Assembly: GCA_025450175.1 (NCBI GenBank)
Contig: JANWHY010000008.1
Location: forward strand, 56,289 to 120,288
Length of the DNA: 64,000 nucleotides
From: Minisyncoccota bacterium
Lineage (GTDB): Bacteria > Patescibacteriota > Minisyncoccia > Phycocordibacterales > Zambryskibacteraceae
Reading direction: 5' to 3'
This document shows, one piece after another, positions 1 to 64,000 of the stretch. How positions within the stretch are numbered: position 1 is the stretch's first letter; every line of letters begins with the position of its first letter. Below the pieces are notes generated by a model. The model was not told the origin of the DNA and did no database searches. It saw only the letters and a program-made list of their open reading frames with translations. Both the position numbers and the translations under genes were made by a program.

Positions 1-174
1 CATAAATCTCTAAGCAAAAGCTAAACTATTCTCTTAAGGGAGACTTTCAGTAGCTTGCTTTCGCAAGAACCAAAAGAATCCTCAGAAAATGGTCCGTTGC
101 TTAGAGATTTATGATCTGGATATTACCGAAGAGCTCTGTTACTTTCAACTCTAGTTTAGCATATAATAGTTTTT

Positions 175-1176
175 ATGTCAAGTAAACCCCAGGATCCTAC
201 CTTTCTCGACTCAGAGCTCCGACCTTCTACTTGGTCTGACTACATCGGGCAAAAGGCGATAAAAAACAACTTAAAAATCCTCATAGAGGCCGCCAATGCG
301 CGTGGCTCTGCACCTGAACATGTACTCTTCTATGGTCCACCGGGCCTCGGCAAGACCACCCTTGCTCATCTCATTGCTAAGGAGACTGGTCGTGCACTTA
401 AGGTAACCTCGGGACCAGCGATAGAGAGAGTGGGCGACCTAGCCTCTATACTTACAAACCTAGGAGCAGGAGAGATCCTCTTCATTGACGAGATTCATCG
501 CCTCAATAAGTCTATTGAAGAGGTCCTTTACCCAGCTATGGAGTCGGGGGTACTCGATATCATTATAGGCAAGGGCCCATCGGCGAGAACCTTGCAACTC
601 GAACTCCCTCCTTTCACTCTTCTTGCCGCTACCACTCGAGTCGCCATGATCTCTTCTCCCCTGCGCTCACGCTTCTCGGGTGGAGTCTTCCGACTCGAGT
701 TCTATACAGAAGATGAGATTGCGGAGATCTTACGCCGTTCGGCAAAAATATTGGGAGTGAATATAGAAGAAGGTGCCGAGAAGGAGATTGCCAAGCGATC
801 ACGCTTCACTCCCCGCACAGCGAACTACTTCCTCAAGCGTGCTCGCGACTTCGCCCAAGTGGAGAAGCGAATTCTTAATAAAGAGTCGGTAGAGGCGGCC
901 CTCAAACTCTTAGGCATAGACGAGAAGGGACTCTCACCCTCGGACAGAATGCTTCTTCACACAATCGCTGAGAAGTTCGGTGGCGGTCCAGTTGGCTTAT
1001 CCACTCTTGCTGCAGCACTCTCAGAAGAAGAGGCAACGCTAGAAGAGTTTAACGAACCATATCTCTTGCAATTAGGACTACTAGAGCGCACTAGTCGCGG
1101 CCGCGCACTCACCGAACACGGGTTCAAACACATTGGGAAACCTTTCCCAAAAAATCTTCAGAAGAAACTTCTATGA
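175..1176 (+). CDS. ruvB: Holliday junction branch migration ATPase RuvB
   Basis: Walker A GPPGLGKTT, AAA+ RuvB-like length and C-terminal winged helix region; full ORF; stop TGA overlaps next start. Confidence 0.95.
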   Translation: MSSKPQDPTFLDSELRPSTWSDYIGQKAIKNNLKILIEAANARGSAPEHVLFYGPPGLGKTTLAHLIAKETGRALKVTSGPAIERVGDLASILTNLGAGEILFIDEIHRLNKSIEEVLYPAMESGVLDIIIGKGPSARTLQLELPPFTLLAATTRVAMISSPLRSRFSGGVFRLEFYTEDEIAEILRRSAKILGVNIEEGAEKEIAKRSRFTPRTANYFLKRARDFAQVEKRILNKESVEAALKLLGIDEKGLSPSDRMLLHTIAEKFGGGPVGLSTLAAALSEEEATLEEFNEPYLLQLGLLERTSRGRALTEHGFKHIGKPFPKNLQKKLL

Positions 1177-1703
1177 GCGGACATAACAAATGGTCGAAGA
1201 TTAAACATAAGAAGGCGGGCACTGATGCTGCTAAGTCTAAAATATTTTCCAAGATGGCAAAATTAATTTCGACAGCATCAAAACAAGTTAATGGCGACAC
1301 CACCTCTCCCATCTTGCGCGCTGCTATTGATAAGGCTCGAGAGTACAACATGCCCGCCGACAACATTGAGCGGGCTGTTAAGAAGGGCTCAGAGGCAGAT
1401 AGCCAACAACTTGAAGCTATAACTTACGAAAGTTATGGCCCTGGTGGCTCCGCCCTCGTAATCGAAGCCCTCACCGCTAACAGAAACAAGGCTGCCCAAG
1501 AAGTGAAATTTATTTTATCTAAAAACGGATTCCAACTTGCAGCTCCTGGCTCTGCTACTTGGGCCTTTAGCAAGGAGAATGGTTCTTGGAATCCAAACAC
1601 CACCATCCCCCTATCAGAGGAAGATGAAAAAGTTTTAGAAAAATTAATTGAAGAACTCGAAGACAATGATGAAGTCCAGGAAGTCTACACCAATGCAGAG
1701 TAG
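1173..1703 (+). CDS. yebC: YebC/PmpR family DNA-binding regulator (compact, 176 aa)
   Basis: N-terminus MSGHNKWSKIKHKKA and C-terminus DNDEVQEVYTNAE match YebC family termini; shorter than the typical ~240 aa, middle domain reduced. Confidence 0.8.
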   Translation: MSGHNKWSKIKHKKAGTDAAKSKIFSKMAKLISTASKQVNGDTTSPILRAAIDKAREYNMPADNIERAVKKGSEADSQQLEAITYESYGPGGSALVIEALTANRNKAAQEVKFILSKNGFQLAAPGSATWAFSKENGSWNPNTTIPLSEEDEKVLEKLIEELEDNDEVQEVYTNAE

Positions 1704-2169
1704 GGTGCTCGGTGTTGATCCTGGGTTTGATAGGGTTGGAGTTGCCGTGCTTGAGAAAGACAAAGTTCTTTTTTCCAAATGTATTGAGACAAACAGGAAG
1801 GAGGACCACTCGGTGCGACTACTCCAGATTGGGCAAGAGATTGAGAAAGTTATTGAGAAGTGGGCACCCAATGCTCTTGCTATAGAGAAACTCTTCTTCA
1901 ACCAGTCTGTGACTAATGCGCTCAAGGTAGCTGAGGCGCGCGGAGTGATCATCTTCGAAGCGGCAAGAGCGGGGCTAGAAATCTTTGAATATTCTCCCCA
2001 AGAAACTAAGATTGCGGTAACAGGTTACGGTAAGGCAGATAAAAGGCAGGTTGAGACAATGGTACGTAAACTGGTAGAAATACCAGCCAAATCAGCTAAG
2101 AAACTTGACGACGAACTCGATGCTATTGCCCTGGGGATTACTCATCTTGCACACGCCAGAGCTATTTGA
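1693..2169 (+). CDS. ruvC: crossover junction endodeoxyribonuclease RuvC
   Basis: RVLGVDPGFDRVGVAVLE catalytic N-terminus; track ORF starts 1648 but the conserved start is the Met at 1693 (MQSRVLG) overlapping the yebC stop. Confidence 0.9.
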   Translation: MQSRVLGVDPGFDRVGVAVLEKDKVLFSKCIETNRKEDHSVRLLQIGQEIEKVIEKWAPNALAIEKLFFNQSVTNALKVAEARGVIIFEAARAGLEIFEYSPQETKIAVTGYGKADKRQVETMVRKLVEIPAKSAKKLDDELDAIALGITHLAHARAI

Positions 2170-2250
2170 TACAAATAAGAGCATTCAAAAAATGCCGAAG
2201 TAATCTAGAGGGCATTTAAGAATTAAAAAATAATAAAAATTTAAATTATT

Positions 2251-2388
2251 ATGGATGACGAGATTAGAGATGAGGATCTTGATGCAGATGAAGAAAAATT
2301 AAATATAGATGGCGAGTTAGATGATGACGATGAGAGTGTGGATCCGGAGGAAGAAGAGGTTGAAGATGAAGAAGAGGAAGCTATCTAA
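2251..2388 (+). CDS. small highly acidic protein (46 aa, D/E-rich)
   Basis: ATG at 2251, in-frame to TAA 2386-2388: MDDEIRDEDLDADEEKLNIDGELDDDDESVDPEEEEVEDEEEEAI; not in the track (<60 aa); followed directly by a terminator hairpin. Confidence 0.35.
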   Translation: MDDEIRDEDLDADEEKLNIDGELDDDDESVDPEEEEVEDEEEEAI

Positions 2389-2390
2389 AC

Positions 2391-2420
2391 AAAAACCCCG
2401 ACCTAGGTCGGGGTTTTTGT
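2391..2420. terminator. bidirectional rho-independent terminator
   Basis: aaaaaCCCCGACctagGTCGGGGtttttgtt; A-run upstream and T-run downstream, sits between convergent acidic ORF and tyrS. Confidence 0.65.
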
Positions 2421-3554
2421 TTAACTTCTTTTTATCTTTATAAACCGATGCTTACCTATGCGATAGACTCCTGGTTCCAATTCACTAATAGCTCCATCCT
2501 TCTCTAAGCGATTGAACTCTGTCTTAGATGCCACCAACCCATTTTCTAAAAGAATTTCAATAAGAGGCTTGCCACTAGTTACTTCTAGAATGTTTTCCGG
2601 CACTCCCCCCTTGGAGAAAGTGGATTCGAAGTTTTCTTGAACTTCGCGTGCAACATCTTGTGTGTTGAGTATAGAAACAATTTCAAACGCAAGGCGAGCC
2701 TTGGCTTCTTTAGGGTGACCACCTACTATTTCTCCCACCTCTTCCATTCCCACTCGAGTTAGACACTCGAAGCACTGACGCACAACATCATCAGGAAGAG
2801 CCATGATCTTCCCGTATAGATTGTTTGGATCATCTTGTAGAGCGATTACATTGCCCTCAGATTTGCCAATCTTATTACCTGAGCTGTCTGCAATAAGCGG
2901 CGTGGTCATTACAAATTTCTCTTTGCCCTTCATGGACTTTATGAGACCTCTACCTGCAAGCATGTTAAATGTCTGATCACTTCCACCCACTTCTAGATCT
3001 ACATCCAGAGCAACAGAGTCATAAGCTTGGAAAAATGGGTACAACACTTCTCTCATATTAAGACTCTCACCACTTTTAATCCGTTCTTGGAAAAGATCCC
3101 TTTCTGCTAACTGTTGCCAGGAGAAGTGCCCCGCAATTTCTAGAAACTCCGGAATAGTTAATTTATTTATCCAATCTGCATTAAACCGGACCTCAACAGG
3201 ATTCTCTCCATCAAACCTTATAATCTTTTCTGCCTGCAATACATAGTCTGTCGCATTCTGTCGTAACTCTTCTCTAGTAAAAAACTTTTCACGCGATTTT
3301 GTTTTTCCAGAAGGATCTCCGGCTTGCCCCGTACCATCCCCAATAAGGAAAACTACTTTGTGCCCAAGATCTTGCCAGTCTCGTAACTTCATTAATCCAA
3401 CCATATGACCCAAGTGGAGCTTGTCTCCAGTAGGATCGAAGCCTTGGTAGAGTTTGAGTTTCTTACCAGATGCCAAAACCTCTCTCAACTCATCTTTAGA
3501 GGGATAAATTTTGTCCACCCCGCGCGTGAGGAGCTCATCAATTTCCTTACTCAT
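2421..3554 (-). CDS. tyrS: tyrosine--tRNA ligase
   Basis: Class I HIGH motif as GFDPTGDKLHLGH, KMSKS-like KIGKSEGN, C-terminal S4-like domain; TyrRS rather than TrpRS by the HIGH-region pattern. Confidence 0.88.
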   Translation of the reverse strand: MSKEIDELLTRGVDKIYPSKDELREVLASGKKLKLYQGFDPTGDKLHLGHMVGLMKLRDWQDLGHKVVFLIGDGTGQAGDPSGKTKSREKFFTREELRQNATDYVLQAEKIIRFDGENPVEVRFNADWINKLTIPEFLEIAGHFSWQQLAERDLFQERIKSGESLNMREVLYPFFQAYDSVALDVDLEVGGSDQTFNMLAGRGLIKSMKGKEKFVMTTPLIADSSGNKIGKSEGNVIALQDDPNNLYGKIMALPDDVVRQCFECLTRVGMEEVGEIVGGHPKEAKARLAFEIVSILNTQDVAREVQENFESTFSKGGVPENILEVTSGKPLIEILLENGLVASKTEFNRLEKDGAISELEPGVYRIGKHRFIKIKRS

Positions 3555-3569
3555 ATCGTCAAATTTAGC

Positions 3570-5723
3570 ATGAAATATGCTAAAATGGCTATTCTAATGA
3601 TTTGGAAACTTCGCCATTCCAACCGCTTTTTGGCTATCGCGACCATCCTCCTGTTCGTGTGTGGGCTGTTCATCTTATGGACGGCTTCACTACGTATTCC
3701 AGCCCTGGAGGACATCTCAGAGAGGAAAATTGACCAATCCACCAAGATTTATGACCGTACAGGAGAGATCCTCCTATACGACATGGCTCGAGACACCCGC
3801 AGAGCCTTGATACCATTCGAAGATATTGCCTACAGCACCAAGGCTGCGACTCTGGCTATTGAAGATAGAAACTTCTATTCCCACGGAGGCTTCGAGTTCA
3901 AATCCTTCCTTCGAGCAGTGTTTGTAAACCTCACTAGCCTCTCATTCAGTCAGGGAGGCTCAACCATTACTCAGCAAGTAGTGAAGAACTCCATTCTCAC
4001 CAAAGACAAGACCCCTACTCGCAAACTTAAAGAACTGATCTTAGCTATAAAACTTGAGAAGGTCTTATCTAAAGATGAGATTCTATCTCTCTACCTCAAT
4101 GAGATCCCTTATGGTGGCACTATCTACGGCATAGAGGAAGCCTCGAGAAGCTTCTTTGCTAAGCCGGCTAAAGAGCTCACTCTGACTGAGTCCGCCTATC
4201 TTGCCTCTTTGCCTAAAGCCCCAACATATTACTCCCCGTATGGATCACACCGCGAAGACCTCGAGGCCAGAAAGAATCTCGTGTTACAGAGAATGCTTGA
4301 GAGCGGATTCATCACTAAAGAAGATTTTGATACAGCCGTGGCTGAGAAGGTTGAGTTCCAGCCGAAGCAAAACACAGGGAGTATCCGCGCCCCACACTTC
4401 GTTTTCTTTGTGATAGATCAATTGGCCAAAAAGTATGGTGAGGACACTCTCATCAATGGCGGCTTCAGGATTATTACCACACTCGATTACAATCTGCAGA
4501 AGGAGGCAGAGGCCAACGCCCTTTCTTATGGCAAAACTAATGCAGAGAAGTTTAATGGGACCAACAATGCCCTTGTGGCTATAGATCCGAAAACTGGAGA
4601 GATCTTGGCAATGGTGGGCTCTAGGAACTACTTCGACAAAGATATTGATGGCAACTTCAACGCCTCTATGGGCTTCCGCCAGCCAGGCTCAACCTTTAAA
4701 CCATTTGTCTACGCTACGATGTTTAACAAGGGCTACACAGACCAGACAGTTTTATATGATGTTCCTATCCAATTTGTGCCTAACTGTGCGCCCAACAACT
4801 TCGTAACCGACGATACCTGTTATGCCCCAGTAGACTACGACGGACGCTCAAGAGGTCCAATGACCATTAGAAATGCTTTGGCCCAATCAGTAAACGTTCC
4901 TGCAGTCCAAGGAGTCTACCTCGCTGGTGTGCGTGAGTCTATCTCTACAGCTAAGAGCATGGGTATCACTACCTTGAACGATCTCAGCCGCTACGGTCTC
5001 TCTATCGTCTTGGGAGGTGGCGAGGTGACCCTTCTGGATATGACCTCGGCTTACTCAGTGTTTGCAAATGATGGAGTTAGAAACCCTTACACCCCATACC
5101 TATGGGTTGAGGATGCTGATGGCAATATCATCGACCGCTACACCAACTCTCCCTCTCGAGTATTATCGACTGATACTGTGCGCCTGATGAACGATATTTT
5201 GTCCGACAACGTGGCTCGTACACCTGGCTTCGGCGCTAACTCTGCCCTGTACATCCCTGGGCGCCCGGTCGCAGTAAAAACAGGTACCTCCAACGACTAC
5301 CGCGATGCCTGGATTATTGGCTATACTCCAAACCTCGTTGTTGGTGCCTGGGTCGGTAACAATGACAACTCCCCTATGGCCAAGAGAGTCTCTGGTTTGG
5401 TTGTAGCCCCTATGTGGCACGCTTATATGGAGAAGATCCTACCCGAGATACCTGTAGAATACTTCACCTCACCAGAGCGAGAGGATCTTAGTTCTCTTAA
5501 GCCTGTATTACGTGGTGATTGGTCTACAGGAGGTATCCACTCCATTCTCTACTGGGTAGACAAGGACAATCCTCGCGGACCCGCGCCTTCCAATCCTAGT
5601 AACGATCCTCAATTTAAAAACTGGGAATACAGTATCAACCTATGGGGTCTAACAGCTGGCTTTACGACTGGTTCATCGGCATCACCAGATACAGGAAGCT
5701 CGAATCCCCTACCCCCTCAATAA
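3570..5723 (+). CDS. class A penicillin-binding protein (glycosyltransferase GT51 + transpeptidase)
   Basis: GT51 motif EDRNFYSHGG, transpeptidase SxxK (GSTFKP), KTGT (KTGTSND); N-terminal signal anchor; track ORF start 3405 overlaps tyrS, more likely start ATG 3570 (MKYAKMAILMIW). Confidence 0.9.
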   Translation: MKYAKMAILMIWKLRHSNRFLAIATILLFVCGLFILWTASLRIPALEDISERKIDQSTKIYDRTGEILLYDMARDTRRALIPFEDIAYSTKAATLAIEDRNFYSHGGFEFKSFLRAVFVNLTSLSFSQGGSTITQQVVKNSILTKDKTPTRKLKELILAIKLEKVLSKDEILSLYLNEIPYGGTIYGIEEASRSFFAKPAKELTLTESAYLASLPKAPTYYSPYGSHREDLEARKNLVLQRMLESGFITKEDFDTAVAEKVEFQPKQNTGSIRAPHFVFFVIDQLAKKYGEDTLINGGFRIITTLDYNLQKEAEANALSYGKTNAEKFNGTNNALVAIDPKTGEILAMVGSRNYFDKDIDGNFNASMGFRQPGSTFKPFVYATMFNKGYTDQTVLYDVPIQFVPNCAPNNFVTDDTCYAPVDYDGRSRGPMTIRNALAQSVNVPAVQGVYLAGVRESISTAKSMGITTLNDLSRYGLSIVLGGGEVTLLDMTSAYSVFANDGVRNPYTPYLWVEDADGNIIDRYTNSPSRVLSTDTVRLMNDILSDNVARTPGFGANSALYIPGRPVAVKTGTSNDYRDAWIIGYTPNLVVGAWVGNNDNSPMAKRVSGLVVAPMWHAYMEKILPEIPVEYFTSPEREDLSSLKPVLRGDWSTGGIHSILYWVDKDNPRGPAPSNPSNDPQFKNWEYSINLWGLTAGFTTGSSASPDTGSSNPLPPQ

Positions 5724-6765
5724 CAATTGGCTTAGCTTGTCCACTAAAGTTTAGTGCCAGACTATCAGTACCTACAGACTGGAAGCAGTCGGTAAAGTAT
5801 CGGTGGTTAATGTTTATAGAAATATCCTCTCCTTCAATAACAGCTTCCACCTTATTCACATTCTCGCCCACAGTTGTATTCTTTGCCTCTATTTCGAAAG
5901 TCTTCTCCTTAGGTGCCACCTTGAGAGTAAGTTGATTGAAGGAGTCTGAGAAGATAAGACTCGTCTTGAGTGAGTTGATGAGGTCTTGCTTAAGTAAGAC
6001 GACCTTAGAGGTCATCTTCTTCGGGATAATTTGCTTATAGTCTGGGAAAACTCCATCAATAATACGTGTAGTGAGATAGATATTCTGGGATCTCATAGCC
6101 ATTTGGTGCTCGGAGATGGTTATCGAGATCTCTTCTTCTCCTCGATCGAAGATTCTTGTAATTTCTAAGGCATTTTTCTGAGGGATAAGGATTTGCTTGA
6201 AGCTTGGTGCTTTCTTGATCCGAATCTTCTTCTCCGCTAGACGGAAGGAGTCGGTGGCGGCAAAGACCAAGAACTCTCCCTCGTGTGTTATGGCGACACT
6301 TGAGAGCTCTGGTTTGATACTACCTACCGCTGAGGCATAAATAACTGATCTAATGCCAAAAATGAGGTCCCTAGTGGGTATTACAAACGACTTACTATCA
6401 TCAATCTCAGTAATAATTGGAAAGTCTTCAATAGGAAGAGTTTTTATGTTTGTTTTGGAAGAATTAGTTTTGAGCTCAAGGACCTGATCTTTGGTATTGA
6501 TATGAATATTTTTATCATTTGATAGTGATGAGACAAAAGATGATATAACACTTGCGGGCACAACCACCTGACCAGGCTCAGTCACCTTCACGGGAATGTT
6601 TATAGAAATACCAAGATCAAGATTAGTAGCTTTAATGGACAAATTATTCTTACTGGCTTCCAAATAAAGACCAGAGAGGGTGGGGAGAGAAATGTTTTTA
6701 GCTGCAATCTTCTCAGCCTTATTGAGTGCGTTATCCAACTGTTCCTTAATAGATTCTATTTTCAT
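5662..6765 (-). CDS. dnaN: DNA polymerase III beta sliding clamp
   Basis: Three-domain clamp length, N-terminus MKIESIKEQL..., C-terminus YLVMPM; adjacent to dnaA. Confidence 0.9.
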   Translation of the reverse strand: MKIESIKEQLDNALNKAEKIAAKNISLPTLSGLYLEASKNNLSIKATNLDLGISINIPVKVTEPGQVVVPASVISSFVSSLSNDKNIHINTKDQVLELKTNSSKTNIKTLPIEDFPIITEIDDSKSFVIPTRDLIFGIRSVIYASAVGSIKPELSSVAITHEGEFLVFAATDSFRLAEKKIRIKKAPSFKQILIPQKNALEITRIFDRGEEEISITISEHQMAMRSQNIYLTTRIIDGVFPDYKQIIPKKMTSKVVLLKQDLINSLKTSLIFSDSFNQLTLKVAPKEKTFEIEAKNTTVGENVNKVEAVIEGEDISININHRYFTDCFQSVGTDSLALNFSGQAKPIVIEGVGDSSFLYLVMPMNQS

Positions 6766-6969
6766 TATAAAAATTTATTATTACTTATTAGGGGTGTTGA
6801 TTGTGGGTATAAGATTTTAATGTTGAGTTTGGTGGTCTTTTTCATCATTTCTTCATGATCCGTTTGGGGATAAGAACCCATATAGTCTGGATGGTTCTGG
6901 GTTTTCGTCTCGCGGCACTTTATCATAAAGGTTTTATTAACACCATTCTCCATAGTTCTCCACATAGTT
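6766..6969. other. candidate oriC / DnaA-box region in dnaA-dnaN intergenic spacer
   Basis: AT-rich spacer with several near-consensus DnaA boxes (ttctccaca, tggggataa = TTATCCCCA rc, ttatcataa, tgtgggtat) and AT-rich run ataaaaatttattattacttatta. Confidence 0.4.
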
Positions 6970-8334
6970 CTATACAGCCAAGAGATTCCTAATCTGACCA
7001 ATCTCATCGGTCAGGCTCTCATCTTGTTTGATATCTGTTTTTATCTTCTCGCAGGAGTGGATGACGGTCGTGTGGTCTCTTCCTCCAAGCTTTTGTCCTA
7101 TAGATGGGTAAGAAATATTAAAGTCTTCTCTCAATATATACATAATAATTTGCCTCGGACGGATCACTTCCTTATGCCGAGTTTTCTCATAAATACTTTC
7201 TTCCTTAATATTGTAGAAGTCGGAAACAATCTTTACCACATCCTTAACGGCCATGGTTTTCTTGGGCTTAATATTATTTTTTATATAATTACGGGCATCG
7301 AGCATGGAGATCTCCTTGCTTTTGAGCTGAGCTTGGCAGAAGAGGGCGTTCAAAGCACCTTCGAGGTCTCGGATGTTGCCGTTGACCGTGTGGGCCAAGT
7401 AATCTATCACCTCTTCGGCAAGAGCCAGGCCTAGTTGGTTGGCCTTCGCCTTGATAATAGCGATACGTGACTCCTTGTCGGGTATAGGTATATCTACCGT
7501 CATGCCGGCAGAGAGACGAGACTTCAATCTCTCTTCAAGCCCGGTAATAAAGTATGGGTGTTTATCTGAGGAGAAGATGATCTGCCTATTGTTATCGTAA
7601 AGCGTGTTGAAGAGGTGGAAAAGCTCTTCTTGGAACTTCTGCTTATCGGCGAAAAACTGGATGTCGTCGACGATGAGTACGTCGTACTTACGATATTTCT
7701 CCTTAAATATAGCCATTTTCTGGTTCTGAAGGGCGTTCATGCAATCCTGGCCGAACTGCTCGGAGGTCATGTAGTAGACTCTTTTGCCAGGGCTAACGGT
7801 CTTTATGTAGTTACCCACAGCCTGGATGAGGTGAGTCTTCCCGTGGCCTGTGGGGCCATGGATGAAGAGTGGGTTGTACATAATGCCAGGCTTCTTGATA
7901 ACGGCCTGGGCTGCCGCATGAGCAAGCTCATTAAATGGCCCAATTACAAAGGTTTCGAAGGTGTAACGAGGGTTGAGGTTGTCATCTTTATTGACCTGAG
8001 TCTCGGGGAGAGGAAGTTCTCTAGTTTGGAGGTCCTCCTTATGGGTAAGATCCTTCTTACGTGGTCCCTCCTTATTCACAACGTACTCCACAGCATGGAT
8101 TGCGCTATTGAGGTTCCGTAAACTTCGCAAAATTGTGTTGTGGTACTTGGTAAGTAGCCACTCCTTCACAAAAGCATTAGGGACGGAGAGTACGATAACC
8201 CCTCCCTCTTCCTTAACTATCCATGTATCCTTAAACCAGGTTGTGAAGTTGGCGCTGGAGATGCCAAGTTCTATCTCTACTAGTACGCTCTGCCAGAGTT
8301 GCCTGTAATCGCTCATAGGAATAGGTAACATCAT
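6970..8334 (-). CDS. dnaA: chromosomal replication initiator DnaA
   Basis: Walker A GPTGHGKTHL, AAA+ initiator domain, C-terminal DNA-binding signature HTTVIHSCEKI. Confidence 0.95.
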   Translation of the reverse strand: MMLPIPMSDYRQLWQSVLVEIELGISSANFTTWFKDTWIVKEEGGVIVLSVPNAFVKEWLLTKYHNTILRSLRNLNSAIHAVEYVVNKEGPRKKDLTHKEDLQTRELPLPETQVNKDDNLNPRYTFETFVIGPFNELAHAAAQAVIKKPGIMYNPLFIHGPTGHGKTHLIQAVGNYIKTVSPGKRVYYMTSEQFGQDCMNALQNQKMAIFKEKYRKYDVLIVDDIQFFADKQKFQEELFHLFNTLYDNNRQIIFSSDKHPYFITGLEERLKSRLSAGMTVDIPIPDKESRIAIIKAKANQLGLALAEEVIDYLAHTVNGNIRDLEGALNALFCQAQLKSKEISMLDARNYIKNNIKPKKTMAVKDVVKIVSDFYNIKEESIYEKTRHKEVIRPRQIIMYILREDFNISYPSIGQKLGGRDHTTVIHSCEKIKTDIKQDESLTDEIGQIRNLLAV

Positions 8335-8412
8335 AGCCTGTTTAACCCTCCCACAAAAACTTGTTAAAGTAAGGAAAAATGTTTATAATGTGTTTATAAC
8401 TTGTTGAGATAA

Positions 8413-8553
8413 ATGTCTAGAACATACAAACCTAAGAAGCGCAAACGCGCGCGTAGTCACGGCTTCCTTTCGAGGTCCAAAACTGCTGGTGGTCGCCGCA
8501 CTCTAAAGGCGAGAAGGAGAAAAGGGCGAAAGAAGCTAACAGTCACTAGTTAG
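8413..8553 (+). CDS. rpmH: 50S ribosomal protein L34
   Basis: Hand-translated, not in track: [46 protein letters not shown]; classic L34, immediately upstream of rnpA and divergent from dnaA. Confidence 0.85.
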
Positions 8554-8567
8554 TAGCCTCGAGCTTA

Positions 8568-8819
8568 ATGAGCTATTTCTATTTGCGTACCACTCCAGGC
8601 GAAGAAGTTAAGTTTATTATCTCTGTTTCTAAAAAAGTTTCTAAAAAAGCGGTAATCAGGAACAGAATTCGTAGAAGAGTGCGCCCAATTTTGAAAAAAT
8701 TAGATTTACCCACCAGGAAAGCTACATACTTTGTCGTTGCTAAGCCTGGCGCCGAAGTGATAAAAGGAAAAGAGCTAGAAGCTGAGATTTTAGGGTTAAT
8801 TAGGTCAATTAGAAATTAG
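8568..8819 (+). CDS. rnpA: ribonuclease P protein component
   Basis: Basic RNR motif IRNRIRRRVR, position between rpmH and yidC; short (83 aa). Confidence 0.8.
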   Translation: MSYFYLRTTPGEEVKFIISVSKKVSKKAVIRNRIRRRVRPILKKLDLPTRKATYFVVAKPGAEVIKGKELEAEILGLIRSIRN

Positions 8820-8835
8820 AAATTATAATATAGAT

Positions 8836-9549
8836 ATGTCCTTCCTTTATCACACCTTCTTCTTTGATCCACTTCTTAATATCTTAGTTCTTTTCTTTAA
8901 GACTCTACCCTTCCTTGATGCTGGGGTTATTGTGATCCTCTTCACGATACTTGTGCGTCTACTCATGTTTCCTCTCTCGCGCAAAGCCGTGCATACGCAA
9001 GTGAAGATGGCCGAGATTGGTCCAGATCTGGCACGGATCAAAGAGCAGTATAAAGATAAGATGGAGGAACAAGCCAAAAAAACTCTTGAGCTCTATCAAC
9101 AAAAAGGGGTTAACCCGTTCTCTGGGATTCTCGTGGTGATCATACAGATCCCCATAATCTTCGCTCTTTATCGGATCTTCCTACACTTCCCAGATGTTAA
9201 CCCAGCTTTCTTATATCACTTTGTTACTCAACCCGAACATTTGAATACCACCTTCTTAGGACTCTTTGATCTCACAGAAAAGAGCGTCATCCTTGCGGTA
9301 ATTGCAGCTATCTCTACCTTTTACCAGATTAGAATATCAACTAAGCACGCTCCTAAGCCCGAGAGTAACTCCTTTAGTGATAATCTCACTCGTAATATGC
9401 AAACCCAGATGAAGTACTTCTTCCCTGTGATTGTATTCTTCATCTCCTACTCTATCTCCGGAGCTATTGCACTCTACTGGCTCACTACAAATATCTTTTC
9501 CGCTATTCAAGAAACTTTTGTACGGAGAAGGCTCGCAGTCAAAAGCTAA
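8836..9549 (+). CDS. yidC: membrane protein insertase YidC/Oxa1 (short form)
   Basis: Multi-TM, conserved insertase core around NPFSGILVVIIQIPIIFALY; synteny rpmH-rnpA-yidC. Confidence 0.85.
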   Translation: MSFLYHTFFFDPLLNILVLFFKTLPFLDAGVIVILFTILVRLLMFPLSRKAVHTQVKMAEIGPDLARIKEQYKDKMEEQAKKTLELYQQKGVNPFSGILVVIIQIPIIFALYRIFLHFPDVNPAFLYHFVTQPEHLNTTFLGLFDLTEKSVILAVIAAISTFYQIRISTKHAPKPESNSFSDNLTRNMQTQMKYFFPVIVFFISYSISGAIALYWLTTNIFSAIQETFVRRRLAVKS

Positions 9550-9551
9550 AG

Positions 9552-10796
9552 CTATTTAAGTCTCAATGCCCAGAGGCTAAGGTCGCGCTTGTTGGTGAAG
9601 ATAAGATATTTTTCTTTTGGAGAAAGTTTGGGGTTAATTAGGTCGATGTCAGTACTTAGTTCTTGTTTGGGTTCTGCGAGAAGTTGAGCAATGTTTGAGG
9701 TAGTCTCAAACCTCCAAATGCGATCCGAGAACAGAGTCTCACCTCGATACCAACTATCCAAATTTTTTGGCACCAGGCCACTATTAGGAGATCCACAATA
9801 AACCACTTCGATTTCTACAGTACTCCAAATACATTTCTCAGCTAGCGTAGCTGAAGAAATTTCGGCATTAACATCTTTCTCTATATTGCGAGCCACTAGG
9901 TGTGTGGTGTTGCCGTCGCTGTAAGAATAGAGGACGCGACTACCAGAACTATTCGGTATTGCTACAAGTCCATTTAGAGGTCCAAGTAGTTTTGAGAGTG
10001 AGCCGCTCGAAGTATTGAGTCGGTACACTACGCCATCCGAGCTACTCTCAGCCTTGGGGTAGATAAGTACAATGTTGCCGCTGGCGGCGAGTCTCCAGTT
10101 GGTAAACTTAGATTCTAAAAGCGTTTTGGTATTGGCTCCGGTGAGAGTAGAGCTAACAATTCTAGCTGTGTCTGTAAGGGAGTAGATTAGAGTGTTGGAG
10201 GTGTCGAGAGCTACGCTACCGATCCGTCCACGGATCGGGGTGGCACTAACTGTATAGAAGTCTGTGGTTGTGCCTTGTTTGGGAGGAGTAAGGGCAATAG
10301 CCAAGTTCTCGATCTCGTCAGACTCGTCTCTAAGCGAGCGGAAAAGTGCTCCCGTACCGTCGTTTCGGAAGTAGGCCTCATAAGTCTTGGGCAAGGTGTT
10401 GTTGGTCAGGCGAGTCTTGGTAAAAGATTGAGAGCTTGTAGATATAGGGAGTACCACTTCATAGATATGCCCAGTTGCTCGCTCTGCGTATCTCACCACC
10501 ACATCGGTTCCTCTCTCGAAAATTACTGAGCCCGCGATAGGAGTATTGGCCAGGCGGAAAATATTTTTAGTTGGAGAGGAGAATTGATCGAATCCTGCCT
10601 CACCATTTTGTCCAGAACCGGACTCGTTCTGGTTCTGGGTTGTAGGAATATTAATATCCTCTCCAGATCCGAAGGGTAAACCATTCTCATCTAGAGAAAC
10701 TATTGGGTCCTCGGGTGTTTGGAAGAAGAAGTACCAAGCTCCTCCCGCAATAATAATGAGGAGTAGAAGGATCAAAATTAAATAAGTCTTTTTCAT
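9552..10796 (-). CDS. bitopic membrane protein, last gene of T4SS-like operon
   Basis: N-terminal TM MKKTYLILILLLLIIIAGGAWYFFF then a large extracytoplasmic S/T-rich domain; 3 nt after preceding gene. Confidence 0.6.
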   Translation of the reverse strand: MKKTYLILILLLLIIIAGGAWYFFFQTPEDPIVSLDENGLPFGSGEDINIPTTQNQNESGSGQNGEAGFDQFSSPTKNIFRLANTPIAGSVIFERGTDVVVRYAERATGHIYEVVLPISTSSQSFTKTRLTNNTLPKTYEAYFRNDGTGALFRSLRDESDEIENLAIALTPPKQGTTTDFYTVSATPIRGRIGSVALDTSNTLIYSLTDTARIVSSTLTGANTKTLLESKFTNWRLAASGNIVLIYPKAESSSDGVVYRLNTSSGSLSKLLGPLNGLVAIPNSSGSRVLYSYSDGNTTHLVARNIEKDVNAEISSATLAEKCIWSTVEIEVVYCGSPNSGLVPKNLDSWYRGETLFSDRIWRFETTSNIAQLLAEPKQELSTDIDLINPKLSPKEKYLIFTNKRDLSLWALRLK

Positions 10797-10799
10797 AAA

Positions 10800-11696
10800 T
10801 TAAAATGAGGCGTGCCAGTGATCATTGGTAGACGCAACTTCTCCCCCACACTTAGAACCTAGTGGTTCCCATAACCAGCGGCCACCTCCTGCTGAATATG
10901 TTTGGCAAGCTGATAGGGGAGCACTATTTGCAACTGTGCTATTTAATCTAATGTCTGAGCGTACATCTACAGCTATACCACTATAATGACTAGAACCTGT
11001 AGTGTGCCCACCCTCTGTGCCAGCAGTAATTACTATAGAACAATTACATGGAGTATTTCTTACAGCGACTAAGCCATTAATTACTGACGGTTGTAGGCCG
11101 TTAAGATTTACACAGTTTCTAGTTTGCCCTTCAATACAAGGTCCTCTGTAAGCACTTATACCAAAGGGTAACGATTGTCTAACTGCTGTATCAGCAGCTA
11201 TTTGTTCAGCTGTCATAGGTACACCTATTGTAGAGGCTCCGGTAGCTGGTGGATTATTAGGAATAGTTTGGCGTTCCAGCGTACTAAGATCGAAGTTAAC
11301 AAAAGGATTCTTATCATTTGGACTAATAGAATAGAGGATGAGCCATGCTCCGATCGCAAGGAGGAGTCCCCAGATAGCATTTGTGATTGTGCCCTTAGCA
11401 TTACCCTTCTCGGTAAAGGCCTCACTCGACATATACTTGATGCCTCCAATAATTATCATGAGCACAGCCAAGACTCCTGCAAGTGCGATGGTGAGCTTGA
11501 AGACTCCTACAAGATAAGCTGAAGCATTAGTCTTACATTCTGTATTGGCGGCACCAGTACATCCGCTTTCTTCCAAAGGAATAGGGGCAAGGAGATTGTA
11601 GTTAGTAGGTTGTGGAGTCTGGGCAAGGGCTCGCTCGGCATTCAGTAAGGATGTCGCACTTACTACTAACAACAAAAATGTAATTATTCTTATCAT
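10800..11696 (-). CDS. membrane-anchored M15/LAS-type peptidoglycan peptidase (VirB1/PrgK functional analogue)
   Basis: Signal peptide, two hydrophobic helices separated by a short loop (VirB2/TrbC-like topology), C-terminal domain with SSHYSGIAVDV (SxHxxGxAxD) and DHWHASF (E/D-x-W-H), the zinc motifs of VanY/M15 peptidases. Confidence 0.55.
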   Translation of the reverse strand: MIRIITFLLLVVSATSLLNAERALAQTPQPTNYNLLAPIPLEESGCTGAANTECKTNASAYLVGVFKLTIALAGVLAVLMIIIGGIKYMSSEAFTEKGNAKGTITNAIWGLLLAIGAWLILYSISPNDKNPFVNFDLSTLERQTIPNNPPATGASTIGVPMTAEQIAADTAVRQSLPFGISAYRGPCIEGQTRNCVNLNGLQPSVINGLVAVRNTPCNCSIVITAGTEGGHTTGSSHYSGIAVDVRSDIRLNSTVANSAPLSACQTYSAGGGRWLWEPLGSKCGGEVASTNDHWHASF

Positions 11697-12382
11697 AACG
11701 ATGGATTGACGCTACTTACATTCTTAAAGTTTATATTGAAGTTAGAGTGAGCATCTTGAGTGACGAGCTTAGAACTTCTTACCCTTAGAGATACTGTAGC
11801 TTCTCCTTCTGTATCCGCGGGGGCGCGATAGGTAACCATCCTAGTCTTACTCGTCTCTCCAGAGTTGGTCGTCCAGTTGTACTCTAGGTTGGAGTTACTA
11901 AAGAAGAGCGGGAAAGCTCCGAAGGTGACTTCTGCCCTCGGGAAGTTGTAGGTCTGTCTGACTGCTTCGTGGAACATGAAGCCATATAGAGGATTATCCT
12001 CAAATATGAGTAAGGAAGGAGCTTTGGGCACTATTATTATAGAGTTACTAGCTGCTACATTTTGCCCCGAGACTATCTCTAATCTAATCTCTTGAGGTCT
12101 TGAGAGGATGGAGTCGGTGTAGCTAATAGAAGAGCGACCAATGCCTGAGGCGTTGCCGAGTACCGTACCATTCCTAATCCAGCGGTAATTGAGGTTACTA
12201 GCACTACCAAGTCCAGTAGGCATAGCGACGAGAGTGATGGTCGATTCCTTAGACCACAGGCTCTTACCTAAGTAGAAGGGGGGTGTGTATGTCTCCCCTT
12301 GCCAGAGGATATCGACACTTTGAGCCCTTAGAAAGATAGGAGTAAGGAACAATAGAGAGAGTATTACAAAGAATTTCATCAT
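11693..12382 (-). CDS. secreted hypothetical protein of T4SS-like operon
   Basis: Cleavable signal peptide MMKFFVILSLLFLTPIFLRAQS; 4-nt overlaps with both neighbours. Confidence 0.6.
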   Translation of the reverse strand: MMKFFVILSLLFLTPIFLRAQSVDILWQGETYTPPFYLGKSLWSKESTITLVAMPTGLGSASNLNYRWIRNGTVLGNASGIGRSSISYTDSILSRPQEIRLEIVSGQNVAASNSIIIVPKAPSLLIFEDNPLYGFMFHEAVRQTYNFPRAEVTFGAFPLFFSNSNLEYNWTTNSGETSKTRMVTYRAPADTEGEATVSLRVRSSKLVTQDAHSNFNINFKNVSSVNPSL

Positions 12383-12735
12383 TTCATTATATCTAATTTT
12401 GTTATGCCTTCTCCAGGGATAACTTTCTTAAGCTTCTTACTCAGAGCCAGGTAACTTACGGCAGCAGTCCAGGCTGGTATTGAGGCAAGGAATGGGACTG
12501 GAATTATTTCTAGAAGAGAGGCCCCACCGAAGGCTAGGATCCTCTTTGGCTTAGTGAAACTTATGTTATAGAACTTAAACCAGACATAGAAAGTGAGTCC
12601 GGCGAAGATCCCCACCACCCATCCCATATAAATAAACCCGAGTAATATCTGGAGGAAGTCAAAGAAGACTGCCACCGCAATCATAAATACTACGGTATGA
12701 GACTTAATCTCCTTTTCTTCTTTATTGCCCCACAT
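12379..12735 (-). CDS. small polytopic membrane protein of T4SS-like operon
   Basis: 3-4 TM helices; track ORF to 12774 overlaps the VirB4 C-terminus, Met at 12735 (MWGNKEE) more plausible. Confidence 0.5.
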   Translation of the reverse strand: MWGNKEEKEIKSHTVVFMIAVAVFFDFLQILLGFIYMGWVVGIFAGLTFYVWFKFYNISFTKPKRILAFGGASLLEIIPVPFLASIPAWTAAVSYLALSKKLKKVIPGEGITKLDIMK

Positions 12736-14602
12736 TTTTAGCTTTGGCCTCTTGCATCTCCTTATATCTCGCAAGTTCTACGGCCTCCTTCTCTGCAATG
12801 GCCTCGCGCTTAGCTTGTTTGATAGCCAAGATCTGTCCAGGATCAGAGGTAATGATCTGGTCTTCGGTGTAGGAGGCAATGTTCTTGATAGCGACGTGCT
12901 TCAGGCCGGCGAAGAAGATGCCCTCACCCACATCGGACTCGAGTAAGAGGTACTTCTCCTCGTCGGTGAGGTTAAAAACCTTCTGCAACTCATCTATAGT
13001 AGTGGGAGATTGCTTGAGAAGCATCTGGATCGAAGAGTTGGTAATAATAGGCACACCATAAGGACTCTTGAGGAAGTCCCCCACATCTTGAGTAATAGTA
13101 GCTACTCCGAGGAAGTATTTGCGACCACGCTTGACGAGGCCCATGAGGAAGGAGGCTGTGTCCTCAGACTTCATCATCCACCAGGCTTCGTCGATGACGA
13201 GTAGGCGCTTCTTAAGATCCTTCCTAATAGCGTTCCAGATAAAGTGGGTCACGATGTACATGGCGATGGGCTTGAGCTCATCTTCCATATCGCGGAGAGA
13301 GAAGACCACAAACTTCTTATTGATATCGACGTTCGAAGGGCGGTTGATGAAGCCGGCCCAAGTACCCTTAGTATATTTAGATAATCTTTGTGCTAGTGAC
13401 TCCCCTCCGGACATGCCTGAGAGCACAAGTTCGAAGTCAGACATGAGTGGAGCTTCGACATTGGTGAAGTCGGAGTCAGCGGTAATATCTTTTAGCGCAT
13501 ATGTCTCGGTGATAGCGCGGTCGATGATGGCATCTTCTTCGGCAGTAAGACCACCCATCATAAGTCGGAAGAGACCTACGAGGTTGATGATGTTAGAACG
13601 GAGGATATTGGCCGCGCTCTCGTCGGGCCCGGGAGGGGCTAGGTCGAATGGGTTTATATGGTGCTCAGAGTTGAGAGAGATGTTGAAGTAGCGGCCACCA
13701 GTGGCATCGGCCATGTACTCATACTCTTTCTCAGGGTCGATGACGATGACCTCAGTATCAAACATTAAGGTACGCAAGATCTCGAGCTTAGTAGCATAAG
13801 ACTTACCAGCACCAGCCTTGGCGAACATTACAGAGTTATAGTTCTCAAGTGAGAAGCGGTCGAAGAGTACTAAGGATGAGTTGTGTCTGTTGATACCGTA
13901 GAGGATACCCTTATCAGAAGTTAGGTCGAAGGAGGTGAATGGAAAGAGTGATGAGAGAGGAGAAGAGTTGAGCTTGGAGTGTACACCGAGGAGGTCGTTG
14001 CCTAAGGGGAGGGTACTCTTATAACCTTGCTCTTGTTGGAAGAGAGCGGGCTTTACGTAAATTAATTTTGCCTCGAGGATTGACTTGATCTCGGACTCCA
14101 CCTTGTCGAGCTCTGCCTCAGACTCTCCATATATAGTCATATATAGACCGACGTCGAAGAGCTTCTCTTGAGCTTGTTGGAGTTGGTCGCGCAAATTCTC
14201 GAGATCTTGGTATGCGATATCGAGCATTGGGTCTCGGACTAAGCCCTTCTCTTCTCGGGAGTGGATCTGAGATTGTACCTCGGCAACCTTCCTCTGGAAT
14301 TGGCGTAGGACGCGCGCTGTCTCAATAGGATGGACGAAGATCGAGACGTCGAAGACCTTGTCCATATTTATAATAGGAGCAAACCAACCTTCTGTAAGAA
14401 AGCGTGGGTAAGAGATGACGAAGAAGGTGCGCAAGATCTTCTCGCCGAGGTTAATCTCCTTGGGGGTGATCTTCAATGCGGAGGGGGCAATGATGTCCTT
14501 AAGCTCCAAGGCGCCGGCCTCGAAAATCTCTTTCGGTAAGATCGAGCTAATATCCTGCTTAGCTTCTCCCTTCTTGCCTAAAATTTTGTCGAAAATTCCC
14601 AT
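12722..14602 (-). CDS. VirB4/TrbE/CagE-family type IV secretion ATPase (ATPase portion)
   Basis: Walker A FAKAGAGKSY, Walker B LLVIDEAWWMM, ~620 aa. Confidence 0.9.
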   Translation of the reverse strand: MGIFDKILGKKGEAKQDISSILPKEIFEAGALELKDIIAPSALKITPKEINLGEKILRTFFVISYPRFLTEGWFAPIINMDKVFDVSIFVHPIETARVLRQFQRKVAEVQSQIHSREEKGLVRDPMLDIAYQDLENLRDQLQQAQEKLFDVGLYMTIYGESEAELDKVESEIKSILEAKLIYVKPALFQQEQGYKSTLPLGNDLLGVHSKLNSSPLSSLFPFTSFDLTSDKGILYGINRHNSSLVLFDRFSLENYNSVMFAKAGAGKSYATKLEILRTLMFDTEVIVIDPEKEYEYMADATGGRYFNISLNSEHHINPFDLAPPGPDESAANILRSNIINLVGLFRLMMGGLTAEEDAIIDRAITETYALKDITADSDFTNVEAPLMSDFELVLSGMSGGESLAQRLSKYTKGTWAGFINRPSNVDINKKFVVFSLRDMEDELKPIAMYIVTHFIWNAIRKDLKKRLLVIDEAWWMMKSEDTASFLMGLVKRGRKYFLGVATITQDVGDFLKSPYGVPIITNSSIQMLLKQSPTTIDELQKVFNLTDEEKYLLLESDVGEGIFFAGLKHVAIKNIASYTEDQIITSDPGQILAIKQAKREAIAEKEAVELARYKEMQEAKAKNVGQ

Positions 14603-14606
14603 AATA

Positions 14607-15263
14607 TTATGCTATCTTTATTGGCTTCTCTGTCTCGCCAGGGTTAAAGGCTTTGTAGAAAAGCTCGATCACTTCTTCTGTACCAAGGCGAGCGACTCGG
14701 ATACCACTTCTTACCAAACCTTGCTCGACCACGGACATGCGCTCTTCGAGCTGGGTGCGGTTCTCATCGAAGCCGCTACTCGAGACTCCCGCGGAGGTCT
14801 CTGTCTTCTTGCCCAGCCCGAATTGCGCCGCGAGACCCTTGAGCCCACTCTCTCCCCCAGTTGAGCCGAGTACTGCCGGGGTATAAGGCACGACGATAAA
14901 GAAGTTCTTGGTCATGATGTTGGTGCTCTCAGTAAAACTTCGTACGAACTCAATATATTCTCGCACTTGGATCTTCATGAGGTTATTGGTTTGGGCCTTC
15001 TCTTGCCCTTCGAGTAGTGCAATGTATGGGCGGATGTCGAGCTTCCGCGACTGGATGACTATCTCTATAGAGAAGTCGAGTGAGTTGAGGAAGTCTTGGA
15101 ACTGGAGGAGGATGGCATTCTTCTCATCCTCAGACTTCAGAGAGAAGTTGAGAGAAGAACACAAGAGGAGAGCACGCATGCTGTCATCCTTGAGTACGAT
15201 GATGCCATCCTTAACCTCTTTTATGGGCACAAACTCTTGAGTTGCGTTAGTTTTCTCAGCCAT
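14607..15263 (-). CDS. hypothetical protein, possibly the detached N-terminal domain of VirB4
   Basis: 218 aa soluble protein ending 4 nt before the VirB4 ATPase start, different frame; 218+626 aa approximates a full-length VirB4. Confidence 0.55.
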   Translation of the reverse strand: MAEKTNATQEFVPIKEVKDGIIVLKDDSMRALLLCSSLNFSLKSEDEKNAILLQFQDFLNSLDFSIEIVIQSRKLDIRPYIALLEGQEKAQTNNLMKIQVREYIEFVRSFTESTNIMTKNFFIVVPYTPAVLGSTGGESGLKGLAAQFGLGKKTETSAGVSSSGFDENRTQLEERMSVVEQGLVRSGIRVARLGTEEVIELFYKAFNPGETEKPIKIA

Positions 15264-15284
15264 TACTTATGATTTTATCACCTT

Positions 15285-15719
15285 TTACTCCGAAATCTTA
15301 TCCTTAGTGACAGGATTTTGATTACTTTGGAGATCTAATTGCCAAGTAAGGTCTTTGAGCTTCGAATCTGAGAGCTTAGGCACGTATACTTGCTCTATGT
15401 CTGCGTCACCTTCTTCTCCTCTAGTTCTTATTACGGTCTTCTCCTCCTTCTTCCAAATATAAAGTTTGTTAGTGGTGTGGAACTTGAGAAAAGCCTCGAC
15501 CATATTAATGAAGGGTTTGTCATTTACCTTGTAGAAAGCTAGGGCTGCACCGAAGAGGATGGCCGGTAAGGCCAAGAGTATAGCTATAAACTTGGGTAGG
15601 ATGAGGAAGAGGACAACAGCCACAGCCACTCCTCCACCCACGTAGATAAACTGTTTAAAGGTCAGTGGACCAAATATCTTATCTTCTACTTCTATAAATT
15701 GTGGTACCTGGAATCTCAT
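15285..15719 (-). CDS. VirB3-like small two-TM protein
   Basis: 144 aa, two adjacent TM helices (GGGVAVAVVLFLILPKFIAILLALPAILFGAALAF), positioned just upstream of VirB4 as VirB3/PrgI-like proteins are. Confidence 0.5.
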   Translation of the reverse strand: MRFQVPQFIEVEDKIFGPLTFKQFIYVGGGVAVAVVLFLILPKFIAILLALPAILFGAALAFYKVNDKPFINMVEAFLKFHTTNKLYIWKKEEKTVIRTRGEEGDADIEQVYVPKLSDSKLKDLTWQLDLQSNQNPVTKDKISE

Positions 15720-16573
15720 GTTTGTTCTCTATAAGGATCTTTGCCTCCCCCATAACGATAATCTGGTAGTGAAACCTTTTCTGCCCCGACGCTTGCGGTC
15801 GGAGTGGGCGCTGGTTGCATAGGTTTGATAACTGCCTCCTTAGATTCTTTGTTGATGATTATAGTGGGTTCAAATGTTTGGGGCTTACTTTCTATCCCTG
15901 TCACATACTGCTTAATACTTATTGGTGGGGGTGGGGTTGCGGGAGTAGGAGTTGGAGCAGCTGTCTTAGGTGGAGTTTGTTGTGTAGGCGTTGGTGTCGG
16001 TAGAGAGGGACTTGTCCCGTACCGAGCTAGCTCTGGTACGGGATGAATCTCTGGGGCTATCTCTAGAGCTTTCCCAGAATTATTTATTTCAGATGATGGG
16101 ATGTATGGTTTCTCCCCCATACTTATCCGCTTTTCTATAAGCTGTTTCATTACATCTTGCTTGGATTCTTTGACAGGAACTGATACTGGCTTTATTGCTG
16201 GTGCTACTTGAGCTGCTCCCGGTATACCTTTTTTGTTTACTTCAATAAAATCTTTTATATCAATGCTGTATTTGCTGAAAACTTTTTCTTCCAAAGTGGA
16301 TCTAAGTACAGAAAGATCTGTGGCATTCTTCCCAATAAGTTTTGCAATATTATTTATTGCATCCCCAAGACTTTGAAGACAATACATAGCGTACAGGATC
16401 TCACTATCTGCAGAATTTGATTGATCATCATTAAGCCCCATTTCTTTCAAGGTTTTAGCGATAAGCTCTGTGGTCTCATTGTCCATTATTAAATCCTGAA
16501 CCTTTGGAGGGAGTTTTTTGTAGGCATTTCTAGTTTGTTCTGATGTGAAAGTCATTTTATGGGAAGCTAGCAA
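15716..16573 (-). CDS. hypothetical protein with Pro/Thr-rich linker
   Basis: TPTPTQQTPPKTAAPTPTPATPPPP low-complexity spacer; translationally coupled within the operon. Confidence 0.55.
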   Translation of the reverse strand: MLASHKMTFTSEQTRNAYKKLPPKVQDLIMDNETTELIAKTLKEMGLNDDQSNSADSEILYAMYCLQSLGDAINNIAKLIGKNATDLSVLRSTLEEKVFSKYSIDIKDFIEVNKKGIPGAAQVAPAIKPVSVPVKESKQDVMKQLIEKRISMGEKPYIPSSEINNSGKALEIAPEIHPVPELARYGTSPSLPTPTPTQQTPPKTAAPTPTPATPPPPISIKQYVTGIESKPQTFEPTIIINKESKEAVIKPMQPAPTPTASVGAEKVSLPDYRYGGGKDPYREQT

Positions 16574-18872
16574 TTCCAGCTGGGCTTAATAGCCATGTAT
16601 GTGTTCTGTGTGTGGCTGGAAGTGTTGCCAGAATGTAAGTACGTAAGGTTGAAACATCCGCTGGGTTCATTTCTGGGGCCATGCGCTTCAATAATTCCGG
16701 AGTATAAGTCTCTGCCATAGTAGGAGTCTGGAGGTCTGTCATATCAAGAGATGCAATCTCTTTATGACCCAATCCTTTTACTATTGTTTGAGCAGTTGCA
16801 ACAGCAGCAACAAACCCGGCAGCGTTACCAGCTGCATGGGCGGTATTACCAGTAGCCAATGCTGTTCTAAGCGGCTGCCTTCTTGCTGTTCGCAAAGCAC
16901 CTTTTTGGCTTGTGGTAAATTTAGTACTCTTGTTTACGGTATCAATTTGGGATGGTTGCATTTGTGATACAAAATCAGCATTTCCTAGATGATCTGGATT
17001 AATCATCTCCAACTCAGTATCAGAGAGCCTTCTAATATTTGCTCGAACACTAGCTGCACCAGGTCCGCCGGGAGCTATAGCAGTATTTATCTCCCCAAAC
17101 CTTCTATTCTTAAGATTATCTTTCTCTGCTTCTGAGAATTTATCACTCTTATTTATAGCATCAAGTTGTTGGACGCTTACTCTATTTGCAAATTCTTGAC
17201 TATTAAGTAGGGAGCGATTGGATTCGACAATAGCCTCTATTTCTTTAGTTGTGGAATTACTAATAGCCTTTTCGAGCTTATTTGCTTGAGGTTGTAGGAC
17301 TGCCAATCTAGCTGTTTGCGCAGCCGTCGGCGTTCCTCCGGCAGCAGTAACTACTGCGTTAATGGTGTCTATTTCCTGGGCCGCAGCGAGATTCCCTTGA
17401 TCTGTGATGGCCAATTCAGCATCAGCTTTCCTGCCTCTCTCTACCCTAGTCTTGCGAGAGTCAGTACCAGGTCTCTCAAGGAATTCTCGGACTGCTTTTC
17501 TTTCTGCCTCAACTCCACCTTGGCCTCCAGCATTTCCCACATCTAGACCGGCCCCACCAAGCATTCCTCCCACCTTGGTTCCTCTAACATCGAATGATCC
17601 TTTTCTAGTTTTGTCTATTGTTGCCAAACTCAAACGAGCAAATGAACTATTTGGAGAGGCGGCCTCCATTCTTTTGTACATCTTACTTTCTTTGAATACT
17701 TCAGCTCCTGCGCCGAGGGTGTATCTACCCGCTCTTCCAGCTAATCCAAATGAAGCCCCACCCGCGGCTCCGGTGGCCCACTTGGTAAGACCAGATACTG
17801 CAGGTCCAGCCATGTTGGAAACATTTTTAGCAATTATTAGTGAGGCGATTAAAAATGCGATAACTATAATAAAGTTCACTAAAATCTGCACAGAACTTTG
17901 AGGTGGAAGATTTACGGCCCCACTAGCAACAGCACTCCCAGCAATTTTTGCCCAATTCTCTGGGTTCGATGGTAGACCCTTTGCGACCACTATGACTACC
18001 CATGTAAGTAGAAAATATATTGGAGCAAAGAATGCTTGACCTAAAAGAGCATTTTGCCACTGGGTTCGATACTTCCCAAGCTCTGGCATTATAAAGCCCA
18101 TAAAAGCTAGTGGAGAAAGAATGATTACAAAAATTAATACCACATAACGAATAATAAACATTATAGAGATAGCAAAGAAGACAAATGCCGCAATCATGGT
18201 GACTATCGTACCCATCACGCCGATGACAAGTAATTGCTTATCGTCAATAGTATCTATTTTCCAGAGATTCTGGAGTCCTAAGGGCTGCATCAAACTATTA
18301 GAAATTCCCCTACTTATATCTAGAGAAAGGGCCCCGGGGGCAATGGCATCATAGAAAGTAATAGCTAAAACATTTGAGGCATCAATTACCACCTTGGTAA
18401 AGAAGAGGCTGAAGTTTATAAGTATGGCAACTACGATAACCTTCATGATTAACTTTTGAGTCTCACCACCCAGACCAAGAATTGTTTTAATAGCGGCATA
18501 GAGAAGTATGAAAATAAAACACATATTCGCGACATCTCTTATTGCTGTCCAAGCCTTATTGATAAAATCTGCACTCGATAAATTATCAGCCATGAGAACC
18601 ACCGTATATTGAGTAACAAAGTTTAAGACAGCTCCACTAAGAAAAGTGAAGTAAGCTCCAATAGTTAGGACTAAAATAGATACATTCCCTAAGGCTTTAG
18701 TTACCCAAGTGATCGGATTAAGTGCGGCGAGTAAGCCACCCTCACTACTAACCGAACCCCAAGCCGTTCCAAGAACTGCCTCCGCGTTTTGAGGCATTAT
18801 TAATAACCCAACTATAAATATAGAGGCTAGTATGGGTAGAAAATTAATTTGTATAAAAATCTTTTTCATCAA
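16557..18872 (-). CDS. VirB6/TrbL-like polytopic membrane protein with long Gly/Ala-rich C-terminal domain
   Basis: Signal peptide plus >=7 TM helices in N-terminal 400 aa, hydrophilic C-terminal ~370 aa; architecture of Gram-positive VirB6 homologues. Confidence 0.6.
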   Translation of the reverse strand: MMKKIFIQINFLPILASIFIVGLLIMPQNAEAVLGTAWGSVSSEGGLLAALNPITWVTKALGNVSILVLTIGAYFTFLSGAVLNFVTQYTVVLMADNLSSADFINKAWTAIRDVANMCFIFILLYAAIKTILGLGGETQKLIMKVIVVAILINFSLFFTKVVIDASNVLAITFYDAIAPGALSLDISRGISNSLMQPLGLQNLWKIDTIDDKQLLVIGVMGTIVTMIAAFVFFAISIMFIIRYVVLIFVIILSPLAFMGFIMPELGKYRTQWQNALLGQAFFAPIYFLLTWVVIVVAKGLPSNPENWAKIAGSAVASGAVNLPPQSSVQILVNFIIVIAFLIASLIIAKNVSNMAGPAVSGLTKWATGAAGGASFGLAGRAGRYTLGAGAEVFKESKMYKRMEAASPNSSFARLSLATIDKTRKGSFDVRGTKVGGMLGGAGLDVGNAGGQGGVEAERKAVREFLERPGTDSRKTRVERGRKADAELAITDQGNLAAAQEIDTINAVVTAAGGTPTAAQTARLAVLQPQANKLEKAISNSTTKEIEAIVESNRSLLNSQEFANRVSVQQLDAINKSDKFSEAEKDNLKNRRFGEINTAIAPGGPGAASVRANIRRLSDTELEMINPDHLGNADFVSQMQPSQIDTVNKSTKFTTSQKGALRTARRQPLRTALATGNTAHAAGNAAGFVAAVATAQTIVKGLGHKEIASLDMTDLQTPTMAETYTPELLKRMAPEMNPADVSTLRTYILATLPATHRTHTWLLSPAGIASFP

Positions 18873-19789
18873 TGGAATAGTCCGTCAGTAGTACTGAATA
18901 CATATTTGTTTAATGCTCCAGTAACAAATGCTTCTACAAGATCTTCTAAGTGCTGGGCACTTACGAATCGATCCATGTTGGCGGGGAGAACATGGTTTAG
19001 CTGCTCTGCTATGACAATGCCAGGAGTTTGTACTGGACCACGCTTGGTACACTCGCCTACGGCCTTACCAGGGACGTGACCATTTCCCCCTACCTGCCCA
19101 CTGACGTTTGTGCCGGCTTCAACCTGTATAGGCGGAGGGTTAGTTTCTAAACACTCTGACCAGCTAAGAAATCCCTGAGCCCAATCAAGTTGCTGACTCT
19201 CTATGCCAATTTGAGTTGCTAGGCGATTATCGAGCTCCACCTTCGCTTCGAGATATGCTCCGTAGGGGTTGTTAGAATTATTTTGAGTCATACTAAACCA
19301 GCCATCCCAACCTCCTTGAGAGAAGTCCCCATAAAATCCTTCTATGTTTCCAACCACATCAGTCAGGGTACATTGGAAACGATTAGGCCTATTGTATTCC
19401 GTCACTAGTGCAAGCCTGATCTGTGCTTGGAAGGGCGAACAAAGGAAACCAAGATCGCTCCCAGCTATGAATTCACCTGCTACCCCATCGGCAATATCTT
19501 GGAAGTATTGTTTGGGGTTAGTAGCATAAGCAGGATTACCCTCGAAGCCAGTGTTGGCCCACTCGACAGTAGAATCCACCATCCGCTGTATAACTGCTTG
19601 GGCAGCCGCTCTGGCAGCAATATCAGCGAAGGTCAAACTAGTTTGAGCAATAACAGAGGCATTAACTGTGGGGTCAAAGACCACTCCTCCAAACAACTGC
19701 GCTTCAGCTCGCGAAGCAAACATGGGCAAGAAGCTCGTCAGAGTGAGAGAGAGTAGGAGAAGTGATGTTGTTAGGTATTTAGAGAACAT
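18869..19789 (-). CDS. secreted hypothetical protein of T4SS-like operon
   Basis: Signal peptide MFSKYLTTSLLLLSLTLTSFLPMFASRAEA; 4-nt overlap with the VirB6-like gene. Confidence 0.6.
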   Translation of the reverse strand: MFSKYLTTSLLLLSLTLTSFLPMFASRAEAQLFGGVVFDPTVNASVIAQTSLTFADIAARAAAQAVIQRMVDSTVEWANTGFEGNPAYATNPKQYFQDIADGVAGEFIAGSDLGFLCSPFQAQIRLALVTEYNRPNRFQCTLTDVVGNIEGFYGDFSQGGWDGWFSMTQNNSNNPYGAYLEAKVELDNRLATQIGIESQQLDWAQGFLSWSECLETNPPPIQVEAGTNVSGQVGGNGHVPGKAVGECTKRGPVQTPGIVIAEQLNHVLPANMDRFVSAQHLEDLVEAFVTGALNKYVFSTTDGLFH

Positions 19790-19790
19790 T

Positions 19791-20567
19791 TTAGTAAGTT
19801 ATATTCCACTTATCCTTTAGATCTTTCTTGATTTCCTCCAAGACCGTTCTTTCTTTCTCCATGTTTTCTTTGAGGGCTATCAATCCGGCTAAAGCTTTCA
19901 TAGGATCAGTTTCCATATCTATATAAGCCTTCATGGCTGCTTGATTAGAGAGATGAAGGTTCACTAACTCTAATTGGAGAGATGAGAAGGATGTGGGCAC
20001 GGGCATACTTTTAAAAGCGGATGCAAGAGTGCTGTAAATTTTTGCGGCACTGTTTACAAACGGAACATAAGAAGTTGTAGAAGGTTGAGGACCAGAAGTG
20101 GTCATTTCTTTAGCAGAATTTATGTAAGCGTTTGAGAGTGCTTTGGAATATGTGACAACACTTTCTTCTGAGTCGTATACGACATTGATATCTAAGATGA
20201 TTGCCTTGGTAAACACGTGACTTCTAAGCGTGGCCTCTACATACTCACTGGCTAGAGTGTCGATAGTTCCTTGGTCGGGAGCGAGACCGCTTGATTCTAA
20301 GTTGAGGTAGCTGAGTAGTAAGTTCCTAGTAATAATATCTGTGCTTGTTAGAGGTTCTGATGGGGGTTGCTTGACCTCCTGGGGCGGGACTTCGTGGGTA
20401 AGAGGTAGGAAACTATTGAGCATGGCTTCCTCTTCGTCTGTTGTCTTAACAGTTTTTATTGCGGCCTCGTTGTAATAGATCTCTTGGGCGGGAGCGAGGC
20501 GATACCAAGAAGCTACTCCTATAAGTAGTATCGATAATGAAAGTGCTAGTCCTAATCTAAGAGACAC
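19791..20567 (-). CDS. bitopic membrane protein, first gene of T4SS-like operon (possible VirB8-like)
   Basis: Single N-terminal TM (LALSLSILLIGVASWY) plus ~230 aa extracytoplasmic domain. Confidence 0.55.
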   Translation of the reverse strand: MSLRLGLALSLSILLIGVASWYRLAPAQEIYYNEAAIKTVKTTDEEEAMLNSFLPLTHEVPPQEVKQPPSEPLTSTDIITRNLLLSYLNLESSGLAPDQGTIDTLASEYVEATLRSHVFTKAIILDINVVYDSEESVVTYSKALSNAYINSAKEMTTSGPQPSTTSYVPFVNSAAKIYSTLASAFKSMPVPTSFSSLQLELVNLHLSNQAAMKAYIDMETDPMKALAGLIALKENMEKERTVLEEIKKDLKDKWNITY

Positions 20568-20626
20568 GTTAACTAAATTATAAGGTACTTATACACAATT
20601 TACACACTATTTTATCAACAGGTGGG

Positions 20627-21415
20627 CTAATTTTTTAGCAATTTTGCCAATTTTTGCCAGATTTCTATACTAAGATCCTCTGCGCGCACGTTTTCATCAA
20701 GCTTAAGCTCCTCAAAAGCTCTTTTGACCTCCTCTTTGGGCAAAATATTGGAGAGATTGGAGGAGAGTTTCTTCCTCTTCGATTTGAAGCCCACATGCAC
20801 CAGGTTGAAGAAATCCTTCTCGCTAAAATTTTGGAAAAAGTTTTTAGAAATGTCTTCGATGAGTAAAATGGCGGAATCTACTTTTGGTGCGGGCACAAAG
20901 GAGCCAGCTAAAACCTTCTCAACATATTGCGGCTTGCTATATGCTTGGACCGAGAGAGATAAAATACTTTGTTTGTTATTTTTTGCTACGACTCTTTCTG
21001 CCACTTCCTTCTGTACTAAGAGCACCATGCGCTCTGGTTGCTTGTCGTTCGATAAAAACCTTTCTAATATCGCTCCGGTGAGGTTGTAGGGGATGTTGGC
21101 GATGAGTTTGTAGGTTCTAGGTTCTAGGTTATAGGTTTTAAAATCAAAATTTAAAATATCCCCATTTCTTAGAATTAATTTTTCCTCTGTAATTTCTCTC
21201 TTAAATTTTGTTTCCAATTCTTTATAGAGATAATCATCCTTTTCTATAGCTAAAAGCTTACAGCCCGTAGCCAAAAGTTTCTCTGTCAGCGCTCCTTGTC
21301 CTGGGCCAATTTCTAACACAAAATCTTCGGGACTAATCTCTCCTACCTCGACTATTCGCTCGAGCGCTCTCTCGCTCTTGAGGAAGTGTTGGCCTAAAGA
21401 TTTTTTAGCGTACAT
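20627..21415 (-). CDS. rsmA: 16S rRNA (adenine1518/1519-N6)-dimethyltransferase
   Basis: KsgA family: N-terminal GQHFL, SAM motif EIGPGQGALT. Confidence 0.9.
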   Translation of the reverse strand: MYAKKSLGQHFLKSERALERIVEVGEISPEDFVLEIGPGQGALTEKLLATGCKLLAIEKDDYLYKELETKFKREITEEKLILRNGDILNFDFKTYNLEPRTYKLIANIPYNLTGAILERFLSNDKQPERMVLLVQKEVAERVVAKNNKQSILSLSVQAYSKPQYVEKVLAGSFVPAPKVDSAILLIEDISKNFFQNFSEKDFFNLVHVGFKSKRKKLSSNLSNILPKEEVKRAFEELKLDENVRAEDLSIEIWQKLAKLLKN

Positions 21416-21428
21416 GTCAGTGAGAAGT

Positions 21429-23381
21429 TTAGAATTCTATTTCGAGTAACGGTCTTCGAGGAGTTGCTTCATTACGAATTTCGTAATCAACAAGACTCTC
21501 AGGAATATCGAAAATAAATTGAGAAGGAATGTTTATCTGTCGGCGACCGAAGATAGTACGCACTTCACTTGAAGAGAGGAAAACTTTTTTCCTCGCGCGC
21601 GTGAGCGCTACGTAGAAGAGGCGCCGCTCTTCCTCGTTTTCTTCTGGAGTCTTGTCACTCTCAAGTCCTTGGTGAGGGAAAAGACCTTCTTCGAGCCCTG
21701 TGATAAATACGACATCAAACTCGAGCCCTTTAGCCGCATGCACAGTCATAAGTCTGACCGCTCTCTTCCCCTCATCAAGCTCATCTTGGTCGCTCTGTAG
21801 AGCCACATCGGAGAGTAAGTTGGCCACAGCAACCTCAGAAGGAAGGTGATTATATCGGGAAGCAAAGTTGACCAACTCATAAGCATTTTCTAGTCGCGCT
21901 TCACCTTCTTCTCCACCTTTCTTCCACTCTTCTTCGAGAGTGGAAGTTTTGATAATGAAGGTAAGAGTTTCGGAAATAATTTTTTCTCTTGCTACCACCG
22001 CAATCTTATCTAGAAGTTCGCGGAAACTTTTTAACTTCGCTCTCGTACCACTAGGCAATCCTTCTTCCTGGTTAGCAAAAATTTTTAGCACCGTAGTCTT
22101 GCCGATGCCACGCGCGGGAGTATTGATAATGCGCTTTAGATCAGAGAGACTCTCAGGATTAAGTGCAGCACGTAGGTACGAGATAACATCCTTCACCTCT
22201 TGGCGTTCGAAGAAGCGCGTACCAAGCATTTGGTAAGGAAGACCAGCTGTCATAAAAGCTTCTTCGAGAATGCGGGACTGGAAGTTGGCTCGATAAAGTA
22301 CCGCAATCTCTTCGGGCGGTGTACCTTGGGCCATAAGTTCCTTCACCTTACTTGCCACATACTCTGCTTCTCCAATCTCATCGATATTTTGAGCGAAAAT
22401 AATTTTCTCCCCACTCTCACTCTTGGTAAAAAGATTTTTCTTGCGGCGCATCTTGTTTTTCTCTATCACAGCATTGGCCGCGTCCAAAATATTTTTGCTT
22501 GAGCGGTAATTCTCTTCTAGGAGAACAACTTTTGCGCTCGGGTAATCCGCTTCGAAGTCCAAAATATTTTTGATATCGGCACCGCGCCAAGAATAAATGT
22601 TTTGATCTATGTCGCCTACCGCACAAATGTTATCTCCACTTCCCACCAGCATCTTTGCGATCTCATACTGCACTCTGTTGGTGTCTTGATACTCATCGAT
22701 GTGTATGTGAGTCCAGTGCTCTTGATAGTAGCGACGTACACCCGCCTCGTCTCTAAGTAAGTTGCGAGTCTTCAGTAAGAGGTCATCGAAGTCTAGGGCG
22801 GAATCACGTTTCAAAATCTTTTCATACTCCGGCCAGACCTCACTCACCACCTTTATAAAGTATCCTTGCCTTTGGGTGCCTTGTGCCTCGCGGAACTCCT
22901 CACAAGTGAGCCCCCTGCCTTTCTCCTTAGAGATTACCCCTAAAATACGGCCAGGGTCGTGAGTCTTCGGGTCAAGGCCAAATTGGGTTAAAGCTTCCTT
23001 TACGGCCGCCCTGCTCTCCCCTCGGTCGAAGACTACGAAGTACTTCTTTATCCCCAATATATGGGCTTGTTCGCGTAAGATGTGGACTCCTAGGGAGTGG
23101 AAGGTGCTTACAAAGGGCTTCTCATCCCCGGCTCCGCCCGGCGGAGCCGTCTCCCAGCCCTTCTCAATACGATCCCTCATCTCCCGAGCCGCCTTGTTGG
23201 TGAAGGTTATGGCCAAAATACTCGAAGGAGCTATGCCAGTCTTCACCAAATGGCGAATTCTCTCGGTAATAGTCTTGGTTTTGCCAGCTCCAGCACCCGC
23301 CAGGATCAAAAGAGGGCCAGAAATAGTGGAAACAGCATCCTTTTGGGCTTCATTTAGGCCGAGTTTATCTAAATTTGACAT
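21429..23381 (-). CDS. pcrA: ATP-dependent DNA helicase PcrA/UvrD family
   Basis: SF1 helicase: LILAGAGAGKTKT Walker A, DEYQD Walker B, UvrD-like C-terminal domain. Confidence 0.9.
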   Translation of the reverse strand: MSNLDKLGLNEAQKDAVSTISGPLLILAGAGAGKTKTITERIRHLVKTGIAPSSILAITFTNKAAREMRDRIEKGWETAPPGGAGDEKPFVSTFHSLGVHILREQAHILGIKKYFVVFDRGESRAAVKEALTQFGLDPKTHDPGRILGVISKEKGRGLTCEEFREAQGTQRQGYFIKVVSEVWPEYEKILKRDSALDFDDLLLKTRNLLRDEAGVRRYYQEHWTHIHIDEYQDTNRVQYEIAKMLVGSGDNICAVGDIDQNIYSWRGADIKNILDFEADYPSAKVVLLEENYRSSKNILDAANAVIEKNKMRRKKNLFTKSESGEKIIFAQNIDEIGEAEYVASKVKELMAQGTPPEEIAVLYRANFQSRILEEAFMTAGLPYQMLGTRFFERQEVKDVISYLRAALNPESLSDLKRIINTPARGIGKTTVLKIFANQEEGLPSGTRAKLKSFRELLDKIAVVAREKIISETLTFIIKTSTLEEEWKKGGEEGEARLENAYELVNFASRYNHLPSEVAVANLLSDVALQSDQDELDEGKRAVRLMTVHAAKGLEFDVVFITGLEEGLFPHQGLESDKTPEENEEERRLFYVALTRARKKVFLSSSEVRTIFGRRQINIPSQFIFDIPESLVDYEIRNEATPRRPLLEIEF

Positions 23382-23631
23382 AAGTGCTTATGGCCGGAGA
23401 GGTTAAGAAGGCAGTAGACACTATATCACGCAGGGGCTATAATTAGGCCTTACTCTATGAATTTTTCCTGAAGTGGGGCGCAAGAGGGCCTTACTTAACA
23501 CCAGATAATCCGACCAACCACTACAAGTTTAACCAGGAAGTATTAGACTCTCTAAAAAGAATCCCAAATATACTAAAAAGCGTCGTGGGCTCCGGGTCTT
23601 CGCGCTTTTTATTGCAATCTCTGCCCCCTTC

Positions 23632-24546
23632 TTGGTTTTCGCTCGAAGTCAGGGGTTTAAGCTCTTTCTTGCTCCAGAGATAACTAGTCTCGGGAACTCT
23701 CAGACTATGAGCTTGCTTGAAGGCTATTTGAATATTAATCCTACCGGTACGGGTGGAGCTGAGATCGCTATCGTCGACGATGTGGCTCTAGCTTCTGGAG
23801 GTGGAGATAGTGAGGTATTCGTCGACCCAGGTAAGTCGGGCAATGGCCAGATTAGTGTCTATATAGTGCGTGAGGGAGATACCTTGAGTGGTATCGCCAA
23901 GATGTTTGATGTTTCGGTCAATACTATTATGTGGGCTAATGGTATCGGTGGGAGTTCTCTCAAGGCTGGTCAGGAGCTCGTCATTCTCCCTATCTCAGGT
24001 GTGCGTCACACGGTAAAGTCGGGAGACACCCTCCAATCTCTTGCCAAGAAGTACAAAGCCGATCTTGGCGACATTATCTCCTACAACGGACTCTCGACTG
24101 GCGCCACTCTTAAGACTGGTGATGTGATCATAATCCCCGACGGAGTGATCGCGGCCCCACAATCTTCTGGAGGTTCGGGTGGATCCAATACTCCTTCTTA
24201 TGCTGGCTTCTATCTACGCCCCATTAACGGCGGCAAGAAGAGTCAAGGTATACATGGACACAATGGTATCGATCTTGCTGCTCCTGTAGGTACCTCCGTG
24301 CGTGCGAGTGCTGGTGGTAAGGTAATTATTTCTAAAAAGAGTGGTTACAACGGCGGTTATGGAACATATATCGTCATTAGCCACTCCAATGGTACTCAAA
24401 CAGTCTATGGACACTTAAATACTAACAATGTTTCGGTTGGCGAGATGGTAAGCCAGGGCCAAGTGATCGGCGCTATAGGTATGACTGGTAAAACTACTGG
24501 ACCCCACCTCCACTTCGAAGTTCGTGGTGCTAAAAATCCTTTCTAG
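23632..24546 (+). CDS. LysM-domain M23 family peptidoglycan endopeptidase
   Basis: Two LysM repeats (YIVREGDTLSGIAK, HTVKSGDTLQSLAK), M23 motifs HNGIDLAAPVGT and GPHLHFEV; annotated start is TTG. Confidence 0.85.
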   Translation: MVFARSQGFKLFLAPEITSLGNSQTMSLLEGYLNINPTGTGGAEIAIVDDVALASGGGDSEVFVDPGKSGNGQISVYIVREGDTLSGIAKMFDVSVNTIMWANGIGGSSLKAGQELVILPISGVRHTVKSGDTLQSLAKKYKADLGDIISYNGLSTGATLKTGDVIIIPDGVIAAPQSSGGSGGSNTPSYAGFYLRPINGGKKSQGIHGHNGIDLAAPVGTSVRASAGGKVIISKKSGYNGGYGTYIVISHSNGTQTVYGHLNTNNVSVGEMVSQGQVIGAIGMTGKTTGPHLHFEVRGAKNPF

Positions 24547-24549
24547 TTT

Positions 24550-26085
24550 TTATACATCAAACTTTTTTGGACGATATTCTACGGCTTCTAGTATGTGAGT
24601 GTTTTTTATATCTTCGCTTTCTTCGAGATCGGCTATGGTGCGAGCTACTTTGATCATCCTGTGATACACGCGTGGTGAGAAGCCAAGTCGCTCAGACGCG
24701 AGGTCGAGAGTTCGTCTTGATGAATCATCCAGTTTTATAAGTGTCACAAGATCACGAGCTCCCATCTCAGCATTGCGTAAAATTTTCTTACCTCCTTTTT
24801 TAAACCTTTCGTCCTGGAGAGCTCTCGCTCTCGCCACTTTCCTACGGAAGATCTCGCTCCCCTCTCCATCTACACCTCCAGATAAGTCGCTGGTAGGAAT
24901 CCTATCTACCTCAAGCCATATGTCGATCCTGTCGATGATTGGTCCAGACATCTTTCTCCTATAACGCGTAAGTGCCGACGGAGTACATATACAAGGCTTA
25001 CCTTTGAAGCCGAAGTGCCCGCATGGGCATGGGTTCATCGCGGCGATGAGTAAAACATTGGCTGGGAAGATGGCTGTACCCTTAGCTCTTGCGACGGAAA
25101 TAACTTTGTCCTCAAGAGGTTGGCGTAAGCTCTCGATCACTCTCCGATCAAATTCTGGGAACTCATCTAAGAAGAGTACGCCAGAGTGGGCGATAGTGAT
25201 CTCTCCTGGTCGTGGGACAGCCCCACCGCCTACAAGTGATACATACGAAGAAGTGTGATGCGGTGCGCGGAATGGCGGATGAGTGATAAGAGTTTCGTGT
25301 AAGAGGCCTGCGACAGAGTGTATGCCCGTCGCTTCTAAAGCTTCGTCAAATGAGAGTGGCGGAAGTATGCCGGCAAAAGCCTTGGCAAGCATGGTCTTGC
25401 CCGTGCCAGGGGGTCCGTACATAGCCACATTGTGTCCTCCGGCGGCGGCGATAAGGAGCCCGCGCTTAGCTCGCTCTTGGCCCTTAATGTCAGAAAAGTC
25501 TGTAAGAACTTTCGGTCGACCTGTGCGAGTATCTATAACTGTAAGAGGAGCTCTCTCAATCCTTTTTGTCTCCAAGAGATGAGCTACAACTTCGCTAAGT
25601 GTGGAGATGCCGAAAATATTTATACCATCGATGAGTGCCGCCTCCCGCACATTTTCTACTGGGACATAGAGTTCCTGATAGCCTTGTTCTTTTATAAACT
25701 TGGCAATAGGTAAGACACCACGGATGGGTCGCACTTTACCATCTAGCGACAACTCTCCTAAGAAAATTTTACCTTCGGGATCGAAGTCGATATCCTCACT
25801 TGCAAGAAGGTATGAGAGAGCAATAGCTACGTCGTAGGAGGGGCCTTCCTTCTTCTCTGCGGCAGGGGCAAGAGATATAACGACCTTATGGTTCTTAGAC
25901 TTAGGAGAATCGTAGCCAGAATTCTTGATTGCGGCACTTACTCTATCGCGCGCTTCTTCTACGGCTTTATCTGGGAGACCTACAATAGCGAAGGCATTGA
26001 GTCCGCGAGAAATGTCGGTCTCTACAGAGATCTCGGTAACTTTTAGTAATTCGTTCTGAGCGCTGTAGACCTTGGAAAAGGACAT
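24550..26085 (-). CDS. comM: YifB/ComM family Mg-chelatase-like AAA+ ATPase
   Basis: N-terminal Lon-like domain, Walker A GPPGTGKT, C-terminal Mg chelatase ChlI-like domain, ~510 aa. Confidence 0.88.
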   Translation of the reverse strand: MSFSKVYSAQNELLKVTEISVETDISRGLNAFAIVGLPDKAVEEARDRVSAAIKNSGYDSPKSKNHKVVISLAPAAEKKEGPSYDVAIALSYLLASEDIDFDPEGKIFLGELSLDGKVRPIRGVLPIAKFIKEQGYQELYVPVENVREAALIDGINIFGISTLSEVVAHLLETKRIERAPLTVIDTRTGRPKVLTDFSDIKGQERAKRGLLIAAAGGHNVAMYGPPGTGKTMLAKAFAGILPPLSFDEALEATGIHSVAGLLHETLITHPPFRAPHHTSSYVSLVGGGAVPRPGEITIAHSGVLFLDEFPEFDRRVIESLRQPLEDKVISVARAKGTAIFPANVLLIAAMNPCPCGHFGFKGKPCICTPSALTRYRRKMSGPIIDRIDIWLEVDRIPTSDLSGGVDGEGSEIFRRKVARARALQDERFKKGGKKILRNAEMGARDLVTLIKLDDSSRRTLDLASERLGFSPRVYHRMIKVARTIADLEESEDIKNTHILEAVEYRPKKFDV

Positions 26086-26105
26086 GGGGAAATTATATAT
26101 GAAAT

Positions 26106-26840
26106 CTAAGTTTTATTTTTCTCCCAAATTCCTCTCATTAGTTCGCGCAAATTGTGTGCGAGTTTCTTGTCATAAATCTCTATTAGATAATTAGGCTTCT
26201 CTTTGTAAGAAACCATAACAATATAGTGTCCGCGCACCCATACCGCAGAATTAAAATCTAAGCTTTCGTCGAGTACCACAGCTTTTCTTTGTCGGAACTG
26301 GGGCATTCCTTGCTCTGGTGCATTTGTAATAACATTTGATTTGAAATTATCTGTATGAGGTCGTGTGTAATACCACTTAATCCATTCTTGATACTTGGGT
26401 CCAAAGGTTGGATCCTGGACACTCCAGAGGGTCGAATCTACTTCCATCATACTTTTATCCCACCTGTCTGCTTCTGAATATAAGTAACTTTCTAAATCTA
26501 CTTCTGGTACGAATTTTATTTTTGGGACTGAATAACCAGTATCTTTAGAAATAGCGTGAAGCTCTGGTATGAGACTCTCAACAATATTTTTCTGCCTTTG
26601 GACTAGGTAACGAAGCTCTTCTGGGGGTTGGGCAATAAGCATGTTTGGCCTCGAGCCAAGGTCCTGCACTATGTAGCCCTTATCTGCGAGTAATAGAGCC
26701 ACGCTATATACGGTAGTACGGTTTATGCCTGTAATCTGTGCTACTTCCGGTATAGAAACTCGGCCTTTCTGAAGGATGGCCAGGTATAGGGTAATCTCCT
26801 TCTCTCCTAAGCCAAGTTTCTCTAATTGCTCTCGGATCAT
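26106..26840 (-). CDS. TrmB-like winged-helix transcriptional regulator
   Basis: N-terminal HTH resembling TrmB family (GLGEKEITLYLAILQKG...TGINRTTVYSVALLLADKGYI) plus C-terminal effector-like domain. Confidence 0.6.
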   Translation of the reverse strand: MIREQLEKLGLGEKEITLYLAILQKGRVSIPEVAQITGINRTTVYSVALLLADKGYIVQDLGSRPNMLIAQPPEELRYLVQRQKNIVESLIPELHAISKDTGYSVPKIKFVPEVDLESYLYSEADRWDKSMMEVDSTLWSVQDPTFGPKYQEWIKWYYTRPHTDNFKSNVITNAPEQGMPQFRQRKAVVLDESLDFNSAVWVRGHYIVMVSYKEKPNYLIEIYDKKLAHNLRELMRGIWEKNKT

Positions 26841-27002
26841 GACCCAATCTTAACAAGTTGTCGAAATTTGTCAACAAGATTATATCTTTAATATAGGCTG
26901 TATTAATAGTAAATTATATGTACTACGTTGACTATATATAACAATCGTGTTAAGATTATTTTAGAACAGTTCGGGCATATCGCCTGACTAAAGAGGTGTG
27001 AG

Positions 27003-27239
27003 ATGAGACTTATCTGGATTGCGGTTGATCCCGCTAACTCTGCCAGCTCCAAGTTGATTGAAGATATTGTTCAACTTGTGCGCATTCACGGTGGACGAGT
27101 TCATCCCAAGGTGTTTCCCGATGCGAGATTCCCTGGCCTGGATAACGGGTTTTCTCTGGGTACTCGCTACTGTCTAAATGACATTGCGCGGGCTATGGGG
27201 ATCAGGATGGTTCAAGTAGATGTACCTGAGCCGGATTAG
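27003..27239 (+). CDS. hypothetical small protein
   Basis: 78-aa ORF with local GC enrichment; no recognisable motif. Confidence 0.3.
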   Translation: MRLIWIAVDPANSASSKLIEDIVQLVRIHGGRVHPKVFPDARFPGLDNGFSLGTRYCLNDIARAMGIRMVQVDVPEPD

Positions 27240-27260
27240 TTCTTTAACAAATAACTCCGC

Positions 27261-27497
27261 GTGGCTGTGGAGAGAGAAAGGCTCAGTGACATGTCGTGGT
27301 ACAACCAATATGTTGTAACCTGTGATGGTTGTAAGTTCCGTAAGGAGGTATATACAGTCAGTTCTCGGCATGCTATCGCAGAAGTCCTCTGGCTCTATGG
27401 ATGTATTGACTGGGGGGAACTGAATGAGTGCATGGAGTGTGGAGGTCAGCTAAAGGTAACCCTCGAAGAGAAAAAGGAGTCTAAGGCGTCGGAGTGA
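27261..27497 (+). CDS. hypothetical small zinc-ribbon protein
   Basis: CDGC ... CMECGG pair of CxxC motifs. Confidence 0.35.
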   Translation: MAVERERLSDMSWYNQYVVTCDGCKFRKEVYTVSSRHAIAEVLWLYGCIDWGELNECMECGGQLKVTLEEKKESKASE

Positions 27498-27511
27498 TCC
27501 GACGCCTTTTG

Positions 27512-27871
27512 TTATTGCATGTGTTCTTTACAAGTAGTTGCGGAGGGGTTTGCTTCGAGGCGATCACTCTCTATTTCTTTCCCACAGACTTCGCAGATAC
27601 CATACTTATCACTCTCTATTTTCTCCAAAGCTTTTTTAACTTCGTTGTAGCGAGACTCAAGAGTGTTTACGATAGCCATCTTCTCATCGAACTCTTCTAT
27701 CGCATCGGCGGCGAGATTGTCGTCGGCATGTACTCGAGCATCATCGGCTGGAGCTGGGACCCAGTCACCTGGGGTATCAGGATTCTTCCTCCCGACATCT
27801 TGAAGCTCCTTTTCTAAGAGTTTCTTCTCAGCTAAAAGCTTCTCTTTGAATGCTTGTGGGTCAATTGTCAT
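27512..27871 (-). CDS. dksA: DksA/TraR family C4-type zinc finger protein
   Basis: Coiled-coil N-terminus and C-terminal CEVCGKEI...TTCKEH zinc finger. Confidence 0.8.
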   Translation of the reverse strand: MTIDPQAFKEKLLAEKKLLEKELQDVGRKNPDTPGDWVPAPADDARVHADDNLAADAIEEFDEKMAIVNTLESRYNEVKKALEKIESDKYGICEVCGKEIESDRLEANPSATTCKEHMQ

Positions 27872-27895
27872 CCTCTGATCTTAGCAGAAATGGTA

Positions 27896-28816
27896 TTAGC
27901 GGGAAAGCTTCTCGCGAGTCAGGCGATCTATGAGTGTGCGCATAGTAGTAAGGTCGTCGGTAATGATGAGGTATTCATTTTCGAAGAAGGAGTATATGAG
28001 CAGGACTTCTCCTTCGGTGGTTACTAGTACCCTCATGTCCTTGTTCTTATCTGTGAGATCGAGGAAGGTGGCCTCACTAGAAACACCCATCAGTTTCTCC
28101 GATGTTTTAAAGAGGGGGCCAAGGTCTTGGACAATACCGTTCTCCCAATCCAGCATCCCAGCGTAAGCGTTTTCGAAAGATGAGAGTTTTATTATAAGAA
28201 AGACACTTGAGGGAGTAGTGGTAGACTCTGTCCCGACTGCTCCAAACATAAATAATGGGTCAAAAGCGCGTACCAGAGACCCGGGCGCGCGGATAGCAAG
28301 GGTCTTGAAAAACCATTCTGTGCTCACTAGCTCGTCCACAGTTGTGCGTCTCTTCACCACTATGTGAGAGAGAGTCCCAGCAGGCACTCCTCCGGTTGCT
28401 CCTTGGAGAAGAGTAAGGAAATTGGTCCTGGTAGAAGTCGCGACTAGGAGCTCTTGGGAGTTATTGGTAGAGAAGAAGCGGTTATCTGGTCCCGCGATGA
28501 TGGGTGTGGCGCTCTTCCTTACGAATTCTTGATATGTATACCAAGCTCCACCACCTGCGATCGCGAAGAGGACTATGCTACCTAAGAAGAAGAGGACAAA
28601 TTGTTGTTGCTTCTTCCTTCTGGTAATAGCTTCGGGAGAATTGCGCGGGTCTTGGCGTGCTTGTTCGTGACGTTGGATAGATACAAGAGACTCCTCCTGT
28701 CTTCCAAGTGCTTCGGCTACATCTCCTTGGAAGGTTCGGATCTGCTTTAAATGAATGTCTGAGTCTTGTTGCTTGCCCTGAGTAGGGTCGATGGGTGGAT
28801 TATTTTCCGGAGGCAT
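27896..28816 (-). CDS. hypothetical bitopic membrane protein
   Basis: Charged N-terminal region, one TM (FVLFFLGSIVLFAIAGGGAWY), extracytoplasmic domain. Confidence 0.55.
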   Translation of the reverse strand: MPPENNPPIDPTQGKQQDSDIHLKQIRTFQGDVAEALGRQEESLVSIQRHEQARQDPRNSPEAITRRKKQQQFVLFFLGSIVLFAIAGGGAWYTYQEFVRKSATPIIAGPDNRFFSTNNSQELLVATSTRTNFLTLLQGATGGVPAGTLSHIVVKRRTTVDELVSTEWFFKTLAIRAPGSLVRAFDPLFMFGAVGTESTTTPSSVFLIIKLSSFENAYAGMLDWENGIVQDLGPLFKTSEKLMGVSSEATFLDLTDKNKDMRVLVTTEGEVLLIYSFFENEYLIITDDLTTMRTLIDRLTREKLSR

Positions 28817-28823
28817 TCACTTA

Positions 28824-29384
28824 TTATACCTCATCAATTTTTCTTCTCGAGCTTCTTGGAGTGTAAGTACTGTTGGGAGTTTGGATCAAATACTTTTTTG
28901 GATTTAGATCTAGATCTAAGAAGTCGTCAGCCGCTTCTATCAGTCGTGCTGAAGAAGATTTGCCAAACGAGACTACTTCTACCTGGCAGCCATGGGTTCT
29001 TTGTAAGTATTCGACGAGGGGCACATAGTCTCCGTCACCAGAAATAAGGATTACCGAGTCGAGCTTAGGTGCCATGGTCACAGCATCGATAGCAAGACCT
29101 ACATCCCAGTCGGCCTTCTTCGCTCCACCAAGGAAGATCTGAAGTGGTTTAGATCTAACTTCGATCCCAGCTTTTTCTAGAGCGCCGAAGAAGGCATTCT
29201 CCTCTCCGGATTCGGTAGTGACCACGTAGGCCATAGCGCGGATCAGGGTGCGGCCCTCTAGAGATTCGCGGACAATAGCGGCGAAGTTGGCTCTAGAATG
29301 GTGTAGGTTCTTGGCACTGTGGTAAATGTTTTGGGTGTCGATGAAAATACCGACTCTTTGGGCTTTGTGTTTTATTACAGTCAT
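28824..29384 (-). CDS. NYN-domain (LabA/PIN-like) putative ribonuclease
   Basis: VGIFIDTQNIY and ILISGDGDYVPLV conserved NYN acidic motifs. Confidence 0.8.
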   Translation of the reverse strand: MTVIKHKAQRVGIFIDTQNIYHSAKNLHHSRANFAAIVRESLEGRTLIRAMAYVVTTESGEENAFFGALEKAGIEVRSKPLQIFLGGAKKADWDVGLAIDAVTMAPKLDSVILISGDGDYVPLVEYLQRTHGCQVEVVSFGKSSSARLIEAADDFLDLDLNPKKYLIQTPNSTYTPRSSRRKIDEV

Positions 29385-29396
29385 TTAAATTTTTCG

Positions 29397-29469
29397 CAGA
29401 GTTAATAAATTTTTCGCGCTTTACCCACATGTGGTGGGCTCCGACGCGACTCAAAATTTTATTAACTCT
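29397..29469. repeat. long inverted repeat enclosing an inner CCACATGTGG palindrome, immediately 3-prime of rpsO
   Basis: agagttaataaatttt ... aaaattttattaactct arms flank tcgcgctttaCCCACATGTGGtgggctccgacgcga; predicted extended stem-loop on the minus-strand transcript. Confidence 0.45.
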
Positions 29470-29484
29470 GCTCTTAGTTAATAA

Positions 29485-29751
29485 TTACTTCTTCAAACCA
29501 AGTTTCTTCTCGAGGGCGCGAGCACGTTTCGGATTCTTCTTCTCCAAGTATTTCAAATGCGTTTGGCGACTTGCCACCATGGCAAGTAGGCCTCTGCGTG
29601 AGTGAATATCTTTGGTATGCGTCTTCAAATGCCGAGCAAGCTCTTCTATGCGCTTCGTCAGTATGGAAATCTGCACTTCAGGAGAGCCTGTATCCTTGTC
29701 GTGGACAGCCACCTCCGAAATCAGTTTTGCTTTCTTGGTCTTAGAAATCAC
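29485..29751 (-). CDS. rpsO: 30S ribosomal protein S15
   Basis: 88 aa, ...LTKRIEELARHLKTHTKDIHSRRGLL... S15 signature. Confidence 0.92.
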   Translation of the reverse strand: MISKTKKAKLISEVAVHDKDTGSPEVQISILTKRIEELARHLKTHTKDIHSRRGLLAMVASRQTHLKYLEKKNPKRARALEKKLGLKK

Positions 29752-29795
29752 TTTACAAGTGTATCACACTTTGCTATATTGTAAAGGTATTAGTT

Positions 29796-29814
29796 GGACG
29801 CCCCGCGGGCGTCC
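29796..29814. promoter_or_regulatory. GC-rich palindromic hairpin in rpsO/nusA divergent leader
   Basis: GGACGCCC cgc GGGCGTCC, perfect 8-bp stem with 3-nt loop, no flanking U-tract. Confidence 0.3.
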
Positions 29815-29835
29815 AAATTCGTAATAAATAAAGCC

Positions 29836-30972
29836 ATGTTTGACCTAAAAGTGATCAACTCGGTTCTGGGAGAGCTCGAAGAAGTTCGAGGTATTCCACG
29901 TGCATCTATTATAGAAGCCATAGAAGCCGCTCTCGCCACTGCTTATAGGAGAGAGTATGGCAAGAAGGGCCAGATTATCCGCACCACCTTCGACTCTCAG
30001 ACGGGAGAAACCAACTTCTTCCAGGTGAAGATCGTAGTAGACAGCTCTAAGGTCATTCTCGATGATGAGGCGGAGCCGGCCGATGACGACACTCGAGAAT
30101 ACTTTAACCCTGAGCATCATATCCTCTTAGAAGATGCCAAACTTATCAAGAAGGACGCCCAGCTCGATGAAGAAATAATCTTTCCAATTGAGTCGAGGGG
30201 CGACTACAGCCGTATCGCAGCCCAAACTGCCAAACAAGTGATCATGCAGAAGATTCGTGAGGCCGAGAAAGTCTCGGTAGTATCAGAGTTTGGTAAGCGC
30301 GAGGGTGATATTGTCACCGGCACTGTGCAACGAGTGGAGCGAGGTAACATCTTCGTCGATATGGGTCGTGCTACTGGCCTGCTGCCATTCGAAGAGCAGA
30401 TCCCTGGAGAGCGCTTCAGCCAAGGCGAGCGTGTACGCGCCTATCTATATAGAGTAGAAGAGAGTCCTCGAGGTGTTTTCCTCCGTCTTTCTCGCTCTCA
30501 TCCTAAGTTTCTAGAAAAGCTCTTCGAAGCTGAGTCGCCCGAGCTTGCTAACGCTACGGTAGTGATCAAGTCTATCGCTCGCGAAGCAGGCTTTCGCTCA
30601 AAGATCGCTGTCGAGGCCAAGGATACTCACATCGACCCTGTCGGCGCTCTTGTAGGGCACCGCGGAGTTAGAGTATCTACTGTCATGTCGGAGCTCCGAG
30701 GGGAGAAGATCGACATCATAGAGTGGTCGGCTGATACTAAGACCTTCATCGAGGAGGCTCTCTCTCCTGCGAAGATCTTAGGTATAGAGATTAATGAGGC
30801 TGAGAAGGCTGCGACTGTAACTGTGGCGCTCAATGAGCAATCTCTTGCTATCGGTAAGGGCGGACAAAACGTGCGCCTAGCAGCCAAGCTCACTGGTTGG
30901 AAGATCGACATACGCTCAAGTGGCGGAGAAGAACTTGCTTCTGCAGAAGTTCCAGAAGATAATAAAGCCTAA
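29836..30972 (+). CDS. nusA: transcription termination/antitermination factor NusA
   Basis: NusA N-terminal domain (MFDLKVINSVLGELEEVRGIP), S1 and two KH domains; start taken at ATG 29836 rather than upstream TTG 29794. Confidence 0.9.
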   Translation: MFDLKVINSVLGELEEVRGIPRASIIEAIEAALATAYRREYGKKGQIIRTTFDSQTGETNFFQVKIVVDSSKVILDDEAEPADDDTREYFNPEHHILLEDAKLIKKDAQLDEEIIFPIESRGDYSRIAAQTAKQVIMQKIREAEKVSVVSEFGKREGDIVTGTVQRVERGNIFVDMGRATGLLPFEEQIPGERFSQGERVRAYLYRVEESPRGVFLRLSRSHPKFLEKLFEAESPELANATVVIKSIAREAGFRSKIAVEAKDTHIDPVGALVGHRGVRVSTVMSELRGEKIDIIEWSADTKTFIEEALSPAKILGIEINEAEKAATVTVALNEQSLAIGKGGQNVRLAAKLTGWKIDIRSSGGEELASAEVPEDNKA

Positions 30973-30973
30973 T

Positions 30974-31501
30974 ATGAACCTTTGGCACGATATAGAGCCC
31001 GGAACTGCCGATGAGATCAATGTCATCGTAGAGATCAACAAGGGTTCCAAGAACAAGTACGAGATAGATAAGAAGACTGGTCTTATCGCTCTTGATCGTG
31101 TCTCTCATACTGCGCAGGACTTCCCCTTCGACTACGGCTTCGTACCGCGCTCGCTCTGGCATGACAACGACCCTCTAGATGTCGTGCTTCTTACCACTCA
31201 TCCGCTTATGCCGGGGATACTGGTGCGAGCGCGGCCTATTTCGCTTATGAATATGATTGATAGTGGTGAGGGAGATGATAAGGTCATTGCCGTACCGGTA
31301 GATGATCCTCGCTTTAATAACGTAACTGACCTCGGGGAGATTAACGGCCATACTCTTAAGGAGATTGAGCACTTCTACTCTACTTATAAGAAGCTTCAGA
31401 ATAAGGTCGTGGAGGTCACGGGTTTTAAGGGAAGAAAAGAGGCCCAAAAGGCTTTTGAAGAATCTCTAGAGTTATACACAAAGAAGTTCGGATCTAAATA
31501 A
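30974..31501 (+). CDS. ppa: inorganic pyrophosphatase (family I)
   Basis: NLWHDIEPG..., DYGFVP, DPLDVV motifs; start ATG 30974 directly after the nusA stop. Confidence 0.9.
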   Translation: MNLWHDIEPGTADEINVIVEINKGSKNKYEIDKKTGLIALDRVSHTAQDFPFDYGFVPRSLWHDNDPLDVVLLTTHPLMPGILVRARPISLMNMIDSGEGDDKVIAVPVDDPRFNNVTDLGEINGHTLKEIEHFYSTYKKLQNKVVEVTGFKGRKEAQKAFEESLELYTKKFGSK

Positions 31502-31553
31502 GTCAAAATTGCTATAATACTTAATGTATTAATAGTTAGACTTATTTGTAAGA

Positions 31554-32216
31554 ATGAAAATAAATTATAAAGCATTGTTAGTAGCGTCTATGCTTACTAT
31601 GGCAATCCCAGCTTATGGGCATGAGGTGGGAGCGGAGGTAAATACTGATGCGAAGTTAAGGATGAAGCCGGTACCGGTCGAGATGGATCTTAATGCAAGG
31701 ATTAGAGCGAGTGTCAGCTCTAGTACAGCTGCCAAATGGGCTGAGCAGGATGCCAAGAGAGAGGTATTGCGCCAAGAGTTTGAGGCTAAAAGAGCTTCAA
31801 GTACTCTAAAAAGGGTTGAATTAAGGATGGATGTGGCGAAAAAGAAGCTCGAGAACACTCTTCGCAAGATGAATGCAACTATAGAGCATCTGGAAAACAT
31901 TATTGCTCGTGTAGAATCAAGAATTGCTAAGATTAAGGCCAATGGTGGAGTTACCACAGAAGCTGAGACCCAGATTGCTTTGGCAAAATCTGAGATTACA
32001 GCGGCCAAAGTGGCTATAACTGCCACCGGGAGTGTCGATATCTCATCAGAAGATAAAACCAAGGCCAACTTCGACCGTATCAGAACTGCTGGAGCAGGTG
32101 TAGTAGAACACTTAAGAAAGGCCCACAACTACATTATGATGGCAGTGCGCTCTCTTATGGGCTTAAGTGTGGGTGCTCACGCTACAACCACAGCTACAAC
32201 TACTAGCTCTAACTAA
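31554..32216 (+). CDS. secreted coiled-coil hypothetical protein
   Basis: Signal peptide MKINYKALLVASMLTMAIPAYG, heptad-like A/K/E-rich body, Thr-rich tail. Confidence 0.55.
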   Translation: MKINYKALLVASMLTMAIPAYGHEVGAEVNTDAKLRMKPVPVEMDLNARIRASVSSSTAAKWAEQDAKREVLRQEFEAKRASSTLKRVELRMDVAKKKLENTLRKMNATIEHLENIIARVESRIAKIKANGGVTTEAETQIALAKSEITAAKVAITATGSVDISSEDKTKANFDRIRTAGAGVVEHLRKAHNYIMMAVRSLMGLSVGAHATTTATTTSSN

Positions 32217-32230
32217 ACTAATAAATAAAC

Positions 32231-32548
32231 ATGGATCCACAGCAAAACAACATGAATCCTAATCCCGCTCCCGCTCCTACACCTACTTCTAACTATACTC
32301 CTGGCCCTGCTGTATCAGGTGGCTCATCTAGCGGCCCTATTATCGGGATCATTATCCTCTTGGTTATCATTATTCTCGGAGCGCTCTACTTCTGGAAGGA
32401 GCGAGCCGCCACACCTATGGAGAATGAGACAGTAGATAACACGGCTATAGACCAGAGCCAATCTAGCTCGGACGATCTTAACTCTATCGAAACCGACCTC
32501 AATAGTACCGATGTTGAAACCATCGATGCTGAGATCAACGCATCTTAA
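32231..32548 (+). CDS. small single-TM protein with Pro-rich N-terminus and acidic C-terminus
   Basis: 105 aa; IIGIIILLVIIILGALYFW helix; followed by a strong terminator. Confidence 0.5.
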   Translation: MDPQQNNMNPNPAPAPTPTSNYTPGPAVSGGSSSGPIIGIIILLVIIILGALYFWKERAATPMENETVDNTAIDQSQSSSDDLNSIETDLNSTDVETIDAEINAS

Positions 32549-32564
32549 TCTGTAAATAAAGTTA

Positions 32565-32600
32565 CAAAAAACCCGAGAGTTGCACTCTCGGGTTTTTTGT
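32565..32600 (+). terminator. rho-independent terminator
   Basis: aaaaaACCCGAGAGTtgcaCTCTCGGGTtttttgt. Confidence 0.75.
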
Positions 32601-32614
32601 AATACTCTACTCGC

Positions 32615-33193
32615 ATGTCATATTTAATTCCCACGGTTATTGAGAAGTCGCAATTTGGTGAGCGGGCTTATGATATCTACTCCCGCCTCTTGCGTGAGCG
32701 TATTATATTTTTGGGTGGGCCTATTACAGATGACGTTGCTAATATCGTTATTGCTCAGCTATTGTTTCTACAATCAGAAGATCCTAAAAAAGATATATCT
32801 CTTTATGTAAACTCCCCAGGAGGTTCCGTTACTGCTGGCTTGGCAATTCTCGACACCATGAACCATATCAAACCAGATGTTTCTACTATCTGTATTGGGG
32901 TGGCTGCTTCAGCTGCATCTGTCATCCTTTCTGCTGGGGAAAAAGGTAAGAGATTCGCACTACCTAATTCAGAAGTAATGATTCATCAGCCTTGGATTGA
33001 GGGTGTGGGTGGCCAAGCTTCGGACATTGAAATTAGGGCTAAACACATGGTTAAAACTCGTGAAATTCTTAATAAAATCCTTGCTAAAAACACAGGGCAA
33101 CCAGTCTCAAGGGTAGAGAAGGATGCAGATCGAGATTTCTTTATGGATCCAGAAGAAGCCAAGAAATACGGAATCATAGACAAAATCCTATAG
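32615..33193 (+). CDS. clpP: ATP-dependent Clp protease proteolytic subunit
   Basis: Catalytic Ser (GVAASAAS) and His (MIHQP) contexts, ~190 aa. Confidence 0.92.
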
Positions 33194-33293
33194 ATTTAGT
33201 ATTGTGTGGCTGTTCACTTAAACAAAATTTATTGAAACGGTTCCCTTCCTGACCTACCTCTCCGGCTGACTATTCCCCCATAAACTTCCGCTC

Positions 33294-34823
33294 ATGTCGT
33301 TAAAACTAGCGCTACTTCTAGCATTACTTGCCGCATCTGCCGGTATCGGCTTTGGGTATTTGCTGCGCCTCATAATCTCTCTTGGTAAGAAGGGTTCTAT
33401 GGAGCTCGATATCAAGGAGCTCGAACTCTCGAGTAAAACAGAGGCGCAGAGAGTCATCGCTGAGGCAGAAGAGCGAGCTGAGGAGATTCTCGAAAGGGCT
33501 CAAACGGAGGCCAGGGAGCGAGAGACGCGCGCCAAGACTACTGAGGACCGCTTGGTCAAGAAAGAAGAGTTCCTCGACAAGCGCCAAGTTGATTTGGATA
33601 AAGAGGCTCTAACAGTTAAGGAGAAGTTGGTAGATGTGAGAACTCTCCGCAAGAAGGCTGAGGCCCTGGTAGAAGCGCGAGAGAAGGAGCTCTCACGTGC
33701 AGCCGAACTCTCGCCCAAGGAGGCCAAAAACTATTTACTCCAAATGGTCGAGAAGAATGCGGAAGAAGACATTCTTCTTCGTATGCAAAAGTTGGAGTCT
33801 GAGGGTAGTGAGCGTCTGGAGGGCCGGGCTAAAGAGATTCTTGCTACGGTGATTCAACGCTTAGCTGCTTCTACTAGTAGCGAGATGATGGCTACGACCA
33901 TCACTCTCCCCTCTGATGAGGTGAAGGGGAAGATCATCGGTAAGGAAGGAAGGAATATAAAAGCCTTCGAGCGTGCTACTGGTGTAGAGCTCATCATCGA
34001 CGACACTCCTAACGCCATTACCATCTCTTCTTATGACCCCGTGCGTCGCGCTGTAGCTAGACTTGCTCTCGAGAACTTGATTGCCGATGGTCGTATCCAG
34101 CCGACAAAGATTGAGGAGTTTGTAGAACTTGCGATCTCTGAGACCAATAATATTATCAAGGCGAAGGGTGAGGAAGCCGCAGTTGAGTGCGAAGTATACA
34201 ACCTAGACCCCAAGCTATTGGCAATACTCGGTCGACTCCACTTCCGCTCAAGTTATAACCAGAACGTGTTGTCTCACTCTGTAGAGATGAGCCACCTTTC
34301 TGGGATGATTGCTGCAGAGGTAGGGGCCAATGTGGGAGTGGCGCGGGCTGGGGCCCTACTCCACGATATTGGAAAGGCCTTAGACCACGAGGTGGCTGGT
34401 ACTCACGTCGAGATTGGGCGTCGCATACTACAAAAATTTAATGTCTCTGAGGACATCATCAAGGCCATGCAAGCCCACCATGGAGAGTATCCCTATGAGA
34501 CAGTCGAGTCCGTTATAGTACAGACGGCTGATGCCATATCTGGCGCTCGTCCTGGGGCGCGCCGCGACACTCTCGAACAATATGTGAAGCGCCTTGTGGA
34601 GCTTGAGGCTATTGCCACCTCTTTTGAGGGGGTCGAAAAGGCCTTTGCTCTCCAGGCTGGCCGAGAGATACGTGTCTTTGTGACCCCAGAGAAGATTTCT
34701 GACCTTGAGGCTAAGAAGCTATCTCGGGATATCGCCCTTAGGATAGAGAATGAGCTCAAGTATCCTGGGGAGATTAAGGTCAATGTCATAAGGGAGTCCC
34801 GCTCTATCGAGTTTGCCCGGTAG
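33294..34823 (+). CDS. rny: ribonuclease Y
   Basis: N-terminal TM, coiled coil, KH domain (KGKIIGKEGRNIKAFE), HD domain (LLHDIGKA). Confidence 0.9.
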   Translation: MSLKLALLLALLAASAGIGFGYLLRLIISLGKKGSMELDIKELELSSKTEAQRVIAEAEERAEEILERAQTEARERETRAKTTEDRLVKKEEFLDKRQVDLDKEALTVKEKLVDVRTLRKKAEALVEAREKELSRAAELSPKEAKNYLLQMVEKNAEEDILLRMQKLESEGSERLEGRAKEILATVIQRLAASTSSEMMATTITLPSDEVKGKIIGKEGRNIKAFERATGVELIIDDTPNAITISSYDPVRRAVARLALENLIADGRIQPTKIEEFVELAISETNNIIKAKGEEAAVECEVYNLDPKLLAILGRLHFRSSYNQNVLSHSVEMSHLSGMIAAEVGANVGVARAGALLHDIGKALDHEVAGTHVEIGRRILQKFNVSEDIIKAMQAHHGEYPYETVESVIVQTADAISGARPGARRDTLEQYVKRLVELEAIATSFEGVEKAFALQAGREIRVFVTPEKISDLEAKKLSRDIALRIENELKYPGEIKVNVIRESRSIEFAR

Positions 34824-34974
34824 TAGCCCCTTGACCGCCTCTGGCGATATAAAATGGCCTATTATATAATTAATATGTACCATTTATCAGTTAGCTAGGT
34901 AATGAATCCCGTTAGAAGTTTTCTGCGGGAAGGTACTAAAACTATTATCAGTAAATAAATTAACTTCTAACCGG

Positions 34975-35247
34975 ATGAACAAAGTAGATATTGCAAATGC
35001 AGTACACGCCAAGCTCGGTGGTACTAAAGTGCAAGCAGAAGAAGTGGTAGATATCGTCATCGATTCCGTCGTCTCTACTCTCAAGAAGGGCGGCGAAGTT
35101 TCTATCGCAGGTCTCGGCATCTTCTCTACCAAGATGCGTGCAGCAAGACAAGCGCGAAATCCTCGCACCGGGGCTACTCTCCAGGTGCCCGCTATGCGTG
35201 TGCCCAAGTTCCGCCCAGCAAAAGCTCTCAAAGAGGCGGTTAAGTAA
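34975..35247 (+). CDS. hup: HU family DNA-binding protein
   Basis: 90 aa, ...GLGIFSTKMRAARQARNPRTGATLQVPA... HU arm signature. Confidence 0.92.
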   Translation: MNKVDIANAVHAKLGGTKVQAEEVVDIVIDSVVSTLKKGGEVSIAGLGIFSTKMRAARQARNPRTGATLQVPAMRVPKFRPAKALKEAVK

Positions 35248-35257
35248 AGTTTCATCA

Positions 35258-35298
35258 AATAAAAATGCCACTCACTTCTTGAGTGGCATTTTTATTTG
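35258..35298. terminator. bidirectional rho-independent terminator between hup and cca
   Basis: aaaaatGCCACTCActtcttGAGTGGCatttttat. Confidence 0.75.
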
Positions 35299-35303
35299 TC
35301 TAA

Positions 35304-36782
35304 CTATGAAACGTGATAATCTTCTCGGATTTTGTTTATTTCTTTCTCTTCCTCACTCTGGTTCTTGCTCTTGGCAACTTTCCCTAACTTAGTTAACTCC
35401 TTTTGGTCGAGGGCATGTAACTCGAGTACTCTACTATTAAGATATTCTTCAGTATTTTTCTTAGGATCATCTAGCACTTCGGACAAAAGGATTTCGAGTA
35501 TAAGGCCAATTTGGGGCCCGGGTTTCTCTCCTGTTATTTTCATAATCTCTCCCCCATCTACTTTGAGTTGCTTTACAGATACGGGGTCGCGCATAGCCTC
35601 TTCGATCATGGAGTGATATTTGCGCAGTCTATATGGAGTCTCCTTGGGTCGGCCAGTGCCAATGCGATCTGCGGCGCGCGTGTTCATGAGGTCCCAGACA
35701 AGTTCTGTACCGACATTTCTTACCAGGCGTCTTACGGCAGAGAGTGTGATCTTCTCAGTATCAGAGAAGAACATATGCCAACGTACGAGTTTAGTAACTT
35801 GATCGATAATTTGTTTTGGGAATTTGAGATCCTCTAGAATTTTCTTCGCTACCTTCGCACCCACTACCTCGTGACCGTAGAAGGTCCAGTCATTATTCTT
35901 GCCAATGGCACGAGTGTGAGGTTTCGCTATATCGTGCAGGAGTGCGGCAAGACGCACATGGAGAGGAAAATTTTTCTTCGCGGCATGGTCGAGGCTTCTC
36001 AAGAGATGTTCCCACACAGTGTAGGCGTGAGCTTGGTTCTGCTCGATGCCAATCCCCTTCTCAAGTTCTGGTGAAATAAATTTGAGAATCTCCAACCTGC
36101 GCGCCATATCGAGAGCGCTCAAGGGATTCTCGGACATAATTATTTTTACAAACTCATCTCGTACACGCTCACGAGAAATATTATTTAGAAGTTCTTTGTT
36201 CTTAACTATAGCTTCTTGGGTCTCATGCTCTATGGCAAAGCCGAGTTCGCTCGAGAGTCGTAGAGCACGGAAGATACGCAATGCATCTTCAGAAAATCTC
36301 TTGCCCGGCTCCCCTACTGTGCGAATAGTTTTCTTCTCAAGATCCAACTTACCATCGAAGAGATCGATAAGTTCTTCAGTCTCTGTGTTGTACGCAAGAG
36401 CATTGATAGTAAAATCTCTTCGAGCCAAATCTTCTTGGATACTCGTTGCCCACTCAACTTTGTCTGGATGCCTCTTGTCAGAATATTCTGATTCCGTGCG
36501 ATACGGAGTGACCTCGATAACTTTAAGACTCCCATCTTCTATATTCTCGTTCACCACCCCGACAGTGCCATAATCGTTTTCATAAAATGTTTTTGGGAAA
36601 AGTTTTGTAACTTCTTCTGGTGTGGCGCGCGTAGCAATGTCCCAATCCTTAGGAATTTTGTTGAGCAGAAGATCTCGTACACATCCTCCGACTAAGAAAT
36701 TTTCAAACCCGGCATCGCTAAGCACACGTGAAATATTTTTCACTTCTTGAGGAATCTCCAACTTTATTTGTTCTTTCTGCAT
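35304..36782 (-). CDS. cca: CCA tRNA nucleotidyltransferase with HD domain
   Basis: Pol-beta NT motif GGCVRDLLL, DxD, C-terminal HD region. Confidence 0.85.
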   Translation of the reverse strand: MQKEQIKLEIPQEVKNISRVLSDAGFENFLVGGCVRDLLLNKIPKDWDIATRATPEEVTKLFPKTFYENDYGTVGVVNENIEDGSLKVIEVTPYRTESEYSDKRHPDKVEWATSIQEDLARRDFTINALAYNTETEELIDLFDGKLDLEKKTIRTVGEPGKRFSEDALRIFRALRLSSELGFAIEHETQEAIVKNKELLNNISRERVRDEFVKIIMSENPLSALDMARRLEILKFISPELEKGIGIEQNQAHAYTVWEHLLRSLDHAAKKNFPLHVRLAALLHDIAKPHTRAIGKNNDWTFYGHEVVGAKVAKKILEDLKFPKQIIDQVTKLVRWHMFFSDTEKITLSAVRRLVRNVGTELVWDLMNTRAADRIGTGRPKETPYRLRKYHSMIEEAMRDPVSVKQLKVDGGEIMKITGEKPGPQIGLILEILLSEVLDDPKKNTEEYLNSRVLELHALDQKELTKLGKVAKSKNQSEEEKEINKIREDYHVS

Positions 36783-36791
36783 CTTTCATGT

Positions 36792-36863
36792 GCACCTGGC
36801 AGGACTCGAACCCACAACAACTGATCCGAAGTCAGTTATGATATCCATTTCACCACAGGTGCA
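36792..36863 (-). tRNA. tRNA-Arg (anticodon TCG)
   Basis: Hand-folded: acceptor GCACCTG/CAGGTGC, anticodon stem ACTGA/TCAGT with loop cuUCGga, T-loop TTCGAGT; boundaries +/-2. Confidence 0.75.
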
Positions 36864-36882
36864 TAGTATCCATTGTAACAGT

Positions 36883-36953
36883 GCGACTAGCGAGAATCGA
36901 ACTCGCGTCTCGTCCTTGGCAAGGACGCATTCTACCACTAAACCATAGTCGCA
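36883..36953 (-). tRNA. tRNA-Gly (anticodon GCC)
   Basis: Acceptor GCGACTA/TAGTCGC, anticodon stem CGTCC/GGACG loop ttGCCaa, T-loop TTCGATT; resembles canonical bacterial tRNA-Gly(GCC). Confidence 0.8.
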
Positions 36954-36995
36954 ATTAAGGAAGATATTAGCCTAATTTAGCTCGGGATGCTAGAG

Positions 36996-37066
36996 TAAAA
37001 ATTCACGGAGTGTAGTACAGCGGTAGTATACACGCTTCGGGTGCGTGAGACCCGAGTTCGATTCTC
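36996..37066 (+). tRNA. tRNA-Pro (anticodon CGG)
   Basis: C1:G72 pair and A73, anticodon stem CACGC/GCGTG loop ttCGGgt, T-arm CCGAG ttcgatt CTCGG. Confidence 0.78.
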
Positions 37067-37078
37067 GGCACTCCGAAG

Positions 37079-37149
37079 CTCAATTGAACGGGCTGTAGTA
37101 TAACGGTAGTATACATCCATGGGGTGGATGCGGCCCGGGTTCAATTCCC
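37079..37149 (+). tRNA. tRNA-Pro (anticodon GGG)
   Basis: C1:G72, anticodon stem CATCC/GGATG loop atGGGgt, T-arm CCGGG ttcaatt CCCGG. Confidence 0.75.
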
Positions 37150-37162
37150 GGCAGCCCGAAAG

Positions 37163-37235
37163 GAAAAAATAGCGGAGTGTGGTGTAACGGCTAACATACT
37201 TGTTTTGGGTACAAGTGACTCCGGGTTCGAATCCC
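37163..37235 (+). tRNA. tRNA-Pro (anticodon TGG)
   Basis: C1:G72, anticodon stem CTTGT/ACAAG loop ttTGGgt, T-arm CCGGG ttcgaat CCCGG. Confidence 0.78.
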
Positions 37236-37247
37236 GGCACTCCGAAA

Positions 37248-37318
37248 GAATAATAATGCGGGATTAGTTTAGTGGTAAAACGACAGTTTTCCAAACTGTA
37301 GTCGGGAGTCCGATTCCC
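37248..37318 (+). tRNA. tRNA-Gly (anticodon TCC)
   Basis: Acceptor GCGGGAT/ATCCCGC, D-arm TAGTTTAGTGGTAAAAC, anticodon stem ACAGT/ACTGT loop ttTCCaa; closely resembles Gram-positive tRNA-Gly(UCC). Confidence 0.8.
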
Positions 37319-37330
37319 CCATCCCGCACA

Positions 37331-37723
37331 TTAAAGCACTATATTCTCGAGCATTTCGACTCTAGCCTTTCGCGTGGACATGTTTAGCCTGACCGTTATA
37401 ACGTCGAACTGCCAATCCCCGTCTATATGCTTGTCCAATAGGTAGGTCTGGATGACTCTGGAAAGTCTTTTAAGCTTCCAGGGGTGTAAGTTATCTTCTG
37501 GCCGATACCAGTTTAGATCCTTCCCTACCTCGCGCATGGTAGCTGTAACACTCTTCACCTCCACGAAATGGATAATCTCGCCAATCTTCGCCACAATATC
37601 AAGCTCACCCCACTTCCGTAGGTAGTTCCTATCTAATATCTCAAACCCTTTATTAATTAGAAAGTCTGCGGCAATACTCTCTCCCAAGTCACCCAATTCC
37701 CGCTTTTTAGTCTTGAGAGTCAT
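37331..37723 (-). CDS. yraN: YraN/UPF0102 family endonuclease
   Basis: GDLGESIAADFLINKGFEILDRNYLRKWGELDIVA core, ~130 aa. Confidence 0.75.
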   Translation of the reverse strand: MTLKTKKRELGDLGESIAADFLINKGFEILDRNYLRKWGELDIVAKIGEIIHFVEVKSVTATMREVGKDLNWYRPEDNLHPWKLKRLSRVIQTYLLDKHIDGDWQFDVITVRLNMSTRKARVEMLENIVL

Positions 37724-38236
37724 GTTTCTTGTGAAAACTTAATATATTAGGTTTCATATGAAACTTAATAAAGTCTTTAATGAGGGACAATTAAACTTTA
37801 AGCCATTGATGGCTCTTATATTATGTCTTTTAGTACACAGTTTCCACACTATTATCCCCAGTTATGCAAATTTATTGCCTAATTCTCATTTTCTACCAAC
37901 ATATTTTTAGATTTGACCAAAGAAAAACCGCCACAACGGTTCCGTGCAGCGGTTCGTCCCGCCATGTCCCATAAAGGACTTGCGGAACTTAAAAGAGCTA
38001 GAGATACCGGGCGCTGATCCACAAGATCATTAATTAAGAAAGTGAGGACCTGTGATCTAACCCAAAACCTCTTCGAACTAAATATCAGAATGTGCCATGT
38101 GCAACCTATCAAAGTCAGAGGACTTCTAAGGTGCACGTCTAGAAGTATTGTATGCCACTAAAGGACAAAATTCTATAAGTTAATATATGAAAGTGGGGAT
38201 AACTTATTTGTCTCTTAAACTAAGCTATTTTATAGC
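37724..38236. other. ~500 bp non-coding gap with internal pairing potential; candidate ncRNA locus
   Basis: No convincing ORF; GC-richer core ccgccacaacggttccgtgcagcggttcgtcccgccatgtcc with short inverted segments. Confidence 0.3.
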
Positions 38237-39010
38237 CTATTTTAAGGTTATTTGGACAGGACAATGGTCTGAGCCATATACCTTGTCCATTATTTCTACT
38301 GACTTTATCTTTTTCAACACTTCTTTAGAGGCGAAGAAGTAGTCTATCCTCCATCCTACATTTCTCTCTCGGGCAAATGTTTTCTGATCCCAATATGTAT
38401 AAGCATCTTTTCTGTCTGGGTAAAAGTGGCGGAATACGTCTGCCCAACCGTGTTTAATAAGTTTATCCACCCAGGCTCTCTCTATAGGTAGGAAGCCTAC
38501 ATGGGTTTCATTCTCCTTGGGTCGAGCGAGGTCCACTGGGGTGTGAGCGACGTTAAAGTCCCCGCAAAGGATTATATTCGGGTGTTCCATGTGTAACTTA
38601 TCGGCAAATTCTAAGAAATGATCAAAGAAATCGAGTTTATATCGCAACCTTTCTGCTGGGCCGCCACCATTAGGAAAATATATGTTAATGAGTATAAAGT
38701 CCTTATATTGGGCCATTATTAAGCGCCCTTCTTGGTCCATCTTCTCTATACCTATATCACGTGAAACTTTTATAGGCTTCTCTTTACTATAAATAGCCAC
38801 CCCACTGTAACCCTTCTTCTCGGTAGGGAAGTGGAAATAAGCATGGTAGCCGTTTTTTAGATGCCCAAGCTCATCTGGGAGTTGTTCTGGCAGGCTCTTA
38901 GTTTCTTGGAGGCAGAGGATGTCAGGTTTCATCTGAAACATTTCCTGGATGTTGCCCTTGCGGTGGACAGCCCTTAAGCCATTGACGTTCCAGGAGATGA
39001 TTGTTGTCAT
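38237..39010 (-). CDS. xth: exodeoxyribonuclease III
   Basis: EEP fold motifs: ISWNVNGLR, LQETK, catalytic GSDHCPV at the C-terminus. Confidence 0.9.
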   Translation of the reverse strand: MTTIISWNVNGLRAVHRKGNIQEMFQMKPDILCLQETKSLPEQLPDELGHLKNGYHAYFHFPTEKKGYSGVAIYSKEKPIKVSRDIGIEKMDQEGRLIMAQYKDFILINIYFPNGGGPAERLRYKLDFFDHFLEFADKLHMEHPNIILCGDFNVAHTPVDLARPKENETHVGFLPIERAWVDKLIKHGWADVFRHFYPDRKDAYTYWDQKTFARERNVGWRIDYFFASKEVLKKIKSVEIMDKVYGSDHCPVQITLK

Positions 39011-39095
39011 GTATACATTTTAACCTAGTTTGCTAGGATAGTGGTAGACGTGCGGCTCCTTACTCCCGCATGCTCCGGCATGCAGAAAGGTTCTT

Positions 39096-39737
39096 ATGAA
39101 ATCTCTGTGTGTCATTGTCATGGCTTTGTGCCTGACTGCCTGTGGGGGCACTTCTCCTACAAGTCCATCGGTAGAAGAAGCCGCACCGCCGGCAGTGGTT
39201 CTCAAGGCTTCCTTGTCGACTCTCTCACCAGAGGCAAGCAGCTACTACCGACCTATTGCTGAATTCAATAGGAGGATGATCATCCGAGGAGAATCTCCGC
39301 TCAAGGTCAGTGCTCCTGAGTGGGACCCTACAGTGGTTCGTCTTGCGACGAATTTCTGGGAGGAGGTTACCCAAGGGAAGGCTCAATTCCAGATCGTGGA
39401 TGATCCTCTTCAGGCACATGCGGTGCTTAAGTTCGCGGAGATTGCCGAGGGCTTTTGTGCTATTTATCAGACTAACAATATAAGTCGGACCGGTCTGGTT
39501 ATTCTCACGAATATCTCCTTCCGTAGGCAGCCAGCGTCGTGTAGTGAAGCTAGAGTTATCGCTCACGAACTGGGGCATACCCTTATTGGGTTACTCGGGG
39601 ACACCAAGGGGCACACCCCGACTGTGTATGGCGACGTGATGATGGTTTCGGCCGTAGCACTTGCATCTTCGCCAGTGCTGAGGGAAGTAGCGAATTTCAT
39701 ATGGTCGTACCCTCCTGGTACGCCCATCATCGATTAG
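39096..39737 (+). CDS. putative lipoprotein zinc metallopeptidase (HExxH)
   Basis: Lipobox ALCLTAC-G, HELGHTLIGL zinc-binding motif; GC-richer than neighbours; own terminator. Confidence 0.55.
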   Translation: MKSLCVIVMALCLTACGGTSPTSPSVEEAAPPAVVLKASLSTLSPEASSYYRPIAEFNRRMIIRGESPLKVSAPEWDPTVVRLATNFWEEVTQGKAQFQIVDDPLQAHAVLKFAEIAEGFCAIYQTNNISRTGLVILTNISFRRQPASCSEARVIAHELGHTLIGLLGDTKGHTPTVYGDVMMVSAVALASSPVLREVANFIWSYPPGTPIID

Positions 39738-39751
39738 GCAGTCTTCTAAGT

Positions 39752-39788
39752 GAGGGTGGGGAAGTACTCCCCACCCTCTATTTTTTGT
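39752..39788 (+). terminator. rho-independent terminator
   Basis: GAGGGTGGGGaagtactCCCCACCCTCtattttttg. Confidence 0.75.
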
Positions 39789-39802
39789 TTATGATATAAT
39801 TT

Positions 39803-40231
39803 TTGCAGTTAAGATACTTTATATACATGAATAAAAAAGTAATACTTGCTCTAATTGTTGTCGTAGGTATAGCAGGTGGTCTTATTTACAAATTTGGCCC
39901 GATTAGCTCGATTAATAAATTAACTGGTGAAATCACTGAAGTTGGTGAGAATTTTATAGTAGTGAAAGGCTATTTGAGAAAGGAAGGTCGGGTTGTCCAA
40001 TTTATTATTACACCCAATACAGAATTTAATAAATCTATTTTAGCTGTTAGTTCTGAGAAGCTAGCCGCTCCTGGCCCGGTTGCTCCTGAAAGAAGAATAG
40101 TTAAAGGAGAAAAAACTGATCTTGTTGTGGGCAAGGTTTTGGTAGTGTACAGCCAAGATAATTTACTAACCGTGAGTAAGACTGAGGCTATTAAGATTGA
40201 TTATGTAGGAGGTTATGAATTTTCTAAATAA
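39803..40231 (+). CDS. hypothetical N-terminally anchored protein
   Basis: TM VILALIVVVGIAGGLIY; likely true start ATG 39827 (MNKKV); overlaps next gene start. Confidence 0.5.
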   Translation: MQLRYFIYMNKKVILALIVVVGIAGGLIYKFGPISSINKLTGEITEVGENFIVVKGYLRKEGRVVQFIITPNTEFNKSILAVSSEKLAAPGPVAPERRIVKGEKTDLVVGKVLVVYSQDNLLTVSKTEAIKIDYVGGYEFSK

Positions 40232-42206
40232 TTTTATGAATAAGTTAAGATCAAGATTAATATATTTGCAAAAAAGATTTATATGGGTTGGTTTAGCTAT
40301 TGTGTTGTTAGCTAGTTTCTCTACTCACAACTCTATCCAAGCGGTTGCGGATTGGGATTGCATCACACCTTCTGCTGTTCAACAGTGGACCGGAGGTTTG
40401 CAGAATCCTTCAGTTTCAGCTGAGCAGGAGTGTGATGTTGAAACTGAGACTGGTTTTCATGCCACATCATTCTGGGCGAGCTACACAACTGATTATGAAA
40501 CTAGTGGTGAGTCTGCAATCACCTCTACTATGGCGGCTTGCGCCAGTGATGCCGATGGGGGCAATTCTTTGTGTGATTCTGCTGATACTTTTTCCATGTG
40601 TGGAGAGTGCCCCGGAGATCATTCAGGTTCTGCTACTGATAGTTTTATTGTAGACGCTCCTCCAGGCTCTAATTGGAAGATGGGAACTATTTTCATCTAT
40701 GTCTATGCTTCTCCTGACACTTCTCTTGTCTCAGCAGTAGGACAAATGGCTTTAGATCCTGTGCTTGATGATGGTGGAGCTCCTGTTCAATGTAATGATG
40801 GAGCGGATAATGATGGTGATAGTCTGATCGACTTTCCCAATGACCCAGGATGTGATGATGCAGCTGATAATGATGAAACAAATGGCGGGGGAGGACCTAC
40901 TCCTGAGCCCCCACCCCCACCTCCGTCACCAGTACCTCCAGGAACTCTCTATATATTGCCAAATCCAGTCCATGTCACTGTTGGTGAAGAAGTGTGGCTC
41001 TTCCCTTATGAAGATGACCACATTGGCAATGCTAGTGATTGGTACACGGCAGATGACGGTATCGCTACTCCTGTCTATGAGGTGAGTGATAAGGTTAGAG
41101 TCTTAGGAGTTTCTGTGGGTACCACAGAACTCTATTTTAGAGCCGGTATTCCATCAGAGCCGGCGACGATTATTGTTGAAGATCCTACACCACTAGCATG
41201 CCCCTTTTCGGCGCAATCTGGCAGAATAATAGTTAACTTTCCAGCACCCTACATTTATGATTCTGGCCCTCAAATTGATGCCACATCGGGACCTGTACCC
41301 ACCTCTATCCCCGCTGGTACCTACACTGTTAGTGCCTTCTCTTATGACTTTAGGCACTTACCACCAGGGGATGGTAGTCAGCCCCATGAGCAGTGGCTTG
41401 CTCAGTTATTCGATAGTTCTAGCAACCTCATACAAAGTACATCAGTGACCACCGAGTTGGGAGATGGTGAAATAAGTCATACTAATGCCCCTCTGAATGT
41501 GAACTTCGATGTTCCAGAAAATATTGCAAGTGTTAGTGCCTATATGCCGAGTTGGCCTCAATTTATAACTGCTAGCAGTATCACGCCAGGCTGTGTTGCC
41601 TTCGATTTAGTTTCTACGCAAACATTTGACTACGTCCTCTCTAACGCAGGCAATATATCTGTCACAAAATCTGCAACTGAGAATCGTAGCGTACAAAATA
41701 CTGTCACCAAGATACTTACCAATGGTTCAGCTGAGGCCGTGAGCTTGGATGTCTCGGGAGTGCCAAGCGGCGTATCTTATTCCATCTCTGGTATCAACTG
41801 CTCTCCGACTTGTCAGTCTGTAATTACCTTTACCGTTGCGCCAAGCGCTACCACGGGTACCTACCTCATCACTGTTACCGGGACTCCGCTCGGCCATCAA
41901 ACCTCTTTCAACCTCACCATTAACCCGGGCGCATTCGGCGCTACTTCTTGCAGTGTGGATCCTAATCCAAGCTTTGTAGGCAGAACGGCCTCCTTTACCT
42001 CCTCGGCTCAAGGCACCCCTCCAATAACTTACTTGTGGAGTGGTGATGTCCCCAGTCCAGCGCCTACCACGGCAAACTTCACTCATATCTACACCACGAG
42101 TGGACCGAAGAGTGTCACCGTCACCTTCACCGATGGAGATTCCAATATCGAGAGTTGTGTCCTCAACTTCAATGTAGTTCTCTCTCCCAACTTCCGTGAA
42201 TTTTAA
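40215..42206 (+). CDS. large secreted Cys-rich surface protein with Pro-rich linker and C-terminal Ig/PKD-like repeats (putative adhesin)
   Basis: Signal anchor, many Cys pairs, PTPEPPPPPPSPVPPG, C-terminal beta-sandwich-like repeats (ITYLWSGDV...TVTFTDGDSN); directly upstream of pilB. Confidence 0.6.
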   Translation: MNFLNNFMNKLRSRLIYLQKRFIWVGLAIVLLASFSTHNSIQAVADWDCITPSAVQQWTGGLQNPSVSAEQECDVETETGFHATSFWASYTTDYETSGESAITSTMAACASDADGGNSLCDSADTFSMCGECPGDHSGSATDSFIVDAPPGSNWKMGTIFIYVYASPDTSLVSAVGQMALDPVLDDGGAPVQCNDGADNDGDSLIDFPNDPGCDDAADNDETNGGGGPTPEPPPPPPSPVPPGTLYILPNPVHVTVGEEVWLFPYEDDHIGNASDWYTADDGIATPVYEVSDKVRVLGVSVGTTELYFRAGIPSEPATIIVEDPTPLACPFSAQSGRIIVNFPAPYIYDSGPQIDATSGPVPTSIPAGTYTVSAFSYDFRHLPPGDGSQPHEQWLAQLFDSSSNLIQSTSVTTELGDGEISHTNAPLNVNFDVPENIASVSAYMPSWPQFITASSITPGCVAFDLVSTQTFDYVLSNAGNISVTKSATENRSVQNTVTKILTNGSAEAVSLDVSGVPSGVSYSISGINCSPTCQSVITFTVAPSATTGTYLITVTGTPLGHQTSFNLTINPGAFGATSCSVDPNPSFVGRTASFTSSAQGTPPITYLWSGDVPSPAPTTANFTHIYTTSGPKSVTVTFTDGDSNIESCVLNFNVVLSPNFREF

Positions 42207-42251
42207 TTAACTCGCTCTCTTCATCTCGTGCCATGATAGAATTATTTAATC

Positions 42252-44006
42252 ATGCACATTAACGAGCAAGAATTAGAAAGTTTTATGATCGACTCGGGAC
42301 TTGTTACCGAGAAAGACATTACACTTGCTCGCGCAGAGGCGGAGAAAGAGGGGGCACTCCTCGGCAAGGTCCTAGTGCGTAAAGGCTTTCTCTCCGAAGA
42401 TGACCTGCGTAAGATGCAGGCTTATCTCCTGGGTATCCCATTTGTAGATCTTAAAAATCAGCGTCTAGATTTCTCTGTCTTATCGCTCATTCCAGAACCT
42501 GTGGCCAGGAACCACAACATCATCGCTTTCAAGAAGACCAATGACAGTCTCGAAGTAGCGATGCTTGATACCGAAGATCTGACGGCTATCGACTTCGTCA
42601 AGAAGAAGGTTGGTTTGAAGATCTTGCCTCGCCTCACCGACTCCGACTCTATGAAGTGGGCTCTCATGTCGTATCAGAAAACTCTTAAGGCCGAGTTCGG
42701 TGACCTTATCCAAGAAGAGGCTAAATCTCTTTCAAAGGTGGGTCCAGGAGTGGAGAGGGAAGATGTCTCAGAAGTAGAGTTGAAGAAGCTTGCTGCCGAT
42801 ATCCCAGTCGTGCGCATAGTCGACACACTACTTAAGCACGCCATCATCCAAGATGCCTCAGACATACACATCGAACCAGAAGAAGATAAGGTGCTTGTGC
42901 GTTATCGCATCGACGGCATCTTGCGAGATGCTATGGTCCTGCCTAAGAACACAGGCTCTGGTATTACCGCCCGTATAAAAGTGCTTTCCAACCTAAAGCT
43001 AGATGAGAAGAGGGTCCCGCAAGATGGGCGCTTCAAGATTGAGGCTGGCGAAGAAAGGGTCTCCTTCCGTGTCTCCACTCTACCTGTCTACTATGGAGAG
43101 AAGACGGTGATGCGTGTCCTTAGAGAAGGAGCTTCGGGATTTACTCTCGAGAGTTTGGGATTCCACGGACGAGGGTTAGAGGATCTCCATAGCTCAACCA
43201 AGGTTACGACCGGCATGATCTTGGCTACTGGTCCTACTGGTTCGGGTAAGACGACGACACTCTATACCATGCTCGATATTGTAAACACCCCAGATGTAAA
43301 CATTTCTACTATTGAGGATCCGGTGGAGTATCAGATGAAGCGCGTCAACCAAACCCAAGTAAGACCAGAAGTGGGGCTGACATTCTCCAATGGTCTGCGC
43401 GCTCTTGTGCGCCAAGATCCAGACATCATTATGGTGGGGGAGATCCGCGACAACGAGACGGCCTCCCTCGCTATCAACGCCTCGCTTACTGGGCACCTCG
43501 TCTTCTCTACCCTTCACACCAACTCAGCCGCAGGCGCCATCCCACGCCTACTTGATATGAAGGTGGAGCCCTTCCTCCTTGTCTCGACCTTAAATATTGT
43601 CATCGCTCAGCGCTTGGTCAGGAGGCTTGCTGCATCGAAGACCAAATACTTTTTAAACAAAGAAGAGCTCGACACACTTTCCAAATCTGTTTCTCTCGAT
43701 CGCATTCTCACGATATTGAAGGAGGAGAAAATTGTAGATAAGAAAGCTAAGTTCGAAGAAGTGCCATTCTGGAAGCCGATCCCGTCTAAAGATAGCGAGG
43801 ATGGTTACTCGAGCCGCATCGGTATCCACGAAGTTCTACCTGTCACCAACACTATTAAAGAGTTGATTATGAAAGGTGCTACTGCTAATGAGATTGAGGA
43901 GCAAGCCAAGACTGAAGGTATGATGACCATGCTTGAGGATGGCATCTTCAAAGCTGTCCAAGGTGTAACTACTATCGAAGAAGTGCTGCGGGTAATCTCA
44001 GAATAA
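42252..44006 (+). CDS. pilB: type IV pilus assembly ATPase PilB/GspE family
   Basis: N-terminal GSPII_E_N-like domain, Walker A ILATGPTGSGKTTT, Asp/His boxes, ~580 aa. Confidence 0.9.
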   Translation: MHINEQELESFMIDSGLVTEKDITLARAEAEKEGALLGKVLVRKGFLSEDDLRKMQAYLLGIPFVDLKNQRLDFSVLSLIPEPVARNHNIIAFKKTNDSLEVAMLDTEDLTAIDFVKKKVGLKILPRLTDSDSMKWALMSYQKTLKAEFGDLIQEEAKSLSKVGPGVEREDVSEVELKKLAADIPVVRIVDTLLKHAIIQDASDIHIEPEEDKVLVRYRIDGILRDAMVLPKNTGSGITARIKVLSNLKLDEKRVPQDGRFKIEAGEERVSFRVSTLPVYYGEKTVMRVLREGASGFTLESLGFHGRGLEDLHSSTKVTTGMILATGPTGSGKTTTLYTMLDIVNTPDVNISTIEDPVEYQMKRVNQTQVRPEVGLTFSNGLRALVRQDPDIIMVGEIRDNETASLAINASLTGHLVFSTLHTNSAAGAIPRLLDMKVEPFLLVSTLNIVIAQRLVRRLAASKTKYFLNKEELDTLSKSVSLDRILTILKEEKIVDKKAKFEEVPFWKPIPSKDSEDGYSSRIGIHEVLPVTNTIKELIMKGATANEIEEQAKTEGMMTMLEDGIFKAVQGVTTIEEVLRVISE

Positions 44007-44007
44007 T

Positions 44008-45219
44008 ATGGCCTTTTATAAGTACGAAGCTAAAGATAAAGAAGGGAAGATTTATGAGAAAACTGCCGAGGCTCATAGCCGTTACGATATCTACGCTCTC
44101 ATTCGCGAGGAAGGTGGCACTCCTGTCTCTATCCATGAAGTAAGGAAGATCAACCTCTTCGCCTCTTTTGAAAACCTTTTCGGCAATGTCAAAGCCGATC
44201 AGAAAATCAATTTTGCAAAAAATCTAGGGTTAATGATGGACGCCGGGCTCTCGGTCACTCGCGCACTCTCTGTCATGAGTCGCCAGTCCAAGCGTAAGGC
44301 TTTCAAAGTTCTTCTTACTGATATAGAGAACGACGTGAGTAAGGGCGAGACTCTCTCGGCCGCACTAGGTAAGAGGCCCAAGGTCTTCTCAGCCCTCTTT
44401 GTTTCTATGGTTAAGGCGGGGGAGGAGTCGGGGAATCTCTCGGGATCTCTCAACATTGTGGCAAGCCAGATGGAGAAGACTCACCTCTTGGTCAAGAAGG
44501 TGCGGGGGGCTCTCATCTATCCTGGCATCATCATTACGGTGATGCTCATCATAGGTGGACTCCTTCTTATATTTATGGTGCCGGTGATGACAGAGACCTT
44601 TGAGGGCATAGGGGCCCAGTTGCCACTCTCTACTCGTATACTCATTGGCTTAAGTGACTTTCTCATTGCCAATACCATCCTCGTGTTAGGAGGGTTAATG
44701 TTACTAGTACTTGGGGGGATTGCCTTCTTCAAAAGTGCGATGGGTCACCGCGTGGTGGACATAATAGTGCTACGTATCCCAGTGATTGGAGAAATTATCA
44801 AGGAGTTCGAGTCTGCGCGCACTACTCGCACTCTCTCCTCACTTCTTTCTGCCGGAGTAGAAATTATTGCCGCCATGGATACCACTCTCGAAGTAATCCA
44901 GAACCATTTGTATAAAAAAGTTTTGAAAAAAGCCCGGTCTGCCGTAGAGAAGGGCGAGCCTATCTCAACCGTCTTTGCTGAGAATAGTCGTATCTATCCA
45001 CTTTTTGTGGGAGAGATGATGGCCGTGGGAGAGGAGACGGGCAAGATCTCCGAAATGCTTATGAATGTAGCCACTTACTATGAGGGGGAAGTGGATCAGA
45101 AGACCAAGGACCTTTCCACTATCATCGAGCCTATCCTCATGATTATCATTGGTATAGGTGTAGGCTTCTTCGCCATATCCATGCTTGCTCCAACTTATTC
45201 ATTGGTCGACTACATCTAA
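44008..45219 (+). CDS. pilC: type IV pilus platform protein PilC/GspF family
   Basis: Two GspF repeats, polytopic, ~400 aa, coupled to pilB. Confidence 0.88.
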   Translation: MAFYKYEAKDKEGKIYEKTAEAHSRYDIYALIREEGGTPVSIHEVRKINLFASFENLFGNVKADQKINFAKNLGLMMDAGLSVTRALSVMSRQSKRKAFKVLLTDIENDVSKGETLSAALGKRPKVFSALFVSMVKAGEESGNLSGSLNIVASQMEKTHLLVKKVRGALIYPGIIITVMLIIGGLLLIFMVPVMTETFEGIGAQLPLSTRILIGLSDFLIANTILVLGGLMLLVLGGIAFFKSAMGHRVVDIIVLRIPVIGEIIKEFESARTTRTLSSLLSAGVEIIAAMDTTLEVIQNHLYKKVLKKARSAVEKGEPISTVFAENSRIYPLFVGEMMAVGEETGKISEMLMNVATYYEGEVDQKTKDLSTIIEPILMIIIGIGVGFFAISMLAPTYSLVDYI

Positions 45220-45668
45220 TGCATAAGTTTAAAAAATATAATCAAGGATTCACCTTCGTCGAAGTGGTGATCGCTATTGCTATCCTGATCCTCTTCACCG
45301 TTGGTGTGTATCGTGGATATCGAGCAGTCTATGATGCTCTCGCCGCCGCTCACCATAAGGCTCTAGCTGTCGACCTGGTAAACGAGCGCTTCGAGATTAT
45401 TAAGAACCTTCCATACGCAAGTGTTGGCACAGTAGGCGGAGTGCCGGTAGGGGTCATCACTCCGGTGCAAAACACTACTCGGGACAATGTCGCCTTCCGC
45501 ATCACCACTGCAATAGTAAATGTCGATGATCCTTTCGATGGTGTGGCTCCGGCTGATGCCTTCCCTCGGGATTACAAACTCGTAGAACTCAAGGTGGAGT
45601 GTGTCACTTGCCGTATGAGTCCAGTGACTATTACTGGTAGAGTGGCTCCCACGAATCTTGAAAGTTAA
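45219..45668 (+). CDS. type IV prepilin (class III signal peptide)
   Basis: MHKFKKYNQGFTFVEVVIAIAILILF: G/F cleavage motif with Glu+5 and hydrophobic helix. Confidence 0.8.
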   Translation: MHKFKKYNQGFTFVEVVIAIAILILFTVGVYRGYRAVYDALAAAHHKALAVDLVNERFEIIKNLPYASVGTVGGVPVGVITPVQNTTRDNVAFRITTAIVNVDDPFDGVAPADAFPRDYKLVELKVECVTCRMSPVTITGRVAPTNLES

Positions 45669-46272
45669 TATGACAAACTTCCGAACAAAAGGTTTCACCC
45701 TCATAGAATTCCTTCTTTCGGTATCTATTGCTATTGTGGTTGGCTTCGTCGTCTCCACTTTTATGAAAGATATTATCGGCTTGGGGTCGAAGGCTCAGTC
45801 CAACATGACAGCGGTACTCGAGAGTAGGAAGATTTTGTCTGTTATTGTCTCGGAGTTACGCTCCACCATTCCCTCAGCTCTAGGTTCTTATGCTATTGAG
45901 ACTGCCGCCACAAGTTCTGTAACCTTCTTTGCAGATGTAAACTCCGATGACATCGCCGATCGCGTAAGATATTTCCTCGATCCCCCTACTAAAAGTATTA
46001 AGAGAGGAGTGATACTTGCATCTGGTACTCCCCCGGCCTATACCTTGCCAGAAACTTTCTCCACTCTTATCTCAGGAGTATCGAACAGTACCTCTACCCC
46101 AATATTTAATTATTACGATGCCGCTTACGACGGCACGACGAACCCTCTTACATTCCCAATCAATATTACTTCGGTGCGCCTGATTAAGGTGACCGTGTGG
46201 GTCAACGACCCGAAGGGGACAGATCCTGTCATCATGACCTCACAAGCCATGTTAAGAAATCTCAAAGACTAG
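45658..46272 (+). CDS. type IV prepilin-like protein (second pilin)
   Basis: ...TKGFTLIEFLLSVSIAIVVGF class III signal. Confidence 0.8.
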   Translation: MKVNMTNFRTKGFTLIEFLLSVSIAIVVGFVVSTFMKDIIGLGSKAQSNMTAVLESRKILSVIVSELRSTIPSALGSYAIETAATSSVTFFADVNSDDIADRVRYFLDPPTKSIKRGVILASGTPPAYTLPETFSTLISGVSNSTSTPIFNYYDAAYDGTTNPLTFPINITSVRLIKVTVWVNDPKGTDPVIMTSQAMLRNLKD

Positions 46273-46275
46273 AAT

Positions 46276-47727
46276 ATGAAGAATTACACTAAAGGATATT
46301 TATTGATTCAGGTTCTTGTCTTCGGTGCTATCGCTATTGTGGTGATCACTGGGTTGATTGCTTACGCTGGTGCCAATATTAAGCTAGGCCGACGCGTGGT
46401 CTTGTCCGAACAAGCTTTCCAGATGGCTGAGGCAGGACTTGAGTATTATCGCTGGCACTTAGCTCACAATCCCACAGACTACACAGATGGGACCGGCCAA
46501 CCAGGGCCCTATGTAAAACAGTTTAGAGATAAAAATGGCGTACTTCTTGGCACCTTTACTCTTACCATAACCCAACCAGTAATAGGCTCAAGCTTAGTAC
46601 TAATACAGTCTAAGGGCGTCCCTGCAGCTGACCCAACGGTCAAGAGAACTCTCGTTACGAAGTTGGCTATTCCTTCCTTTGCTAACTATGCCTTCGTCAC
46701 TGAGGCGGCCATGCGCTTCGGCTCTGGTACAGAAGTCTTTGGGCCGATACACTCGAATAGCGGTATACGCTTCGACGGTCTAGCACACAATCTTGTCACT
46801 AGCTCTCTCTTCGCTTATGACGATCCAGATCACTCAGGCAACAACGAGTTTGGCGTCCATACTCACGTCAATGCTCCTCCCGGTAGTGGCACTACGGACA
46901 GCTTCCGTTCTCTAGAAGCTCCGTCCAATCCGGTACAGATCAGGCAAGACGTCTTCATGGCTGGGCGCTCCTTCCCTGCACCGACTGTAAACTTCGCCGA
47001 TATCCAGACAGATCTCAATCAGATGAAGATTGATGCTCAAGCTAGTGGTCGTTACTTCGCCGCCTCTGGAGCTCAGGGTTATAGAGTTGTTTTGAAAACA
47101 AATGACACCTTCGATCTCTATCGTGTTAACACTTTGCAAAGTGTGCCAGGAGGTTGCGACGCTTCCTCTGGTCAGTCTGGGTGGGGGTCTTGGAGTACTA
47201 ATGGAGTAACTCTGCTTGGTAACTATCCCTTCCCAGTTAATGGTCTTGTCTTCCTTGCTGACCACACGTGGGTGGAAGGTACTATCAATACAGCAAGGCT
47301 CACCATCGTAGCAGCTCGTCTGCCAGACGATAATACGAGCTTACGCAAATCTATTACTGTAAATGCTGATGTTCGCTACACCAACTACGACGGTACTGAT
47401 GCTCTCGCGCTCATCGCCCAAAACAATATTAATGTCGGCATGAACAGCGCTAATACTCTTAGGATCGATGCCGCCGTGATCGCTCAGTATGGTCGAGTCG
47501 GTAGGTATTACTACGAAGATGATTGTAGTCCTTATGACACACGCAACACTATTACCTTGTACGGGACACTTATCACCGACCAGCGTTACGGCTTCGCCTA
47601 TACCGATGGCAGCGGCTACCAGACTCGTAACCTCATCTATGACTCCTTCCTGCTCTATAGCCCCCCACCATACTTTCCTAAGACAGGGGACTACCACGAA
47701 GTTATTTACTGGAAGGAGATAGACTAG
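46276..47727 (+). CDS. large pilin-like / minor pilin (PilX/PilY-like?) protein
   Basis: Degenerate prepilin N-terminus KGYLLIQVLVFGAIAIVVI (Gln at +5 instead of Glu) followed by a ~450 aa domain. Confidence 0.5.
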   Translation: MKNYTKGYLLIQVLVFGAIAIVVITGLIAYAGANIKLGRRVVLSEQAFQMAEAGLEYYRWHLAHNPTDYTDGTGQPGPYVKQFRDKNGVLLGTFTLTITQPVIGSSLVLIQSKGVPAADPTVKRTLVTKLAIPSFANYAFVTEAAMRFGSGTEVFGPIHSNSGIRFDGLAHNLVTSSLFAYDDPDHSGNNEFGVHTHVNAPPGSGTTDSFRSLEAPSNPVQIRQDVFMAGRSFPAPTVNFADIQTDLNQMKIDAQASGRYFAASGAQGYRVVLKTNDTFDLYRVNTLQSVPGGCDASSGQSGWGSWSTNGVTLLGNYPFPVNGLVFLADHTWVEGTINTARLTIVAARLPDDNTSLRKSITVNADVRYTNYDGTDALALIAQNNINVGMNSANTLRIDAAVIAQYGRVGRYYYEDDCSPYDTRNTITLYGTLITDQRYGFAYTDGSGYQTRNLIYDSFLLYSPPPYFPKTGDYHEVIYWKEID

Positions 47728-47749
47728 GCCCGTCTGATATAATAGGTCA

Positions 47750-48511
47750 ATGGCAAAACCTATACTGGTAGCAAACTGGAAGAACCATCCGAAGTCCTTA
47801 AGAGAAGCAGGTATTATTCTAAAAGGTTTAGGGAGAAGTGCCCCTTTGTATAAGAGGTTAGCCACTTTTATCGCCGTACCCTTCCCATATCTTGACCTCG
47901 TTCTAACTAAGGCACGAAGATTTGCTAGTGTCGCAAGTCAGAACATGGCTCCAGTTCTTCAAGGCACTCACACCGGTGTTGTTACACCGGATATCTTGAA
48001 GAGCTTTGGTACCAAGCTTACAATCCTGGGGCATAGCGAGCTCCGAGCTTTGGGTGAGACAGACGCGGCGGTAAGCGAGAAAGTGCGTATGGCTATCCGC
48101 TCCGGGATCTTGCCTCTGGTATGTGTGGGGGAAAGAGCGGTAGAGGAGGATGGATCCCACTTTGAGTTTGTGCGGCAACAGCTCAAGGCCTCGCTTGCTG
48201 GTTTACGCAAGGCCGATGCCAATCGTCTTATGATTGCTTATGAGCCTATCTGGGCTATCGGGAAACACGCAAGCGATGCTCTGAAGCCCGAGAACTTATC
48301 GGAATCAATAATATTTATAAGAAAAGTTCTGGTAGAAATTTTTGGCAGAACTCTCGCTGAGAAAGTACCTATCCTCTATGGCGGCTCTGTCGAGCCAGCG
48401 GGGGTCGAGGCTCTATGGAAAGTAGGGAAGGTCCAAGGATTTTTAGTAGGTCATGCTTCACTTAGACCAAACGACTTTAAGGCTATTGCCCAAGCACTTT
48501 TATCGAAATGA
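47750..48511 (+). CDS. tpiA: triosephosphate isomerase
   Basis: ANWKNH, IAYEPIWAIG, YGGSV motifs. Confidence 0.9.
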   Translation: MAKPILVANWKNHPKSLREAGIILKGLGRSAPLYKRLATFIAVPFPYLDLVLTKARRFASVASQNMAPVLQGTHTGVVTPDILKSFGTKLTILGHSELRALGETDAAVSEKVRMAIRSGILPLVCVGERAVEEDGSHFEFVRQQLKASLAGLRKADANRLMIAYEPIWAIGKHASDALKPENLSESIIFIRKVLVEIFGRTLAEKVPILYGGSVEPAGVEALWKVGKVQGFLVGHASLRPNDFKAIAQALLSK

Positions 48512-49530
48512 GACCAATTACCGAGGAAAAAAATCTAAAAGATAAGAAGGTACTCGTCCGCGTGGATTGGAGTGTACCTATGGAAGATGGCGCGCTCAGA
48601 AATACTTACCAGATCGATCAATCTCTCTCCACTATCCGCCATCTTAGAGATGCGGGGGCGAAGGTTGTGATACTAAGTCACGCCGAGAATGATACCGACA
48701 CCCTTCTCCCAGTCTATAGATATGTAAATGGTCTTATCCCGATGACTTTCAAGGAGCCGAGTGACTTGGTGCTCATGGATAATCTAAGGAAAGATCCTCG
48801 GGAAAAAGATAATGATCCGGAGTTTGCCAAAGAGTTGGCCAAACTCGGAGAAATCTTTGTAAACGAAGCTTTCCCAGTCTCGCACCGAGAGCATACATCT
48901 ATTGTGGGGTTGCCTAAACTTCTACCAAGCTTTGTTGGTATTGAGTTTGCCCGCGAGATCGAGAATCTCTCTAAGGCCTTTTATCCTAAGAGACCCTTTC
49001 TTTTTATCCTCGGTGGAGCAAAGTTTGAGACCAAGATGCCTCTCTTAGAAAAATTTGTAGACATTGCCGATGAGATCTTCGTGGGGGGAGCGCTTGCCAA
49101 TGACTTCTTCAGAGCTCAGGGCAAGAACGTGGGAAAGTCTGTAATAAGCGGAAAGAATTTCGATCTAACAAAGATTTTTAACTCAGGAAAAATTTTATTA
49201 CCAGAAGATACTATCGAGATGAACGATATGATCCTTGATATGGGGCCACGCTCCTTGGAGGCACTGAAGGCCAAGATTAATGGAGCCAACTTGATTATCT
49301 GGAATGGTCCCTTGGGTCACTATGAGCGAGGTTACAAGGTCTCAACTCTCGAGACTGCCCAAGCCATGGCCAATTCTGGCAAGGAAAGTATCGTAGGTGG
49401 GGGAGATACGCTCGCGGCTGTAGCCGAACTTAAGCTCTTTGATAAATTTACCTTCGTTTCTACCGGTGGCGGCGCCATGCTCGACTTTCTCTCCTCCGGA
49501 ACGTTAGTGGGTATTGAGGCGCTTAAATAA
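48508..49530 (+). CDS. pgk: phosphoglycerate kinase (compact)
   Basis: N-terminal VLVRVDWSVP, C-terminal STGGGAMLDFL; shorter than canonical PGK. Confidence 0.82.
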   Translation: MRPITEEKNLKDKKVLVRVDWSVPMEDGALRNTYQIDQSLSTIRHLRDAGAKVVILSHAENDTDTLLPVYRYVNGLIPMTFKEPSDLVLMDNLRKDPREKDNDPEFAKELAKLGEIFVNEAFPVSHREHTSIVGLPKLLPSFVGIEFAREIENLSKAFYPKRPFLFILGGAKFETKMPLLEKFVDIADEIFVGGALANDFFRAQGKNVGKSVISGKNFDLTKIFNSGKILLPEDTIEMNDMILDMGPRSLEALKAKINGANLIIWNGPLGHYERGYKVSTLETAQAMANSGKESIVGGGDTLAAVAELKLFDKFTFVSTGGGAMLDFLSSGTLVGIEALK

Positions 49531-49888
49531 ACTTCTTTATCTTCTCTACATTTCCCTCAAAATCTTTTGGATCTCCAACAACTTTATTATTTGGAAACAC
49601 CCATATGTGGGCGTGTTCTACTTCATCCCCAATAATTTTGGAAAGAATAAAATCAGTATCAAAAGCCTTTTCTTGTGCCAAGGCAATTTTCTTCACTACT
49701 TCGAAGTATTCTCCCACATTTGGTGTGTCCCAGACCCATCTGTAATGTGCCTTAGGTATGACTTGCGTATGGCCAGGAGATTGGGGGTGGATATCTAAGA
49801 AAGCAAGAAAGTTTTCATCCTCATAAACTTTGTAAGAAGGAATATCGCCCTTAATAATTTTACAAAAAATGCAGTCAGAATTGTTCAT
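49523..49888 (-). CDS. HIT family hydrolase
   Basis: CIFCKII, histidine triad HAHIWVFP. Confidence 0.85.
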   Translation of the reverse strand: MNNSDCIFCKIIKGDIPSYKVYEDENFLAFLDIHPQSPGHTQVIPKAHYRWVWDTPNVGEYFEVVKKIALAQEKAFDTDFILSKIIGDEVEHAHIWVFPNNKVVGDPKDFEGNVEKIKKFI

Positions 49889-49890
49889 AC

Positions 49891-50868
49891 TTAGTACGAT
49901 CTCTCTAAGATTAGCTGACCAAGATTGTCGAAAAGCTTTACTGTCTCATAATCTTCTGCCCACATCTCCCAACCTCTACCAAGGAAAACTCTCCAAGTAT
50001 CTAGAGAGAAGTTCGGGTCAGAAGCATGATAAGCAATGCAGCCATTGTAGCTGAAATGAGCTTTTACGAAGGCAAGACAGGCACTTGAGACGGGCTTCCT
50101 GTCAACGCAATTGGTGCAAACATTCCCGTTTTGATCACGAGTATCAAACTCTGGGATGTGGCAACTACTTAGGCGGTCTATCACATCGCGACAGGCTGTA
50201 TCTAGACTCGCGACTCCGAGCTCATCTTCGGGCATTGGACATTGGCGAGAGAGGGATGGGGTGAAGTTATACTCTGGCAAATCTTCTAGATAGCCAGTGC
50301 AAATATTTTCCTTGAAGCTTGCGAAGTGATAGCGCGAGTCGGATGGCGGTAAACCAGTGGTGATAATAGCCGTCTCTCCGGGCTTAAGTATAATATTTTG
50401 TAATTGATTATTGGTAGAAGGGGATATGGTACGTATGCCCCGAGGTATGAAAGCTGTTTCAGCTGGGAAAAATTTTAAAGAATCACCACCAGTATTGTAG
50501 CCCCTGGTATCTCGACCATTCTTAAGTTGCCAGCCAGTGATATTGAGAGAAGTCTCACCTCTGTTTTCGAGAGTGATGTACTCTTCATATGGCTGGATAG
50601 CGTACTCGGCGTTACCTCGGCCCAAAGTTACGTCGCGGCTGTATGAGCTTACTGCCTGGCTTCCTATCTTGGTCAACTCGCTCTTATCGCTATATGAGGA
50701 AGAGGAGTTATTGTTATAAAGACTTGTTTTATCTGGGTTTGATCTGCCTCCCATGAGTACAATCACAATCAAAACAGCCAAAATCACTACCGCATCCATG
50801 TTGCCAGCACCTCTATTCATGGTTCGATTGCACTCACCATGACCCTGAGGTTTTATCGAATGGGTCAT
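49891..50868 (-). CDS. membrane-anchored protein with lamin-tail-like (LTD) domain
   Basis: N-terminal TM, central ITLENRGETSLNITGWQLKNG...LKPGETAIITTG pattern reminiscent of LTD domains, Cys-rich C-terminus. Confidence 0.45.
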   Translation of the reverse strand: MTHSIKPQGHGECNRTMNRGAGNMDAVVILAVLIVIVLMGGRSNPDKTSLYNNNSSSSYSDKSELTKIGSQAVSSYSRDVTLGRGNAEYAIQPYEEYITLENRGETSLNITGWQLKNGRDTRGYNTGGDSLKFFPAETAFIPRGIRTISPSTNNQLQNIILKPGETAIITTGLPPSDSRYHFASFKENICTGYLEDLPEYNFTPSLSRQCPMPEDELGVASLDTACRDVIDRLSSCHIPEFDTRDQNGNVCTNCVDRKPVSSACLAFVKAHFSYNGCIAYHASDPNFSLDTWRVFLGRGWEMWAEDYETVKLFDNLGQLILERSY

Positions 50869-50886
50869 AAGTCTATCTTATAGCCT

Positions 50887-52527
50887 GTGTTAAAATACTC
50901 AAATATGTATCCCGAGCTATTGGAATCTCTTTTTGCCGCACGCGGTATCTCGAGAGATGAGCAAAACGATTTTCTTAACCCTGACTACAGTAAGCTCCAC
51001 GATCCGAGCCTTCTTCCCGATATTGAAAAGGCTAGCGACAGAGTCATTGCCGCTATGGCTAAGGGTGAGCACATTACCGTCTTCTCCGACTATGATGCTG
51101 ATGGGATCCCAGGAGCGGTAGTGCTCTCGGACTTCTTCCGTCGCGCTTGCTACGACAATATCTCTTTTTACATCCCACACCGACATAACGAAGGTTTCGG
51201 TCTCAACCTCACCGCGATAGAAGAGTGTTCTAGTCGTTCTACCAAACTTCTTATCACTGTAGATTGTGGTGTCTCGGATATAGAAGAAGTGAAGGCTGCC
51301 AATGATGCGGGGATAGACGTTATCATCACCGACCATCATGAGCCGTCTCTTCTAGGTTTGCCACCTGCCTATGCGGTTGTGAATCCCAATAGACCGGATT
51401 CCAAATATCCCTTCCATGGGCTCTGTGGCTCGGCAGTGGTCTTCAAGCTAGTGCAAGCGATTCTTACCAAAGAATCTTTTGGCATTAAACCAGGGCTCGA
51501 GAAGTGGTCACTGGACATGGTCTCGATCGCGACTCTCTCAGACATGGTGCCCTTGGTAGGGGAGAACAGGATCCTCTCGCGCTTCGGCCTAGAAGTATTA
51601 CGTAAGTCTCCTCGCCCTGGTATAAGAGCCTTATTAAGAAGGTTGAATATTGAGCAGAAGAATCTGACCGAAGACGATATCACCTTCATGATCACTCCGC
51701 GCATCAACGCCGCCTCGCGGATGGGAGTACCCGAAGACGCCTTCAACCTCTTGAGAACAGAAGACCAGCTCGAGGCCGAGAGATTAGCCCTTCACCTAGA
51801 GAAGATTAACAATATGAGGAAGGGCGTGGTGGCTGGGATTGTAAAAGAAGCTAAGGGAGAGTTAGCGAAGAGGGAAAAGATTGCTGAGGTCATAGTGATC
51901 GGCAACCCTGAGTGGCGCCCAGCACTCTTGGGACTCGTGGCCAATAGTCTTGTAGAAGAGTATGAGCGACCAGCCTTCGTCTGGGGGAGAGATGGCGATG
52001 GTATGCTCAAGGGCTCGTGCCGCTCTTACAATGGCTATGACTTGTTCCTTCTTATGAATGCGGTTTCGGATACTCTGCTTGAGTTCGGGGGACATAAGGG
52101 GGCGGGAGGGTTCTCCATCACTTTAGAGCAGTTAACAGTCCTAGAAGAGAAGCTCTCAGAAGCTCTTAAGACTCTCTCTAGTGAGGAAGCAAAAGTGGAA
52201 AACAATTTGAGTATAAGTTTGTCTGATATTGGAGAGAGCTTGTGGGGAGTAGTATCTCAGTTTGCCCCATTTGGTATGGGTAACGAGAAGCCCGTCTTCA
52301 AAATCTCAAACGCTCCTATCAAGAGCGTCCGCCAGTTTGGCAAAGCCAATGAACATTTAGAAGTAACTCTCGCCCCCAACATTAAGGCCATCTCTTTCTT
52401 TTCCTCTCCTACTACTTACTCTTTACTACCCACTGCCAACTCTTGTACCCTTCTTGCCAACCTAGAGAAGTCCTACTTCCGCAACCGCCCAGAACTACGT
52501 TTAAGAATTGTTGGTATAGAGCCATGA
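50887..52527 (+). CDS. recJ: single-stranded-DNA-specific exonuclease RecJ
   Basis: DHH motifs (FSDYDADGIPG, ITDHHEP), DHHA1 domain. Confidence 0.9.
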   Translation: MLKYSNMYPELLESLFAARGISRDEQNDFLNPDYSKLHDPSLLPDIEKASDRVIAAMAKGEHITVFSDYDADGIPGAVVLSDFFRRACYDNISFYIPHRHNEGFGLNLTAIEECSSRSTKLLITVDCGVSDIEEVKAANDAGIDVIITDHHEPSLLGLPPAYAVVNPNRPDSKYPFHGLCGSAVVFKLVQAILTKESFGIKPGLEKWSLDMVSIATLSDMVPLVGENRILSRFGLEVLRKSPRPGIRALLRRLNIEQKNLTEDDITFMITPRINAASRMGVPEDAFNLLRTEDQLEAERLALHLEKINNMRKGVVAGIVKEAKGELAKREKIAEVIVIGNPEWRPALLGLVANSLVEEYERPAFVWGRDGDGMLKGSCRSYNGYDLFLLMNAVSDTLLEFGGHKGAGGFSITLEQLTVLEEKLSEALKTLSSEEAKVENNLSISLSDIGESLWGVVSQFAPFGMGNEKPVFKISNAPIKSVRQFGKANEHLEVTLAPNIKAISFFSSPTTYSLLPTANSCTLLANLEKSYFRNRPELRLRIVGIEP

Positions 52528-52985
52528 TCATTATTTATACAGATGGATCTTCAAGAGGAAACCCGGGACCGGGAGGGTGGGCGGGGATTGTTATAGATGA
52601 TAAAAAAGTTAAAGAGATCGGTGGTAGAGAGGATCATACAACAAATAACCGCATGGAGTTAACTGGCGCTATTAGGACATTAGAATCTGTTGACGAAAAA
52701 GATTTAGAAATCTATACAGACTCCGAATACGTTATGAAAGGTATGACCGAATGGGTCCATAATTGGCAGATAAAAGGATGGAGAACTGCAGCCAAGAAAG
52801 CAGTTCTAAATCAGGATCTATGGCAAGAACTTTTAAGAGTAAGTGAAGACAAAAATATTAATTGGAAGTATGTGGCTGGCCACTCTGGAGACAAGATGAA
52901 TGATAGATGCGATGAGATTGCAACGAGCTTTGCGGACGGATTAGCCCCATCCCTTTATGACGGACCGCGTAGCCAATATAAATAA
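52524..52985 (+). CDS. rnhA: ribonuclease HI
   Basis: IYTDGSSRGNPGPGGWAG, TNNRMEL, YTDSEYV motifs; ATGA overlap with the recJ stop. Confidence 0.9.
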   Translation: MIIIYTDGSSRGNPGPGGWAGIVIDDKKVKEIGGREDHTTNNRMELTGAIRTLESVDEKDLEIYTDSEYVMKGMTEWVHNWQIKGWRTAAKKAVLNQDLWQELLRVSEDKNINWKYVAGHSGDKMNDRCDEIATSFADGLAPSLYDGPRSQYK

Positions 52986-54447
52986 GACTCTTGTATTTAT
53001 TGTAGGGGTTCTCTTGGCAGTTTTTATCTCTTCATTCCTTTTTATCCCACCACTATTAAGTGTATTTATAATATTTGTGGGAATTTGCGTGTGGCTATGT
53101 GAGAAGATTTATAAGAAAGAGGTTTCTCAAGAAGTAATTCTGCTTTTACTCATCATTATCTCCGTCGGTTTAGGAAGTTTGCGCTATGGGGTAAAAGATT
53201 TCCACGAAGATGTCCTACCAACTCTTAATGGAATTGTGATAAGTGAACCGGCAGAGAAGGAAAACTCAACTAGATTTATTCTTCGTTCTAGTAATGGTGA
53301 GAAGATAATAGTCAGTACAGACTTATATAGCCCAGTTATGTATGGTGATGAGGTAAGGGTAGAGGGCAAGCTAGATAAACCTGGGGTTATCGAGGAGGAA
53401 GACGGTCGAACTTTCGATTATGCGAAATTCTTATCTAAGGATGATATCTACTACACTCTAAATTTTGGCAAGGTAGAAGTTGTGTCTCGTGGTCATGCCT
53501 CCAGTATAAAGCGCGGATTACTTCGGATAAAAGGAGCTTTGGTCTCGAGGATCAAGGCTATACTGCCCGAGCCAGAATCAAGCTTACTTGCCGGGCTAAT
53601 CGTGGCGGGGAAGGCGGGGATGCCTCAAGCTATTCTTGATGAGTTTAAGAGAGCGGGCGTAATCCACATAGTGGTACTCTCGGGTTACAACATTACTATT
53701 ATTGCCGACTTTATCAGGAAAATTTTTGAACAAATTTTCACCAGAGTTAAGCTTCCTCGTATGCCTCAACTAGCCGCGGGCACTTCCCTCTTCCTTATAC
53801 TCCTCTTCGTACTTGCGACTGGGGCCGAAGCTACGGTGGTTCGGGCGGCTCTTATGGTTTCTACAGTCATTGCGGCTAAACTCTTTGGTAGAAACTACTC
53901 CGCTCATCGCGCGCTCATCGCTGCAGCTTTTATCATGATACTCGTTAACCCCAAGATTCTGGTCTTCGATCCATCCTTCCAACTCTCTTTCATCGCTACT
54001 GCTTCTCTTATTTATATCTCTCCACTTATCTCGCGACTTATTAAAAGGTTGTCTGATAAGTGGGGTGTACGCTCTATGCTTGCAACCACCATTGGCACCC
54101 AGATTGGGGTGTTGCCCTTCCTTATCTACTCTATGGGGCAACTCTCGCTCGTATCTTTTCCTACCAATATTCTTATCCTTCTCGTTATCCCTTACGCCAT
54201 GCTTCTTGGCTTTGCTGCCGCGTTACTTGCCTTTGCCTCACCCATACTTGCTCTACCGATATCATATCTTACACACTTAATCTTGGCGTGGATTCTCTTT
54301 GTAGCAGAACTCTTTGGCAATCTCTCTTATGCTTCTGTTGGTGTACCTACCTTCTCCTTCTCGCTAGTGGTTCTTGCCTATATCGGACTAATTATTGCTT
54401 TGTGGCGTTTGCGTATCTACTTTCGACACTCTGCCAATTTAAGTTAG
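52957..54447 (+). CDS. comEC: ComEC/Rec2 DNA internalisation channel (membrane competence domain only)
   Basis: N-terminal OB/DUF4131-like region, Competence domain with HIVVLSGYNITII, multiple TM helices; lacks a C-terminal MBL domain. Confidence 0.8.
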   Translation: MTDRVANINKTLVFIVGVLLAVFISSFLFIPPLLSVFIIFVGICVWLCEKIYKKEVSQEVILLLLIIISVGLGSLRYGVKDFHEDVLPTLNGIVISEPAEKENSTRFILRSSNGEKIIVSTDLYSPVMYGDEVRVEGKLDKPGVIEEEDGRTFDYAKFLSKDDIYYTLNFGKVEVVSRGHASSIKRGLLRIKGALVSRIKAILPEPESSLLAGLIVAGKAGMPQAILDEFKRAGVIHIVVLSGYNITIIADFIRKIFEQIFTRVKLPRMPQLAAGTSLFLILLFVLATGAEATVVRAALMVSTVIAAKLFGRNYSAHRALIAAAFIMILVNPKILVFDPSFQLSFIATASLIYISPLISRLIKRLSDKWGVRSMLATTIGTQIGVLPFLIYSMGQLSLVSFPTNILILLVIPYAMLLGFAAALLAFASPILALPISYLTHLILAWILFVAELFGNLSYASVGVPTFSFSLVVLAYIGLIIALWRLRIYFRHSANLS

Positions 54448-54994
54448 AGAAAAAGTCTTCGACGTACTGCTTCTTACCCGAAGGTTGGTAGTCTGCTACA
54501 TAAGAGTGCTCCCACATATCCAGAGCAAGTATAGGGATACATTGAGAGAGTTGGCCAAGGTGTTGCTCGTCTACCCAATAATTCAAAAGCCTATCAGAGA
54601 CCTTGTCGTATCCTAATATTGCCCAACCTATGCCCCGAGTAAGAGCAATGGCTTTAAATCTATTGAGCCAGAATTCATATGATGGCCATTCTTCATTACC
54701 TTTCTGTCCTAAGGGGCCACTCGAGTTTACTGCTTGAGGCCCACCCTCAAAATGTGAGAAATAAATTTCGTGATTTCTCATACCGTTGAACTCGAAGGAA
54801 AAGCGGCGCTGTATCTCGCCCAGAGCATATGCATTCGACTCAGAATCTTTAGCGTATTCATCAATTTTCGCGAGGATGGTGTTAGCGTTCTTCACATACC
54901 CGCTATAGAGCTTGAGGTGTTCCTCAATAGTTTTCTCTGAGATGCCCTTAAGTGCGGGTATATTAAACTTCTTTTCTTCGAATTGTGTAGCCAT
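54392..54994 (-). CDS. sodA: Fe/Mn superoxide dismutase
   Basis: Metal ligands and signature DMWEHSYV, ~200 aa. Confidence 0.9.
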   Translation of the reverse strand: MATQFEEKKFNIPALKGISEKTIEEHLKLYSGYVKNANTILAKIDEYAKDSESNAYALGEIQRRFSFEFNGMRNHEIYFSHFEGGPQAVNSSGPLGQKGNEEWPSYEFWLNRFKAIALTRGIGWAILGYDKVSDRLLNYWVDEQHLGQLSQCIPILALDMWEHSYVADYQPSGKKQYVEDFFSNLNWQSVESRYANATKQ

Positions 54995-55017
54995 AAAGGA
55001 ATTATAATATAAATATT

Positions 55018-55875
55018 ATGAAGTTTGTAAAAAGATACTTCCGCGAGCTTATAGTGGCAGGACTGATTCTTGCCAATATCTTTGTCTTCCTCGCTATGCA
55101 CGCTAGGGGGGCGAGTGGGCTCTTGCGGGTCTACTTTCTAGATATTGGTCAGGGTGATGCCATCTTTATCGACTCACCGACTCACGGCCGTATGCTGATA
55201 GATGGTGGGAAGAATAGGAAAGTGGTAAGTGAGTTAGGCTCAATCCTGCCTTTTGCTGACAATAGAATCGATCTTGTGCTTGCCACGCATCCAGATGCCG
55301 ACCATATTGGAGGGTTACCAGAAGTCTTCGCTCGATACGATGTTTCTGCCTATCTTTATCCTGGAGTGAGATCAGAAAATAATATAGATGAGGAATTAGA
55401 TAAAAGGGTAGAGGCAGAGGGGGCAACAAAAGTGCTTGCCAGGCGTGGTATGGTTGTAAACTTTGGGGACGGAGCGAAGCTTGAAATCCTCTTTCCAAAT
55501 CAAGACGTTAATAATTGGGAGACCAATAGAGCCTCAGTGGTAGCAAAACTTGTTTATGGTGAGAAATCCTTTCTACTAACCGGCGACTCTCCCATAGATA
55601 TAGAAAATGTTTTAGTGCGACTCGATAAAGCAGATCTTGATATAGATGTGCTAAAGGCTGGTCATCATGGGTCTCGTACCTCTACTTCACTTGCCTTTGC
55701 CGAAGCTACGAGTCCAGAATATGCCGTGATCTCAGCTGGTAAGGACAATACATATGGCCATCCACACAAAGAAGTTTTAGATATTTTGAAAAAAGTAGGG
55801 GCAAAAGTTGTAAGCACTATAGATATGGGGACCATCGAGTTTGAAACAGATGGGAAGATTTTGGAAATGAGATAA
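55018..55875 (+). CDS. ComEC-type metallo-beta-lactamase domain protein (stand-alone ComEC C-terminal domain)
   Basis: N-terminal TM, LDIGQGDAIFI, HPDADHIGG (HxHxDH), AGHHGS; matches the ComEC C-terminal nuclease domain. Confidence 0.78.
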   Translation: MKFVKRYFRELIVAGLILANIFVFLAMHARGASGLLRVYFLDIGQGDAIFIDSPTHGRMLIDGGKNRKVVSELGSILPFADNRIDLVLATHPDADHIGGLPEVFARYDVSAYLYPGVRSENNIDEELDKRVEAEGATKVLARRGMVVNFGDGAKLEILFPNQDVNNWETNRASVVAKLVYGEKSFLLTGDSPIDIENVLVRLDKADLDIDVLKAGHHGSRTSTSLAFAEATSPEYAVISAGKDNTYGHPHKEVLDILKKVGAKVVSTIDMGTIEFETDGKILEMR

Positions 55876-55877
55876 GT

Positions 55878-55906
55878 GAAGGCCCCCGCGTAGCGGGGGC
55901 CTTTCG
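55878..55906. terminator. bidirectional rho-independent terminator
   Basis: aaGGCCCCCGCgtaGCGGGGGCCtttcg. Confidence 0.7.
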
Positions 55907-55907
55907 C

Positions 55908-56141
55908 TCAGTCTTTCGGGAATACCAGCCTCTCAAGTGAGGTTCGGTCTCCGGGATGTCGCCGCCTGATTGCGAGATAGCCTGTCGAGCAGATGATTGT
56001 TCCGATGATAATTAGCGAGCCTCCTGTCCCCGCCATGTTGGTGAATAGGTCCACCCCTTTTATGGCATGCAGTACCAATCCAGCAGCTGTTAGAGCGATA
56101 CCGCTACCAATGAGTGTGGTGCCACTCAGTATTAACATCAT
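55908..56141 (-). CDS. small two-TM membrane protein (hypothetical)
   Basis: 77 aa hydrophobic ORF between two terminators. Confidence 0.35.
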   Translation of the reverse strand: MMLILSGTTLIGSGIALTAAGLVLHAIKGVDLFTNMAGTGGSLIIIGTIICSTGYLAIRRRHPGDRTSLERLVFPKD

Positions 56142-56195
56142 GGAATACCCCCAGTCCTCAGTGATTATGGGCGCTTAATAAACTTCCGTCAATTT

Positions 56196-56438
56196 TTAAA
56201 TAATCCCAGCTTTTTTCAACACAGAGTGGGCGCCGCGCTTGGCGATGGTCTTCCAGGCGCTAGTAGAGAGGGTGAGGGTGAGAGTCTTCTTGAGCTCGGG
56301 GACATAGACCCGCTTCTTCTGTAAGTTTGGGTACTTCCTTACAAACCCAGTGGGGTTGAATTGGGTAGCACGAGTTCTATTAGAATAGCCCCCGCCGACG
56401 CGAGAGCCCTTCTTGGTCACTTCACAAATCTTTGCCAT
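56196..56438 (-). CDS. rpmB: 50S ribosomal protein L28
   Basis: MAKICEVTKKGSRVGGGYSNRTRATQ... matches L28 family. Confidence 0.85.
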   Translation of the reverse strand: MAKICEVTKKGSRVGGGYSNRTRATQFNPTGFVRKYPNLQKKRVYVPELKKTLTLTLSTSAWKTIAKRGAHSVLKKAGII

Positions 56439-56440
56439 AG

Positions 56441-57058
56441 TTGCGATATACTACCACCATGGAATTCGTTTTTCAAATAGCGGTTCTCATCATGTCTATA
56501 GTGATCCACGAGGTCTCTCACGGCTATGCGGCCTCGATGCTCGGCGACCAAACTGCACGATATCAAGGGCGACTCACGCTTAACCCCCTTAAACACGTAG
56601 ACCCATTCGGTTCTATCATCCTCCCTTCCATCTCATACTTTCTCGGGGGCTTTATCTTCGGCTGGGCTAAGCCTGTGCCTTACAACCCATACAATCTTCG
56701 CCCCGGTCGCTGGTCAGAAGCAATGGTCGCTCTCGCTGGTCCAGCCTCGAACATTACCCTCGCCCTCATCTTCGGCCTTTTAATCAGGATGGGTAGTTTG
56801 GGTCCAGCATTTATGGAAATCTCTGCAGTGATCGTCTTTGTAAACATTCTTCTTGCGATCTTCAACCTGGTGCCTATCCCACCCCTCGATGGTTCTAAAC
56901 TTCTCTTTGCTCTCTTTCCAGAAAAGCTCTTAGAGCTAAGAGGCTTCTTCGAGCGCTATGGGCTCTTCCTGGTATTCTTCTTTATCTTCTTTGTGTGGCA
57001 GTTTGTTTTTCCAGTTATTACTATTCTCTTCAGGCTTATTACTGGTTCCAATTTTTAA
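56441..57058 (+). CDS. site-2 protease family (peptidase M50) membrane metalloprotease
   Basis: HEVSHGYAA HExxH in TM1, polytopic, LDGS-like motif. Confidence 0.8.
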   Translation: MRYTTTMEFVFQIAVLIMSIVIHEVSHGYAASMLGDQTARYQGRLTLNPLKHVDPFGSIILPSISYFLGGFIFGWAKPVPYNPYNLRPGRWSEAMVALAGPASNITLALIFGLLIRMGSLGPAFMEISAVIVFVNILLAIFNLVPIPPLDGSKLLFALFPEKLLELRGFFERYGLFLVFFFIFFVWQFVFPVITILFRLITGSNF

Positions 57059-57212
57059 TTTGCAATTTATAACATACGTGTTATAATAAACAGTGGAAAA
57101 TCCCAAGCCTGGTTCTCCCGGTTCGCAAAGCAAGGGGGCGAAGGTGTAAGGTTTGCCAGTACGAACTTGACCTCTCAAAAGAGAGGATAGATGAGAAATA
57201 TTCTAATTTAAA

Positions 57213-57253
57213 AGGGCGACTCTCCAGGATTCCTGGATTGTCGCCCTTTGTTA
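57213..57253. terminator. nested-stem bidirectional terminator
   Basis: aaAGGGCGACtcTCCAGGAttcCTGGAttGTCGCCCTttgtt, immediately 3-prime of the minus-strand gene and downstream of the M50 gene. Confidence 0.65.
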
Positions 57254-57931
57254 TTGAGAGGAACCGTAAGAGCCCGGTAGTCGAGCGTCGAACCAGCGAG
57301 AATGCGCTTCCCCTACGTTGAGTTCTTTTTGGAACCGCTTGTAGCGGAAGCAGATTGATCGGTGGTTAAGTCTTTCATCGACTAGCTTCGCCCGGACGAA
57401 ACCCGCAAGCATGTGCATATAGACGTGAGGTAAGGTTGCGAGGAAAAGTTCATGCTCGAAGAGTTCTTGCAGACTCCTTGCTGGAACAATAGGGAAGGAG
57501 AATAGCCATTCTAGATACTTCATACGATGCTCTGTCTTTACATTGAGCTTCGAGCAGGCATGAAGCATGAACCTAATTGATCCAAAAAAGGGAGTTTGAG
57601 AAAAACAGCCTCTCCCTTCTCTGTCTAGGTTGTATTCCATCTGGTGGAAGATCGCTTCCCCTAAGCCCCGGCATTTTTCAGGTAGGGAGTGAGTTGTGTC
57701 TTGCCACAGCGTGATGTAATGCCTACAGGTCTGCCTAAACTGATAGAGAGCCTCCACTACGAGAGCTCGTTCTTCCTCTCTGAGGGAGAACTGCCTCACT
57801 AGTTTTTCCAACAGCCGTCTCTCAACGTTGAGGAATGTTGCCTCTTTGGTGTCCTGGGGCAGATGATTGCCCAAGATCGCCTCTAAGCGTTCCGTTGCGT
57901 CCATCTGCCACCTCCATGTATAAAATAACAT
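57251..57931 (-). CDS. hypothetical protein with atypical composition (W/H/C/R-rich)
   Basis: 226 aa ORF, codon choice visibly different from neighbours (frequent CAG, CTG, AGG, CGG), no recognisable motif, own terminator. Confidence 0.55.
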   Translation of the reverse strand: MLFYTWRWQMDATERLEAILGNHLPQDTKEATFLNVERRLLEKLVRQFSLREEERALVVEALYQFRQTCRHYITLWQDTTHSLPEKCRGLGEAIFHQMEYNLDREGRGCFSQTPFFGSIRFMLHACSKLNVKTEHRMKYLEWLFSFPIVPARSLQELFEHELFLATLPHVYMHMLAGFVRAKLVDERLNHRSICFRYKRFQKELNVGEAHSRWFDARLPGSYGSSQ

Positions 57932-58031
57932 ATAATTTTAAATTGTCAAATTATATTAAATACGTTTTTGTGTATCTTGATTTTTAGCGCTCCTTTTAGT
58001 ACAGTAACAGTCTCCTTCGGGAGGGTTTTTA

Positions 58032-58445
58032 ATGTCTACTATCAACCAATTAGTAAGAAAGAAAAGAAAGAAGGTGACCAGGAAAACCAAGGCCATCGCT
58101 CTTACTCGCGGTTTCAATAACACCAAGAACCGCCCTGTCTTTTATAACTCACCCTTCAAGCGCGGTGTGGCTACCAAGGTCACCACTAAGACTCCTAGGA
58201 AGCCTAACTCCGCTATTAGAAAAATTGCTCGAGTCCGTCTTACCAATGGTATGGAAGTTACGGCCTACATCCCTGGTATTGGTCACAATCTCCAAGAACA
58301 CTCAGTAGTACTTATCCGAGGTGGTCGCGTGAAGGATGTAGGGCTCCGCTACACTATTGTACGTGGCAAGCTCGATACCTCTGGAGTAGAAACTCGAAGG
58401 CAAGCAAGAAGTCAATATGGAGCCAAACGTCCTAAGGCCAAATAA
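58032..58445 (+). CDS. rpsL: 30S ribosomal protein S12
   Basis: ...[45 protein letters not shown]...; ~13 aa insertion near the N-terminus relative to E. coli S12. Confidence 0.95.
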
Positions 58446-58447
58446 AA

Positions 58448-58918
58448 ATGAGACGCAAACTTAAAGCCAAGCCCAAGATTGTTCCAGATTACACCTATGA
58501 ATCAGAGAAGGTTTCTAAATTTATAAACTACTGCATGCAAGAGGGGAAGAAGAACACGGCTAGAAAGGTTGTGTATGACTCATTCGCCATCATTAAGGAG
58601 AAGGCGAAGACTGAGGATCCTTTAGGCATTTTTGAAACTGCGCTCAAGAACACTGGACCTATGATGGAGGTGCGTTCGAGACGAGTGGGTGGTGCCAACT
58701 ATCAGATCCCTCGCGAAGTGCGTCCAGAGCGACGCCAATTTCTCTCTATGAAGTGGATCGTAGATGCTGCTCGCAATAAAAAGGGTAAACCTATGGCCGA
58801 GAAGCTTGCCGAAGAGATTATCGCAGCATCGAACAACGAAGGTGATGCAGTCAAGAAGCGTGAGAACACTCACAAGATGGCTGAGGCTAATAAGGCTTTC
58901 GCTCATTTCGCCTGGTAA
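58448..58918 (+). CDS. rpsG: 30S ribosomal protein S7
   Basis: 156 aa S7 family. Confidence 0.95.
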
Positions 58919-58937
58919 TTCAATATTTAAACTAACA

Positions 58938-58976
58938 AAGGCTCGGTGCCCTTGTTAGGGCGCCGAGCCTTTTGTG
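58938..58976. terminator. rho-independent terminator after rpsG (bidirectional)
   Basis: aaGGCTCGGTGCCCttgttaGGGCGCCGAGCCttttgtg. Confidence 0.7.
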
Positions 58977-59195
58977 TCATGCGTGGTTATCGTGGCCGAG
59001 AGTCAGATCGCTGGTGTACACCCAATCCCTGAGCTCGATAATGTGGCTTTGGTTCTTGGCCACGATGTCGGCGTGGACTTTGTGAACACCCTGAGCGATT
59101 CTTGCTGTAACAGCTACTGGTGGCTTGAGAGTCAAGAAGCCTCGACGTTTTTCTTCGACTTCCCGTGCTGCTGCCTTGAGCTGGTCTTTAGTCAT
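58977..59195 (-). CDS. hypothetical 72-aa protein antisense to the str operon
   Basis: Minus-strand ORF MTKDQLKAAAREVEEKRRGF... preceded by a canonical RBS GGAGG 5 nt from ATG (ggaggtctatATG). Confidence 0.45.
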   Translation of the reverse strand: MTKDQLKAAAREVEEKRRGFLTLKPPVAVTARIAQGVHKVHADIVAKNQSHIIELRDWVYTSDLTLGHDNHA

Positions 59196-59289
59196 ATAGA
59201 CCTCCGGAAGTATTTATACTCCCTCTATCCTGAATTGCAACAGAAAGATCTTTGATATATAGTGAATTTGCGCACAGGCGCATTTTATT

Positions 59290-61452
59290 ATGGAGAGAGA
59301 TTACCCACTCGAAAGAGTCAGAAATTTCGGAATTATCGCGCATATTGATGCTGGGAAGACCACCACTTCCGAGCGTGTACTTTTTTATACAGGAGCACAA
59401 CATAAAATAGGTGAAGTGCACGAAGGTGAGACTACGACGGACTGGATGGAGCAGGAGCGCGAGCGTGGCATCACCATTACTGCTGCTGCTATCACTTGTT
59501 TCTGGGGTCCAACTTATCTCTCTGATGCAGATCGAAACGACAAGAATAAGAAAATTCGTTTTAATGTCATCGACACTCCGGGCCACATCGACTTCACTGT
59601 GGAGGTGAAGAGATCCCTTCGTGTATTAGATGGTGCAGTGGTTGTCTTCGATGGCGTGGCTGGTGTCGAGCCTCAGAGTGAGACTAACTGGCGTTATGCC
59701 GAAGAGGCACAGGTGCCACGTATCTGCTTTATCAATAAGCTTGACCGTACCGGAGCCTCGTTTGAACGCTCATATAAATCTATTCTTGATCGACTTTCTA
59801 AAAAGGCGGTACGCTTTCAAATTCCAATCGGCGAAGAGGAGCGCCATGAAGGTGTTGTCGATCTCTTGAAGATGAAAGCTTATTACTTCGAAGGTGAAAT
59901 GGGTAATAAGGTTGTGGAGAAAGAAATTCCCGATAATCTTGTAGAAGATGCTAAGAAATATCGTGCGGAGCTTGTCGAGCGCATAGTGGAGAACGACGAC
60001 GGTCTTATGAATGACTACCTCGAAGGTAAGGAGGCGTCACTCCCAGATCTTAAAAAGGTTTTGCGCAAAGCTGTTATTGAAAACAAAATTTTCCCTGTGA
60101 TGACAGGCTCCGCTTTGAAAAACAAGGGGGTTCAACTCGTGCTCGATGCTGTCGTAGACTACTTACCGTCTCCACTAGACATTCCGCCGATCAAGGGTAC
60201 TCACCCTGACACTGGAGAGGAGGTTATCCGCCATGCTTCTGACTCTGAACCTTTCTCAGCACTAGCTTTCAAACTTCAGGCGGATCCATTCGTCGGGCAA
60301 CTCACTTTCTTCCGTGTTTACTCCGGGACTATTGAGAGTGGTACTTATATTTATAATTCTACGACTGGTAGTAAGGAACGCCTAGGCCGCATTGTCCGTC
60401 TCCAAGCTGATAAGCGCGAAGAAGTGAAAAAAGTTTTTGCCGGAGAAATTGCCGCCGCTGTTGGTCTCAAGGATGCCAAGACTAGTCACACTTTCTCTGA
60501 CGAAGCCAATCCAATTATTCTCGACCAGATTACCTTCCCAGAACCAGTGATCTCTCTCCGTATAGAGCCCAAGACCAAGGCTGACCAGGAGAAGATGGGT
60601 ATGGCACTTAAGCGTCTATCTGATGAGGATCCAACATTTAAGATTAAGTCTGACCAAGAGACAGGTGAGACAGTCATTATGGGTATGGGCGAACTCCACC
60701 TCGAGATTATCGTCGACCGCATGAAGCGCGAGTTCGGCGTTGAGGCCAATGTGGGCAAACCTCAAGTAGCTTACAAAGAGACCATCCAAGGGGAGGCCGA
60801 AGTGGAGAACAAGTACATCAAGCAGACTGGTGGTAAGGGTCAGTATGGCCATGTGAAGATCAAGATCAAACCTCTCCCACAATACGATCCAGAGGACAAG
60901 GTGCCTAAGAACGCTCATCGCGAGCCTGGCTTCGAGTTCATCGACTCTATTAAGGGAGGGGTGATCCCCCAAGAGTTTATCCCTGCGGTAGAGAAGGGTA
61001 TTAAGGAGGCGATGGATCGTGGCATCCTTGCTGGCTACAAGATGACCGATATTTCTGCCGAACTTACTTATGGCTCTTACCACGATGTCGACTCTTCAGA
61101 AATCGCTTACAAGATTGCCGCTTCCCAAGCCTTCCAAGAAGCGGCTAGAAAGGCTCGACCAGTGATCCTAGAACCTATTATGAAGGTGGAAGTAGTGGTG
61201 CCGGAGAAGTTCATGGGTGATATCACCGGCAACCTATCTGGTAAGCGCGGACAGATCGAGGCTATGGAAGATAGGAGTGAGCTTAAGGTTGTGCGTGCCA
61301 AGGTGCCTCTCTCCGAGATGTTTGGATATGTAACTAGCCTCCGAAGTATGACCGAAGGCCGCGGCTCTTCAACTATGGAATTCGACCACTACGCTGTGGT
61401 GCCAAATAATGTTGCAACTGGAATTATCGAAGCTCGTACTGGGGGGAAGTAG
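59290..61452 (+). CDS. fusA: elongation factor G
   Basis: G1 [17 protein letters not shown], five-domain length; ~12 aa insertion in the G domain. Confidence 0.95.
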
Positions 61453-61673
61453 TTGGCAAAGATAGCCTAAAATAAGGGTTTTATACGAATTTGCTTGACT
61501 TTTAAATAAAAGAGGTGTATTATGATAGTAGAAGGTAGGGCTAGCTAAGTTCTCCAGCTTAGCTCCCATAAACACGGCGGCAGTGCCCAAGGAAGGCAGA
61601 ATAGTGGAGAGGAACACTCACACTCTATGCTGGAGGGGTCGTCCGTAAATAATAATTTTGGCGGCGTAACTGA

Positions 61674-61706
61674 GGGCATGGACTATTTGTGGTCCATGCC
61701 CTTTAC
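61674..61706 (+). terminator. hairpin terminator in the fusA-tuf spacer
   Basis: GGGCATGGACtatttgtgGTCCATGCCCtttac. Confidence 0.55.
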
Positions 61707-61850
61707 AATTTCTGGCCTTTTGTATAATATTGCTTACGCGTTATACGGCGTTTGACTGATCTTTGAGATCCTCTCAATACGATAGGTTAAGCGATTTGGT
61801 ATGCGTTCTTAAACTTATTCAGCAACTTATTAACTTATCAAATTAAATTT

Positions 61851-63044
61851 ATGGCAGCAGAATTCGATCGTTCCAAGCCACACATCAACGTAGGTACCAT
61901 CGGTCACGTTGACCACGGCAAGACTACCCTCACCGCCGCAATTTTGAATGTACTTAGTCGTGCAGGACATCAGGCGACAGTTAAGAGCGTAGATCAGATA
62001 GACAACTCACCAGAAGAGAAGGCGAGAGGTATTACTATTGCTCTCTCTCACTCAGAATACGAAACAGATGCAAGACACTACGCTCACGTAGATGCCCCAG
62101 GTCACGCCGACTACATCAAGAACATGATCACCGGTGCCGCTCAGATGGACGGTGCTATCCTCGTGGTAGCCGCTACTGACGGTGTGATGCCTCAGACCCG
62201 AGAGCACATCCTTCTTGCTAAGCAAGTGGGTGTGCCTAAGGTTGTAGTCTTCCTCAATAAGTGCGACATGGTCGCCGATAAGGAGCTCATTGCTCTTGTG
62301 GAAGAGGAGGTTCGTGACCTCTTGAAGAAGTATGACTACGATGGAGCCAATGCTCCTGTGATCCAGGGTTCAGCCCTCAAGGCTCTTGAGGCTAGTGGTA
62401 CTGATGACGAGTGGAGTAAGAAGATTCTTGAGCTCACAGGCGCTCTCGATACCTACTTCCCAGTGCCGGTGCGCGAGGTTGATAAGCCATTCCTCATGCC
62501 AATCGAAGACATCTTCTCGATCGAAGGTCGAGGAACTGTGGTAACTGGTCGTATTGAGAGAGGTAAGGTCAAGGTCGGTGAGGAAGTAGAGATCGTCGGT
62601 ATCAAGGATACGATGAAGACTACTGTCACTGGCATTGAGATGTTCAACAAGTCTCTCCAAGAAGGTATGGCCGGAGACAATGCCGGTATCCTACTCCGTG
62701 GTATCAAGAAGGAAGACCTTCACCGCGGTCAGGTACTTGCTAAGACTGGTTCTATCACTCCCCACACCAACTTCACTGCTGAGGTCTACATCTTGCAGAA
62801 GGAGGAAGGTGGACGTCACACCCCATTCTTCACTGGTTACAAGCCTCAGTTCTACATTGGTACTACCGATGTGACTGGAGAAGTAGCTCTCGCTGAAGGA
62901 GTGGAGATGGTAATGCCTGGCGATCTCGCGACCTTCACCGTCAAGCTCGTAGCACCGGTCGCTATCGAGCAGGGTCGACGCTTCGCTATCCGTGAGGGTG
63001 GCAAGACTGTCGGCGCCGGTACCGTTACAAAAGTTATTGCCTAA
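61851..63044 (+). CDS. tuf: elongation factor Tu
   Basis: [21 protein letters not shown]; 397 aa. Confidence 0.97.
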
Positions 63045-63048
63045 CAAC

Positions 63049-63447
63049 GTGGCAAAAGTTCCCTCAAAACCAAAAAGGGCTTCCAAGCCCAAGAAGACTC
63101 CTAGCGCCGACTCGCCAAAATCAAAGAAAGGGGAGGAGGTCACGAGCAGACTTCGCATCCGCGTGAGAGCTTATGAGTCGAAGATCCTTGACCTCTCGGT
63201 CAAGCAGATCATCGATACCGCTCTGCGCTATGATGCCGAGATCCAAGGGCCTATTCCCTTGCCTACGGAGATCAAGAAGTATACGGTCAACCGTGCCGCC
63301 TTCGTCTACAAGAACTCTCGTGAGCAGTTCGAGATGCGAGTCCATAAGCGACTAATCGATATCTTGAATCCTACGCCAAAAATTGTAGAATCTCTCACCA
63401 ACCTGAGTTTGCCCAGCGGCGTGAACATAGACGTCAAGCTTGTCTAG
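63049..63447 (+). CDS. rpsJ: 30S ribosomal protein S10 with Lys-rich N-terminal extension
   Basis: Core [15 protein letters not shown]...GPIPLPT...RVHKRLIDI matches S10; no ATG between the tuf stop and the core, so start is probably GTG 63049. Confidence 0.85.
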
Positions 63448-63451
63448 CACC

Positions 63452-63895
63452 ATGACCAAGATTATTGCCAAGAAAGTCGAGATGAACCAGATCTTCTCTC
63501 TGAGCGGAGAGGTTTTTCCTGTTACTCTACTTGTGCGACCTGATGATAGTGGCGATCTTGCGGCTGCAGGACTTGTGGAAGGGGAGACTGTCACTGTTGT
63601 AGGGACCTCGAAGGGTAAAGGCTTCCAAGGTGTGGTCAAGAGGCACAAGTTTAAAGGGGGTCGACGCTCACACGGGCAGAAGCATTCTGAGCGCGAGGCG
63701 GGTTCTATCGGTGGAGGTGGTCGTGCTGGTGGGCGAGTGGTTAAGGGTATGCGCATGGCGGGCCGTATGGGAGGCGAGCGTGTCACGGTCAAGAATCTGC
63801 GGATCATTAAGCTTGTGCCTGAGACTCGAGAGATCTTTATCGGTGGAGCAGTGCCTGGTAGACGAGGAAGCTTGGTAGAGATAAGAGTAAAATAA
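63452..63895 (+). CDS. rplC: 50S ribosomal protein L3 (short form, ~148 aa)
   Basis: N-terminus KKVEMNQIF and TSKGKGFQGVVKRHKF, C-terminus MAGRMGGERVTVKNL match L3; lacks ~60 aa of the middle region; start ATG 63452. Confidence 0.85.
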   Translation: MTKIIAKKVEMNQIFSLSGEVFPVTLLVRPDDSGDLAAAGLVEGETVTVVGTSKGKGFQGVVKRHKFKGGRRSHGQKHSEREAGSIGGGGRAGGRVVKGMRMAGRMGGERVTVKNLRIIKLVPETREIFIGGAVPGRRGSLVEIRVK

Positions 63896-64000
63896 TGGAA
63901 ACAGCAATCTACAATCTAGAGGGCAAAAAGGCAGGAGACATCACCTTGCCAGAAAATGTTTTTGGCCTGAAGTGGAATGCTGACCTAGTGAAGCAAGTAG
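63895..64000 (+). CDS. rplD: 50S ribosomal protein L4 (5-prime partial)
   Basis: METAIYNLEGKKAGDITLPENVFGLKWNADLVKQV; ATG overlaps the rplC stop (TAATG); continues beyond the window. Confidence 0.8.
   Translation, partial: METAIYNLEGKKAGDITLPENVFGLKWNADLVKQV

Follow-up and report, generated by a model that had tools for sequence, protein, structure and literature searches.

The window, i.e. the whole stretch of DNA analyzed here, comprises 64,000 nucleotides and contains a gene cluster for a type IV filament. The initial annotation had read this region as a type IV pilus locus. This assignment is borne out by Pfam matches to T2SSE, T2SSF and N_methyl, and all open reading frames were found where they had been placed. 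The features of the region, in order of position, are:

39752..39778, + strand: intrinsic-terminator-like hairpin with an 11-bp stem (8 GC) and a T-run, at the end of the 213-aa gene upstream
39803..40231, + strand: small membrane protein of 142 aa, first gene of the unit, lineage-specific, without a Pfam or NCBIfam family
40215..42206, + strand: secreted mosaic surface protein of 663 aa (656 aa from Met8)
42252..44006, + strand: assembly ATPase of the PilB/GspE family with an MshEN-type N-domain (Pfam T2SSE and MshEN)
44008..45219, + strand: polytopic platform protein of the PilC/GspF family (Pfam T2SSF, two repeats)
45219..45668, + strand: prepilin of 149 aa, QGFTFVE (G/FTFVE, Glu5), minor-pilin-like, GspI-sized (N_methyl)
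45658..46272, + strand: prepilin of 204 aa, KGFTLIE (G/FTLIE, Glu5), minor-pilin-like, GspJ-sized (motif visible)
46276..47727, + strand: pilin-like protein of 483 aa with the N-terminus MKNYTKGYLLIQVLV
47750..49530, + strand: tpiA and pgk, after a 22-nt gap to the pilin genes and with a 4-nt overlap
49891..55875, no single strand: LTD-like protein (−), recJ, rnhA, comEC channel part, sodA (−) and a stand-alone ComEC-type MBL domain

Organization and conservation of the operon

The hairpin at 39752..39778 is likely the 5' limit of the pil transcription unit. No comparable terminator was found between 42206 and 49530, and the intergenic spacing from 39803 to 49530 ranges from -17 to +45 nt. The pil operon is probably co-transcribed with tpiA-pgk and, in this lineage, also with the upstream secreted surface protein. 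For the 142-aa protein no homologue was found in 80 related loci; the gene at the matching position in the syntenic locus L001 is unrelated.

PilB matches T2SSE with 399.1 bits (1.8e-119, cut-off 24.9) and MshEN with 47.4 bits, and PilC matches T2SSF with 186.9 bits (1.5e-55). The NCBIfam models for PilB (TIGR02538, 518 bits) and GspE (506 bits) both score below their equivalog cut-offs, so that the assignment is made at family level only. GspE and GspF models score nearly as well on the two proteins as the pilus models. A tblastn search of the window yielded no paralogue of either PilB or PilC.

The two genes that follow encode canonical class-III prepilins (GFTFVE and GFTLIE), as had been proposed. 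The 149-aa protein exceeds the cut-offs of both N_methyl (27.1 versus 21.2 bits) and TIGR02532 (17.8 versus 16.3 bits). The 204-aa protein stays just under them (18.7 and 15.2 bits, respectively) with its GFTLIE motif visible. In most relatives the ortholog of the 149-aa prepilin is the N-domain of modular pilins of ~600 aa. Profiles of the orthologs of both pilins match PDB entries in the pilin N-terminal helix only. Roles like those of GspI and GspJ may be assigned to them on the basis of gene order and size only.

No further canonical prepilin N-terminus was detected by a regular-expression search of all six frames of the window. Since both prepilins are orthologous to conserved minor-pilin-like genes, this search gave no major pilin. 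Pfam scans of those ~50 open reading frames of the window that are 130 aa or longer revealed no prepilin peptidase (PilD, Peptidase_A24) and, together with tblastn, no PilT (second T2SSE) and no PilM/N/O, in agreement with the initial annotation. The reduced pilus suggested there does not follow. A stretch of 64 kb is too little for it, the operon holds minor-pilin-like subunits only, and the absence of the other pil genes and of a major pilin holds for the window. For CPR bacteria these pilus components have been described as widespread and, in numerous genomes, as co-localized (PMC6744442).

The order pilB-pilC-pilin-pilin-483 is retained in nearly all of 80 related loci, within a longer conserved series that continues with tpi-pgk-…-recJ-rnhA-comEC. 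In all 79-80 related loci with detected prepilins the 483-aa gene strictly adjoins the two prepilin genes. Across the related loci the 483-aa protein has a median identity of 57%, as compared with 49% in PilC and 40-42% in the 149- and 204-aa pilins. This higher conservation suggests a conserved ligand or interface. The 483-aa family has at least 577 species matches (1577 clusters), and its members are 54-70% identical across many candidate phylum-level lineages. In the window recJ, rnhA and a split comEC (channel part and separate MBL nuclease domain) are found 3-8 kb downstream of the pilin genes. Among the 80 related loci recJ is present in 49 and comEC in 41, and recJ/rnhA/comEC lie 3-7 kb downstream in 41-49. 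As functional evidence this synteny is weak, since tpi and pgk show it to the same extent and small genomes of this type generally retain their gene order.

The 663-residue surface protein

The 663-aa protein is very acidic (pI about 4.0), contains 14 Cys residues and has a single hydrophobic segment at its N-terminus. The proposed overlap with the preceding small gene depends on the chosen start codon: it amounts to 17 nt with the start of the 663-aa form and is gone with the NCBI start at Met8 (nt 40236; P0121, 656 aa). The protein is built up from the following elements, and the poly-Pro linker and the many Cys residues of the initial annotation are among them:

40791..40880, + strand: single C-x-DG-x-DNDGD-x-LIDFP-x-DPGC unit, Asp-rich and Cys-bounded (aa 193-222)
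40893..40937, + strand: poly-proline linker PTPEPPPPPPSPVPP (aa 227-241)
41199..41612, + strand: domain bounded by Cys329 and Cys460, with likeness to the repeats of P0124 (aa 329-466)
41625..42203, + strand: conserved C-terminal module, probably of an Ig-like and a PKD-like domain, ending in ...P-N-F-R-E-F-COOH (aa 471-663)

The N-terminal two thirds are species-specific, and no full-length homologue of the N-terminal 465 residues was found among 5.8 billion proteins. Unrelated large secreted proteins carry the Asp-rich motif as a tandem array of ~10 units. P0124, a protein of 1020 aa that also has He_PIG and PG_binding_1 domains, contains three tandem copies of the domain of residues 329-466 (30-34% identity, E 6e-16 to 6e-11).

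The C-terminal module is 44% identical to the syntenic protein of L001. A profile of 10 orthologous tails matched the Ig domains of T4 Hoc (3.8e-8) and a collagenase PKD domain (7e-4), in line with the Ig/PKD-like end seen earlier. For the single sequence the Pfam scores are below the cut-offs (PKD_4 21 bits versus 27, PKD 15.8 bits versus 23.5, with a weak PKD match at residues 583-645), and a single-sequence AF2 model was unusable (pLDDT 33). The tail of the module conforms to P-x3-E-F. Secreted proteins with this EF tail were found almost only directly upstream of pilB, in about 16 related loci. The module thus adjoins pilB in relatives, which marks the protein as linked to the pilus genes rather than as a generic surface protein. 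Only about a quarter of the related loci carry such a gene, so that the description of the locus as led by this protein is not supported.

The protein had been described as signal-anchored. Syntenic relatives carry cleavable signal peptides (e.g. ...PSSASA/Q in L001), so that it is more likely secreted. Searches with Pfam and NCBIfam, the position of the sole hydrophobic segment and the -NFREF end gave no LPXTG motif, SLH domain, C-terminal transmembrane segment or lipobox. A putative role as an adhesin is plausible.

Predicted fold of the 483-residue protein

The 483-aa protein can be subdivided according to its predicted structure:

46276..46671, + strand: pilin domain with Gly7, Gln at +5, a helix (residues 8-62) and four strands (residues 79-131) (aa 1-132)
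46672..47697, + strand: β-rich and solenoid region, presumably inserted (aa 133-474)
47698..47727, + strand: final strand (aa 475-482, by predicted strand order) after an LLYxPPPxFP motif, followed by the stop codon

No match to Pfam or NCBIfam and no pilin signature was obtained. The degenerate prepilin signal noted in the initial annotation is a conserved trait. In an alignment of 39 homologues Gly7 (position -1) is kept in at least 90% of the sequences, and the residue at +5 is mostly Gln, in a few cases Pro or Asn and never Glu. Glu at +5 was noted once when 73 loci were roughly counted. An AEAG..YYRWHLAH motif is invariant in the pilin domain, and the N-terminus is similar to that of the neighboring prepilin. 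PilX_N is the only Pfam family matched repeatedly by the relatives, with subthreshold hits in 5 out of 39 (best E 0.071); the protein of the window itself matches neither PilX_N nor T2SSK.

The AF2 model (pLDDT 76.9) comprises an N-terminal helix of 55 residues, a four-stranded sheet and a β-rich domain. Residues 240-474 are confident and residues 156-236 poor (pLDDT < 50); overall, confidence is low for one third of the model. A Foldseek search against the PDB resulted in ComZ as the sole significant match (E 7.9e-8, probability 1.00), with low TM-scores of 0.21-0.24. The helix and the four-stranded sheet match GspK, XcpX and S. sanguinis PilA. According to the model the protein is a two-domain protein, in which a GspK-resembling pilin fold carries a large β-solenoid like those of ice-binding proteins, as in ComZ. 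Judged by strand order, the last strand may rejoin the pilin sheet, again as in ComZ. At the sequence level no likeness to ComZ or to any solved pilin was found past the helix: the best hit of the 39-homologue profile against all PDB sequences was an unrelated protein (E 0.28), and ComZ did not appear among the hits up to E 10.

The giant pilin of the initial annotation is thus predicted to fold like the pilus-tip DNA receptor of Thermus. Its tip had been called non-standard. A residue other than Glu at +5 is a known hallmark of cap pilins of the GspK/PilX/ComZ type, and the fold matches one already described. The protein is acidic (pI 5.6; 5.0 for the solenoid region), a property that gives no hint of DNA binding. 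Obvious basic patches are absent from ComZ as well (PMC6561018).

Proposed mechanism and comparison with known systems

The region is probably a conserved operon for the core of a type IV filament in a bacterium of the Paceibacteria (Parcubacteria, CPR), in which three minor pilins that look like a GspI/J/K-type set form a tip complex. Systems of this kind have been described before, and the locus adds one more example. We propose the following mechanism. The three minor pilins, with their GspI/J/K-like order and size (149, 204 and 483 aa), would build a priming complex on PilC that ends up at the tip of the filament. The 483-aa protein would top this complex; Gln, Asn or Pro at +5 fits a cap subunit, for which Glu5 is not needed. 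In that position it would present a rigid β-solenoid domain, like ComZ in Thermus. The major pilin, the prepilin peptidase, PilM/N/O and any PilT would be supplied from other parts of the genome. The variable N-terminal part of the 663-aa protein is probably exposed and ligand-binding, and its Ig/PKD module with the -P-x3-E-F end would link it to the pilus or to the envelope.

As to the ligand, we tentatively suggest that the filament tip serves to capture DNA from outside the cell, which would then enter the split ComEC/RecJ route encoded nearby, with binding of a host-cell surface polymer as the main alternative. CPR bacteria are thought to scavenge DNA via type IV pili and ComEC (PMC6744442). 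ComZ has been argued to be a tip DNA receptor that acts together with the adjacent PilA2 (PMC6561018).

It is less likely that the same machinery carries a host-attachment device, in which the β-solenoid binds or cuts a conserved host surface polymer and the 663-aa protein, as an accessory adhesin, determines host specificity. β-Solenoids are typical of polysaccharide-binding and -cleaving proteins, and DNA binding by ComZ was termed unusual for such a fold (PMC6561018). Host binding in Saccharibacteria is mediated by PilX2, a large tip pilin, and mutants of T4P-2 are normally competent (PMC11623550). The acidity of the 483-aa protein and the variable, modular, Ig/PKD-rich and adhesin-like character of the 663-aa protein point in the same direction. 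Identities of 54-70%, however, fit diverse hosts poorly unless the ligand is universal, and ComZ is the sole significant structural match, with tapirin-type matches far weaker.

A short T2SS- or Com-like pseudopilus, acting as a piston with a GspI/J/K-like cap that exports or displays the EF-tailed protein via its C-terminal module as recognition element, appears improbable. The operon would suit it with an ATPase, a platform and three minor-pilin-like subunits, the absence of a major pilin, PilT and PilMNO from the 64 kb, the near-equal GspE and GspF scores and the position of EF-tailed genes just upstream of pilB. Type IVb pili export or dock operon-encoded proteins in such a manner (CofJ on CofB, TcpF on TcpB). 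Yet the whole pilin set is kept in about three quarters of the related loci without an EF-tailed gene nearby, the operon also lacks a major pseudopilin (GspG/ComGC-like), and pili are a known feature of CPR cells. Since these cells reportedly have neither an outer membrane nor PilQ (PMC6744442), there is no role in them for a classical T2SS.

That the 483-aa protein is instead an uncleaved, membrane-anchored β-helix surface protein merely encoded beside pilin genes is very improbable: it has no Glu5 and no pilin signature, a third of its model is of low confidence, and its cleavage is putative, since ComZ (PMC6561018) and the TM7x PilX proteins (PMC11623550) were missed by pilin predictors as well, but its nearly invariant Gly at -1, its prepilin-like N-terminus, its GspK-, XcpX- and PilA-like helix and sheet and its constant place beside two prepilins all speak for a filament subunit.

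The locus can be compared with several known systems. Among secreted partners encoded at pilus loci, tapirins (Caldicellulosiruptor) and CofJ/TcpF (type IVb pili) have no detectable similarity to the 663-aa protein. Its conserved element is the C-terminal Ig/PKD module ending in -EF and not an N-terminal docking peptide.

The Gram-positive competence pseudopilus ComG resembles the operon in that pilin genes come after an ATPase and a platform gene, likewise in cells that have no outer membrane. ComEC is encoded nearby here, and weak NCBIfam likenesses to ComGA, ComGB, ComGD, ComGE and ComGF were observed, all below cut-offs. In contrast to ComG, there is no ComGC-like major pilin, PilB retains a long MshEN-type N-domain and the putative cap pilin exceeds ComGG about fourfold in size.

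The locus shares three successive pilin genes of growing size with GspK-GspI-GspJ (T2SS) and PilX/PilV/PilW (T4aP), and the faint PilX_N signal among the relatives fits these complexes. The inserted domain of GspK, however, is α-helical, whereas the 483-aa protein is predicted to carry a β-solenoid, and the operon lacks PilY1 as well as a fourth pilin of the GspH/FimU type.

Nanosynbacter lyticus TM7x (Saccharibacteria) is another CPR bacterium with type IV pili. Its PilX1 and PilX2 are, like the 483-aa protein, the largest pilins of their loci, with a non-canonical signal peptide, a bulky C-terminal accessory domain and a proposed place at the tip; for this group, large PilX pilins at the tip that lack a canonical PilD signal have been documented (PMC11623550). 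Their accessory domains are a β-jelly roll and an RCC1 β-propeller in place of the predicted β-solenoid, the lineage here is Paceibacteria, and PilX2 is tied to host binding, not to competence.

The closest counterpart is ComZ, a competence-associated tip pilin of Thermus thermophilus HB27 (PDB-entry 6qvi). With a chain of 518 residues it is alike in size, it is likewise missed by pilin sequence models, and its gene directly follows small minor pilins (PMC6561018). Its reported fold neighbors are a GspK-like pilin domain and a solenoid like that of ice-binding proteins (PMC6561018). The likeness comes from the predicted fold and not from detectable sequence similarity. The operon here also differs in that it includes pilB and pilC and continues into tpi-pgk, and its host is a CPR bacterium reported to have neither outer membrane nor secretin. 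The predicted ComZ-like fold is a concrete candidate for how ultrasmall CPR bacteria might capture DNA or hosts.

Organization and conservation of the pil operon

ORF calls together with Pfam and NCBIfam searches located PilB, PilC, two prepilins and a 483-aa protein, all at the sites assigned to them in the initial annotation. In the search with T2SSE, T2SSF and N_methyl profiles, PilB, PilC and the 149-aa prepilin were matched and the 204-aa prepilin remained just below the cut-off.

Genes of the pil unit
39803-40231 (+): 142-aa ORF
40215-42206 (+): 663-aa ORF, sub-threshold PKD match only
42252-44006 (+): 584-aa PilB/GspE ATPase (T2SSE 1.8e-119, MshEN 1.9e-12)
44008-45219 (+): 403-aa PilC/GspF platform protein (T2SSF 1.5e-55)
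45219-45668 (+): 149-aa prepilin, QG/FTFVE (N_methyl above cut-off)
45658-46272 (+): 204-aa prepilin, KG/FTLIE (just under cut-off)
46276-47727 (+): 483-aa ORF, no Pfam or NCBIfam model matched
47750-48511 (+): tpiA
48508-49530 (+): pgk

The gaps between these genes range from -17 to +45 nt. A terminator-like hairpin (11-bp stem followed by a T-run, 39752-39778) lies directly before the 142-aa gene, and no second hairpin of similar strength was found downstream within the pil unit. Because of the short gaps and a hairpin at the 5' end only, the genes from the 142-aa ORF through pgk probably form a single transcription unit. The described overlap of the 663-aa gene with the preceding 142-aa gene holds for the chosen start and is uncertain, because the NCBI protein begins at Met8. 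The gene further upstream (39096-39737, +) encodes a lipoprotein-like 213-aa protein with a signal ending in ...LTAC, a HELGH zinc-protease-type motif and a faint eCIS_core match (E = 0.061). It was ruled out as part of the pil system by the strong terminator in between. Neither the 142-aa nor the 213-aa protein has homologues in 80 related loci, and by this comparison the latter is lineage-specific.

The absence of pilD, pilT and pilMNO from the 64 kb was borne out, as the ~40 other long ORFs yielded no Peptidase_A24, no second T2SSE and no PilM, PilN or PilO match in Pfam. A tblastn search revealed no paralogue of PilB or PilC in the window. Since a six-frame scan of the window found no further prepilin, the operon supplies the motor together with subunits for a tip or for priming, and no fibre subunit. 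To call this a reduced pilus, as had been suggested, is unsafe from a 64-kb window: for CPR, a wide occurrence of PilD, PilT, PilM/N/O and pilins has been reported, with co-localization in numerous genomes (PMC6744442).

A word-indexed search with the 483-aa protein returned 3550 homologues at E<=1e-3. The best 120 of these share 57-80% identity with it at a length of 470-520 aa; homologues with a named source belong mostly to Parcubacteria-type MAGs and are mostly labeled 'hypothetical'. An exhaustive HMMER search reached 1577 clusters (50% identity), with E-values below 1e-30 for 359. Relatives are encoded on at least 577 stretches (contigs from one genome per species) from Zambryski-, Nomura-, Taylor-, Giovannoni-, Vogel-, Wolfe-, Yanofsky- and Harrisonbacteria and 'Paceibacterota'. 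We mapped the window proteins onto 80 loci from this set. The recurring order is pilB-pilC-pilin-pilin-483-tpi-pgk-(hit)-recJ-rnhA-comEC, with pilB present in 71 loci, both pilins in 78-79, tpi in 60, recJ in 49 and comEC in 41. Median identities across loci are 68% for PilB, 57% for the 483-aa protein (slightly inflated by the selection of loci on its similarity), 49% for PilC, and 42% and 40% for the two small pilins. Even with this inflation, the 483-aa protein is clearly more strongly constrained than pilins usually are.

The tpiA-pgk pair (47750-49530) starts 22 nt after the gene of the candidate tip pilin with no terminator between. Both genes keep this place in 56-60 of the 80 related loci, so that pilus-tip genes and central glycolysis appear to be on a shared transcript.

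A split comEC follows downstream (52957-54447, + and 55018-55875, +), with sodA (54392-54994, -) between its parts. The 496-aa part corresponds to positions 82-385 of the TIGR00361 ComEC/Rec2 model (DUF4131 and Competence), and the 285-aa metallo-beta-lactamase protein to positions 411-661 (E = 2.2e-41). According to these matches, the ComEC nuclease domain is a stand-alone neighbor in the window. The same arrangement of comEC, a small ORF (-), sod (-) and the metallo-beta-lactamase gene is found in the related locus L001. Between the HIT hydrolase gene and recJ, a membrane-anchored 325-aa protein (49891-50868, -) combines a sub-threshold Lamin Tail Domain (31.6 bits, cut-off 34.3) with a Cys-rich C-terminal part. 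With the window protein as tblastn query, it was detected at this position in the closest relatives only (7 loci). Bacterial Lamin Tail Domains often occur alongside extracellular nucleases or ComEC.

The remaining window contains ruvB, yebC and ruvC (175-2169), as well as dnaN and dnaA (-), separated from yidC by ~500 bp (5662-8334, 8334-8836); the origin of chromosome replication probably lies in this region. Between 36790 and 37329 are six tRNA genes, arranged as two divergent groups, with Arg-TCG and Gly-GCC on the (-) strand and Pro-CGG, Pro-GGG, Pro-TGG and Gly-TCC on the (+) strand, including three proline isoacceptors in tandem. A conjugation-like type IV secretion cluster extends over ~9552-19789 (-).

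Assigned genes of the type IV secretion cluster
10800-11696 (-): T4SS_pilin protein
12722-14602 (-): VirB4/TraG-type ATPase
15285-15719 (-): PrgI-family protein

Large ORFs of 414, 229, 218, 285, 771 and 306 aa in this cluster belong to no family. The cluster probably represents the monoderm-type T4SS that a recent preprint describes from Patescibacteria (bioRxiv 10.1101/2025.01.22.634366).

The 483-aa protein and the two adjacent small pilins

We aligned 39 homologues (mean column identity 60%). Almost all of them have Gly7, and the degenerate prepilin signal with Gln at +5 noted in the initial annotation holds for most; some have Pro or Asn at this position, and none of the 39 has Glu. Little or no variation is seen in the motifs AEAG-x-EYYRWHLAH, GPIHSN-x-GIRFDG and LLY-x-PPP-x-FP. 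Evidence for a pilin from sequence is scant. The one Pfam family with repeated matches is PilX_N (5 members out of 39, best E = 0.071), and within the window the N-terminus resembles that of the neighboring 204-aa prepilin (tblastn, E = 0.026). A profile of the family against PDB sequences gave noise only.

Structure prediction had been proposed for both the 663-aa and the 483-aa protein and was successful for the latter: AlphaFold2 on the 39-homologue alignment resulted in a mean pLDDT of 76.9 and a pTM of 0.70, and the model of the 663-aa protein, calculated from no alignment, was unusable (pLDDT 33). The 483-aa model comprises a helix (residues 8-62), four strands (79-131), a poorly modeled region (156-236), a confident β-rich domain (240-474) and a last strand (475-482). 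The sole significant Foldseek match is ComZ, the pilus-tip DNA receptor of Thermus (E = 7.9e-8, probability 1.00). TM-scores are low (0.21-0.24), as would be expected of a model with two domains that is disordered over one third. In ComZ, an ice-binding-protein-like solenoid interrupts a GspK-like pilin domain ahead of its last strand, and the fold neighbors of our model are the same pair as reported for ComZ (PMC6561018). ComZ is missed by PilFind, binds DNA and the adjacent minor pilin PilA2, and has been argued from steric considerations to occupy the pilus tip (PMC6561018).

We conclude that the 483-aa protein is likely a minor pilin of the cap type, akin to GspK, PilX and ComZ. A subunit topping a filament is expected to lack Glu5, as known from the GspK-I-J complex, and the missing Glu5 of the 483-aa protein fits such a topmost position. 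That it is a non-filament anchor instead has a small probability.

Six histidines (His61, 64, 159, 186, 195 and 197), located in or near the poorly modeled region, are invariant in close homologues. In a wider alignment (31-59% identity) most of them are lost; a metal or nuclease site was therefore rejected for the family as a whole, and no catalytic function is proposed. The motifs kept in this alignment are xSNxGxxxD, AEAG..Y.W.L and PPPxFP only, and invariance is limited to G54, W60, N161, a few glycines and the PPP motif.

For the 149- and 204-aa pilins, profiles of orthologs matched only N-terminal pilin helices in the PDB. Based on gene order and size, we infer that they are GspI- and GspJ-like partners. 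In ~70 related loci (L008-L082, e.g. L013:7549-9369) the first pilin is ~600 aa long, with a 150-aa pilin domain followed by CarboxypepD_reg, PEGA and prealbumin-like β-sandwich domains. It has only 145-157 aa in the window and in its closest relatives, L001, L003, L004, L006, L007 and L030, where it breaks off precisely at the end of the pilin domain; in the window's clade nothing is left of the lost C-terminal domains after it. The shortening is a clade-specific loss. Six Wolfebacteria-like loci (L038, L042, L046, L049, L050 and L063) contain an extra gene of 540-750 aa (~7540-9860, locus coordinates) between the first pilin and the 204-aa homologue, with an fn3 match in one of them. In the 754-aa product of L038 an N_methyl motif lies internally, at residue 558, pointing to a fusion or to run-through in the gene call.

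EF-tailed secreted proteins upstream of pilB

The 663-aa protein is a mosaic. A signal sequence is followed by a very acidic, Cys-containing region that has no homologues and by one C-x-DG-x-DNDGD-x-LIDFP-x-DPGC unit, which forms tandem repeats in unrelated secreted proteins. A poly-Pro linker connects this unit to a Cys-bounded domain, three copies of which occur in a 1020-aa protein with a peptidoglycan-binding domain. The C-terminal module (~195 aa) shares 44% identity with the end of a 621-aa protein that a relative encodes at the syntenic position; the N-terminal part of that protein is unrelated.

Further members of this family were gathered from the related loci by tblastn and ORF scans. 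A profile of ten tails matched phage T4 Hoc Ig domains (3.8e-8) and collagenase PKD domains (7e-4), and all ten end in P-x3-E-F or P-x3-E-Y. We screened 1312 ORFs (at least 150 aa) of the window and related loci for a terminal -EF, which occurs in 19. Of these, 16-17 code for signal-peptide proteins of 374-1149 aa and lie 0-4 kb upstream of pilB in the orientation of the pil genes.

Loci with EF-tailed proteins
Window, tail at 42186-42203
L001, L006 (two in tandem), L010, L012, L024, L027, L030
L043, L045, L047, L052, L060, L067, L068, L071

After the PKD-like domain the consensus reads ...[IV]-x-[IV]-x-P-x-[FYV]-x-E-F-COOH; the N-terminal parts are unrelated. No known sorting signal matched the -P-x3-E-F tail. 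The clustering of 16-17 of the 19 ORFs upstream of pilB ties the 663-aa protein to the pil genes and argues against a generic wall protein unlinked to them, an option considered in the initial annotation. An EF-tailed gene is missing from about three quarters of the related loci and so does not belong to the fixed gene set of the operon. It is present in all five short-pilin loci whose upstream sequence can be read, but these loci represent a single clade.

The proposed filament tip, its possible ligand and known systems

The evidence best supports a type IV filament that would be tipped by a complex of the 149-, 204- and 483-aa proteins, with the ComZ-like solenoid as cap. As ligand, DNA is suggested by the ComZ precedent, by the downstream recJ, rnhA and split comEC, and by the nucleotide auxotrophy of CPR (PMC6744442); by this analogy DNA may be bound at the tip, an assignment that we consider tentative and somewhat short of an even chance. 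Synteny with recJ and comEC was rejected as strong proof of a role in competence, since tpi and pgk are equally syntenic. This leaves the evidence for DNA weak, as do the acidic character of the 483-aa protein (pI 5.6) and the case of PilX2, a large tip pilin of Saccharibacteria that serves in host binding, with unaffected competence in T4P-2 mutants (PMC11623550). A conserved host-surface molecule, for which PilX2 is a precedent, is a rather unlikely ligand.

A modular, exchangeable tip, for which the whole reading is improbable, would use the 149/204/483 cap as a universal socket. EF-tailed proteins would plug in via the Ig/PKD module ending in -P-x3-E-F, and their hypervariable N-terminal parts would set the target of the pilus (host envelope, DNA or particles). 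The clade in which the first pilin was cut from ~600 to ~150 aa would have moved the adhesin function wholly to the docked protein. A secretion pseudopilus in place of a pilus has a small probability.

Returning to the filament with a ComZ-like cap, the 483-aa family would make directly testable the assumption that CPR/Patescibacteria feed on foreign DNA via type IV pili and ComEC (PMC6744442). The family also provides a name for a 'hypothetical protein' in a fixed Paceibacteria operon. We know of no DNA receptor named for CPR/Patescibacteria, and no relevant paper in the literature searched links ComZ to either. The pil-linked family of EF-tailed secreted proteins, flagged here as a second family, is new. 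Cargo docking on pili is, to our knowledge, so far known only from type IVb (CofJ, TcpF); a modular tip, if true, would be cargo docking by a new C-terminal signal. Type IV pili of CPR, large non-canonical tip pilins and ComZ have all been described already; what is new is the link by which the ubiquitous, unannotated 483-aa family of Paceibacteria is, as modeled, the structural counterpart of ComZ.

Follow-up and report, generated by a model that had tools for sequence, protein, structure and literature searches.

The comEC gene of this Minisyncoccota bacterium is split in two. Its channel part and its metallo-beta-lactamase (MBL) nuclease part are encoded by separate open reading frames, with a superoxide dismutase gene (sod) lying antisense between them. 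The break falls in the loop between TM10 and TM11, both halves are complete, and the catalytic residues, the gene order and a matched divergence of the halves are conserved among relatives. We consider it probable that ComEC is here a two-subunit protein, which arose by gene fission in this loop and whose halves would reassemble in the membrane.

The locus lies in a stretch of 64,000 nucleotides of contig JANWHY010000008.1, hereafter the window. The 496-, 200- and 285-aa products are called genes on one 126,386-bp NCBI contig, and their best protein matches bear the names Zambryskibacteria and Parcubacteria. A preliminary description of this DNA had given the coordinates of the three open reading frames, which proved exact, and had put the overlap of the channel and sod genes at about 55 nt, the actual length being 56 nt. 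The features are as follows.

50887..52527, plus strand: recJ (DHH, DHHA1 and RecJ_OB by Pfam), opening a tightly packed recJ-rnhA-comEC(channel) string
52524..52985, plus strand: RNase HI (Pfam RNase_H, E 1.4e-42, matched from aa 29 of the longest ORF onward)
52957..54447, plus strand: ComEC N-piece (channel), 496 aa, with N-terminal TM helices, DUF4131 OB fold and Competence domain
54392..54447, both strands: convergent 3' overlap of the channel and sod genes, 56 nt, read from the sequence
54392..54994, minus strand: Fe/Mn superoxide dismutase (sod), 200 aa, with Pfam Sod_Fe_N and Sod_Fe_C
54995..55017, between the sod start and the nuclease start: divergent AT-rich spacer, 23 nt, read from the sequence
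55018..55875, plus strand: ComEC C-piece (nuclease), 285 aa, with one TM helix and the MBL domain

The likely start of RNase HI is the ATG at 52524, which overlaps the recJ stop as ATGA, and its 3' end overlaps the start of the channel gene by 29 nt. Genes are tightly packed throughout this genome and overlaps are normal. The recJ neighbour of the channel gene was also found in relatives, the GC content across the region is unremarkable, and the DNA-uptake genes elsewhere in the window encode PilB, PilC, a pilin, ComM, RecJ and RNase H.

Pfam analysis of the 496-aa protein revealed DUF4131 (PF13567, E 1.8e-11) and Competence (PF03772, E 2.1e-47, aa 214-485) and no Lactamase_B, in agreement with the preliminary description, which had noted the missing C-terminal MBL domain. 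The protein runs through TM10 and ends in a short basic tail, predicted to be cytoplasmic, and it aligned to residues 144-496 of the solved full-length ComEC 30bt_A. It possesses the conserved aromatic FDYxxY/F segment of the OB fold at the channel mouth, which matches Y169/Y172 of solved ComEC; residues F153, Y155 and L159 were invariant when eight relatives were aligned. The best 120 channel homologues were 428-526 aa long and carried DUF4131 and Competence only.

The 285-aa protein showed a Lactamase_B domain (Pfam, E 3e-13), so that the domain annotation proposed earlier as a check placed Competence in one reading frame and Lactamase_B in the other. Its best NCBIfam match was TIGR00361 ComEC/Rec2 (positions 411-661 of 663, E 2e-41), and all six of its PDB sequence matches were ComEC (best E 1e-33), the best alignment taking in the TM helix ahead of the MBL domain. 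Behind a K/R-rich N-terminus lies the protein's one hydrophobic helix (aa 11-29), a homologue of ComEC TM11, which bears out the TM anchor described earlier; a signal peptide or lipobox is absent from the protein, the TM11 homologue being kept instead. The N-terminus would thus be cytoplasmic and the MBL domain would lie outside the cytoplasmic membrane, as in fused ComEC. When the model was compared with fold libraries, in which ComEC is represented by its isolated nuclease domain, the closest fold match of this piece was the ComEC C-terminal nuclease domain. In a neighbour-joining tree the protein stood beside the fused ComECs and apart from the orphan MBL proteins of Firmicutes and other non-CPR bacteria; the fused ComECs formed the sister group of the split clade, in a tree that has no support values. 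It had been suggested as a counter-possibility that the protein groups with generic MBL hydrolases; TIGR00361, the PDB matches and the tree all placed it with the ComEC C-domain. Among the best 150 representatives at 50% identity, 143 were 204-328 aa long.

The metal-binding motif was given in the preliminary description as HxHxDH. This needs correction, as motif II is HPDADH (aa 91-96), that is, the H-x-D-x-D-H typical of ComEC nuclease domains. The Mn2+-site ligand set of the ComEC nuclease, whose Mn2+ dependence has been reported along with it (PMC8579336), comprises HxDxDH together with Asn, a bridging Asp and His; it is complete in the 285-aa protein and 93-100% conserved among 297 stand-alone nucleases. 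In these, D95, H96, D190, H216 and H217 were present in 297/297, D47 in 294, H248 in 293, N170 in 288, and H91 and D93 in 277. The protein is predicted to be an active Mn-type MBL nuclease.

Taken together, the two pieces cover positions 82-385 (channel) and 411-661 (nuclease) of the 663 positions of TIGR00361, scoring 89.7 and 141.7 bits, both below the cut-off of 190.05. On 30bt_A they cover residues 144-496 and 509-789, with aa 9-35 of the nuclease piece aligned to 509-535 (TM11), and nothing is lost or duplicated; therefore, the break lies in the TM10-TM11 cytoplasmic loop. Canonical ComEC/Rec2 (B. subtilis ComEC; Neomoorella carbonis ComEC, PDB 30bt; TIGR00361) has the same modules in the same order, the same HxDxDH with Asn/Asp/His, the same predicted topology and the same total length (496 + 285 = 781 aa here, as against 788-827 aa for the fused ComECs met in this analysis). 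It is, however, one polypeptide, whereas here the three modules are divided between two reading frames, broken after TM10, with an antisense gene between them, and the halves are not co-transcribable because sod lies antisense in the gap. The break followed TM10 in every case among the relatives compared. Cryo-EM of ComEC has shown that TM10 and TM11 are peripheral, TM11 being missing from one protomer, that a short cytoplasmic helix lies between them, and that the nuclease is positioned by contact with the OB fold and not by a flexible linker (PMC13539106). The TM10-TM11 break point is thus structurally tolerant. For the structure model the two pieces were joined artificially into one chain, and a clean 43-row alignment was used; single-sequence AlphaFold2 of the joined pieces reached a pLDDT of 40. 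A 121-row alignment was set aside as visibly misaligned, its channel rows having about 22% identity.

The split with the antisense sod was indeed conserved in related genomes, as the preliminary description had proposed to check. Among 41 informative loci of the split clade, 15 that are non-redundant and come from independent assemblies showed the order channel>sod<nuclease, with nuclease identities as low as 40%, and this order is therefore not an effect of chance or assembly. Four more loci, truncated upstream, showed sod<nuclease, as did two in which no channel gene lies upstream; the halves abutted, or overlapped in different frames, in 10, were separated by other genes in five, and were unlinked in five, where no channel gene was present within 2-8 kb upstream of the nuclease gene. 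Linkage to the channel gene is therefore not obligatory, as judged from the five unlinked loci and the two with sod as the only neighbour. Identity of the channel protein and of the nuclease to the window proteins was closely correlated (r = 0.96, 14 loci), whereas divergence of SOD and nuclease was poorly correlated (r = 0.37). No fused ComEC was seen in the split clade among the best channel homologues or in the neighbour-joining tree, and we take the split state to be fixed in the lineage. The conclusion drawn earlier that the two parts are uncoupled holds for gene and transcript organisation only; the correlated divergence and the conserved ligands favour halves that continue to act as partners.

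The sod gene is itself intact. Its product scored above the Pfam cut-offs for Sod_Fe_N (31.6 bits against 27) and Sod_Fe_C (72.5 bits against 20.9) and possesses all four metal ligands (H in IEEH, H in RNHE, D and H in DMWEH), in keeping with the complete Fe/Mn SOD reported on the opposite strand, and these ligands were also conserved in an alignment of 20 relatives. The closest solved protein, the Fe-SOD of Aquifex pyrophilus (1coj, E 8e-24), shares its Pfam domains, four ligands and length of about 200 aa, with IEEH/IEPH, NHE/LHE and D-x-W/Y-E-H conserved, although the SOD here is divergent. It matched no named Mn- or Fe-specific equivalog (best NCBIfam score 94 bits against a cut-off of 300), and no hydrophobic leader was evident when its N-terminus was read by eye. 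Some relatives' SODs have a deletion of about 26 aa in the N-terminal hairpin. Within the overlap at 54392-54447, the channel tail ...RHSANLS is antisense to the conserved SOD segment NLNWQSV; in relatives the overlap ranged from 4 to 79 nt and was absent in some. At the other end, the spacer 54995-55017 contains back-to-back -10-like hexamers when read by eye: a TATAAT on the minus strand stops 6 nt short of the sod ATG, and one on the plus strand (55003-55008) stops 9 nt short of the nuclease ATG. Neither gene has a Shine-Dalgarno sequence at normal distance. The sod-side hexamer kept its 6-nt spacing in seven close relatives and took the form TAnnnT in four more distant ones, and a plus-strand hexamer lies 6-9 nt from the nuclease ATG in close relatives; the spacer is about 14-40 nt long in many loci. 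From this pattern the hexamers may be promoters. A Fur/PerR-type box has a 7-1-7 arrangement. Such an operator was considered for the 7-2-7 AT palindrome at 55004-55019 and dropped, as the palindrome mismatches the box and is unconserved in relatives. The idea that sod insertion caused the fission in a single step was also set aside, the neighbour-joining tree without support values being too rough to order events.

We propose that subunit 1 (52957-54447) would supply the OB fold and the DNA channel, and subunit 2 (55018-55875) TM11 and the Mn-type MBL nuclease. TM11 would pack at the channel periphery and the nuclease would dock against the OB fold, at the mouth of the channel, so that one DNA strand would be degraded and the other imported. 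With the nearby type IV pilus genes, ComM and RecJ, the assembly may serve transformation and/or nucleotide scavenging. The gene for the presumably cytoplasmic Fe/Mn SOD would have stood between the two pieces from an early point in the lineage; it is now interlocked with both neighbours, since its 3' end overlaps that of the channel gene and it shares the 23-nt putative promoter region with the nuclease gene, so that the latter would have to be transcribed from its own promoter.

That putative promoter region, with no sensible co-transcription with the channel gene across antisense sod, also fits a different history, in which the 285-aa protein, although derived from ComEC, would now act alone at the surface as a nuclease or phosphodiesterase anchored in the membrane, digesting external DNA to salvage nucleotides, and the channel would either have no dedicated nuclease or use a different one. 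Several relatives have the nuclease gene apart from the channel gene, the nuclease domain of ComEC shows activity in vitro when isolated (PMC8579336; PMC13539106), and scavenging of DNA as a source of nucleotides has been suggested for CPR bacteria (PMC6744442). Stand-alone ComEC-like MBL proteins were also found outside CPR, in Tissierellaceae, Varibaculum, Pseudobacteroides, Clostridia and a myxobacterium, with no channel gene in the flanks examined; therefore, independent function is possible for such proteins. These orphans (e.g. L009-L017) and the pneumococcal phosphorylcholine esterase Pce, however, form a separate branch, and several of them carry long N-terminal extensions or lipoprotein-like leaders, whereas the 285-aa protein retains the TM11 homologue. 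Its divergence, moreover, tracks that of the channel protein, the reading frames in 10 loci abut or overlap by a few bases like translationally coupled partners, and no fused alternative was seen in the clade. We therefore regard a lone nuclease as unlikely. That the split is an artefact or decay, whether by frameshift, mis-assembly or a ComEC pseudogene broken by sod insertion, is highly improbable. The channel protein of one locus (L021) does measure 446 aa against 501 aa in another (L023) with an identical nuclease protein, and that of L001 also ends early; but the same architecture recurs in dozens of assemblies made independently in different studies, neither half is shortened or has lost its conserved motifs at identities of 40-76%, the gene between them is intact and conserved, and the GC content gives no sign of disturbance.

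The position of sod may itself be functional, which would add to the two-subunit explanation and not replace it. Shared back-to-back promoters would let oxidative stress or Mn/Fe set the balance of SOD, nuclease and channel through promoter competition and antisense interference. The adjacency sod<nuclease is the most conserved of all (21/41 informative loci, including the two with the channel gene moved away), the spacer is short with its -10 hexamers at conserved spacing in seven close relatives, the ComEC nuclease is Mn2+-dependent (PMC8579336) and the SOD is of the Fe/Mn family, and no terminator was found between the convergent genes by reading by eye and a generic scan that is weakly informative. 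The basis of this proposal is, however, a pattern in the sequence: -10-like hexamers easily arise in AT-rich spacers, inspection revealed no recognisable Fur/PerR-type operator, and tight packing is the rule in this genome. Many relatives, moreover, have other genes or nothing in place of sod, and SOD divergence follows that of the nuclease poorly, one relative's SOD seeming from the alignment to have been swapped. We hold a functional position to be rather improbable. Its fullest form, in which sod and the nuclease gene would be a conserved divergent pair with overlapping, mutually exclusive leaderless promoters and sod antisense into the channel 3' end, wiring DNA uptake to oxidative-stress or Mn/Fe status, is more doubtful still; if true, it would be a link between SOD and competence regulation without a described counterpart. 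The sod linkage is a curiosity.

A channel without an attached active nuclease, like that of the split ComEC, is also known from S. pneumoniae, where the MBL domain of ComEC is inactive and the nuclease EndA acts in trans, and from H. pylori, whose ComEC/ComE3 has no MBL domain. In pneumococcus the strand that is not transported is broken down by a separate nuclease bound to the membrane (PMC12455585), so that action in trans has precedent; the proposed trans nuclease here, however, is a ComEC domain with its own TM helix, to which the EndA-type enzyme is unrelated. That the fused MBL domain is missing from CPR ComEC has already been published (PMC6744442 and PMC6299819). Meheust et al. 2019 (PMC6744442) treat CPR/Patescibacteria ComEC as a separate protein family, and Pimentel and Zhang 2018 (PMC6299819) describe a 'DC' domain profile and present the difference as domain gain or loss; the separate TM-anchored nuclease, the break point and the sod arrangement are not described in the accessible portions of either. 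Our literature search, which lay mostly outside subscription journals, returned nothing relevant on a split ComEC or a sod-comEC link.

Our findings leave the basic picture of how ComEC works unchanged. Since the layout is common to many related genomes, the ComEC nuclease has not been lost in them but is separately encoded. Recent mechanistic papers leave open the fate of the non-transported strand in nuclease-less ComEC variants, and structural models stress domain contacts within the same chain; the split protein would offer a natural test of the ComEC nuclease in trans. It also gives biochemistry a small nuclease and a small channel subunit that can be expressed separately, and the recurrent break after TM10 marks a structurally permissive site for engineering a split ComEC. 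Domain-content surveys score CPR and other 'DC-profile' ComECs as nuclease-lacking, but here, across a very large and diverse clade, the nuclease is a TM-anchored protein of its own, usually adjoining the channel gene or one gene away. Inferences of domain 'loss' thus need correcting, at least for this lineage.

The three ORFs lie exactly where the preliminary description had placed them, and all three products are called as genes on one 126-kb NCBI contig. With their Pfam domains, they are:

52957-54447, plus strand: ComEC channel half, 496 aa, DUF4131 (OB fold) and Competence
54392-54994, minus strand: Fe/Mn SOD, 200 aa, both Fe/Mn SOD domains
55018-55875, plus strand: ComEC nuclease half, 285 aa, Lactamase_B

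Pfam search did not find Lactamase_B in the 496-aa channel protein, which bears out the claim that this ORF ends without a metallo-beta-lactamase (MBL) domain and that a separate 285-aa MBL ORF exists. The antisense SOD between the halves is complete, as had been claimed, with all four metal ligands kept, and its 3' overlap with comEC, put earlier at about 55 nt, measured 56 nt (54392-54447). The ATGs of sod and of the nuclease gene are divergent, with 23 nt between them (54995-55017). GC content was unremarkable throughout the region, and the nearest named relatives by protein match were Candidatus Zambryskibacteria and other Parcubacteria, which places the window in an uncultured member of the Patescibacteria (candidate phyla radiation, CPR).

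Judged from their sequences, the plus-strand ORFs each encode one half of a single ComEC. Against TIGR00361, the NCBIfam ComEC/Rec2 equivalog (663 positions, cut-off 190.05 bits), the 496-aa protein covered positions 82-385 (89.7 bits) and the 285-aa protein positions 411-661 (141.7 bits), each half alone scoring under the cut-off. On alignment to 30bt_A, the solved full-length ComEC of Neomoorella carbonis (801 aa), the channel half matched residues 144-496 and the nuclease half residues 509-789, the latter taking in the transmembrane helix that precedes the nuclease domain. No portion of ComEC was missing or doubled between the halves, which add up to 781 aa (496 + 285). This complementary coverage places the chain break in the TM10-TM11 cytoplasmic loop. 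By cryo-EM, the ComEC channel has TM10 and TM11 at its periphery; TM11 is missing from the map of one protomer, a short cytoplasmic helix lies between TM10 and TM11, and the nuclease domain is placed by a small conserved OB-fold contact, not by a flexible linker (PMC13539106). With the helices peripheral and the nuclease so positioned, a chain break should be tolerated here. The 285-aa protein starts with MKFVKRYFRE, followed by a single hydrophobic helix (aa 11-29); the anchor is accordingly predicted to be N-in, C-out and to expose the nuclease on the outer side, like in fused ComEC. An AlphaFold2 model of the two halves artificially joined end to end, made from a 43-row alignment, gave a mean pLDDT of 87.8 and a pTM of 0.67, with the lowest confidence at the junction.

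The preliminary description had read an HxHxDH motif in the 285-aa protein; the actual motif II is HPDADH, i.e. H-x-D-x-D-H, the form found in ComEC nuclease domains (PMC12455585). Among 297 stand-alone nuclease homologues, D95, H96, D190, H216 and H217 were kept in all, D47 in 294, H248 in 293, N170 in 288, and H91 and D93 in 277. [quoted passage not shown] The nuclease half looks active and of the ComEC type by these residues, and it did not group with generic MBL hydrolases.

The best 120 homologues of the channel half were all 428-526 aa long and carried DUF4131 and Competence only, while the best 120 homologues of the nuclease half were 273-317 aa long. Among 1.84 billion 50%-identity cluster representatives searched, 5,903 matched the nuclease half at E <= 1e-30; 143 of the best 150 of these were 204-328 aa, and only two of those 150 were fused ComECs (788 and 798 aa, 42-44% identity). 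Homologous loci from other genomes and metagenomes (17 genome loci, 6 by exact-protein look-up, 80 metagenome loci) were classified with purpose-built HMMs. A rough neighbour-joining tree of nuclease domains, without support values, gave one group of orphan MBL proteins of Firmicutes and other non-CPR bacteria, a second of mostly fused ComECs of about 809 aa, and a third, large group that includes the window and from which the fused form was absent. Conservation of the split and of the sod insertion in relatives, a point raised earlier, was borne out by 41 informative non-redundant loci, all of the window's group.

Arrangement of the ComEC halves and sod at 41 loci
15 loci: channel gene, sod on the opposite strand, nuclease gene
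4 loci: sod and nuclease gene, sequence ending before the upstream region
2 loci: sod and nuclease gene, upstream channel gene absent
10 loci: halves adjoining, or sharing a few bases in different frames
5 loci: halves separated by other genes
5 loci: channel gene absent within 2-8 kb upstream of the nuclease gene

Within this large clade, the ComEC split is both fixed and old. The sod arrangement extends to 40% nuclease identity and is spread across several sub-branches, which argues that it is old, or ancestral for much of the clade. Genes between the halves vary, and as read from sequence include a guanylate kinase-like gene, a 196-aa membrane protein and a lipoprotein-like ORF. Where the halves abut, the break always falls after TM10 plus a short basic tail. 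The same break is seen in two split loci (L056, 4445-6876; L069, 3-1176) with ORFs overlapping by a few bases, the nuclease domains of which are nested among the fused ComECs of about 809 aa; this suggests that fission recurred independently at the same site, or else these two splits are frameshift errors.

Some channel genes are short. Loci L021 (2991-4331) and L023 (2991-4496) encode an identical nuclease protein with channel genes of 446 versus 501 aa, and the channel gene of L001 (2213-3547) stops before TM10; in L021 and L001, the last channel helix may carry a strain-level premature stop or a sequencing error. Stand-alone ComEC-like MBL proteins of 300-460 aa, with signal- or lipoprotein-like N-termini and 31-39% identity to the window's nuclease, were also seen in the non-CPR loci L009-L017 (Tissierellaceae, Varibaculum, Pseudobacteroides, Clostridia and a myxobacterium). 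No channel gene was detected beside them in flanks of mostly about 8 kb per side, shorter on the L015-L017 contigs.

The best match of the SOD was Aquifex Fe-SOD (E 8e-24); it scored under every NCBIfam equivalog cut-off and could be assigned to no Mn- or Fe-specific equivalog. SOD genes are common in Patescibacteria, notably in oxic groundwater (PMC8672522). The sod/channel 3' overlap was 30-79 nt in close relatives, and 17 or 4 nt, or a gap, in more distant loci; the HSAN end recurrent in relatives' channel proteins simply arises where the conserved SOD motif NW..V is read in antisense. The divergent sod-nuclease spacer is short in many loci. The window and six close relatives (L001, L002, L003, L018, L021 and L024) have an exact TATAAT on the sod strand, ending 6 nt ahead of the sod ATG, which suggests a leaderless sod mRNA; TAnnnT stands at the same spacing in four more distant loci. 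On the opposite strand, TATAAT or TATACT stops 6-9 nt short of the nuclease ATG, and the sod and nuclease start codons of L001 and L003 overlap (ATGTTTTCAT). No Shine-Dalgarno sequence was found at the usual distance from either start. We infer from these elements that the spacer may hold a pair of overlapping promoters, from which sod and the nuclease gene would be transcribed as leaderless or near-leaderless mRNAs. Divergence of the SOD correlated poorly with that of the nuclease (r = 0.37). The SOD of L024 (176-781) is of the sub-type of L005 and L006, though its nuclease belongs to the window's clade, and may be an in-situ replacement; in L001, L003 and L021 the N-terminal hairpin of the SOD is shorter by about 26 residues. 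The sod slot appears steadier than its occupant. A regulatory meaning of its position seems rather improbable.

The comEC channel gene is the last of a close-packed recJ-rnhA-comEC string (recJ and rnhA at 50887-52985), in which recJ stops and rnhA starts within a shared ATGA (52524-52527) and rnhA and comEC overlap by 29 nt (52957-52985). The longest rnhA ORF (TTG 52443) is probably over-extended, the likely true start being ATG 52524. This order is kept in L018, L021 and L003. Genes for uptake and processing of DNA are present in the window, including a type IV pilus cluster (40215-47727) 5-12 kb upstream of comEC:

Pilus cluster: protein of 663 aa, weakly matching PKD
42252-44006, pilus cluster: PilB-type ATPase
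44008-45219, pilus cluster: PilC
45219-45668, pilus cluster: pilin with N-methylation motif
Pilus cluster: two ORFs (204 and 483 aa) without Pfam match, which could be minor pilins
24550-26085, minus strand: ComM/YifB-type Mg-chelatase-family AAA+ protein, DNA processing
38237-39010, minus strand: ExoIII-family (Exo_endo_phos) nuclease, DNA processing

Together, these genes speak for functional DNA-uptake machinery. Transformation of a cultivated Saccharibacterium depends on comEC, whereas its growth does not (PMC10633639). Among other neighbours, the gene divergent from recJ (49891-50868, minus strand) encodes 325 aa and matches the lamin tail domain weakly, under the Pfam cut-off; a lamin-tail-domain protein occupies the same position in L003, L018 and L021. 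A 226-aa ORF without Pfam match (57251-57931, minus strand) lies between an M50 protease and rpsL; it had no match in the 17 genome loci searched, and the look-up loci carry different genes near this position. A 77-aa hydrophobic ORF (55908-56141, minus strand) converges on the nuclease gene, and six tRNA genes are clustered on both strands at 36791-37328 (Rfam).

Identity to the window proteins correlated between the two ComEC halves (r = 0.96, n = 14 loci), which is what co-inherited partners would show. The best explanation, and a probable one, is a two-subunit ComEC, the channel and nuclease halves of which would reassemble in the membrane. The main rival holds that the nuclease half acts alone as a surface DNase, which we regard as unlikely. 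An artefact or pseudogene reading of the split was effectively excluded.

That CPR ComEC is without a fused MBL domain has been published before; Meheust et al. 2019 treat the difference as a separate protein family (PMC6744442). Pimentel and Zhang 2018 catalogue DUF4131+Competence profiles and ascribe them to gain or loss of domains (PMC6299819), and many of the stand-alone nuclease proteins are already named 'ComEC/Rec2 family competence protein' by the NCBI pipeline. In the searchable literature we found neither a TM11-nuclease subunit with a gene of its own, nor the break point, nor the conserved arrangement with sod described. The present analysis overturns nothing; it corrects the reading that the nuclease was lost, and makes a naturally split ComEC available to mechanistic studies.
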